Source: a virus (taxonomy: Duplodnaviria; Heunggongvirae; Uroviricota; Caudoviricetes). From it: a DNA stretch of 37,615 bases. A model generated the notes under the pieces. It was given only the letters and a program-made list of their open reading frames with translations, was not told the origin of the DNA and did no database searches. Below, one piece after another: positions 1 to 37,615 of the stretch. The DNA lies in IMG/VR virus record IMGVR_UViG_2721755720_000002, positions 1-37,615 of that record; one strand, 5' to 3'. Made by a program: the position numbers and the translations under genes. Each line of letters opens with the position of its first letter. Positions within the stretch are counted from its first letter, which is position 1.

Positions 1-192
1 TCAGGAGCATTTCTGATTAACGCCACCGTTAAGAATCCACCCTTCAACAGCTTCACGAAGGTATGATTTGGGGTGGGTTCTGACTGGCTTCGGAAATCCG
101 TGCCGTTTGGTATAGTTCCAGATTGTCTGACGTGATGAAACACCGAGCTTGTTCATCACTTCTTTCTCAGGAATCAGACTGGTATCGGTCAT
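1..192 (-). CDS. AlpA/Xis-like small DNA-binding protein (excisionase or regulator); start at 192, 3' end likely runs past the window edge
   Basis: ORF track 63 aa MTDTSLIPEKEVMNKLGVSSRQTIWNYTKRHGFPKP, resembling AlpA-family HTH proteins that sit next to integrases; GGAGA Shine-Dalgarno upstream of ATG at 192; no stop codon before position 1. Confidence 0.55.
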   Translation of the reverse strand: MTDTSLIPEKEVMNKLGVSSRQTIWNYTKRHGFPKPVRTHPKSYLREAVEGWILNGGVNQKCS

Positions 193-269
193 CTTAATTC
201 TCCAGGCAAAAAGAAACCGCCATATAGCGGCTCTATCAGATATGTACAGGCCTCATCGAGTGTGAGGCG

Positions 270-614
270 TTAGTCCTTGCGTAGCTCGCTGATTCTTCTG
301 TAAGTCTCTGGTGCTTTGTTTCCGTGTATCTTCATTTCAGACTTCAACAGAGCAACGAGGGAATCCCATTCGTTGAGGATGCCTTTGAATGCCGGAACGC
401 GCTTTGCAACCTTGTCGAATGAATCTCTGATTTCTGGAATCTGCTCAACAAGCGCAACGCATCGCCGGAAGTCTGCTGCGTCATGTGGAGCACCGAAGCT
501 ATGACCATAGATATTCTTTTTCAGTCCACATGCGATTGAGGCAAGAGTTGCGCTACTGATGCCGACATCGCCAGTCGATTGCCATTTCAAAACCTTCATA
601 GCCAAATCTGACAT
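270..614 (-). CDS. hypothetical early-left phage protein (114 aa)
   Basis: Intact ORF with GGAGA Shine-Dalgarno before ATG at 614; no family recognised. Confidence 0.45.
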   Translation of the reverse strand: MSDLAMKVLKWQSTGDVGISSATLASIACGLKKNIYGHSFGAPHDAADFRRCVALVEQIPEIRDSFDKVAKRVPAFKGILNEWDSLVALLKSEMKIHGNKAPETYRRISELRKD

Positions 615-654
615 TTCTTGTCTCCATAAAACAAAACCCGCCGTAGCGAGTTCA

Positions 655-684
655 GATAAAATAAATCCCCGCGAATGCGAGGAT
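655..684 (-). terminator. candidate intrinsic terminator or attenuator on the minus strand after the ASCH-like gene
   Basis: Minus-strand hairpin TCCTCGC-ATT-GCGGGGA (one G-U pair) followed by a U-rich tract; read by eye. Confidence 0.3.
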
Positions 685-686
685 TG

Positions 687-971
687 TTATTCATTGCCGA
701 TATTCACCTTTATCGCGAACACCTTTACCGGTTTATCTCCGAAGTGTGGATGTGTGATTGTCTTCACTTCATATCCGCCATACGGGACGTCAATTCTGCG
801 ACTGGAATCGTCGCGCTTCGGATATCCCTTTGTGATAATCAGGCGGTCATACTCGCGGAACATAATTCGCTTATTCCAGTAGCCATTGCACAGGCGATAC
901 TCTTCCGTTTTCTCTCCGCGAATCATGGCATCGAAGTATTCACCTTTGACGGCAAGTTGCAGGTTAGCCAC
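687..971 (-). CDS. ASCH-like small domain protein (95 aa from GTG start)
   Basis: AGGAGG then 6 nt then GTG at 971-969; product VANLQLAVKGEYFDAMIRGEKTEEYR resembles ASCH-type N-termini; the longer track ORF (687..1046) lacks an RBS and overlaps the upstream gene. Confidence 0.45.
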   Translation of the reverse strand: MANLQLAVKGEYFDAMIRGEKTEEYRLCNGYWNKRIMFREYDRLIITKGYPKRDDSSRRIDVPYGGYEVKTITHPHFGDKPVKVFAIKVNIGNE

Positions 972-1182
972 GGTTAACCTCCTGCGCCGTTTTGATGATT
1001 GCTGCCAGACAATTCTTGCAAGGAACAAGCAGCGGTCCCTGCTCAATGCTCAATAGCGCATGCTGAGCACCATGAAAAAGCCATTCGAATGACCCAGGCC
1101 GATGACCGCACCATGTCTCAATCTCGTGCTTAGGGAGTTTAACTCCCTCTCGATAGTCATATTTGATGATGTGCTTGCTCAC
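964..1182 (-). CDS. hypothetical protein (72 aa, GTG start)
   Basis: AGGAGG 7 nt upstream of GTG at 1182; its stop overlaps the ASCH-like start. Confidence 0.45.
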   Translation of the reverse strand: MSKHIIKYDYREGVKLPKHEIETWCGHRPGSFEWLFHGAQHALLSIEQGPLLVPCKNCLAAIIKTAQEVNRG

Positions 1183-1370
1183 GACTTCACCTCCTGTTGA
1201 GCAGAAACCTGATTTTTGAGTGATTCAGAAATATTCCTGCAATACCTAGCGGATTCATCGTCGAAAATGCTTTCGAAATACTCAGCAATCCAGCCGAACA
1301 CAACAACCTGCTCATTGCTTGGATTTGCACTTTGATTGAAGGCGGTTATTAGTGATGCACTCATACTCAC
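1179..1370 (-). CDS. hypothetical protein (63 aa; GTG at 1370 or ATG at 1364)
   Basis: ORF with AGGAGG upstream; start codon ambiguous; GTGA overlap with the upstream stop. Confidence 0.4.
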   Translation of the reverse strand: MSMSASLITAFNQSANPSNEQVVVFGWIAEYFESIFDDESARYCRNISESLKNQVSAQQEVKS

Positions 1371-1927
1371 TTAACCTCCTGTTTTGGGGCTGCTGGAAGT
1401 GGCATCCAGTGGGTTATGATTACTTCGCGAGGATTGCAGTCGTCCTCTACTGGCTGCCACTCCGTCCATCCATTGGTTTTATGGACAAAGAAATAAGCAG
1501 GAATGTAGTCTGGTTCATCTCCTTCAAAATATGTTCCCCAGCAAAGATACAAGCAATTGCTATCAGGCATTCGCTCACTACAGCTTATCCAACCATCCGG
1601 AGTTCCCGGAGAGTTGCCATTTACATCGAAGTTTGGCTCTGCGTCCTGAACCAGGAGGATGTAACCATTCTTGGCTGTATCAAGTTCTAACGCCTCGGTG
1701 ACGGTGCCGAAATAGCGATTACCTAAATCAGCATCACAAGTGCTTACATCAATGGAAACTTCCATGCCTTCGATTAATTCTGGCAAGTTGTAAGTTTGGC
1801 TTACAGGCTCTGCTTCCAGCGATGACAGTGCAATTCGTGCCAGTTCCATTTGTTCGCCACGGGTAAGCCCGTTTTCAAGCGGGGATTTAATGAACAATTC
1901 GATACGTTCTTTAGTGATAGTGCTCAT
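1367..1927 (-). CDS. DUF551-like phage protein (186 aa)
   Basis: AAAGGAGAG Shine-Dalgarno then ATG at 1927; C-terminal ...FFVHKTNGWTEW...ITHWMPLPAAP resembles the DUF551 signature; the track ORF extends upstream without an RBS. Confidence 0.55.
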   Translation of the reverse strand: MSTITKERIELFIKSPLENGLTRGEQMELARIALSSLEAEPVSQTYNLPELIEGMEVSIDVSTCDADLGNRYFGTVTEALELDTAKNGYILLVQDAEPNFDVNGNSPGTPDGWISCSERMPDSNCLYLCWGTYFEGDEPDYIPAYFFVHKTNGWTEWQPVEDDCNPREVIITHWMPLPAAPKQEVK

Positions 1928-1928
1928 A

Positions 1929-2627
1929 TCACTCTCCTTTGATGCGAATGCCAGCGACGCATGGCACATTAACTTCCACGATGCGCACAGTTGGTTTGTA
2001 CATCTCAATCGCTGTCAGCCAGTCAGCGCCAGTCATGCGCTTTTCTGCATCGCCATTAGTCCACTTAACCGGTACACCAATAGCCTTCATCGCGATTTCT
2101 ATTTCCCCGGCGATGGCGCTTTTTCCGCAACCAGTAAAACCAGATACAACGACCAGAACTTCACCTTTGGCTGGTTTTATTTCCCGCGCTTCCAGTTCTG
2201 CTATGCGCTTACTTCCATCCGAGATAACACCTTCGTAATACTCACGCTGCTCGTTGAGTTTTGATTTTGCTTCCTCAAGCTCAACTCTCAGCTTCCCTAC
2301 CGTTAACGCAATATCCTCGTTCTCCTGGTCGCGGGATTTGATGTATTGCTGGTTCCTTTCCCGTTCATCCAGCAGCGCCAGCACGGTAGCTGGACTGGCT
2401 GCGGCGATGAATTCAGCATTGGCCTGCTGTTCCATTTGGAAATCTTCATCGAAACCGCTTTCAGGATGCGCTCCTTCAATTCTGCAAATGGGAATATATC
2501 CAGCAGCCTCGCGATGAATTAGCGCATCATCACAATCAAATCGGCTCTCTCCATATTCGAGCGACCATACACCACACGTTGCTTTTTCTGCCTTGGCACG
2601 CAGTGCCTCATAGTCAATCTTGCTCAC
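1929..2627 (-). CDS. Ea22/ead-like lambdoid early protein (232 aa, GTG start)
   Basis: AAGGAGG then GTG at 2627, overlapping the upstream stop (GTGA); coiled-coil middle and C-terminal region recalled as Ea22-like. Confidence 0.5.
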   Translation of the reverse strand: MSKIDYEALRAKAEKATCGVWSLEYGESRFDCDDALIHREAAGYIPICRIEGAHPESGFDEDFQMEQQANAEFIAAASPATVLALLDERERNQQYIKSRDQENEDIALTVGKLRVELEEAKSKLNEQREYYEGVISDGSKRIAELEAREIKPAKGEVLVVVSGFTGCGKSAIAGEIEIAMKAIGVPVKWTNGDAEKRMTGADWLTAIEMYKPTVRIVEVNVPCVAGIRIKGE

Positions 2628-3226
2628 TGGTTGCCTCCTTTGCGAATCTGTTCAGCGATATCTTCGAGAACACCATCAGAGAATGAGCGGTCAAAATCGC
2701 CTTCCGGCGCATTAGCCATAAACTCAGTAGAGGTAAGAATCATCCGGGCAATATCCGCGGCGTTCTTCGCAGTATCATCAATAAAACCAGCTTCCCAGGC
2801 AGCCAGCATTCTGTTCGCCACAAAGTAAGCTCCCTCCTTGCGTGCTTCAGTCTTCACTTCAGCCAGGAAAGCATCGGTGGCTGGTGTTTGCGGCATCCCT
2901 CCATCTGTTGCGCAGATATACGCATCAGATATTTCATCCTGCTCGCCATCAAACACGTAGCAACTCTGTGCGATAAATTTATTCAGCCCAGCATTCTCCG
3001 CTGCCAGCGCTGAAAACTTCTCGTGTGCCAACTTAACAGCCGAATCAGCCTGCTTAATTGACTCAATCGCTCTCTGCTGGTCTTCGGCCAGCGCCGAAAT
3101 CTTGGCCTCCGCTTCAGCAAATTTACGCACCAGATATTCAGCGTTTGTTTCGTTAACCTTTAAATCACATGGGATGCATTTACCTTTCAGAAATCCATCC
3201 ATCTCAATTAGTGACATTTGTTTCAT
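2624..3226 (-). CDS. hypothetical acidic early protein (about 200 aa; start at ATG 3226, alternatives 3244 or 3217)
   Basis: ORF track 2624..3244; the ATG at 3226 overlaps the stop of the upstream small ORF (ATGA). Confidence 0.4.
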
Positions 3227-3387
3227 TTCTTCCCACTCCGCCACATCGCATTCAGATATTTGTTGTCATTAACAGAACCGAAACTCTCTCGCTTAAGTAA
3301 TTCCTCTCTCGATGGCATTGGCTTTACGCGCTGGCGAATAATCATTTCTGCCGGAAGAATTCCGGGATTGTATGCAAGTCCTCTCAT
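3223..3387 (-). CDS. small hypothetical protein (54 aa)
   Basis: GAGGA Shine-Dalgarno right after the upstream stop, then ATG at 3387; product [15 protein letters not shown]... Confidence 0.3.
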
Positions 3388-3397
3388 GGTAAATTCC

Positions 3398-3694
3398 TCA
3401 GTCATTACTGATAGCGCCATAGCGTGAGCGGTAATTACGCAGGCGCGGGTCGATATATTCAGGGAATTGGGTATATGTGGCTTTGCGGAATGGTCGGATT
3501 GATGTCTGGTAAATTCGCTCTCGTTCTTCTTTCTCTGCAAGCCATATACAATGGCGAAATTCCTTTTCCTCTTTCGTTTCCTGCGGTAGCGACATTATCC
3601 GATCGTAGTTTTTTCTGAATTTATCCAGCACCTCCGATACGGAATTGCCGGAACAGCGGCGCGCGTCATCCGCACCATACAGAGGCGCTGGCAT
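3398..3694 (-). CDS. hypothetical protein (98 aa)
   Basis: AGGAG Shine-Dalgarno before ATG at 3694; sits directly downstream of the exonuclease gene. Confidence 0.45.
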
Positions 3695-3710
3695 GGTTTT
3701 CTCCTGTTGA

Positions 3711-4259
3711 TTATTTAGCTAACTTTTTCCAGATCGCTGAAACGTATTTGGCTTGGTGAATGGCATCATCAAGCGCGTTGTGGCGAGTTCCTTTGAATGG
3801 CATATCTCGCTTAGGGTCGAATCCTATTACCTTCCCAAGTTCGACGATTGTTCTTACGTCGCGGTCATTCCACCACTTCCACGGAACTGGCTGCCCTGTC
3901 AGCGAATAACTGTTTCGGAGAATAACGCAGTCAAATGATGCTCCATTCCCCCAAACCTGAACGAATTTGTGGTTAGCGTTCTTTATGATGAATTCAGATA
4001 ACCATGAAAGAGCCGTTGAAAGCTCCTGAGTGTTGCTGGTTAGCGATTTTCTGGCTTCTTCACTCTGTTCCAGCCACCATAAAATCGTTGAAGCGTCAGG
4101 ACGCGCTCGATATCGCATTGATGATTCAAGCGAGATATTTACCGAGAACTCTTCTCCTGTTTCTCCGGTATTCGGGTCAAAGAATACCGCCCCAATAGAA
4201 ATAACTGGCGCGTATGGCCCGTTGCCCATTGTTTCAAGGTCAACCATCAAGTGATTCAT
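3711..4259 (-). CDS. DnaQ-like (DEDDh) 3'-5' exonuclease
   Basis: 182 aa; MVDLETMG and HNALDDA motifs typical of DEDD exonucleases; AAGGA Shine-Dalgarno; lies next to SSB and the annealing protein. Confidence 0.7.
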   Translation of the reverse strand: MNHLMVDLETMGNGPYAPVISIGAVFFDPNTGETGEEFSVNISLESSMRYRARPDASTILWWLEQSEEARKSLTSNTQELSTALSWLSEFIIKNANHKFVQVWGNGASFDCVILRNSYSLTGQPVPWKWWNDRDVRTIVELGKVIGFDPKRDMPFKGTRHNALDDAIHQAKYVSAIWKKLAK

Positions 4260-4267
4260 GTAAGTCC

Positions 4268-4783
4268 TTAAATTGCGTGAATAGCGTGACGAGGGAAGGG
4301 GAGAGTTACTGGTGCAAAGGGGATATCGTCGTCAAAATCCATAGGTGGTTCGCTGTGATTTCCCTGCTGCTGAGGTTGCTGTCTTTGTTGCTGACCATTA
4401 TTTCGCTGAGGTGAAGACTGTTCATTGCCTCCTTGCTTGCCACCAAGCATTTGCATGGTTCCACCAACGCCCACGATGACTTCGGTAGTGAACCGATCCT
4501 GTCCGCTTTGATCCTGCCATTTTCTTGTCCGCAATTTGCCTTCAAGATAAACCTCAGAGCCTTTTCGCAGATATTCGCTGGCAATTTCTTCCAGTTTCCC
4601 GCTCATTACCACGCGGTGCCACTCCGTCTGCTCCTTTTGCTCTCCAGTTTTCTTATCACGCCATTGTTCTGACGTAGCAACGGTAAGGTTTGCAAATGCC
4701 GTTCCTGATGGTGAATATCTGATTTCTGGATCATGCCCAAGGCGACCAATAATGATCACCTTATTTACGCCTCTGCTTGCCAT
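4268..4783 (-). CDS. ssb: single-stranded DNA-binding protein with a 15-residue extension after the DDDIPF tip
   Basis: OB-fold N-terminus [22 protein letters not shown], Gly/Gln-rich linker, [11 protein letters not shown] followed by [15 protein letters not shown] before the TAA. Confidence 0.85.
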
Positions 4784-5491
4784 TTATGCCGCCTGTTTTA
4801 GTTCGTTAACTCTGATGTTCATTACCTGAACGCATTTAGCCTGCGCCTCCTCGTTGCCAGCCATTAATTGCCAGTCATGCTGATAACGCTCGATGAGTTT
4901 TTTCTTGTCAGTTTCTGTCGCTGCATAATCGCTGAAGTCTTTCAGGATTTGTTCGCAGTCAACCGATGGATATTTCTGGTTGGTATTTTCTGGTGATGGT
5001 TTGTTATCTGATGCTGGGATTGCCCAGCCCGGCAGCGATGGAGGGAGCCAGTAAAATCCTGTTCCATCCTTGAGTTTTGCCCTGTGCCATCCCTGCTTTT
5101 TGTCGAGAGATGTTTGTGCGAAACCTTCCTCAAGGTTATACAGATACCGACCGATTCCCCATTGAACGGCAGCGCGCTTCATTGCACCGGAACGACCACC
5201 TTTGACGGCTTCTACCTGCGTGTTTTCAGCAGCATCCCATTTGGTTACCCATTCGGAATCAATCTTTATCGATATGCCGCATTCAACGCCGCCGTTGTTG
5301 GGAATATCGCGGTATTCATTGCGCCATCCTGCTTTGCCGCAAACATCGTCCAGGCGTTTCATGATTGCCCGGTTCGTGACATAAGCCAGCACCATAGCCC
5401 ACACTTTGCCATCGCGTGTTTTACCGCTTTGCTGTATTCGCCATTCGATATCTTCAGGGCTGAATGGCTCATCGAATTTATTCAAATCCAT
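4784..5491 (-). CDS. Rad52-family (Sak/DUF1071-like) single-strand annealing protein
   Basis: 235 aa; KRAAVQWGIGRYLYNL motif recalled as Rad52/22-type; GAGGTGA Shine-Dalgarno; its stop directly abuts the ssb ATG. Confidence 0.55.
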   Translation of the reverse strand: MDLNKFDEPFSPEDIEWRIQQSGKTRDGKVWAMVLAYVTNRAIMKRLDDVCGKAGWRNEYRDIPNNGGVECGISIKIDSEWVTKWDAAENTQVEAVKGGRSGAMKRAAVQWGIGRYLYNLEEGFAQTSLDKKQGWHRAKLKDGTGFYWLPPSLPGWAIPASDNKPSPENTNQKYPSVDCEQILKDFSDYAATETDKKKLIERYQHDWQLMAGNEEAQAKCVQVMNIRVNELKQAA

Positions 5492-5578
5492 AATTCACCT
5501 CAGAATGGACATGGCCCAAGGAAATAACGCTGATTTAATACTTCAGTCTTTGCCGCATTTAAAAATACGCGAACACCT

Positions 5579-5750
5579 TCACGATCTCCCTTCTGGCGAT
5601 ACATTAACGCCTGCTGCGTGTACATGCGTCTCTGTAACTTGCTCTCCTTCACTGTGGTTGCAAGTGACATGAATATCTCCTTCGTTACCGATTAATTCTT
5701 TCATCTGACGAATGAATTCTTCGTCTGACCAGTTATCTGTAAAACTCATG
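5579..5750 (-). CDS. small acidic hypothetical protein (56 aa), in the position of lambda kil
   Basis: ATG at 5750 overlaps the TGA of the cIII-like gene (ATGA); product MSFTDNWSDEEFIRQMKELIG... Confidence 0.35.
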
Positions 5751-5916
5751 GACGGCCTTGTTGTTTCAAAATATCCCAAAGCTTTTCGAGCAAACTTTTC
5801 ATTCTTGGTTGTTTAAAGTCTGCTCCGGTTAAAATATTTTTTCGTGAATGCTGTACCGATAAAATCGGGTTGAAAGGGCGAACCGATGCCGCCCCTGCAA
5901 TAGCGAACTGTTGCAT
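5746..5916 (-). CDS. cIII: CIII-like small protein (56 aa), not in the ORF track
   Basis: AAGGAG then ATG at 5916; MQQFAIAGAASVRPFNPILSVQHSRKNILTGADFKQPRMKSLLEKLWDILKQQGRP; N-terminus and KSLLEKLWDIL region resemble lambda CIII from memory; syntenic position. Confidence 0.5.
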   Translation of the reverse strand: MQQFAIAGAASVRPFNPILSVQHSRKNILTGADFKQPRMKSLLEKLWDILKQQGRP

Positions 5917-5991
5917 AGGATGCTCCTTCTGTTTGATTGCATAACGAAAACGCCTCTAGTGAAGCGTTATTGGTATGCGGTAAAGCCGCGC

Positions 5992-6303
5992 TTAGGCGGC
6001 TGATGTTTCTTCTTTCAGGCTTTCGAGATATTTACGTGGGTCGTCGCAACATTGGCATTCGCTGTACCAATCCACCCAGCGATCAGTAAGCCCCATATCT
6101 GATAAATCTTCATCGGTAAGGCTCTCATCCCACATCTCAAGGCCGTTAGCATTGCAGTAATCAGGCTTGATGTTGTTGTCATACTGAAAGGCGTCATAAT
6201 CAGCCAGTGCGTCCATCAGGCGAACACCCTCTTCAACACTTGCCACTTCTACAATGAACGGCTTCATAGGTACTTGCGGGATATGCCAGACACGTAATTT
6301 CAT
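5992..6303 (-). CDS. acidic hypothetical early protein with ECQCC motif (103 aa)
   Basis: GGAGGA Shine-Dalgarno before ATG at 6303; highly Asp/Glu-rich product. Confidence 0.5.
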   Translation of the reverse strand: MKLRVWHIPQVPMKPFIVEVASVEEGVRLMDALADYDAFQYDNNIKPDYCNANGLEMWDESLTDEDLSDMGLTDRWVDWYSECQCCDDPRKYLESLKEETSAA

Positions 6304-6315
6304 ATTTCCTCCGTC

Positions 6316-6342
6316 AAAAAAATGCCCTCACACTGGAGGGCA
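6316..6342 (-). terminator. intrinsic terminator on the minus strand (tL-like) between the moron and downstream early genes
   Basis: Minus-strand hairpin TGCCCTC-CAGTGT-GAGGGCA followed by seven U. Confidence 0.55.
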
Positions 6343-6445
6343 AAGAAGATTTCCAATAATCAGAACAAGTCGGCTCCTGTTTAGTTACGAGCGACATTGC
6401 TCCGTGTATTCACTCGTTGGAATGAATACACAGTGCTTATTTGTA

Positions 6446-6916
6446 CTAATAAAATACCCAATTTTCTGTTTCTTGGTTGTGTCCAAAGTTATATTCAATA
6501 TCTGGTGTTGATGTATCAATATTCTTCATCCCATCAACAAGAGTTGATACAACAGCCAAATCTTGTTTGATTCTCATTAAATGGTATTTCTTCCGGCGCA
6601 ATAAACTTTCAATGGCAAGTTTCTTCGTTGGGAATGCAAAAGATCTTTCTGCATTTTTTGCTACTTTCTTAATTGCATATCTATTTCTCTTTTGTTTCCA
6701 TTCCTGTAACCACTGATTTGGTGCTGGTTTAAAATTAACAATCCAATGCGCAGGAACCAACCATGCATAATGCTCTGTCTGATGAAAAGCTATATATTGA
6801 AGTGCGAATATTTTGATTCCATCTTCTTCAACTGTCGCCTGGAATCTCCAGAAAACAGGCATTCCATCATGTTCAGTTTCTGATTCAGGAAAAGGTACGC
6901 TCCATGATTTTGTCAT
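6446..6916 (-). CDS. hypothetical AT-rich moron protein (156 aa) immediately downstream of N
   Basis: GAGGTGAG Shine-Dalgarno then ATG at 6916; coding region visibly AT-richer than its neighbours; followed by an intrinsic terminator; no motif recognised. Confidence 0.55.
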   Translation of the reverse strand: MTKSWSVPFPESETEHDGMPVFWRFQATVEEDGIKIFALQYIAFHQTEHYAWLVPAHWIVNFKPAPNQWLQEWKQKRNRYAIKKVAKNAERSFAFPTKKLAIESLLRRKKYHLMRIKQDLAVVSTLVDGMKNIDTSTPDIEYNFGHNQETENWVFY

Positions 6917-6924
6917 ATCTCACC

Positions 6925-7251
6925 TCAAATAAGTGGCTTGCTGCCTAATTTCATTTTCTGGCGACCAACACAAGTCACACCCATTTCACTGCGTGGCTTG
7001 CTGTACCATGTGCGCTGATTCTTGCGCTCAATACGCTGCAGGTTGCTTTCAATCTGTTCGTGGTATTCAGCCAGCACCGTAAGGTCTATCGGATTCAGTG
7101 CGCTTTCTACTCGTGATTTCGGTTTGCGATTCAGCGAGAGAATAGGGCGGTTAACTGGTTTTGCGCTTACCCCAACCAACAGGGGATTTGCTGCTTTCCA
7201 TTGAGCCTGTTTCTCTGCGCGACGTTCGCGGCGGCGTGTTTGTGCATCCAT
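6925..7251 (-). CDS. N: antitermination protein N (lambda type, 108 aa)
   Basis: Product MDAQTRRRERRAEKQAQWKAANPLLVGVSAKPVNRPILSLNRKPKSRVESALNPIDLTVLAEY... is near-identical to lambda N as recalled; nutL lies upstream. Confidence 0.9.
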   Translation of the reverse strand: MDAQTRRRERRAEKQAQWKAANPLLVGVSAKPVNRPILSLNRKPKSRVESALNPIDLTVLAEYHEQIESNLQRIERKNQRTWYSKPRSEMGVTCVGRQKMKLGSKPLI

Positions 7252-7361
7252 CTGGATTCTCCTGTCAGTTAGCTTTGAGTAACGCGCCGTGATGCTTATC
7301 TCCACGGTTGCTGTCTTGCAGCTGCATTTCGCGCTACTCAAAGCTTTCTGCTTTGAATGCT

Positions 7362-7392
7362 GCCCTTCTTCAGGGCTTAATTTTTAAGAGCC
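7362..7392 (-). promoter_or_regulatory. nutL: nutL (boxA plus boxB)
   Basis: Minus strand reads GCTCTTAAAAATTAAGCCCTGAAGAAGGGCA: boxA-like GCTCTTA and boxB hairpin GCCCTGAAGAAGGGC, matching lambda nutL. Confidence 0.8.
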
Positions 7393-7431
7393 TCACCTTC
7401 ATGGTGGTCAGTGCGTCCTGCTGATGGCTTA

Positions 7432-7504
7432 AAATTACAAGAAAGATTGTATGTTGTAAACAAGAAATATTGTAAAAAGGGGCGTGAAAAACAAAATCCA
7501 TTGT
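7432..7504 (-). promoter_or_regulatory. oL/pL: three 434-type 14-bp operators (7437-7450, 7460-7473, 7491-7504) with a candidate leftward promoter (-35 TTTACA 7460-7455, -10 TAATTT 7437-7432)
   Basis: ACAAGAAAGATTGT, ACAAGAAATATTGT and ACAAAATCCATTGT all fit ACAA-N6-TTGT; promoter hexamers with 17-bp spacing overlap them. Confidence 0.7.
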
Positions 7505-7553
7505 TTTTAAATGAAAAATAGTTTGTTTTTGGTTATCGAGATTGAGGTGGGGA

Positions 7554-8906
<1,353 letters not shown>

Positions 8907-8914
8907 GACATTTC

Positions 8915-8946
8915 CGCTCTTACACATCCCAGCCCTGAAAAAGGGC
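8915..8946 (+). promoter_or_regulatory. nutR: nutR (boxA CGCTCTTA 8915-8922, boxB 8932-8946)
   Basis: CGCTCTTACACATCCCAGCCCTGAAAAAGGGC, essentially the lambda nutR sequence. Confidence 0.85.
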
Positions 8947-9025
8947 ATCAAATTAAACCACACCTATGGTGTATGCATTTATTTGCATACATTCAATCAA
9001 TTGTTATCTAAGGAAATACTTACAT

Positions 9026-9304
9026 ATGCAACTTACAAGTACTCGCAAGAAAGCGAATGCAATTACAAGCAACATCCTGAATCGAATTGCTGTACGTGGT
9101 CAGCGAAAGGTTGCCGACGCGTTAGGGATTAATGAATCGCAAATTTCGCGATGGAAAGACAGTTTCATCCCAAAAATGGGAATGCTTCTTGCTGTTCTTG
9201 AATGGGGTGTTGAAGACGAGGAGTTGGCGGAACTGGCTAAGAAAGTAGCCAGAATGCTGACAAAAGAAAAAGCCCCGAAGAACGGCGAATTCTTCGAGGC
9301 CTGA
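9026..9304 (+). CDS. cII: CII-like lysogeny activator (92 aa)
   Basis: AAGGA Shine-Dalgarno then ATG at 9026; ...ESQISRWKDSFIPKMGMLLAVLEWGVEDEELAELAKKVARMLT parallels lambda CII. Confidence 0.8.
   Translation: MQLTSTRKKANAITSNILNRIAVRGQRKVADALGINESQISRWKDSFIPKMGMLLAVLEWGVEDEELAELAKKVARMLTKEKAPKNGEFFEA
9059..9072 (-). promoter_or_regulatory. candidate CII-binding site of a pRE-like promoter (TTGC-N6-TTGC on the minus strand)
   Basis: Forward GCAATTACAAGCAA gives TTGCTTGTAATTGC on the minus strand, inside the 5' part of cII as in lambda. Confidence 0.35.
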
Positions 9305-9338
9305 TGTAGAAAGACTGGATCAATCCACAGGAGTAATT

Positions 9339-9500
9339 ATGCCAAAACGTCGTAAGAAATACCAGGAAAAAGAAGAGATTCGACACCCTGATTCACCTGA
9401 GGGATTAGTGGTAGCCGCAGCAAATAACAGGGCGTTCGCAGAGCGCCTTGTTGGTGTTTACAGACTAGCCAAAGCAGGAGTGAAACATGGGCGTCGTTAA
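9339..9500 (+). CDS. small basic hypothetical protein (53 aa) between cII and O, overlapping the O start; not in the ORF track
   Basis: AGGAG then 5 nt then ATG at 9339; [53 protein letters not shown]. Confidence 0.3.
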   Translation: MPKRRKKYQEKEEIRHPDSPEGLVVAAANNRAFAERLVGVYRLAKAGVKHGRR

Positions 9501-10308
9501 GTTAGCTGATTACAGGCCTCAACTGGAGGTCGTGGAGCATCGCGTGGCAGATACCGAAGATGGTTTCATGCGCGTTGCTAACGAGATTACCGACAGTCTG
9601 CTGATGGCTGATTTAACCGTCCGGCAGTTGAAGGTGATGCTCGCTATCATGCGCAAGACATACGGATTCAATAAGCCGATGGATCGACTCACAAACACGC
9701 AGATAGCAGCCATGACAGGTATTCATCACACTCATGTTTGCGCTGCCAAGCGCCAGCTTATTGAGCGTAAATTCCTCATTGCTGATGGCGTGAAAATCGG
9801 AGTGAACAAGGTGGTTTCTCAGTGGATTAGCCAGGACAGCTTAACATTAGCTAAAACAGCTAATAAAACATTAGCCAAGTCGGCTAATGGGTATAAGCCA
9901 AGTCAGCTAAACACAAAAGACAATATACAAAAGACAATAAATACAAATACCCCCTTACCCCCTAACGGGGGAGGCGATGGGCAGGTTAAACCTGAACGTC
10001 GCAAGGCAGAACGAATCGACTACGAATCCTTCCTGAACGCCTACAACACCGAAGTCGGTGACAGACTGCCACACGCTGTTGCGGTCAACGAGAAACGCAA
10101 ACGCCGCCTGAAGAAAATCATCCCGCAACTGAAAACGCCAAACGTGGACGGTTTCAGAGCGTATGTCAGGGCGTTTGTGCATCAGGCCAAGCCGTTTTAC
10201 TTCGGAGACAACGACACGGGCTGGACGGCTGATTTTGATTACCTGCTGAGAGAAGACTCGTTAACGGGAGTTCGGGAAGGGAAGTTTGCAGACAGGGGGA
10301 TTGCATGA
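9487..10308 (+). CDS. O: replication initiator (lambda O-type N-domain)
   Basis: [37 protein letters not shown] parallels the lambda O N-terminus; iterons lie inside the gene. Confidence 0.8.
9826..9950. repeat. origin: about four ~20-bp iterons (near 9826, 9845, 9869, 9893) followed by an A-rich tract
   Basis: Repeated TTAGC...GCTAA units at about 24-bp spacing, then ACACAAAAGACAATATACAAAAGACAATAAATACAAATAC. Confidence 0.6.
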
Positions 10309-11681
10309 GACAGGATATCGAAGCGAGCGTTATCGGTGGCCTGCTGATTGGTGGATTAACTCCAACCGCCAGCGACGTTCTGGCAACGCTAGAGACGGAA
10401 GCGTTTTCAATTCCGCTCTACCGGAAAGCCTTCGAGGTTATTCGCAAGCAGGCGAGAAACAGAAACCTAATCGATGCGCTGATGGTTGCCGAGGCGTGCG
10501 GAGAGGAGCATTTCACGTCAATCCTGATGACCAGCAAAAACTGCCCGAGTGCCGCAAACCTGAAGGGATATGCCGGAATGGTCGCGGATAACTATCACCG
10601 CCGTCTGGTGCTGGAAATCATGGATGAAATGCGTGAACCAATCCAAAGCGGAACCATCGACGCATCGAGTCAGGCGATGGATGAACTTGTAAAGCGTCTT
10701 TCAGCCATCAGAAAGCCCCGTGACGAGGTTAAACCTGTACGGTTAGGGGAAATCATCACTGACTACACTGACACGCTTGACAGGCGTCTGAGGAACGGAG
10801 AAGAGTCAGATACCCTGAAGACCGGAATCGACGAACTTGACGCCATCACCGGAGGGATGAACGCAGAAGACCTGGTGATTATCGCCGCTCGTCCTGGTAT
10901 GGGTAAAACCGAACTGGCGCTTAAGATTGCCGAAGGCGTTGCAAGCCGCGTTATTCCTGGTTCTGACGTCCGGCGCGGAGTGTTGATTTTCTCGATGGAA
11001 ATGAGCGCATTGCAGATTGCAGAGCGAAGTATTGCCAACGCCGGGAGGATGTCGGTTAGCGTGCTGCGAAATCCTGCATCGATGGATGACGAAGGCTGGG
11101 CGCGCGTTGCTAACGGCATGAGTCAGCTTGCAGATTTGGATGTATGGGTAGTCGATGCCTCGCGGTTATCGGTCGAAGAAATACGCTCAATCGCAGAACG
11201 GCACAAACAGGAAAATCCAAACCTGTCACTCATCATGGCGGATTATCTTGGCCTGATTGAGAAGCCGAAAGCAGACCGCAACGACCTCGCAATTGCTCAC
11301 ATCTCCGGAAGCCTGAAGGCGATGGCGAAAGACCTGAAAACGCCTGTTATCTCCCTGAGTCAGCTTTCGCGCGATGTTGAGAAGCGACCAAACAAACGCC
11401 CGACAAACGCAGATTTGCGTGATTCAGGAAGCATTGAACAGGACGCAGACTCAATCATCATGCTCTATCGGGAAGCGGTATATGACGAGAACAGTAGCGC
11501 CGCACCATTTGCTGAAATCATCGTAACGAAAAACCGTTTTGGCTCACTTGGTACGGTTTACCAGCGGTTCTGCAACGGACACTTTGTTGCATGTGACCAG
11601 GATGAAGCCAGACAGATTTGCACAGCATCAAATGCGCCTGCTGCGCGTGGCAGGCGATATGCACAAGGGGCTGACGTATGA
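10305..11681 (+). CDS. DnaB-family replicative helicase (P22 gp12-type)
   Basis: 458 aa; DnaB N-domain, Walker [18 protein letters not shown], ...[12 protein letters not shown]; ATGA overlap with O. Confidence 0.85.
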
Positions 11682-11706
11682 CCATCTACATCACTGAGCT
11701 AATAAC

Positions 11707-11738
11707 AGGCCTGCTGGTAATCGCAGGCCTTTTTATTT
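11707..11738 (+). terminator. intrinsic terminator after the helicase gene (tR2-equivalent)
   Basis: Perfect 8-bp stem AGGCCTGC/GCAGGCCT with 8-nt loop followed by TTTTATTT. Confidence 0.6.
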
Positions 11739-11753
11739 GGGGGAGAGGGAAGT

Positions 11754-11975
11754 GTGGCTGACTGGCAAATTCCAATCATCATTCTTGCCGGAGCTTCGCT
11801 GGTTGCTGGCTTTATCCTGCTGAAAAAGCATAAAGACCGTGATCAAAAAGTCGAAGTTCTCTATGGGTATCCAGCGAACAGCACAACATGGCTGACCATT
11901 TACCACTACCGAAAATCAGGCCGCTGGGTATTCGAATGGGATGATCTGTTTGCTGAAAAGCGACCAAAGTCATAG
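11754..11975 (+). CDS. small membrane protein (73 aa, GTG start, one predicted transmembrane helix)
   Basis: GGGAGAGGGAA upstream of GTG at 11754; IPIIILAGASLVAGFILL hydrophobic segment. Confidence 0.4.
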   Translation: MADWQIPIIILAGASLVAGFILLKKHKDRDQKVEVLYGYPANSTTWLTIYHYRKSGRWVFEWDDLFAEKRPKS

Positions 11976-12076
11976 GGAGACATCAGCGAATGCATGATGT
12001 TTGAAGAAAGAAAATCCGGCGCAACCCGAGAAGAGTTTAACGAAGCGTGGGCGCGATTAAGTGAGAGAGGGTATTT

Positions 12077-12277
12077 GTGAGCAAGTACGAAAAATTAGAT
12101 CAAAACATTCTTTCAATGCTGAGTGAAAGACCAACACCTGTTTTTGATATCTGGCTTAAATGGCGGAGCAATGGAATGTATATCGAAACCATCGATCGCC
12201 GTATGCAATACCTGAGAAAGAAAGGGCTTGTTGCAAATGTGCGTGGGAAGGGTTGGGTGAAAATTAACCTGTCATAA
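12077..12277 (+). CDS. hypothetical nin-region protein (66 aa, GTG start)
   Basis: ORF track; GAGAGAGGG upstream of the start. Confidence 0.4.
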   Translation: MSKYEKLDQNILSMLSERPTPVFDIWLKWRSNGMYIETIDRRMQYLRKKGLVANVRGKGWVKINLS

Positions 12278-12288
12278 CGGGGATTGAT

Positions 12289-12573
12289 ATGGGCGAATCA
12301 AGAAAGCAGTTTGAGGAATACGTTGCCAAAAAATTGAGATTACCATTCGAGATGATAACCGAGGCAAGAAATGGTGATAGGTACTTCGCATTTTCAAGCA
12401 TGGATATTCGTCACTCCTTAAATGAGTGGTGGGCTTTATGGCAGGCATCGCGAGCAGCTATCGAGATTGAGCTTCCTGAAAGCTTTACCATGCATAGTGG
12501 GCGAACCCCATATCTGTATGTAAGCGAGGTGCAGAGCGCCATCCGCGCTGCTGGAGTCAAAGTGAAGGAGTAA
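12289..12573 (+). CDS. hypothetical nin-region protein (94 aa)
   Basis: ORF track with Shine-Dalgarno; stop abuts the ninB start. Confidence 0.45.
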   Translation: MGESRKQFEEYVAKKLRLPFEMITEARNGDRYFAFSSMDIRHSLNEWWALWQASRAAIEIELPESFTMHSGRTPYLYVSEVQSAIRAAGVKVKE

Positions 12574-12575
12574 CG

Positions 12576-12986
12576 ATGAAGCAAACAATCTTCCTCCGAA
12601 CTAAGCAACAACAGCAAGCCGCAATAAATGCCATCCTCGCAACACCACTCGATAAAGACAAGCCAGTCACCATCCGCATTACTGACTACAAGCGCAACCT
12701 TGACCAGAACGCAAAATTTCACGCGATGCTGGCGGATATCGCTCGTCAGGTTCAATGGTGCGATAAATGGCTAAAACCAGAACAATGGAAGGTTTTGTTG
12801 ATCAGCGGTCATGCAGTGGCAACAAAACAGGAAGCTGATGTTTTGCCCGGGCTTGAAGGCGAATACGTCAACATTCGCGAAAGTAGCGCGCAGATGAGTG
12901 TGAAGCGTATGGCAAGTCTGATTGAGTACACGACAGCATGGGCTATTGGTCAGGGCGTCAGATTTACCGACAGGAGGTACGAATGA
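12576..12986 (+). CDS. ninB: NinB (Orf-family recombination protein)
   Basis: AAGGAG Shine-Dalgarno; [21 protein letters not shown] region parallels lambda NinB. Confidence 0.75.
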
Positions 12987-13159
12987 GACGACAGCGACGA
13001 AGTATCACCGACATAATCTGTGAAAACTGCAAATACCTTCCAACGAAACGCTCCAGAAATAAACGCAAGCCAATCCCAAAAGAATCTGACGTAAAAACAT
13101 TCAATTACACGGCTCACCTGTGGGATATCCGGTGGCTAAGACATCGTGCGAGGAAATGA
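12983..13159 (+). CDS. ninE: NinE (58 aa)
   Basis: GGAGG then ATG at 12983 (ATGA overlap with ninB); [23 protein letters not shown]... recalled as NinE. Confidence 0.65.
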
Positions 13160-13530
13160 CAATGGATTATTCACAGTTAAGTGATTTTGAAATTAACAGA
13201 ATGGTAGGAGACATAATTTTTAAGGGCCTTTGGGCATGTAAGCCTGAAACATCAGGGAATAACACAAATAAATGGTATTACGGAAATGCTGATACAAGTC
13301 TTGAGCCATTAAACCCTTTACCTGACTACTGCAATGATCCGAGAGCTGCATGGCCTGTAATCGCAAAACATCAGATCAGCATATGTGCATACGAAAGAAA
13401 TAATCCTGGAATGAAGAATGAATATTGGTGGGAGGCGGATAGATTTTGTGAATTTATTACCATAGACAACAACCCACTCCGCGCCGCCATGATTGTCTTT
13501 CTCATGATGCAGGACGCCAATAATGCTTAG
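13156..13530 (+). CDS. NinX-like (DUF2591) protein (124 aa)
   Basis: ATG at 13156 overlaps the ninE stop; position and size match the P22 ninX slot; family assigned from memory. Confidence 0.45.
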
Positions 13531-13699
13531 CCCATCCCAATCCATTCAATACCAGAAAGAAAGCGTCGAGCGGGCTTTAACGTGCGCTAACTGCGGTCAG
13601 AAGCTGCATGTGCTGGAAGTTCATGTGTGTGAGCACTGCTGTGCAGAACTGATGAGCGATCCGAATAGCTCAATGTACGAGGAAGAAGACGATGAGTGA
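13523..13699 (+). CDS. ninF: NinF (58 aa, Cys-rich), not in the ORF track
   Basis: [58 protein letters not shown]; overlaps the preceding stop. Confidence 0.6.
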   Translation: MLSPSQSIQYQKESVERALTCANCGQKLHVLEVHVCEHCCAELMSDPNSSMYEEEDDE

Positions 13700-13961
13700 T
13701 TTCTCTGAGCTTATTTCCTTCAAAAAAGACAGAGAAGAAATGCGGACTGAATCTGTCTATTACGTTCAACACCGGAATAAACGCTCTGTGCTTGATCAGG
13801 AGCTGGTTATTACCGGAGACCTGGCATTCAGAACATATAAGGCCAGCATGGAAATGAAGGATTTCCCTAAATGTGGTTCTGAAAGAGAAGCCGCGTTAAA
13901 GCTGGCTGAGTGGATGCAGAGAATGGCTGCTGCAATTGAGAATTACTGGAGTGAACCATAA
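13692..13961 (+). CDS. hypothetical nin-region protein (89 aa)
   Basis: ORF track; ATG overlaps the ninF stop region. Confidence 0.45.
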   Translation: MSDFSELISFKKDREEMRTESVYYVQHRNKRSVLDQELVITGDLAFRTYKASMEMKDFPKCGSEREAALKLAEWMQRMAAAIENYWSEP

Positions 13962-14251
13962 TGGCTAACCTACGCAAAGAAGCACGCGGCAGAGAATGCC
14001 AGGTACGTATTTACGGCGTATGCAATGGCAATCCTGAAACTACAGTTCTGGCACATTACCGGATGGCTGGAATTTGCGGAACGGGAATGAAGCCTGACGA
14101 CCTGATCGGCGCATGGGCTTGTAGCGCGTGTCACGATGAAATCGACCGACGCACCCATAACCTCGACAACAAAGACGCCAGACTTTACCACCTCGAAGGC
14201 GTGATCAGGACGCAGGCGGTATTGCTGAAGGAGGGGAAGGTTAAGTCATGA
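13961..14251 (+). CDS. YbcO-like (DUF1364) Cys-rich putative nuclease (96 aa)
   Basis: MANLRKEARGRECQVRIYGVCNG...CSACHDEIDRR; recalled as similar to DLP12 YbcO, which also precedes rusA. Confidence 0.6.
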   Translation: MANLRKEARGRECQVRIYGVCNGNPETTVLAHYRMAGICGTGMKPDDLIGAWACSACHDEIDRRTHNLDNKDARLYHLEGVIRTQAVLLKEGKVKS

Positions 14252-14610
14252 ATGAATATCGGTTTGTGCTTCCATACCCGCCGTCGGTGAATACCTACTG
14301 GCGAAGAAGGGGAAGCCAATACTACATCAGCGATAAAGGCCAGAAATACCGAAAAGATGTACAGCAAATAATCCGCCAACTCAAGTTAGACATTTTCACC
14401 AAATCACGACTCCGCATCAAAGTCATCGCAGACGTTCCAGACTCCCGCCGCCGCGACCTCGACAACATCCTGAAAGGTTTACTCGACTCCCTTATCCACG
14501 CCGGATTTGCGGAAGACGACGAGCAATTCGATGACATTCGCGTAATTCGTGGTGTGAAAGTACCAGGTGGAAGGCTTGGAATAAAAATCACCGAACTGGA
14601 GAACGCATGA
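14248..14610 (+). CDS. rusA: RusA Holliday-junction resolvase
   Basis: 120 aa; ...RRRDLDNILKGLLDSLIHAGF...DDIRVIRG parallels E. coli RusA. Confidence 0.85.
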   Translation: MNEYRFVLPYPPSVNTYWRRRGSQYYISDKGQKYRKDVQQIIRQLKLDIFTKSRLRIKVIADVPDSRRRDLDNILKGLLDSLIHAGFAEDDEQFDDIRVIRGVKVPGGRLGIKITELENA

Positions 14611-14795
14611 ACGCCACAATTCAAACGATACCAGAGCTTCTTATCCAGACACGAGGCAATCAGACCGAAGTGGCAAGGATGCTTTCCTGCGCAAGAGGAA
14701 CAGTGCTCAAGTACAACCGAGACAGCAAAGGCGAGCGTCACGTAATAGTTAACGGCGTCCTGATGGTCAAACAGGGCAAAAGGGGAAGGCCATGA
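14607..14795 (+). CDS. ninH: NinH-like protein (62 aa)
   Basis: GNQTEVARMLSCARGTVLKY...IVNGVLMV parallels lambda NinH. Confidence 0.65.
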   Translation: MNATIQTIPELLIQTRGNQTEVARMLSCARGTVLKYNRDSKGERHVIVNGVLMVKQGKRGRP

Positions 14796-15415
14796 GACTC
14801 GAAAGCGTAGCTAAATTTCATTCGCCAAAAAGCCCGATGATGAGCGACTCACCACGGGCTACGGCTTCTGACTCTCTTTCCGGTACTGATGTGATGGCTG
14901 CTATGGGGATGGCGCAATCACAAGCCGGATTCGGAATGGCTGCATTCTGCGGTAAGCATGAACTCAGCCAGAACGACAAACAAAAGGCTATCAACTATCT
15001 GATGCAATTTGCACACAAGGTATCGGGGAAATACCGTGGCGTGGCAAAGCTTGAAGGAAATACTAAGGCAAAGGTACTGCAAGTGCTCGCAACATTCGCT
15101 TATGCGGATTATTGCCGTAGTGCCGCGACGCCGGGCGCAAGATGCAGAGATTGCCACGGTACAGGCCGTGCGGTTGATATATCAAAAACAGAGCTGTGGG
15201 GGAGAGTTGTTGAGAAAGAATGCGGAAGATGCAAAGGTGTCGGCTATTCAAGAATGCCAGCAAGCGCCGCATATCGCGCTGTAACGATGCTAATCCCCAA
15301 CCTTACTCAACCCACCTGGTCACGCACTGTTAAGCCGCTGTATGACGCTCTGGTGGTGCAATGCCACAAAGAAGAGTCAATCGCAGACAACATTTTGAAT
15401 GCGGTCACACGTTAG
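14792..15415 (+). CDS. Q: late antiterminator Q (lambda type, 207 aa)
   Basis: MRLESVAKFHSPKSPMMSDSPRATASDSLSGTDV... matches lambda Q throughout as recalled; pR' follows. Confidence 0.92.
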   Translation: MRLESVAKFHSPKSPMMSDSPRATASDSLSGTDVMAAMGMAQSQAGFGMAAFCGKHELSQNDKQKAINYLMQFAHKVSGKYRGVAKLEGNTKAKVLQVLATFAYADYCRSAATPGARCRDCHGTGRAVDISKTELWGRVVEKECGRCKGVGYSRMPASAAYRAVTMLIPNLTQPTWSRTVKPLYDALVVQCHKEESIADNILNAVTR

Positions 15416-15457
15416 CAGCATGATTGCCACGGATGGCAACATATTAACGGCATGATA

Positions 15458-15486
15458 TTGACTTATTGAATAAAATTGGGTAAATT
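15458..15486 (+). promoter_or_regulatory. late promoter pR' (-35 TTGACT 15458-15463, -10 TAAATT 15481-15486) with the qut region
   Basis: TTGACTTATTGAATAAAATTGGGTAAATTTGACTCAACGATGG matches the lambda pR'/qut region from memory. Confidence 0.8.
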
Positions 15487-15520
15487 TGACTCAACGATGG
15501 ATAAATGCACTCGTTAAATA

Positions 15521-15550
15521 AAGCCCTGAGTTAATAGCTCGGGGCTTTTT
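15521..15550 (+). terminator. tR'-like intrinsic terminator about 55 nt downstream of the pR' start
   Basis: Hairpin GCCCTGAG-TTAATAG-CTCGGGGC followed by TTTTT. Confidence 0.55.
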
Positions 15551-15848
15551 GCGTTTTAAGCACGGACTTTCTGAAAGCACATCAAACCAAATACCAGACA
15601 GACCAAAATAATCACCTTATCCGCTGTGGCTACGGTGTGGTGTGCTTTGCATAAAAGAAAACCAGCGCAATGGCTGGCTTCGTGAAAGCGGGTGGCAAGA
15701 GGCTGCGCTAACAACCTCCTGCCGTTTTGCTCGTGCATATCGGTCACGAACAAATCTGATTACTAAACACAGTAGCCTGGATTTGTTCTATCAGTAATCG
15801 ACCTTATTCCTAATTAAATAGAGCAAATCCCCTTATTGGGGGTAAGAC

Positions 15849-16172
15849 ATGAAGATGCCAGAAAAACATGACCTGTTAGCCGCCATTCTCGCGGCAAAGG
15901 AACAAGGCATCGGGGCAATCCTTGCGTTTGCAATGGCGTACCTTCGCGGCAGATATAATGGCGGTGCGTTTACAAAAACAGTAATCGACGCAACGATGTG
16001 CGCCATTATCGCCTGGTTCATTCGTGACCTTCTCGACTTCGCAGGACTAAGTAGCAATCTCGCTTATATAACGAGCGTGTTCATCGGCTACATCGGTACT
16101 GACTCGATTGGTTCGCTTATCAAACGCTTCGCTGCTAAAAAAGCCGGAGTAGAAGATGGTGGAAATCAATAA
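15849..16172 (+). CDS. S: holin S (lambda type) with dual Met1/Met3 start
   Basis: [34 protein letters not shown]... matches lambda S; ATG at 15849 and 15855. Confidence 0.92.
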
Positions 16173-16632
16173 TCAACGTAAGGCGTTCCTCGATATGCTG
16201 GCGTGGTCAGAGGGAACTGATAACGGACGGCAGAAAACCAGAAATCATGGTTATGACGTCATTGTAGGCGGAGAGCTATTCACTGATTACTCAGATCACC
16301 CTCGCAAACTTGTCACGCTAAACCCAAAACTAAAATCAACAGCAGCCGGACGTTACCAGCTTCTTTCCCGTTGGTGGGATGCCTATCGTAAGCAGCTTGG
16401 CCTGAAAGACTTCTCTCCGAAAAGCCAGGACGCTGTGGCATTGCAACAGATTAAAGAGCGTGGCGCTTTACCGATGATTGATCGCGGTGATATCCGTCAG
16501 GCAATCGACCGTTGCAGCAATATCTGGGCTTCGTTGCCGGGGGCTGGTTATGGACAGTTCGAGCATAAGGCTGACAGCCTGATTGCAAAATTCAAAGAAG
16601 CAGGCGGAACGGTCAGAGAGATTGAGGTATGA
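16156..16632 (+). CDS. R: endolysin R (lambda-type lytic transglycosylase, 158 aa)
   Basis: [39 protein letters not shown]... matches lambda R. Confidence 0.92.
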
Positions 16633-17066
16633 GCAGAGTCACCGCGATTATCTCCGCTCTGGTTATCTGCATCATCGTCTGCCTGTCATGGGCTGTTAAT
16701 CATTACCGTGATAACGCCATGACCTACAAAGAACAGCGCGACAAAGCCACATCCATCATCGCTGACATGCAGAAGCGTCAACGTGACGTAGCAGAACTCG
16801 ATGCCAGATATACAAAGGAGCTTGCTGATGCTAACGCGACTATCGAAAGTCTCCGTGATGATGTTTCTGCTGGGCGTAAGCGGCTGCAAGTCGCCGCCTC
16901 CTGTGCAAAGTCAAAGACCGGAGCCAGCAGCATGGGCGATGGAGAAAGCCCAGGACTTACAGCAGATGCTGAACTCAATTATTACCGTCTCCGAAGTGGA
17001 ATCGACAGGATAACCGCGCAGGTTAACTACCTGCAGGAGTACATCAGGACGCAATGTCTGAAATAA
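16629..17066 (+). CDS. Rz: i-spanin Rz
   Basis: N-terminus [30 protein letters not shown] matches lambda Rz; C-terminal half diverged. Confidence 0.85.
16828..17013 (+). CDS. Rz1: o-spanin Rz1 lipoprotein embedded in the +1 frame of Rz (61 aa)
   Basis: AAGGAG Shine-Dalgarno then ATG at 16828; lipobox LLGVSGC and proline-rich [13 protein letters not shown]. Confidence 0.75.
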
Positions 17067-17097
17067 TTTTTTTGCAAATCACAAAGTCCATTTAATG

Positions 17098-17121
17098 AGC
17101 CTCGCGATGCGGGGCTTTTTT
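17098..17121 (+). terminator. intrinsic terminator after the lysis cassette
   Basis: AGCCTCGC-GAT-GCGGGGCT followed by TTTTTT. Confidence 0.55.
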
Positions 17122-17128
17122 GCAATAA

Positions 17129-17155
17129 ATGCGTACCGCAACGCATGTTTTTTTT
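17129..17155 (+). terminator. second intrinsic terminator after the lysis cassette
   Basis: ATGCGT-ACCGCA-ACGCAT followed by eight T. Confidence 0.5.
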
Positions 17156-17270
17156 ACACCGAACCTGCCCCTTTGGAATGGGCCTTTGAGGATACCAGTT
17201 AGTGCTGGCGAGCCTCGGTGGGCTGGTTTCCTGTGCGGCAAAGGTTCATTTCAAATGGTAGGTAAACGTT

Positions 17271-17792
17271 ATGAATATCGTGCCACTTAATTACAAAGGT
17301 GAAATTGTCAGTTTCAACACTGATGGTTGGATCAACGTCACAGGTGTTGCTGAGAGATTTGGGAAACGCATTGATAACTGGATGCGTTTGGCAGAAACGC
17401 TTGAATACGTTCGTGCTTTAGACGAAGCGTTGACCGGGAAAGAATCTCAAATTTTACATCCCTCACAATCGAGGTATGTAAAAACCAGCAAGGCACGAAA
17501 GGACAGGGGTGGTGGTACGTGGCTACATCCAAAACTTTCAGTTGCATTTGCCCGTTGGTGTGATGCTCGTTTTGCTGTGTGGTGCGACCTGCACATTGAT
17601 AGTCTGCTTCGCGGTGAACTGACTGAGCAGCAGAAATATGAGCAAGCATGTCGCATTCGCGATGACCGGAAATCAAAAGCCAGCAATGGGGCAAGAGAGA
17701 TGGCTCGCTGGCGATGGGATAAGCCGGTTATTGAAGCAAATGTTGAGTACTGGCGCGAGCAACTGCAGTTGACTCTCGATATCGCGTGCTGA
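17271..17792 (+). CDS. KilA-N domain protein (173 aa)
   Basis: N-terminus MNIVPLNYKGEIVSFNTDGWINVTGVAERFGKRIDNWMRL resembles the KilA-N domain; two terminators upstream and about 350 bp of non-coding DNA downstream. Confidence 0.6.
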   Translation: MNIVPLNYKGEIVSFNTDGWINVTGVAERFGKRIDNWMRLAETLEYVRALDEALTGKESQILHPSQSRYVKTSKARKDRGGGTWLHPKLSVAFARWCDARFAVWCDLHIDSLLRGELTEQQKYEQACRIRDDRKSKASNGAREMARWRWDKPVIEANVEYWREQLQLTLDIAC

Positions 17793-18149
17793 TGGCAAAC
17801 GCAAAACTGCGTTATCGAAAAAATCAAAGCATTACTAGAACTGAGCAACGGCTATCCATTACAAAGCCCATCTACGGGTGGGCTTGATAATGAAACCAGA
17901 ATTTATTCTGGGAAACCAGTTACGGCAGTACAGCGAAACAACCCAAGCCAGTAAGTGGGGAAATAACACTGGCAGCCACTGAAAGATGAACCTCATGCCT
18001 TATGGCAAAAAAGATTCTTTGTGGTGGCGGACTGATGGAAAGACATCGGTTATTGCAGAGACCATTCAATGAGTGGTCTCGAAAATGACTTATACCCTAC
18101 ACGGGATAACTTAACTGATATCCCTTTTAACGGATAAACGGAGCCAACA

Positions 18150-18392
18150 ATGGCAGAGATTATTCCCATGACTGAAGAACAGAAATTCCAGTTAGAGATT
18201 TACAAACTGGTCATGAACCAGAACGCAGCCGCAGAAGAAGCATTTCAGTTCATTGGCACTGACGAGCTGAAGCTTGAGTTATTCAAAATTCACTTCCAGT
18301 CAGGCGGCGCTAATTCAGATATCACGACCCGCACTATCGAAGCGGTGCGTAAATCGAAGGAAGCGTTAGACCTGTTCACTACCGGAGCATAA
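18150..18392 (+). CDS. hypothetical protein (80 aa) upstream of the terminase genes
   Basis: ORF track with GGAG upstream. Confidence 0.4.
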   Translation: MAEIIPMTEEQKFQLEIYKLVMNQNAAAEEAFQFIGTDELKLELFKIHFQSGGANSDITTRTIEAVRKSKEALDLFTTGA

Positions 18393-18471
18393 ACATGGCA
18401 ACTCAAGGTTTCGACAACCCATCCAAATTCCGCGATGAATGGGATAAGCAAGCAGAAGGGAAATAATCAAT

Positions 18472-18897
18472 ATGGCGACTGAGAAAAAGAACGTCGGTCG
18501 CCCTTCGGATTACCTGCCGGAGGTGGCTGATGATATCTGTGCGCTGCTTGCCTCCGGGGAAAGTCTGGTTAAGGTTTGCAAGCGCCCCGGCATGCCAGCA
18601 AAGGCTACTGTATTTCGCTGGCTGTCAGAGCATGACGAATTTAGAGACAAGTACGCGAAGGCAACTGAGGCACGAGCTGATTCTATTTTCGAAGAGATAT
18701 TCGAAATTGCTGACAATGCGATTCCAGATGCTGCTGAGGTGGCAAAGGCAAGACTTCGCGTTGATACCCGCAAATGGGCGCTGGCCCGAATGAATCCCCG
18801 TAAGTATGGCGACAAGGTAACTAACGAGCTTGTCGGTAAGGACGGCGGCGCAATCCAGATTGAAACATCACCGATGAGCACTCTATTCGGAAAATGA
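18472..18897 (+). CDS. terminase small subunit (Sf6 gp1-like)
   Basis: 141 aa; GRPSDYLPEVADDICALLASGESLVKVCKRPGMP...RKWALARMNPRKYGDK recalled as Sf6-type small terminase. Confidence 0.8.
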   Translation: MATEKKNVGRPSDYLPEVADDICALLASGESLVKVCKRPGMPAKATVFRWLSEHDEFRDKYAKATEARADSIFEEIFEIADNAIPDAAEVAKARLRVDTRKWALARMNPRKYGDKVTNELVGKDGGAIQIETSPMSTLFGK

Positions 18898-20306
18898 CCT
18901 CGATTAATCCTATCTTTGAACCGTTCATTGAGGCGCATCGCTACAAAGTCGCCAAAGGCGGTCGAGGTAGCGGTAAGTCATGGGCAATTGCGAGGCTGCT
19001 TGTTGAAGCGGCGCGTCGGCAGCCAGTGCGTATTCTCTGCGCTCGTGAACTGCAAAACAGTATCAGCGATTCAGTAATCCGGTTGCTTGAAGACACCATA
19101 GAGCGGGAAGGGTATTCGGCTGAGTTTGAAATTCAGCGTTCAATGATTCGTCATCTCGGAACGAATGCTGAATTCATGTTCTACGGCATCAAAAACAACC
19201 CTACGAAGATTAAATCGCTCGAAGGTATTGATATCTGCTGGGTGGAAGAAGCGGAGGCGGTAACGAAGGAATCGTGGGATATTCTGATACCAACCATTCG
19301 CAAGCCGTTTTCCGAAATATGGGTGAGCTTCAACCCGAAAAACATCCTCGACGATACCTATCAGCGATTCGTTGTAAATCCTCCCGATGATATTTGTCTG
19401 CTGACGGTGAACTACACCGACAACCCGCATTTTCCTGAAGTTCTCCGTCTGGAGATGGAAGAGTGTAAACGCAGAAATCCGACACTGTATCGTCACATCT
19501 GGCTTGGTGAGCCAGTAAGCGCAAGTGATATGGCAATCATCAAACGTGAATGGCTTGAAGCCGCAACCGATGCGCACAAGAAACTCGGATGGAAAGCGAA
19601 AGGCGCGGTTGTTTCTGCACATGACCCGTCAGATACAGGGCCAGATGCTAAAGGTTACGCATCGCGTCACGGTTCGGTGGTTAAGCGCATTGCCGAAGGT
19701 CTGCTGATGGACATCAACGATGGTGCTGACTGGGCTACTTCGCTGGCTATTAAAGACGGCGCTGACCATTACCTGTGGGATGGTGATGGTGTTGGTGCCG
19801 GGCTACGCAGACAGACAACGGAAGCGTTCTCCGGCAAGAAAATCACCGCCACGATGTTCAAGGGCAGTGAATCGCCATTCGATGAAGATGCGCCGTATCA
19901 GGCCGGAGCATGGGCTGATGAAGTCGTACAGGGTGACAACGTTCGCACTATTGGCGATGTGTTCCGCAATAAGCGAGCACAATTCTATTACGCGCTGGCT
20001 GACAGGCTGTATCTGACATATCGGGCGGTTGTTCACGGTGAGTATGCAGACCCAGACGACATGCTGAGTTTCGACAAAGAAGCGATAGGCGAGAAGATGC
20101 TGGAGAAGCTGTTTGCAGAACTGACGCAGATTCAGCGCAAATTCAATAATAACGGGAAGCTGGAGCTTATGACTAAGGTCGAAATGAAGCAGAAGCTCGG
20201 TATTCCATCTCCTAACCTGGCTGATGCGCTGATGATGTGTATGCATTGCCCGGCATTGGTCCGCGAAGAAACAGAAATATACGTTCCCTCATCCTCCGGT
20301 TGGTAA
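18894..20306 (+). CDS. terminase large subunit
   Basis: 470 aa; Walker A KGGRGSGKSWAIA, C-terminal nuclease-like domain; ATGA overlap with the small subunit. Confidence 0.9.
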   Translation: MTSINPIFEPFIEAHRYKVAKGGRGSGKSWAIARLLVEAARRQPVRILCARELQNSISDSVIRLLEDTIEREGYSAEFEIQRSMIRHLGTNAEFMFYGIKNNPTKIKSLEGIDICWVEEAEAVTKESWDILIPTIRKPFSEIWVSFNPKNILDDTYQRFVVNPPDDICLLTVNYTDNPHFPEVLRLEMEECKRRNPTLYRHIWLGEPVSASDMAIIKREWLEAATDAHKKLGWKAKGAVVSAHDPSDTGPDAKGYASRHGSVVKRIAEGLLMDINDGADWATSLAIKDGADHYLWDGDGVGAGLRRQTTEAFSGKKITATMFKGSESPFDEDAPYQAGAWADEVVQGDNVRTIGDVFRNKRAQFYYALADRLYLTYRAVVHGEYADPDDMLSFDKEAIGEKMLEKLFAELTQIQRKFNNNGKLELMTKVEMKQKLGIPSPNLADALMMCMHCPALVREETEIYVPSSSGW

Positions 20307-20308
20307 AC

Positions 20309-22435
20309 ATGGCAGAGACATTAGAGAAAAAACATGAGCGGATCATGCTCAGGTTTGACCGCGCCTATTCTCCACAGCAGGAAGTGCGCGAAAAGTGCAT
20401 TGAAGCTACGAGGTTTGCTCGTGTCCCCGGAGGTCAATGGGAAGGAGCAACGGCGGCTGGAACTAAGCTTGATGAGCAGTTCGAGAAGTATCCTAAGTTT
20501 GAAATCAATAAGGTAGCAACTGAACTTAACCGCATCATTGCAGAATACCGCAATAACAGAATCACCGTTAAGTTTCGTCCTGGTGACAGAGAGGCAAGCG
20601 AAGAGTTAGCCAATAAATTAAATGGTCTGTTCCGTGCTGACTACGAAGAAACCGATGGCGGTGAGGCTTGCGATAATGCATTTGACGACGCTGCTACTGG
20701 TGGTTTCGGTTGCTTCCGTTTGACGTCGATGCTGGTCAATGAATACGACCCCATGGACGATCGTCAGCGTATTGCTATTGAACCAATATACGACCCGTCG
20801 CGCTCTGTGTGGTTTGACCCTGACGCTAAGAAGTACGACAAATCTGACGCGTTGTGGGCGTTCTGCATGTATTCGTTGTCACCTGAAAAATATGAGGCTG
20901 AATACGGAAAGAAACCTCCTGCTTCTCTGGATGTAACGTCTATGACCAGTTGGGAATATGACTGGTTTGATGCAGATGTTATTTACATAGCGAAGTATTA
21001 CGAAGTTCGTAAAGAGTCTGTTGACGTCATCAGTTATCGACATCCAATCACTGGAGAGATTGCAACATACGACAGTGATCAGGTTGAAGATATTGAAGAT
21101 GAACTGGCAATAGCTGGATTTCAGGAAGTGGCAAGGCGCTCAGTGAAGCGCCGTCGTGTGTATGTATCAGTAGTGGATGGTGATGGTTTCCTTGAGAAAC
21201 CTCGACGTATTCCTGGTGAGCATATCCCCCTCATCCCGGTTTATGGAAAACGCTGGTTCATTGATGACATTGAGCGTGTCGAAGGGCACATTGCAAAAGC
21301 AATGGATCCACAGCGTTTGTACAACCTTCAGGTTTCAATGCTGGCTGATACTGCAGCGCAAGACCCCGGTCAGATCCCTATAGTTGGCGTGGAGCAAATT
21401 CGTGGACTTGAGAAGCACTGGGAGGCTCGCAACAAGAAACGCCCAGCGTTCTTGCCGTTGCGCGAAGTGAGAGATAAATCTGGCAACATTATCGCTGGAG
21501 CTACCCCGACAGGATATACACAGCCTGCGGTTATGAATCAGGCATTGGCTGCATTACTACAGCAAACCAGTGCAGATATTCAGGAGGTTACAGGCGGCAG
21601 TCAGGCCATGCAGCAGATGCCAAGTAATATTGCTCAGGAAACGGTTAACAACTTGATGAACAGAGCAGATATGGCTTCGTTTATCTATCTGGACAATATG
21701 GCGAAAAGTCTTAAACGCGCTGGTGAAGTATGGCTGTCAATGGCGCGTGAAGTGTACGGTTCAGAACGTGAAGTGCGCATCGTTAACGAAGATGGAAGTG
21801 ATGATATCGCTGTCCTGAGCGCACAGGTTGTTGACAGGCAAACAGGGGCTGTTGTTGCGTTAAATGACCTTTCTGTCGGTCGATACGATGTGACGGTTGA
21901 TGTTGGACCAAGCTACACAGCACGACGTGATGCAACGGTTTCTGTACTGACAAATGTCCTTAGCTCTATGCTTCCAACAGACCCAATGCGCCCGGCAATT
22001 CAGGGTATTATTCTGGACAATATCGATGGCGAAGGCCTTGATGACTTCAAAGAGTACAACCGAAACCAACTGCTGATATCTGGTATTGCAAAACCACGCA
22101 ATGAGAAAGAGCAGCAGATTGTTCAACAGGCGCAAATGGCAGCACAAAGCCAGCCAAATCCTGAAATGGTTCTCGCTCAGGCGCAAATGGTAGCAGCGCA
22201 GGCAGAAGCGCAAAAAGCAACTAACGAAACTGCTCAAACTCAAATCAAAGCATTTACTGCCCAGCAGGATGCGATGGAGAGTCAGGCAAACACTGTCTAT
22301 AAACTGGCTCAAGCCAGAAACATCGATGACAAAGCAGTGATGGAGGCAATACGCCTTCTGAAAGATGTCGCCGAGTCACAACAACAGCAATTCCAGTCAC
22401 CACCACAGTCACCGGCAGACTTAATGCCGAGTTAA
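20309..22435 (+). CDS. portal protein (about 708 aa, P22/Sf6-type)
   Basis: ATG at 20309 just after the terminase stop; long Gln/Ala-rich C-terminal helix typical of P22-like portals; the track ORF extends upstream into the terminase gene. Confidence 0.85.
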   Translation: MAETLEKKHERIMLRFDRAYSPQQEVREKCIEATRFARVPGGQWEGATAAGTKLDEQFEKYPKFEINKVATELNRIIAEYRNNRITVKFRPGDREASEELANKLNGLFRADYEETDGGEACDNAFDDAATGGFGCFRLTSMLVNEYDPMDDRQRIAIEPIYDPSRSVWFDPDAKKYDKSDALWAFCMYSLSPEKYEAEYGKKPPASLDVTSMTSWEYDWFDADVIYIAKYYEVRKESVDVISYRHPITGEIATYDSDQVEDIEDELAIAGFQEVARRSVKRRRVYVSVVDGDGFLEKPRRIPGEHIPLIPVYGKRWFIDDIERVEGHIAKAMDPQRLYNLQVSMLADTAAQDPGQIPIVGVEQIRGLEKHWEARNKKRPAFLPLREVRDKSGNIIAGATPTGYTQPAVMNQALAALLQQTSADIQEVTGGSQAMQQMPSNIAQETVNNLMNRADMASFIYLDNMAKSLKRAGEVWLSMAREVYGSEREVRIVNEDGSDDIAVLSAQVVDRQTGAVVALNDLSVGRYDVTVDVGPSYTARRDATVSVLTNVLSSMLPTDPMRPAIQGIILDNIDGEGLDDFKEYNRNQLLISGIAKPRNEKEQQIVQQAQMAAQSQPNPEMVLAQAQMVAAQAEAQKATNETAQTQIKAFTAQQDAMESQANTVYKLAQARNIDDKAVMEAIRLLKDVAESQQQQFQSPPQSPADLMPS

Positions 22436-22448
22436 CCAGGAGTAATCA

Positions 22449-23333
22449 ATGGAAAACGAACTGATCATCGACGGTCAGGTTATTGACCTGTCTGAAACAC
22501 AGGAAAATGCAGAAGAAACCATCATCCAAACAGAGTCACAGCCTGAGAATGAAAGCCAGGATGACAACGGTAAAGAGGTGGAAACTGAGCCTGAAAAAAC
22601 CGAAGAGACACCAGAAGATTACGCCTTGCGTATTGGTGATGAAGAAATTCAGCTTAACGCTGACGATGATGATCACATTGACGGGCAACCTGCACCGCAA
22701 TGGGTGAAAGATCTTCGCAAAGGCTTCAAAGAAACACAGAAAGAAAACCGTGAGTTGCGCCGCCAGCTTGAGGAAGCATTAGCCAAGCCAGCGGAACATC
22801 AGCAACCACAGCCAGACGCTATTCCACCAAAACCGACTCTTGAGTCGTGTGATTATGACGAACAGGCGTTTGAACAGGCATTGACTGATTGGCATGAGAA
22901 AAAAGGCCGTGTCGAACAGCAGCAGCAACAAAAACTACGTCAGCAACAGGAATACCAGCAGCGTTTCCAGCAAAGGGTAGAAGCGCATAAACAACGGGCA
23001 GCCAAACTTCCTGTGAAAGATTATCAGGAAATGGAAGCCATTGTTCTTAGTGAGCTACCACCAATTCAGCAGGAAATCATCATTCACTGTGCAGACGAAG
23101 GCTCTGAACTACTCGCCTATGGCTTAGGTAAGAGCCAGCAATTACGCCAGCGTGTAGCCGCTGAGACAGATCCAATTCGCGCAGCATTCCTCTTGGGGCA
23201 GATTAGCAAACAGGTAAGCCTTGCTCCAAAACCAAAGAAAGCCATCAAGCCAGAGCCGGAAGTACGTGGTGGCGGTGCTGATGCGAAACAAGACGAATTC
23301 AACAAATTATGCCCCGGCGCAAAAATCGAATAA
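22449..23333 (+). CDS. scaffolding protein
   Basis: 294 aa, acidic N-terminus, Gln-rich coiled-coil middle, helix-turn-helix-like C-terminus; between portal and coat. Confidence 0.75.
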   Translation: MENELIIDGQVIDLSETQENAEETIIQTESQPENESQDDNGKEVETEPEKTEETPEDYALRIGDEEIQLNADDDDHIDGQPAPQWVKDLRKGFKETQKENRELRRQLEEALAKPAEHQQPQPDAIPPKPTLESCDYDEQAFEQALTDWHEKKGRVEQQQQQKLRQQQEYQQRFQQRVEAHKQRAAKLPVKDYQEMEAIVLSELPPIQQEIIIHCADEGSELLAYGLGKSQQLRQRVAAETDPIRAAFLLGQISKQVSLAPKPKKAIKPEPEVRGGGADAKQDEFNKLCPGAKIE

Positions 23334-23344
23334 GGAAAAGATAA

Positions 23345-24616
23345 ATGCCTAACAATCTCGACAGTAACGTCAGTCAAATCGTTCTGAAAAAATTCCTTCC
23401 GGGTTTTATGTCAGATTTAGTTCTGGCGAAAACCGTAGACCGTCAGTTGCTGGCAGGTGAAATCAACTCCAGCACTGGCGATAGCGTTAGCTTTAAACGT
23501 CCGCATCAATTCTCATCCCTCCGTACTCCCACTGGTGATATTTCAGGGCAAAATAAAAACAACCTGATCTCAGGTAAAGCTACGGGGCGTGTAGGTAACT
23601 ACATCACTGTTGCTGTTGAATATCAGCAACTGGAGGAAGCGATCAAGCTTAACCAGCTGGAAGAAATTCTCGCGCCGGTTCGCCAGCGAATCGTTACCGA
23701 CCTTGAAACAGAGCTTGCTCACTTCATGATGAATAACGGTGCGTTGTCACTTGGTAGCCCCAATACTCCAATCACCAAATGGTCTGATGTTGCGCAGACG
23801 GCATCTTTCCTGAAAGACCTCGGCGTTAATGAAGGTGAAAACTATGCTGTAATGGATCCATGGTCTGCACAGCGACTTGCTGATGCGCAGACTGGTTTGC
23901 ATGCTTCAGATCAATTGGTTCGTACTGCATGGGAGAACGCACAGATCCCAACCAATTTTGGCGGCATTCGCGCACTGATGTCTAATGGGCTTGCCTCTCG
24001 TACGCAGGGGGCATTTGGCGGAACACTGACAGTCAAAACACAGCCAACTGTTACCTATAACGCAGTTAAAGACTCATACCAGTTCACTGTAACATTGACC
24101 GGAGCGACAGCCAGCGTTACAGGTTTTCTGAAAGCTGGTGATCAGGTCAAATTCACCAATACCTACTGGCTGCAACAGCAGACCAAACAGGCGTTGTATA
24201 ACGGAGCCACACCAATTAGCTTCACTGCAACGGTTACTGCTGATGCTAATTCAGACAGCGGTGGCGATGTGACGGTTACGCTTTCTGGTGTTCCGATTTA
24301 TGACACTACAAACCCGCAGTACAACTCTGTAAGTCGTCAGGTAGAGGCAGGCGATGCCGTATCTGTAGTAGGCACTGCTAGCCAGACAATGAAGCCAAAC
24401 CTGTTCTATAACAAGTTCTTCTGTGGACTTGGCTCTATCCCACTGCCGAAACTGCACAGTATTGATTCTGCTGTTGCAACATATGAAGGTTTCTCCATCC
24501 GCGTACATAAATACGCAGATGGCGATGCCAACGTGCAAAAAATGCGCTTCGACTTACTGCCTGCATATGTGTGCTTTAACCCTCACATGGGCGGTCAGTT
24601 CTTCGGTAATCCGTAA
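23345..24616 (+). CDS. major coat protein (Sf6/P22 type, 423 aa)
   Basis: Size and position; followed by a terminator; similarity recalled. Confidence 0.8.
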   Translation: MPNNLDSNVSQIVLKKFLPGFMSDLVLAKTVDRQLLAGEINSSTGDSVSFKRPHQFSSLRTPTGDISGQNKNNLISGKATGRVGNYITVAVEYQQLEEAIKLNQLEEILAPVRQRIVTDLETELAHFMMNNGALSLGSPNTPITKWSDVAQTASFLKDLGVNEGENYAVMDPWSAQRLADAQTGLHASDQLVRTAWENAQIPTNFGGIRALMSNGLASRTQGAFGGTLTVKTQPTVTYNAVKDSYQFTVTLTGATASVTGFLKAGDQVKFTNTYWLQQQTKQALYNGATPISFTATVTADANSDSGGDVTVTLSGVPIYDTTNPQYNSVSRQVEAGDAVSVVGTASQTMKPNLFYNKFFCGLGSIPLPKLHSIDSAVATYEGFSIRVHKYADGDANVQKMRFDLLPAYVCFNPHMGGQFFGNP

Positions 24617-24620
24617 TAAC

Positions 24621-24647
24621 AAGGGGCTTACGCCCCTTTTATGTTTT
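24621..24647 (+). terminator. intrinsic terminator after the coat gene
   Basis: AGGGGC-TTAC-GCCCCT followed by TTTTATGTTTT. Confidence 0.5.
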
Positions 24648-24658
24648 AAGGAAACAAT

Positions 24659-24844
24659 ATGGATCGGATGAGTGTATTCCTTGCCGCAGATAACGAATCC
24701 GGGCATGTACAGGCCGTTATCGCAGAAAAAGACTTCCAGTTTTTCGAAAGGTTGGGCTTTGTTGCCTCAGTTGATGAATTGAAACCGACCAGTAAGCGAG
24801 GTCGTAAGGCGGCAGACAATGGCAACAGTACTGACAAAGGGTGA
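24659..24844 (+). CDS. small hypothetical protein (61 aa)
   Basis: AAGGA Shine-Dalgarno; overlaps the start of the gp4 homologue. Confidence 0.35.
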   Translation: MDRMSVFLAADNESGHVQAVIAEKDFQFFERLGFVASVDELKPTSKRGRKAADNGNSTDKG

Positions 24845-25301
24845 GATCGTCCTTTTTGCGCTTCGTAAGTTTGCTATTGCTTCTAATGCATCGCTGACTG
24901 ATGTTGAGCCGCAATCAATTGAAGATGGTGTAAATGATCTGGAAGATATGATGTCCGAGTGGATGATTAACCCCGGCGACATTGGTTACGCTTTCGCAAC
25001 TGGAGATGATCAGCCATTACCAGATGATGAGTCAGGTCTTCCAAGAAAATACAAACACGCAGTAGGCTATCAGTTATTGCTGAGAATGCTATCTGATTAC
25101 AGCCTTGAACCAACTCAGCAAGTTCTCAGTAACGCCCAACGCTCATATGATGCCTTGATGACCGACACTCTGGTTGTTCCTTCAATGCGACGACGTGGAG
25201 ATTTTCCTGTAGGGCAGGGTAATAAATATGACGTGTTCACATCTGACCGATATTATCCAGGCGATCTCCCTCTGATTGATGGCGATATCCCAAACGCATA
25301 G
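24819..25301 (+). CDS. tail accessory factor (P22 gp4-like)
   Basis: 160 aa; ...LRKFAIASNASLTDVEPQSIEDGVNDLEDMMSEW parallels P22 gp4 as recalled. Confidence 0.7.
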   Translation: MATVLTKGEIVLFALRKFAIASNASLTDVEPQSIEDGVNDLEDMMSEWMINPGDIGYAFATGDDQPLPDDESGLPRKYKHAVGYQLLLRMLSDYSLEPTQQVLSNAQRSYDALMTDTLVVPSMRRRGDFPVGQGNKYDVFTSDRYYPGDLPLIDGDIPNA

Positions 25302-25309
25302 GTGAATAA

Positions 25310-26728
25310 ATGCCTATTCAGCAACTTCCGCTTATGAAAGGTGTCGGCAAAGACTTTAGAAACGCCGACTATATCGACTATCTGCCAGTGAATATGTTGG
25401 CTACACCCAAAGAAATCCTGAACAGCAGCGGATATCTTCGCTCATTCCCGGGCATTGCCAAACGTTCTGATGTGAACGGCGTATCGCGCGGAGTTGAGTA
25501 CAACATGGCGCAGAGTGCTGTTTATCGCGTGTGTGGGGGCAAGCTGTATAAGGGCGAAAGCGAAGTCGGTGATGTTGCCGGAAGTGGTCGTGTATCAATG
25601 GCACATGGTCGGACATCACAGGCAGTAGGCGTTAATGGTCAACTGGTCGAGTATCGCTATGATGGCACGGTTAAAACCGTCTCAAACTGGCCTACAGACA
25701 GCGGATTCACTCAGTATGAGTTAGGTTCGGTTCGCGACATTACGCGTTTACGTGGGCGTTATGCGTGGTCAAAAGACGGTACTGATTCATGGTTTATCAC
25801 TGACCTTGAAGACGAATCACATCCTGACCGATACAGCGCACAATATCGCGCAGAGTCTCAGCCTGACGGCATCATCGGCATCGGAACATGGCGAGACTTC
25901 ATCGTATGCTTTGGTTCATCGACGATTGAATATTTCTCCCTGACGGGTGCAACCACCGTTGGTGCTGCTTTGTATGTCGCACAGCCATCACTGATGGTGC
26001 AGAAAGGTATTGCCGGAACTTACTGCAAAACGCCGTTTGCTGATTCCTATGCGTTTATCAGCAATCCGGCAACAGGTGCGCCGTCTGTGTATATCATCGG
26101 TTCCGGTCAGGTGTCACCAATCGCCAGCGCGAGCATTGAGAAAATCCTCCGCTCCTACACTGCTGATGAACTGGCTGATGGCGTGATGGAATCGTTGCGG
26201 TTTGATGCGCATGAGTTGCTGATTATCCATCTTCCGCGCCACGTCCTCGTATACGACGCATCTTCAAGCGCCAATGGTCCGCAATGGTGTGTGTTGAAAA
26301 CAGGCCTGTATGACGATGTGTACCGCGCTATCGACTTCATTTACGAAGGCAATCAGATAACGTGCGGCGATAAGCTGGAATCGGTTATCGGCAAATTGCA
26401 GTTCGATATCAGCAGCCAGTACGACAAGCAACAGGAACACCTGTTGTTTACTCCGTTGTTCAAAGCGGATAACGCAAGAGTGTTCGACCTTGAGGTTGAA
26501 TCTTCAACTGGCGTTGCGCAGTACGCTGACCGCCTGTTCCTCTCTGCAACCACTGACGGAATCAATTACGGACGTGAGCAGATGATTGAACAGAATGAAC
26601 CGTTCGTTTACGACAAACGTGTTTTGTGGAAGCGAGTCGGGCGCATCAGGAAAAATGTCGGCTTCAAATTGCGCGTTATCACGAAGTCACCTGTCACTCT
26701 GTCTGGCGCTCAGATAAGGATTGAGTAA
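25310..26728 (+). CDS. tail hub/accessory factor (P22 gp10-like, 472 aa)
   Basis: [35 protein letters not shown]... and same length as P22 gp10. Confidence 0.85.
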
Positions 26729-27576
26729 TGGCGGATTCGAATCTCAATGTGCCGGTAATCATTCAGGCTACACGGCTCGACACATCAGTCCTTCCACGCA
26801 ATATCTTCTCGCAGTCGTATCTGCTTTACGTTATCGCACAGGGTACTGATGTTGGTAACGTGGCGAACAAGGCCAACGAGGCCGGACAGGGCGCTTATGA
26901 TGCACAAGTCAGGAACGATGAGCAGGATGTGATTCTGGTCGATCACGAAATTCGACTAGCATCGGCTGAAGCGAAGATACAGGACCACGAAACAAGGATC
27001 ACTAACGCAGAAGCGGCGATAGTCGGCCTTGATTCACGATTAACGACAGCAGAAAACGATATTGATTATCTGACGGATGAAGTTGTCTCCATTCAAAACA
27101 CGCTTTCAGACCATGAAACGCGCATCGATGCTCTTGAGTATGCCACTACGCGCAAGAAGTCAGAGGTTGTTTACTCTGGCGTATCAGTAACCATCCCGAC
27201 AGCGCCTACCAACCTTGTTAGCCTGCTGAAAACGCTCACGCCGTCATCGGGCACGTTGGCACCATTCTTCGACACCGTTAACAACAAGATGGTTGTGTTC
27301 AACGAGAACAAAACCTTGTTCTTCAAGCTGTCGATTGTCGGGACGTGGCCCAGCGGAACCGCCAACAGATCAATGCAGCTAACCTTTTCCGGCTCTGTTC
27401 CTGACACGTTGGTCAGCAGTCGTAATGCGGCGACAACAACCGATAACATCCTGTTAGCTACGTTCTTCAGCGTGGATAAAGACGGCTTTCTTGCCACAAA
27501 TGGCAGCACGTTAACCATTCAGTCGAATGGTGCGGCGTTTACTGCCACAACCATCAAAATCATTGCGGAGCAGTGA
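26728..27576 (+). CDS. tail needle (gp26-like N-terminus with a C-terminal knob, 282 aa)
   Basis: [43 protein letters not shown] matches the gp26 N-terminus; heptad repeats; extra C-terminal domain as in Sf6-type needles. Confidence 0.8.
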
Positions 27577-28043
27577 TGGAAATAAAACTCATCGATAATC
27601 CGGTGAAGCTTGCAGAATTCCTCAACAACCCGGCAAACACGGGAAATATCGTAGACAGTGGAGATAAATACTACATCAAACCTGATGCGGTATATCTCGG
27701 CATCTACGAAGGATTAGTGCTGGCTGGAGTTCATGAAGTGCGTAACTTCTGGCATAGCGTTGTTGAATGCCATGCGGTGTACGACCCCGGATTCCGTGGT
27801 GAATATGCACTGCAAGGGCATCGATTATTCTGCAAATGGCTTCTCGAAAACTCACCATTCCTTAACAGCATCACCATGGTTCCTGACACCACGAAATACG
27901 GACGGGCAATTATCCGTTTGCTTGGCGCTACCCGTGTTGGTCACCTTGATGATGCGTACATGAGTAACGGAAAACCGGTTGGAATCACCCTCTATCAATT
28001 ACCTCGTTCAAAATATGAGGAGCTATTAAATGTTAGTACTTAG
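27576..28043 (+). CDS. gp14-like head assembly/ejection-associated protein
   Basis: Positional equivalent of P22 gene 14; ATG at 27576 overlaps the needle stop. Confidence 0.45.
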   Translation: MEIKLIDNPVKLAEFLNNPANTGNIVDSGDKYYIKPDAVYLGIYEGLVLAGVHEVRNFWHSVVECHAVYDPGFRGEYALQGHRLFCKWLLENSPFLNSITMVPDTTKYGRAIIRLLGATRVGHLDDAYMSNGKPVGITLYQLPRSKYEELLNVST

Positions 28044-28689
28044 CGAAAGCTTCAAGAATAAATTGCTTCCCATGAATGGGTACATGAAAGGCGGCAGCGA
28101 CTCCGGCTCTAAAGCCCAGGCACGCGCAACTGAAAAGGGTATCGAATTGCAGCGTGAAATGTGGCAGACGAACATGCAAAACCTTGCACCTTTCACGCCA
28201 CTCGCTCAGCAGTACGTATCACAGTTGCAGAATCTTTCCTCTCTTCAGGGTCAAGGTCAGGCTCTTAACCAGTATTACAACTCTCAGCAGTACAAAGACC
28301 TTGCAGGTCAGGCGCGCTATCAGAGTCTGGCAGCAGCAGAGGCAACGGGTGGATTAGGCTCTACAGCAACCGGAAACCAGTTGGCAGCAATCGCGCCTAC
28401 ACTCGGTCAAAACTGGCTGTCAGGTCAGATGAACAACTACAACAATCTGGCAAATATCGGCCTTGGTGCTCTTACAGGTCAGGCAAACGCTGGGCAGAAC
28501 TACGCTAACAACGTCAGCCAATTGTATCAACAGCAGGCGGCAGCATCTGCGGCTAATGCGAATAAACCATCAGGATTTCAGAGCGCCTTGGGGGGAGCGG
28601 CAGCAGGTGCAGCTGCAGGTACTGCAATCATGCCTGGTTGGGGTACAGCAATTGGTGCTGGCGTCGGTCTTCTTGGTTCACTTTTTTAA
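28030..28689 (+). CDS. ejection protein (P22 gp7-like)
   Basis: 219 aa, Gly/Ala/Gln-rich, GAGGAG Shine-Dalgarno; position in the gp7-gp20-gp16 series. Confidence 0.6.
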   Translation: MLVLSESFKNKLLPMNGYMKGGSDSGSKAQARATEKGIELQREMWQTNMQNLAPFTPLAQQYVSQLQNLSSLQGQGQALNQYYNSQQYKDLAGQARYQSLAAAEATGGLGSTATGNQLAAIAPTLGQNWLSGQMNNYNNLANIGLGALTGQANAGQNYANNVSQLYQQQAAASAANANKPSGFQSALGGAAAGAAAGTAIMPGWGTAIGAGVGLLGSLF

Positions 28690-28701
28690 TGGAGGTGTCT
28701 C

Positions 28702-30096
28702 TTGGCTACATGGCAACAGGCTGGTAATTCAGGTGCGCTTCTTGCCGGGTTAGGCGGCATGAACTCCAACGCTCCAAGAGCAAGTGATGCAGACGCCACG
28801 CTTGCATACATTCGACAGAATAACGAGATGGAGCGTTCAGGACGTAATAACGTTGGCTTGCAGGCTTTGCAGGGCATTTCATCTGTCATGGATATGTATA
28901 AGCAGATGGATCAGCAGAAGCGGCAGCAAGAGTTTCAGCAGGCTTATGCTGATGCATATACATCTGGTGACCGCGATGCAATGCGAAAGCTGGCATCACA
29001 GTATCCTGAGCAGTTTGACGCTGTAAGAAACGGCATGAAATTTGTCGATGAAGACCAGCGTTCCACTGTCGGTACACTGGCAGCAAGTGCCAGACTCGCA
29101 GCTTCATCTCCAGAAGCCATGATGTCATGGTTGCAGAACAACTCATCTGAGCTTACTCGTGCCGGAGTAGACCCTCTGGATGTGGCGAAAATGTATCAGC
29201 AAAATCCACAAGGTTTCACAGAGTTTGTTGATCACCTTGGAATGGCTGCACTTGGTCCAGAACAATATTTTCAGGCGCAAGACAGAATCGTTGGGCGTGA
29301 GATTGATCGCGGAAAACTTGCAGAGACAATCCGCAGCAATCAGGCTGGCGAGGCGCTAACAGCACGAGGTCAGAACATCACGATGCGCGGTCAGGATTTA
29401 TCTGCTTCTACTGCGCGACGCGGGCAGGATTTGGCAATGCAGCGAGCGTCAACAAGAGGAACCGCTGGGAATGATGAGCGTACAGTTCAGTTATCAGATG
29501 GCAGAACTGTAACGGTTGGCGGGAAACTTCACGGAGCTGGGGCAAATGCGTTCTACGAAGGCATCGACAACGAGGGGAATATGGTTCGCGTTCCTGCCAG
29601 TTCAATCGCAGCGCCTGCAACATCGTCTGCATCAGCACAAAACTATGCCATGAAGAAGGATATCGACGCGATCGCAAATGCAGACGCTTCTGCTCTCGAT
29701 TTCATGACAGGAATGACCGGAGGCGCAGGTAACCCGGCAATTGGTGCTGATGTTCGCAGCCGATTAACAGGAAAAGAGCAGCGCCAGTTATATAACTCAG
29801 CACAACGTATTCAGGGCAGAATGCAGAATCAGGGTGTGGCGGCAGCAAGGGACATGGGGGCCAGTGGTATTAACACCGTTGCAGAAGCGAAGATGTATTT
29901 TCAGGGGATGCCGCAGGTTGACTATTCAAGCCCGGAGGCTATGCAGCAGTCGATTCGCGAGATTCAGGAATACACCAACAATTACAACCAACAATATAAC
30001 GTTAATGTTGGTAAATCTCAGCGGCAGCAATCTCAACCTGCACAGGTATCACAGCCAGCAGCCAGCAGTAACTTTTCTTCACTATGGGGTGATTAA
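28702..30096 (+). CDS. ejection protein (P22 gp20-like; probable TTG start)
   Basis: 464 aa; GGAGG 6 nt upstream of TTG at 28702; size and position match gp20. Confidence 0.6.
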
Positions 30097-32093
30097 TGGC
30101 TAAAGCATGGAAAGATGTTATCGCCTCTCCACAGTATCAGGCGTTAGCACCAGAACAAAAAGCGCAGGCTCAGGAGCAATACTTCAATGAAGTCGTGGCC
30201 CCGCAAGCCGGAGAAAATGCAGAGCAGGCTAAGCAAGCTTTCTATGCTGCCTATCCATTGCCATCTGTGCAGCCAGTGGATACACAGCAACCAGTAGCAC
30301 AGCAACAACCACAGCAAAGTGGATTTATGTCTGATCTTGGCGAAGCAGTAAAAGAGACTGGTCGCGGACTGGTGCAGGCTGGCGTGAACGTGGCAAACAT
30401 ACCTGCATCAGTTGCAGATGCTGTAACAAGCGCGGCGGCATGGGCTGGCGGTAAACTCGGTATTGGCGATGGTACATATCAGCCAGCGCCACGAGTAACA
30501 ACGCAGGGATTAGAGCAGGACTTTGGCCTTCAGCAAGGCGCGCTGACTCCACAAACGACAGAGGGAAGGGTATTTGCTGAAGCATTGCCTTACCTCACTC
30601 CTGCTGGCGTTGAGAGAGCGGCGGTACAGGCACCAACACTTGCTGGTCGAATTGCTCAGGGGGCAACTCGCCTTCTAGCAGAAAACGCAGTTGGATCACT
30701 TGCTGCAAATAGTGCGAAAGATGATGCGGAAGCACTCGCCACCGATTTAGGCGTTGGTGTACTTGCTGGCGGTGCTATTAACGCTGCCGGACGTGGATTA
30801 GGTGCTGCTTATCGTGGCGTTCGTGGTGCTATCGCGCCAGAAGCGCAGCAGGCTATCAGATTTGCAGAGCGTGAAGGAGTTCCTCTGCACACCACAGACC
30901 TGTTACAGCCTACTTCCCGCGTCGGGAAATTGGCGCAGACGACAGCGGAAAATATCCCCCTAGCTGGCACAAGCGGAATGAGAGCAACGCAACAGGAAGC
31001 GAGAAGCCAGTTGGTGCAGAGATTTGCTGATAAATTCGGTGAGTATGATCCAGCTGTTGTTATTGACAGCCTTAAAGCGAAAACATCAGGAATTCGTCGT
31101 GCTGCAGGGAACCGTCTTGAGCAGGTTCAGAATGCTATGGCTGGAGTAAACATTCAGCCTGCGCGAGCAATTCAGCAGATTGATACAGAATTATCTAACC
31201 TGCAGAAGCTTGGTAAGGTTGCTGATAACGAGACAATTTCAAAACTTCAGTCATATCGTGATGAGCTTGTTCGCAATGCTGGCCCTGATGGTCCGGTAAA
31301 TCTGGATTTGAAGCAATTAAGCGACCTGCGCAGCCAGTTCAGAATGGACGTGAAGGGTGAGCGACCAGTGTTACCAAACCGTTCCGATGCTGCCATTCAG
31401 CGCGTTTACAAGGCAATGACTGACGATATCAATGGTGCCATTGGTCAGAATCTTGGCAACGATACTCTCCGTAAATATCAGCAGGCCAATGCCGTCTACG
31501 CTGACGAAGCGGCGAAACTAAAGAATACCAGGCTGAAGAATGTTCTCATGAAAGGCGACCTGACGCCGGAAGTTGTCAACAACATGCTATTCAGCAAGAA
31601 CAAATCGGAAATTAAGACGCTGTATAACTCAGTTGGTCGTGTTGGCAGGGCGCAAATGCGCAATGGCATCATTGGAAAGGCGATGGAGAAATCTGGCGGA
31701 TCCCCTGACCAGTTCCTTCGGCAGCTTAACATCCTGCAAAACCAGACTGGCATCACATTTAAGGGGCAGGACGCTGCTTATCTGAAAGGATTAAAAAACT
31801 ATCTGCAATCCACGCAGCAGGCTGCAAAAGCGGCAGTAACAACACCCACAGGGCAGCAAACTATCCCGTTCATTATTGGGTATGGGACGGCAATGAACCC
31901 GGCGACAACTGGCGCAGCAGTAAGCTACGGACTTCTTACTCGCGCCTATGAGAGCGAGCTATTCAGAAATGCAATGCTCCGAATGGCAAACTCCCCACGC
32001 GGATCAACAGCGTTCGAGAAAGCCATGCAGCAGGCACAAAAGGCCATTAACGCCCTGACTCAGGGGGCTAAGTCTGATGCGCTGTCAGAATAG
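30096..32093 (+). CDS. ejection protein (P22 gp16-like)
   Basis: 665 aa; last gene of the ejection series, before the immI-like region. Confidence 0.6.
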   Translation: MAKAWKDVIASPQYQALAPEQKAQAQEQYFNEVVAPQAGENAEQAKQAFYAAYPLPSVQPVDTQQPVAQQQPQQSGFMSDLGEAVKETGRGLVQAGVNVANIPASVADAVTSAAAWAGGKLGIGDGTYQPAPRVTTQGLEQDFGLQQGALTPQTTEGRVFAEALPYLTPAGVERAAVQAPTLAGRIAQGATRLLAENAVGSLAANSAKDDAEALATDLGVGVLAGGAINAAGRGLGAAYRGVRGAIAPEAQQAIRFAEREGVPLHTTDLLQPTSRVGKLAQTTAENIPLAGTSGMRATQQEARSQLVQRFADKFGEYDPAVVIDSLKAKTSGIRRAAGNRLEQVQNAMAGVNIQPARAIQQIDTELSNLQKLGKVADNETISKLQSYRDELVRNAGPDGPVNLDLKQLSDLRSQFRMDVKGERPVLPNRSDAAIQRVYKAMTDDINGAIGQNLGNDTLRKYQQANAVYADEAAKLKNTRLKNVLMKGDLTPEVVNNMLFSKNKSEIKTLYNSVGRVGRAQMRNGIIGKAMEKSGGSPDQFLRQLNILQNQTGITFKGQDAAYLKGLKNYLQSTQQAAKAAVTTPTGQQTIPFIIGYGTAMNPATTGAAVSYGLLTRAYESELFRNAMLRMANSPRGSTAFEKAMQQAQKAINALTQGAKSDALSE

Positions 32094-32182
32094 CTTCGCA
32101 AATACCAGGAACGTGCAAAAACCAAATATGTAGAACGCAATATTCAGCATATCTCTGTGCATAAATCCTCCGTAACGGATGG

Positions 32183-32443
32183 TTATCTGCTGTCTTTTTT
32201 ATATAGCTTCTTGAGCGTATCAAAGACAATTTTCTTAACCATATCAGATTGTTGTTCTGCCATACGCTCTGCATCGTCAATGTAAACTGATGCAGAGCTT
32301 TGTTTATCCAATGATTCCTCAATCGCTGCAATTATCTCTGAGTTCAGCGATCTGTTATTCATCTTCGCACGCTGTTTAATCTTCGCGTGGAGTTCATGCG
32401 GAAGTCTCAAGTGAAACTGCGCCTCGTCGTATTTGCTGTACAT
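32183..32443 (-). CDS. mnt: Mnt-like ribbon-helix-helix repressor (86 aa)
   Basis: ATG at 32443; FHLRLPHELHAKIKQRAKMNNRSLNSEIIAAIEESL plus ...DMVKKIVFDTLKKLYKK parallel P22 Mnt as recalled. Confidence 0.7.
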   Translation of the reverse strand: MYSKYDEAQFHLRLPHELHAKIKQRAKMNNRSLNSEIIAAIEESLDKQSSASVYIDDAERMAEQQSDMVKKIVFDTLKKLYKKDSR

Positions 32444-32499
32444 CCTTGATGCCTCACCAGTTGGGTGGAATGGCATCGTAACCTACTGGATAAATACTC

Positions 32500-32540
32500 A
32501 ATAGTACCATTTCGGTATGCAATCACATCATGGTTGCATC
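32500..32540. promoter_or_regulatory. candidate operator and divergent promoter region between mnt and the tailspike
   Basis: Imperfect inverted repeats TACC-ATTTC-GGTA and ATGCAA...TTGCAT within the 120-bp intergenic region. Confidence 0.3.
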
Positions 32541-32564
32541 ATATCATTCGTCTGGAGCAATGAA

Positions 32565-34976
32565 ATGTCAGATATCACCGCAAATGTTGTGGTAAGCATG
32601 CCTTCGCAACTCTTCACTATGGCGCGTTCTTTTAAAGCCGTAGCCAATGGCAAAATTTATATCGGTAAAATTGATACTGACCCTGTAAATCCTGAAAACC
32701 AGATTCAGGTTTATGTGGAGAACGAAGACGGTTCTCACGTTCCTGTTTCTCAACCAATCATCATTAACGCTGCTGGTTACCCGGTATATAACGGACAGAT
32801 TGCCAAATTCGTAACTATGCAAGGCCATTCTATGGCTGTATATGATGCGTACGGTTCTCAGCAATTCAATTACCCAAACGTTCTTAAATACGACCCTGAC
32901 CAGTTGCGTCAGGAGCTTGGCGGTTACGATGGCGCAAAGGTCATCGGTGAGTGTCCAGACATCGAAACGCTAAGGACTATTGAGCCACAGGAAAACAGTC
33001 AGCGCATTATCGTCCGCCATCACACCCTTAATTCTGGTTACGGTGGTGGTCAGTTCCGTTCCCGCCTTGATGGTTCATCGTACACAGATAACAATGGCAC
33101 GGTCATCAAGACTACGGGTGGCGCAGTGTGGCTGCGTATCAATGCCGATATTATAAACCCTCTGATGTTCGGCGCGATCCCAGACGGTGTTACTGATTGT
33201 TCAAGTGCGTTCACTAATGCACTTTCGGCTGGTAGCATTGTTGTTCCTGACGGTGAATTCAAAATATCAAACGTGCAGGTTCCCACTAAAACAAGCATTC
33301 GTGGTAACGGGTACAAATCTAAAATCGTTGTTCCTACAGGCCAGGCATCGTTCCTAGTTGGGAATTCCTCTGCGGCTACAACAATAGATTATTTCGATGG
33401 TTGTAATATTTCTGATTTGCATATTTGGTCTGATTCAGTAGCGGCTGGCACCATTGGGATAATCACGAACGGAATTAGCTCTTCAAGATTTGAAAACATT
33501 GTTTATACCAAAACAAACATTGTTATTCGTCAGGACCATGCGGAAGGCTGTACTTTCAGAAATATCAGTAACTCTGATTTGGAAAATGGTGATACTGACC
33601 CTGTGTTTGTGATTTTTTCTCAGATAAATAAACGTTCAAATGATAATTCATATTTAAACTTTGTAGCGAGAAGTAGTGATACAGAGATTTATTTAGGAAT
33701 GGTAGGTGGTGGTGACGTAACTGTGGCACAGCACGATGGCATCACTATCGAAGACTGCATTCTGTTTCCGTGTCAGAAGGATAACATTTATGTTGCAAAC
33801 GGAAGGATGGGTAGGATCTCAAATAATGAGTTGTTTGTAGCTGGAAGAAATGGAATTCGCATAGACGCAGTTGTAACAAACATGTCAATTACAGGGAATA
33901 ATATTCCTTGGTCTGGAAGATTTACTGCAGGCGGGGCTGATGCAATACTGGTGCAAACAGTGGCTGGTAGCGCTTCTTCCGCAGTTGGACAGGTGGATAT
34001 TAGCAATAACATCATCAGTATGCCTTCTGGCTGCGGAATGAGGGTTGCTGGGATTGGTCAAGTAACTATTACTAATAACACTATTGTCTCTCCAAATAAC
34101 ATTAAAACAACAGTGACTGGACCATTCACTGCTAAGCAATATGACGGAATAAGGATTAACGGAGCTTGCGGATATATATTTGTATCTGATAACCATGTCA
34201 CCACAGGAAGACACGGTCAGGGCGGTGATGATTTCTCAACGAACTGGAGATATGATGTTTTTGTTGAGTCTACCGTCATAAATGGAGTTGTTAAGCATCC
34301 TGGAATAAATGTTTTAAATCTTTCGCCTTACATTGATGTACAACTCCCTATAACTAGATATATTCAGGGTCGACATCAGACTCTATACAAGGAGGTTAAC
34401 AGTCCGTACGCAACAACTAACTGGAGGGTTGCCTCAGGAACGGGAACCATATCAGCAGTATCTGCAACTAATCCATACTCTGGGGAGTTAACAAATACCG
34501 TATTGCAGTTTGTAAACACATCCGGAACTTCAATTTTCTCAAGAGGAGAAAATACCACAACTGCGGGTGACCCAATTGGCGCTGTTTTTAAGGTTAGGTG
34601 CACATCTCCGACATCCGCTTATGTTACGTTCAGTATTGTAGTTGGCGGTTCGGTCTTTGTTCAGAGAAGCATAATGGTAGGTGCAGGGTGGGGTGAGATA
34701 GACATGCGCAGACTGGGAGCGCCTGCAGGGGTTGTTGCTTTTCAGGTTTCAATATCAGATATATGCACCATACAAATAGCCGAAGTTAGGGTGACCAAGA
34801 CCACAGAAGCGCCCCAATTATCAGGTACATATTATGGAACATCAATCCCTACATCCGGCTACTATAAGGTTGGAGATATAGTTAAAAACTCAGTCCCAAC
34901 ACCTGGATCTCCGAGAGGCTGGGTGTGCACAGCGTCAGGGACTCCAGGATCATGGGTATCAGAAGGAAATCTGTGA
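32565..34976 (+). CDS. tailspike: P22-type head-binding N-domain fused to a divergent beta-helix receptor-binding domain (803 aa)
   Basis: GGAG Shine-Dalgarno then ATG at 32565; [56 protein letters not shown] matches the P22 gp9 N-terminus; remainder has beta-helix-like repeats and is AT-richer. Confidence 0.85.
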
Positions 34977-34980
34977 AGAA

Positions 34981-34996
34981 GCGCCACGGATGGCGC
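34981..34996. terminator. candidate bidirectional terminator hairpin between the convergent tailspike and AlgJ-like genes
   Basis: GCGCCA-CGGA-TGGCGC, with a T-rich tract on the plus side. Confidence 0.4.
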
Positions 34997-35001
34997 AAAT
35001 G

Positions 35002-36123
35002 TTATTTTGGAAGATTAGTAAACCAAGGGATTGTCATTGCCTGGCGTTCAACCGCAGTGACTATTACCAGATCAGGTTTATAGGTACCAATTATGCGCGT
35101 CATAATTTCAGGTGTCGCCATAACAGCCTGATAATGCTGCTGGAATATGTTGGAGAAGGTAGCGTTCATGAACGGTTCCATTCCATCACCAAATGAATCA
35201 CGTAACCACAAGACCTTCATTGAGTTAAGTGCAGTTTCATTCCTGGTTTCCTGAGGAACATTACGATGTATGGTAGAGTTATCAATCGGTAACACTTTTT
35301 TGAATGCCCCATACCAGTCATAAACCTTGACAGTCTTTGCACCAGGTACTTTTGCAGTGTACTCAACATCTATTAGAGAGTCCTGAAGGCGAAGGAATCT
35401 ACTAAGGTCACCACCATTTCGTGATGATGCTGAAATATCAACGTCTTTATCGGTGAGCCATTTTATATTAGGTACTTGTTGAGAAATTCTATGCGAAATC
35501 TCCTTGTAACCGGCCCATGCACCTCTTTTGTTCCAGTGGGTATCGGTTTTATAATATAGAGGGCCATTATTCTTCAAGTTATCAAAAGACGCACCCATAT
35601 TGATGAAGGTGTGATCGCCTTTTGCTGAAGACAAGAGGTATTGAGTGTTTCTGCTACCGCCATTTTCGATAAGCCATTTTGGCGAAAACTCGGGGTAAAC
35701 TGTATGTTTATCTGGAGCAAAGCTTACAAAGTATCCCTTGCCGCCATAACTTTTGACGTAACTATCCCAGGCAATCCTTGCTTTAGCCATTTTGTCTATC
35801 TGCGGCCTGATATCCTTTGTAAGATTCCTCTTTTCTGAAAGAGTGTTTGAATATTTATCACCAAGGAACAGCCATCCATTTTTACCAACTATGGTCTCTT
35901 CAGGATAAAGAGATATCCCAACTTTATATAGCACACCAGACAGAGGCGGGATTGCAGAGTCAAGGTTATACAGACCATCAACGTTAAACCAATCAGTAAC
36001 ATCAGTTTTAGAGAAGTCAATAATTTTCGCACCATTAATAGCACCATCTTTAACATTTACCAACGGCGCTATCATTAAAAGAGCGAGTGAACTCACAGCA
36101 AAACTACAGATGTATTTTTTCAC
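35002..36123 (-). CDS. AlgJ/AlgX-like SGNH-type periplasmic O-acetyltransferase partner with N-terminal signal anchor (373 aa from GTG; ATG at 36162 possible)
   Basis: GAGGAG then 6 nt then GTG at 36123; hydrophobic N-terminus ICSFAVSSLALLMIAPLV; YYKTDTHWNKRG motif resembling the AlgJ/AlgX catalytic D-x-H-W; LRDSFG downstream; overlaps the MBOAT stop. Confidence 0.6.
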   Translation of the reverse strand: MKKYICSFAVSSLALLMIAPLVNVKDGAINGAKIIDFSKTDVTDWFNVDGLYNLDSAIPPLSGVLYKVGISLYPEETIVGKNGWLFLGDKYSNTLSEKRNLTKDIRPQIDKMAKARIAWDSYVKSYGGKGYFVSFAPDKHTVYPEFSPKWLIENGGSRNTQYLLSSAKGDHTFINMGASFDNLKNNGPLYYKTDTHWNKRGAWAGYKEISHRISQQVPNIKWLTDKDVDISASSRNGGDLSRFLRLQDSLIDVEYTAKVPGAKTVKVYDWYGAFKKVLPIDNSTIHRNVPQETRNETALNSMKVLWLRDSFGDGMEPFMNATFSNIFQQHYQAVMATPEIMTRIIGTYKPDLVIVTAVERQAMTIPWFTNLPK

Positions 36124-36133
36124 GACTCGCTCC

Positions 36134-37615
36134 TCAGAAATTAAAATACAGGAAAACTGCATTTGTGGATTTTATGGTTGCATACACGGCAGTTACAAAA
36201 AGAACAACCATACATATTGTTTTAATACCATAAGACCCCTTGGCGATGGTCATTTCGTATGAGTTTTTTAATGGGGTGATTATGAAACCAATTAATATCA
36301 ACGAATAGCAAAGGAAGTTCTCAACAATTCCAACGGGAAGGAATGTTGATAATTTATCTGTAAATACGCCACCCCATGCCAGCATGTCAGTTGGAGCATT
36401 CTGAATGGATAGTGCACTTACTGAACCAATGTCAATCATTCCTCGCAGGATACGCATGGCATCGCCTACAGAATGAGCACGGAAGAAAACCCACGCAACG
36501 TTAACAAACATAAATGTAATAAACCATGCCAGAACCGAAGGTAGCGAGAACCCTCTACGCTTCCACCATCGGTGGATGACAAGAGCGCCACCATGCAGCA
36601 CGCCCCATATGATAAACATCCAACTTGCACCGTGCCACAGCCCACCCAGAACGAACGTAGCAAACAGATTAAAATACACCCTGGCGCTGGAACATCGGTT
36701 CCCACCCAAAGGGATGTATATATAATCGCGAAGATAGCGACCAAGGGTTATGTGCCATCTGCGCCAAAAGTCCTGTATATCAAAAGATTTGTATGGTGAA
36801 TTGAAGTTTAGAGGGAGCCATATGTTAAAGAGAAGCGCGGCCCCGATCGCCATGTCACAGTAACCACTAAAATCAAAATAAAGTTGAAATGTGTAAGAAA
36901 GACTGGCGGCCCATGAGCTAAAGAAATCATGCTGCGCCCCAGGTGCAAACCCTGCATCTGCGAACACTGCAAAGTTATCCGCGATAACAACCTTCTTGAA
37001 TAACCCAACACTGAAGATAAACAACCCCATAAAAATATTTCTGTATCTTATAGCGCAATTCCACTTAGACTGGAACTGGGTCATCATCTCTTTATGGTGA
37101 AGTATTGGCCCTGCTATAAGGTGCGGGAAGAATGTTACGAACAATGCATAGTTGACGAAGTCATACTCTTTAGCGCTCCCTCTGTAACTATCAACAAGAA
37201 AAGCCGTTTGGGTAAAAGTATAAAAACTAATACCGAGTGGAAGTATTATGTTCCTAAAAGTAAGCTCATAACCGCTAAGAGCATTGAAATTCTCAATGAA
37301 GAAGTTTGTGTATTTATAATAACCAAGCAAAGACAAATTCACGATAATAGCTATTGTTAAAATTGCCTTACGCGAAAACGGTATTCTGACCCCTTTGACA
37401 TGCGGAGAGACAGCCCCTCCGGCAATGAAGTTGAAAAGGATGGAACCTAACAATAATGGGAGATAGCTCACATCCCAATAGCCATAGAAGAAGAGACTGC
37501 AAGCCACAAGCCAAACCTTTCCAGCGTATACCATTCTGATTTTATTTAAGAAAAAGTACACAAAGAAGGATATAGGCAAAAACAGAAAAATGAATACAGG
37601 AGTACTGAAAAGCAT
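36134..37615 (-). CDS. MBOAT-family membrane-bound O-acyltransferase (AlgI/DltB/PatA-like, 493 aa); start codon is the last three bases of the window
   Basis: Multi-pass membrane protein; N-terminus MLFSTPVFIFLFLPISFFVYFFL; FWRRWHITLGRYLRDYIYIPLGG and LWHGASW motifs carrying the conserved MBOAT His; AT-rich coding region. Confidence 0.85.
   Translation of the reverse strand: MLFSTPVFIFLFLPISFFVYFFLNKIRMVYAGKVWLVACSLFFYGYWDVSYLPLLLGSILFNFIAGGAVSPHVKGVRIPFSRKAILTIAIIVNLSLLGYYKYTNFFIENFNALSGYELTFRNIILPLGISFYTFTQTAFLVDSYRGSAKEYDFVNYALFVTFFPHLIAGPILHHKEMMTQFQSKWNCAIRYRNIFMGLFIFSVGLFKKVVIADNFAVFADAGFAPGAQHDFFSSWAASLSYTFQLYFDFSGYCDMAIGAALLFNIWLPLNFNSPYKSFDIQDFWRRWHITLGRYLRDYIYIPLGGNRCSSARVYFNLFATFVLGGLWHGASWMFIIWGVLHGGALVIHRWWKRRGFSLPSVLAWFITFMFVNVAWVFFRAHSVGDAMRILRGMIDIGSVSALSIQNAPTDMLAWGGVFTDKLSTFLPVGIVENFLCYSLILIGFIITPLKNSYEMTIAKGSYGIKTICMVVLFVTAVYATIKSTNAVFLYFNF

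Follow-up and report, generated by a model that had tools for sequence, protein, structure and literature searches.

Phage-driven acetylation of the O-antigen alters serotype, vaccine epitopes, and phage susceptibility. In Enterobacteriaceae, such acetylation is credited to AT3 enzymes that act singly (Oac, OafA/B), whereas glucosylation is credited to Gtr. The Oac protein of phage Sf6, a single-gene AT3 O-antigen acetylase, has a receptor-masking role. A phage-borne cassette that pairs an MBOAT protein with an AlgJ-like protein is already on record in Pseudomonas phage JBD44, and the E. coli O180 prophage described here adds another. The JBD44 genes gp41 and gp40 are said to acetylate the O-antigen, giving serotype O10, and deletion of 40-41 brought free phage in lysogen cultures down about 10^4-fold (10.1101/2024.03.05.583538); the acetylation statement itself rests on another reference, and the methods of the same preprint speak of “proposed serotype converting genes” (10.1101/2024.03.05.583538). 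An acetyl at O-2 of Rha is what sets serotype O10 apart from O19 (PMC11200240). In a 2022 review, peptidoglycan is the sole listed process in which AT3 and MBOAT systems do the same job (PMC9558356), and our literature search found no paper joining MBOAT proteins with lysogenic conversion.

Locus and neighborhood in an E. coli O180 prophage

The window analyzed here, a stretch of 37,615 nucleotides, is prophage DNA from E. coli M18, and the prophage also occurs in strain CEC15. The prophage runs from the sbcB/int end to the tailspike, an AlgX-like gene (hereafter the partner), the MBOAT gene, and humD at the dacD end, such that the two cassette genes have the tailspike, a umuD-like gene, and dacD as neighbors (Table 1). 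Its backbone is Sf6-like (95% identity to Sf6 across 85% of the query at 18000-32500), and the Sf6 order of tailspike on the plus strand, terminator, oac on the minus strand, and int has a geometry that matches the cassette slot here. The proposal of the initial annotation that the cassette occupies the locus where Sf6 carries oac is thus borne out by backbone, slot, orientation, and terminator arrangement alike. Most of its other observations on layout also held: both open reading frames lie on the minus strand at the positions given in Table 1, they converge with the tailspike, and a GC profile confirmed them to be AT-richer than the phage backbone (GC 0.412 versus 0.481 for bases 1-32000, with 0.435 for the receptor-binding part of the tailspike). 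The hairpin between the convergent stop codons, which falls within a block common to an E. hormaechei prophage, folds at -10.3 to -11.3 kcal/mol (z = -2.1 on the plus strand and -2.9 on the minus strand) and is probably a bidirectional terminator.

Table 1. Features of the cassette and its convergent neighbor (positions in the window)
Feature	Position	Strand	Evidence
Tailspike, P22-type head-binding N-terminal domain plus beta-helix receptor-binding domain	32565..34976	+	PF09008 E=1.7e-65, PF13229 E=4.8e-6
GC-rich hairpin GCGCCA-CGGA-TGGCGC between convergent stop codons	34981..34996	.	terminator scan, folding
AlgX-family (AlgJ/PatB1-like) SGNH-like O-acetyltransferase, 373 aa, GTG start	35002..36123	-	PF16822, predicted fold
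Intercistronic spacer, 10 nt, with GAGGAG ribosome-binding site	36124..36133	-	junction sequences of six cassettes
MBOAT-family integral membrane acyltransferase, 493 aa, presumed acetyl donor/translocase	36134..37615	-	PF03062, DltB alignment

The MBOAT and partner genes form one operon. They had initially been described as overlapping, which is true only of the longest partner reading frame (386 aa, ATG at 36162); the PGAP start, GTG at 36123, leaves a gap of 10 nt, and a spacing of 9-11 nt is repeated in all five homologous cassettes compared. The window stops right at the start codon (ATG) of the MBOAT gene and so does not include the promoter region. On the MBOAT strand of the 136-bp upstream region, a promoter scan turned up no sigma-70 site that was consensus or convincing, and what follows therefore assumes that the cassette is expressed in the lysogen. 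With a single GATC, the same region lacks the Dam/OxyR signature of phase variation known from P22 gtr. A LexA box in this region coincides in part with the promoter that drives the divergent umuD-like gene and is ~100 bp away from the start codon of the MBOAT gene; we make no claim of SOS control over the cassette.

The view that a two-component MBOAT system would be new as cargo beside a tailspike proved too strong, since JBD44 gp41/gp40 is the same cassette next to a tail spike. The MBOAT protein is 70% identical to gp41 (493 aa) with no gaps, whereas the partner is 37% identical to gp40 (372 aa) over its full length, with an N-terminal helix motif, IAPxVN, common to both. The MBOAT-then-partner order, a spacing of 11 nt, convergence with a tail spike, a position near int/att, and low GC (0.43 versus 0.55-0.61 for the JBD44 phage) also recur. 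The carriers are otherwise dissimilar: JBD44 is a lambda-like siphovirus of P. aeruginosa with O10/O19 O-antigen, here the phage is an Sf6-like podovirus whose host is E. coli O180, the two tail spikes are unrelated, and the neighboring gene is an endolysin in JBD44 and the umuD-like gene here. With a partner only 37% identical to gp40, the acceptor sugar and specificity cannot be transferred from JBD44.

Family assignment and predicted fold of the two proteins

The 493-aa protein, initially called an MBOAT on the strength of two motifs, matches PF03062 over residues 135-374 in an HMM search (E=6.5e-35; 121.4 bits versus a gathering cut-off of 27), with FWRRWH at residues 283-288 and LWHGASW at 326-332. 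His328, at the position of the invariant catalytic His of MBOATs, and His288, 40 residues upstream, fall on the gfwHg and fwnrwH motifs, respectively, in an alignment with DltB (6bug, E=2.7e-27), in which these are the two conserved His motifs; both residues are invariant across six cassette MBOATs. The protein is polytopic, with at least six strongly hydrophobic segments by a crude measure (Kyte-Doolittle mean >=1.6 over 19 residues). Against the DltB-like model TIGR04091 it scores 153 bits, far under the equivalog cut-off of 375, and on its sequence we class it as related to DltB, not as DltB itself. This 493-aa family has a great many members among environmental Proteobacteria. At E<1e-50, over 8,000 clusters match, and relatives with 62-64% identity extend even to Nitrosospira, Methylococcaceae, and Deltaproteobacteria. 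As such identity reaches even these distant taxa, we rejected recent transfer as the explanation for the E. coli and JBD44 MBOATs being 70% identical.

The 373-aa partner is of AlgJ/AlgX type, as had been suspected from its TDTHW motif (residues 193-197). It matches PF16822 (ALGX) at E=1.2e-14, with 55.1 bits versus a gathering cut-off of 26.5, and 69 homologues show no variation at D194, H196, W197, D309, S310, and G312. This set includes the catalytic triad Asp194/His196/Ser310, permuted relative to classic SGNH enzymes. Among PDB sequences the best match is PatB1 (5v8e, E=4.9e-6), ahead of AlgJ (4o8v, E=0.011), and TDTHW and RDSFG align with ktdHHWn and lkDSFa of PatB1. The AF2 model (pLDDT 91.4, pTM 0.87) agrees: Foldseek matched it to PatB1 (E=4.9e-15) and AlgJ (6.3e-13), and also to the DHHW protein 4nzk and AlgX 4knc. 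All 10 PDB matches at E<=1e-3 are PatB1, AlgJ, DHHW, or AlgX, with no other SGNH family among them, and the next match falls at E=0.095. The one hydrophobic segment (residues 4-22) lies inside a modeled helix spanning residues 2-26, in which P20 and N23 are invariant in the 69 homologues; the model thus predicts a single N-terminal membrane helix followed by a periplasmic catalytic domain. The protein stops at this domain, without the C-terminal carbohydrate-binding module of AlgX sensu stricto and without the extension seen in ~510-aa homologues from Nitrosospira and Janthinobacterium. No further acetylation subunit was seen at any locus inspected. Profiles, structure, and context together support the original interpretation of the pair as a self-contained extracytoplasmic O-acetylation cassette, consisting of an MBOAT translocase and an AlgJ/AlgX-type transferase.

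Distribution of the cassette and co-variation with the tailspike

The cassette is mobile, with relatives in siphovirus, P2-like, and P22-like prophages as well as in lone islets, and it stands out as low in GC and foreign in all the hosts examined. Against 50,697 phage records, megablast gave no match to it, and tblastn matched only JBD44-like Pseudomonas phages, such that no sequenced P22-like phage carries it; scans of IMG/VR yielded 8 loci only. Neither protein has a family in PHROGs or PADLOC, and the PGAP label reads “alginate O-acetyltransferase AlgX-related.” The cassette is rare in E. coli, with two carriers (M18 and CEC15) among 5,426 complete genomes. Both are O180, a type whose wzy is present in only 7 of these genomes; O180 strains free of the prophage include 14EC007, L725, E92, E94, and 4114. 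The two cassette copies are 99.8-100% identical, while the prophages are 81% identical upstream and their flanks 99.2% identical. Both strains are rodent isolates, and with flanks this similar the association with O180 may reflect a single event. CEC15 is in development as a probiotic.

In Enterobacter, homologous cassettes adjoin tailspikes at prophage ends, and some of these loci also lie near AT3-SGNH acyltransferase genes. Linkage to a tailspike is not obligatory, given a P2-like prophage whose cassette has no tailspike neighbor and lone islets far from tailspikes in Citrobacter, Erwinia, Pseudescherichia, and Nitrosospira. The tailspike of the window (PGAP start MSDITANVV) has a receptor-binding domain with no close or characterized relative among the 50,697 phage records, so its receptor specificity is unreadable from homology; within E. 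coli, the domain occurs only in the two cassette-carrying genomes of the 5,426.

Comparing 15 cassette pairs, we found that the two proteins diverge to very different degrees. MBOAT identity spans 68-99%, and partner identity is 34-68% except in one near-identical pair; apart from that pair, the ranges are 68-88% for the MBOAT versus 34-68% for the partner. The sole pair with 96% identical partners is also the one whose tailspikes can be aligned over their full length (82%), and in every other pair the tailspikes align in the N-terminal anchor alone or nowhere. Across these 15 pairs, therefore, the partner tracks the receptor-binding domain of the tailspike. The contrast in divergence would fit a generic acetyl donor working with an acceptor-specific transferase.

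Candidate acceptors and relation to known systems

The reading that we favor, and hold to be reasonably probable, is O-antigen O-acetylation for receptor masking. The two genes would constitute a lysogenic-conversion operon of an Sf6-like prophage in E. coli O180, in which the MBOAT protein would carry acetyl from a cytoplasmic donor, presumably acetyl-CoA, to the periplasmic face of the inner membrane. Ser310 of the partner would accept the acetyl and hand it on to an O-antigen hydroxyl group while the O-antigen is still in the periplasm and linked to undecaprenyl pyrophosphate. The glycan modified by the cassette is presumably the one that the tailspike reads, and once the O180 chain is acetylated, the prophage's own tailspike might no longer bind or cleave it. 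If expressed in the lysogen, the cassette would shield it from superinfection, and released progeny would not be lost by re-adsorption to sister lysogens.

The initial annotation had left the acceptor open among O-antigen, exopolysaccharide, and peptidoglycan; the divergence of the partner and its co-variation with the tailspike favor the first of these and argue against the last. An acceptor other than O-antigen on the surface or in the periplasm (enterobacterial common antigen, colanic acid, O-antigen capsule, PNAG, or cellulose), with a benefit to the host through biofilm or immune evasion or through protection from other phages, seems unlikely, and has the most in its favor among the alternatives. 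Relatives of the pair act on exopolysaccharides or wall polymers, namely AlgI/AlgJ/AlgX on alginate, WssH/WssI on cellulose, and PatB1 on a secondary cell-wall polysaccharide; in the work behind 5v8d/5v8e, B. cereus PatB1 reportedly acetylates that polymer and not peptidoglycan, which also counts against a peptidoglycan role here. The lone copies far from tailspikes and the great size of the MBOAT family in environmental Proteobacteria also speak for an acceptor other than O-antigen. However, enterobacterial common antigen, PNAG, cellulose, and colanic acid are conserved in Enterobacteriaceae, and a conserved transferase would be expected for them, whereas between E. coli and Enterobacter cassettes the partner is 42-68% identical and the MBOAT 78-88%. 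The slot, the tailspike co-variation, and the JBD44 report point instead to a phage receptor glycan.

It is distinctly improbable that the cassette is an inert, hitch-hiking moron, either silent or lacking its acceptor in E. coli O180. Its rarity in E. coli, its foreign, low-GC composition in every host, and the lack of a clear promoter in the 136-bp upstream region would suit such cargo. On the contrary, both reading frames are intact and full-length and keep all the family-invariant residues, operon architecture, ribosome-binding site, and terminator are preserved, and the M18 and CEC15 copies have stayed nearly identical despite 81% identity upstream in the prophages. Least credible of all is PatA/PatB-like peptidoglycan O-acetylation, altering sensitivity to lysozyme, endolysin, or lytic transglycosylase: it has on its side a resemblance in two-gene MBOAT plus SGNH-like layout (PMC9558356) and a top PDB sequence match that bears the name PatB1, yet E. 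coli, Enterobacter, and Pseudomonas do not differ in their peptidoglycan glycan strands, for which a transferase conserved to roughly the MBOAT level would be expected, while this one has diverged far beyond the MBOAT, the Foldseek matches at E<=1e-3 are confined to the four groups given above, and the co-variation with the tailspike receptor-binding domain would go unexplained.

Beyond O-antigen acetylation in this one prophage, a wider proposition, to which we give slightly less than even credence, is that the cassette is a portable module in which a slowly evolving MBOAT is coupled to a fast-diversifying, glycan-specific AlgJ-like transferase matched to the carrier's tailspike, and which moves among P22/Sf6-like, lambda-like, and P2-like phages of Enterobacteriaceae and Pseudomonas. 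If this is true, no earlier case of MBOAT-dependent O-antigen acetylation would be known from Enterobacteriaceae, and O-serogroup subtypes, here within O180, would have a source so far unrecognized. If the pair acts as the single AT3 enzymes do, genome-based serotyping and prophage annotation miss a class of conversion genes. The split into a conserved donor and an exchangeable transferase would also suit study of how acetyl is handed over from an MBOAT to its periplasmic partner, and the surface chemistry of CEC15 is of practical interest in view of its probiotic development.

Among characterized systems, alginate acetylation by AlgI/AlgJ/AlgF/AlgX resembles the cassette in combining an AlgI-like MBOAT with an AlgJ-like SGNH-like protein that has a DxH...S arrangement, AlgJ being type II-anchored and the partner putatively so; the locus here differs in having no AlgF homologue, no second AlgX-type protein with a CBM, and no alginate synthesis genes nearby. 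B. cereus PatA1/PatB1 likewise joins an MBOAT to an AlgX-family transferase in two genes with no extra dedicated subunits. PatB1 shares the Asp-x-His...Ser arrangement and is the partner's best match by both sequence and structure (TM 0.56-0.70); it differs in its ~16% identity in the structural alignment, Gram-positive host, wall polysaccharide acceptor, and location outside phages. Sf6 Oac, finally, is a single AT3 (PF01757) protein, a profile with no match in either cassette protein, and the task that it performs alone would here fall to two proteins, the MBOAT and a distinct enzyme of the AlgX family. The presumed role is nevertheless alike: as with Sf6 Oac and the conversion slot of P22 gtrABC, a prophage would modify the O-antigen that serves as phage receptor.

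Two proteins of a predicted acetylation operon

The 493-aa protein matches the Pfam MBOAT profile PF03062 (E=6.5e-35; score 121 bits, gathering score 27), and its top match among solved structures is DltB (6bug, E=2.7e-27), whose two conserved histidine motifs align with FWRRWH (His288) and LWHGASW (His328), the motifs on which the initial annotation had based its MBOAT assignment. Hydropathy reveals at least six strongly hydrophobic segments. Against the DltB model TIGR04091 the protein scores 153 bits—far under the equivalog cut-off of 375, making it a DltB-like protein but not DltB. The family is large (more than 8,000 clusters at E<1e-50), and distant relatives from Nitrosospira, Methylococcaceae, and Deltaproteobacteria are still 62-64% identical.

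The partner matches PF16822 (ALGX; E=1.2e-14, 55 bits, gathering score 26.5). Among proteins of known structure, B. cereus PatB1 (E=4.9e-6) and P. putida AlgJ (E=0.011) are nearest to it in sequence. When 69 homologues spanning 30-90% identity are aligned, Asp194, His196, Trp197, Asp309, Ser310, and Gly312 are invariant, including the Asp-x-His...Ser family triad (Asp194, His196, Ser310). An AlphaFold2 model built from this alignment (mean pLDDT 91.4, pTM 0.87, N-terminal helix 2-26) was compared with the PDB using Foldseek; all ten matches at E<=1e-3 were PatB1, AlgJ, a DHHW protein, or AlgX, with the first match outside this set at E=0.095. Profile, triad, and modelled fold thus agree with the AlgJ/AlgX-type transferase that had been proposed from the TDTHW motif, with structure prediction suggested as a check. 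The only hydrophobic segment spans residues 4-22, and Pro20 and Asn23 of the N-terminal segment are invariant across the 69 homologues, which we take as a sign that the mature protein may retain the segment as an AlgJ-like signal anchor. Unlike AlgX proper, the partner has no C-terminal carbohydrate-binding module.

Given the GTG start, which PGAP assigns in the identical genome record and which yields the length in the initial annotation (the longest alternative reading, from ATG at 36162, is 386 aa), the two genes lie 10 nt apart, with GAGGAG in the spacer; the gap is 9-11 nt in five of five homologous cassettes compared. They thus make up one operon without overlap: the two minus-strand reading frames described earlier stand, and their overlap does not. 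The cassette is, as had been noted, AT-richer than the phage backbone (GC 0.412 vs 0.481 for bases 1-32000; 0.435 for the tailspike receptor-binding part), and its GC is low across all hosts compared (0.37-0.44), including the Pseudomonas temperate phage JBD44 (flanks 0.55-0.61).

Features of the cassette and its surroundings (window positions unless marked L001, the M18 locus)
Feature	Position	Strand	Evidence or remark
Arc/Mnt-type ribbon-helix-helix repressor gene, 97 aa (PGAP form 86 aa)	32183-32476	-	PF11423 + PF03869; directly upstream of and divergent from tailspike, cf. P22 immI region
Tailspike	32565-34976	+	P22-type N-terminus MSDITANVV at PGAP start; longest ORF begins 32517, its 16 additional codons (32517-32564) probably not translated
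GC-rich hairpin	34981-34996		between convergent stop codons of tailspike and partner
AlgX-family protein, 373 aa	35002-36123	-	GTG start at 36123 (PGAP); PF16822
MBOAT-family protein, 493 aa	36134-37615	-	PF03062 profile, DltB structure match, hydropathy
Near-consensus LexA box TACTGTATTAATATACAGTA	L001 10714-10733		outside window, ahead of umuD-like gene
umuD-like gene (HumD-type, S24 peptidase), 129 aa	L001 10751-11140		divergent; between MBOAT and attR

Genomic slot and mobility

Of 5,426 complete E. coli genomes, two have the cassette: M18 (mouse isolate, NZ_CP010219.1; 100% identical) and CEC15 (rodent isolate; 99.8% identical). The remaining 5,424 lack it. In M18 the prophage is flanked by sbcB and dacD, in the order sbcB / int, xis-like, ..., ejection proteins, mnt/arc-like, tailspike, AlgX-like, MBOAT, umuD-like S24 peptidase gene / dacD. 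The window begins just inside the integrase end and ends exactly at the MBOAT start codon; it thus includes neither the umuD-like gene nor the control region upstream of the MBOAT. Because the morphogenesis region resembles that of Sf6 (94.7% identity over 85% of window 18000-32500) and Sf6 runs tailspike (+), terminator, oac (-), promoter, int, the cassette is placed in the slot of oac, the single-gene acyltransferase-3 (AT3) O-antigen acetylase, with the same orientation and terminator arrangement.

In the M18 record (L020 and L021; NZ_CP010219.1 855,400-930,000), wzzB lies ~15 kb from the prophage and the O180 O-antigen gene cluster 19-34 kb from it, distances short enough that recombination or transduction could transfer cassette and O-antigen locus together. 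The prophages of M18 and CEC15 agree at 99.2% identity from within the last ejection-protein gene through tailspike, cassette, and chromosome; upstream, their ejection-protein genes share only 81% identity (window ~27300-30300; L001 338-3311 vs the CEC15 locus L002), a mosaic junction beside the tailspike/cassette module. CEC15's last ejection protein includes a lytic transglycosylase domain.

The E. coli and E. hormaechei prophages share a 3.18-kb block at 71% nucleotide identity, and because its borders are the tailspike stop codon and the umuD-like gene stop, the mobile unit here comprises hairpin, AlgX-like gene, MBOAT gene, control region, and umuD-like gene. The two-gene unit itself is constant in all settings found (MBOAT ~493 aa, spacer ~10 nt, partner ~370 aa), and lone copies between housekeeping genes indicate that it can persist, or move, without a phage.

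Settings of related cassettes
Setting	Neighbouring genes	Identity to window
E. hormaechei prophage	Tail_spike_N tailspike, same umuD-like gene	partner 68%
P2-like prophage (L022)	umuDC-like genes	partner 55%
Enterobacter yedD-fliE locus, with or without remaining prophage	AT3-SGNH acyltransferase genes	partner 50%
Bacteriophage MN856003.1 and IMG/VR contig	tailspikes with GDSL esterase domain	partner 42%
Cronobacter prophage remnant		partner 38%
Citrobacter braakii, lone (L028 7001-9614)	thrS, transposase fragment	MBOAT 91%
Erwinia, lone (L031 5653-8113)	hexapeptide transferase gene	partner 43%
Pseudescherichia, lone (L032 5510-8122)	between lepA and rseC	partner 43%
Nitrosospira, lone		partner 36%

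The LexA box and umuD-like gene, ~100-525 bp past window base 37615, are conserved next to the E. hormaechei cassette (L003), as is the box in L004; in L008/L009, too, the cassette is flanked by UmuDC-like genes. Directly upstream of the pair, the Enterobacter loci (L007-L010) encode a fused AT3-SGNH acyltransferase built like OafA/OafB (in L007, 4267-6144, with the cassette at 6508-9122); two distinct extracytoplasmic acetylation systems are thus neighbours, and in some genomes all other phage genes are gone. Tailspikes beside the 42-43%-identity cassettes combine Tail_spike_N with Lipase_GDSL, a GDSL/SGNH esterase domain (L005 4789-6948, L006 3770-5929, L012 4692-6854, L004 9357-11096); these loci thus pair a phage that probably strips acetyl groups from its receptor glycan with a cassette for predicted glycan acetylation.

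The acceptor glycan

Among six cassettes (15 pairs), MBOAT identity is 68-88% and partner identity 34-68%, one near-identical pair excepted—an asymmetry that fits a generic acetyl donor and an acceptor-specific transferase. In the sole pair with 96% identical partners, the tailspikes align end to end (82%); those of all remaining pairs align in the N-terminal anchor domain only, or not at all. With a single positive pair, this tracking of tailspike by partner is suggestive only. M18 encodes O180-family wzx and wzy, dTDP-rhamnose genes, and a UDP-ManNAc3NAcA-type pathway, and CEC15 is typed O180:H14 (PMC10680302). O180 wzy occurs in 7/5,426 E. coli genomes, and tailspike receptor-binding part plus cassette in two of these seven and nowhere else among the 5,426. 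The chance of this association is ~1e-6 if independent; the two carriers share 99.2% identical flanks, so it may reflect a single acquisition.

Asymmetry, tailspike tracking, and O180 association together favour O-antigen, the receptor glycan of the phage itself, as acceptor. The same evidence speaks against ECA and other polymers that do not vary between these hosts; another polysaccharide is a distinctly less likely acceptor. That the cassette is inert cargo seems improbable. Peptidoglycan, the sole shared function known for AT3 and MBOAT systems in a 2022 review (PMC9558356), is likewise invariant between hosts and is the least credible acceptor.

Gene identities, residues, fold, operon structure, and slot make the originally proposed function, extracytoplasmic O-acetylation by an MBOAT plus AlgJ/AlgX-like pair, a sound prediction; with the mobility and the asymmetric, tailspike-linked divergence, they form the observed basis of a fuller reading that we consider reasonably probable, in which O180 O-antigen acetylation masks the receptor from the prophage tailspike. 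The MBOAT would deliver acetyl, presumably drawn from acetyl-CoA in the cytoplasm, to the periplasmic side of the membrane; its anchored partner would form an acetyl-Ser310 intermediate and pass the group to a hydroxyl on the O180 chain while this is attached to Und-PP; and the modified chain would resist the prophage's own tailspike, giving superinfection exclusion and sparing progeny from loss on sister lysogens, as in the JBD44 report.

Comparison with known conversion systems

By tblastn, the only matches among 50,697 phage records were JBD44-like Pseudomonas temperate phages. In JBD44, gp41 (annotated "MBOAT family protein", 493 aa) and gp40 ("hypothetical protein", 372 aa) sit between endolysin and gp39, convergent on gp39; they are 70% (zero gaps) and 37% (full length) identical to the window MBOAT and partner. 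We rejected recent transfer as a reading of the 70% figure, which is about the family baseline (62-64% in distant taxa). Taylor et al. describe gp41/gp40 as O-antigen-acetylating and serotype-converting, and deletion of genes 40-41 lowered free phage in lysogen cultures ~10^4-fold with the induced burst unaffected (10.1101/2024.03.05.583538); the acetylation chemistry is given there by citation to another reference, and the methods speak of "proposed serotype converting genes". The reported product is serotype O10, which an acetyl at Rha O-2 sets apart from O19 (PMC11200240). Since this cassette is also present in JBD44, such a system has been described before, though thinly, and the two-component MBOAT cargo is not unprecedented, contrary to what the initial annotation had supposed. 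In the literature searched, we found no description of such an MBOAT/AlgX-like cassette in Enterobacteriaceae or P22/Sf6-like phages, and no co-occurrence of "MBOAT" with "lysogenic conversion".

To the JBD44 precedent, our analysis adds the conserved-donor/variable-transferase pattern, the spread of the cassette over three temperate phage types, its travel with SOS-type umuD(C) genes, and the failure of annotation resources to recognise it as a conversion module. It is the first such cassette that our search turned up in E. coli and on an Sf6/P22-like backbone, where, unlike Sf6 oac, it is two-component and without an AT3 domain—an AT3 acetylase replaced by an MBOAT/AlgX-like pair in the same slot.
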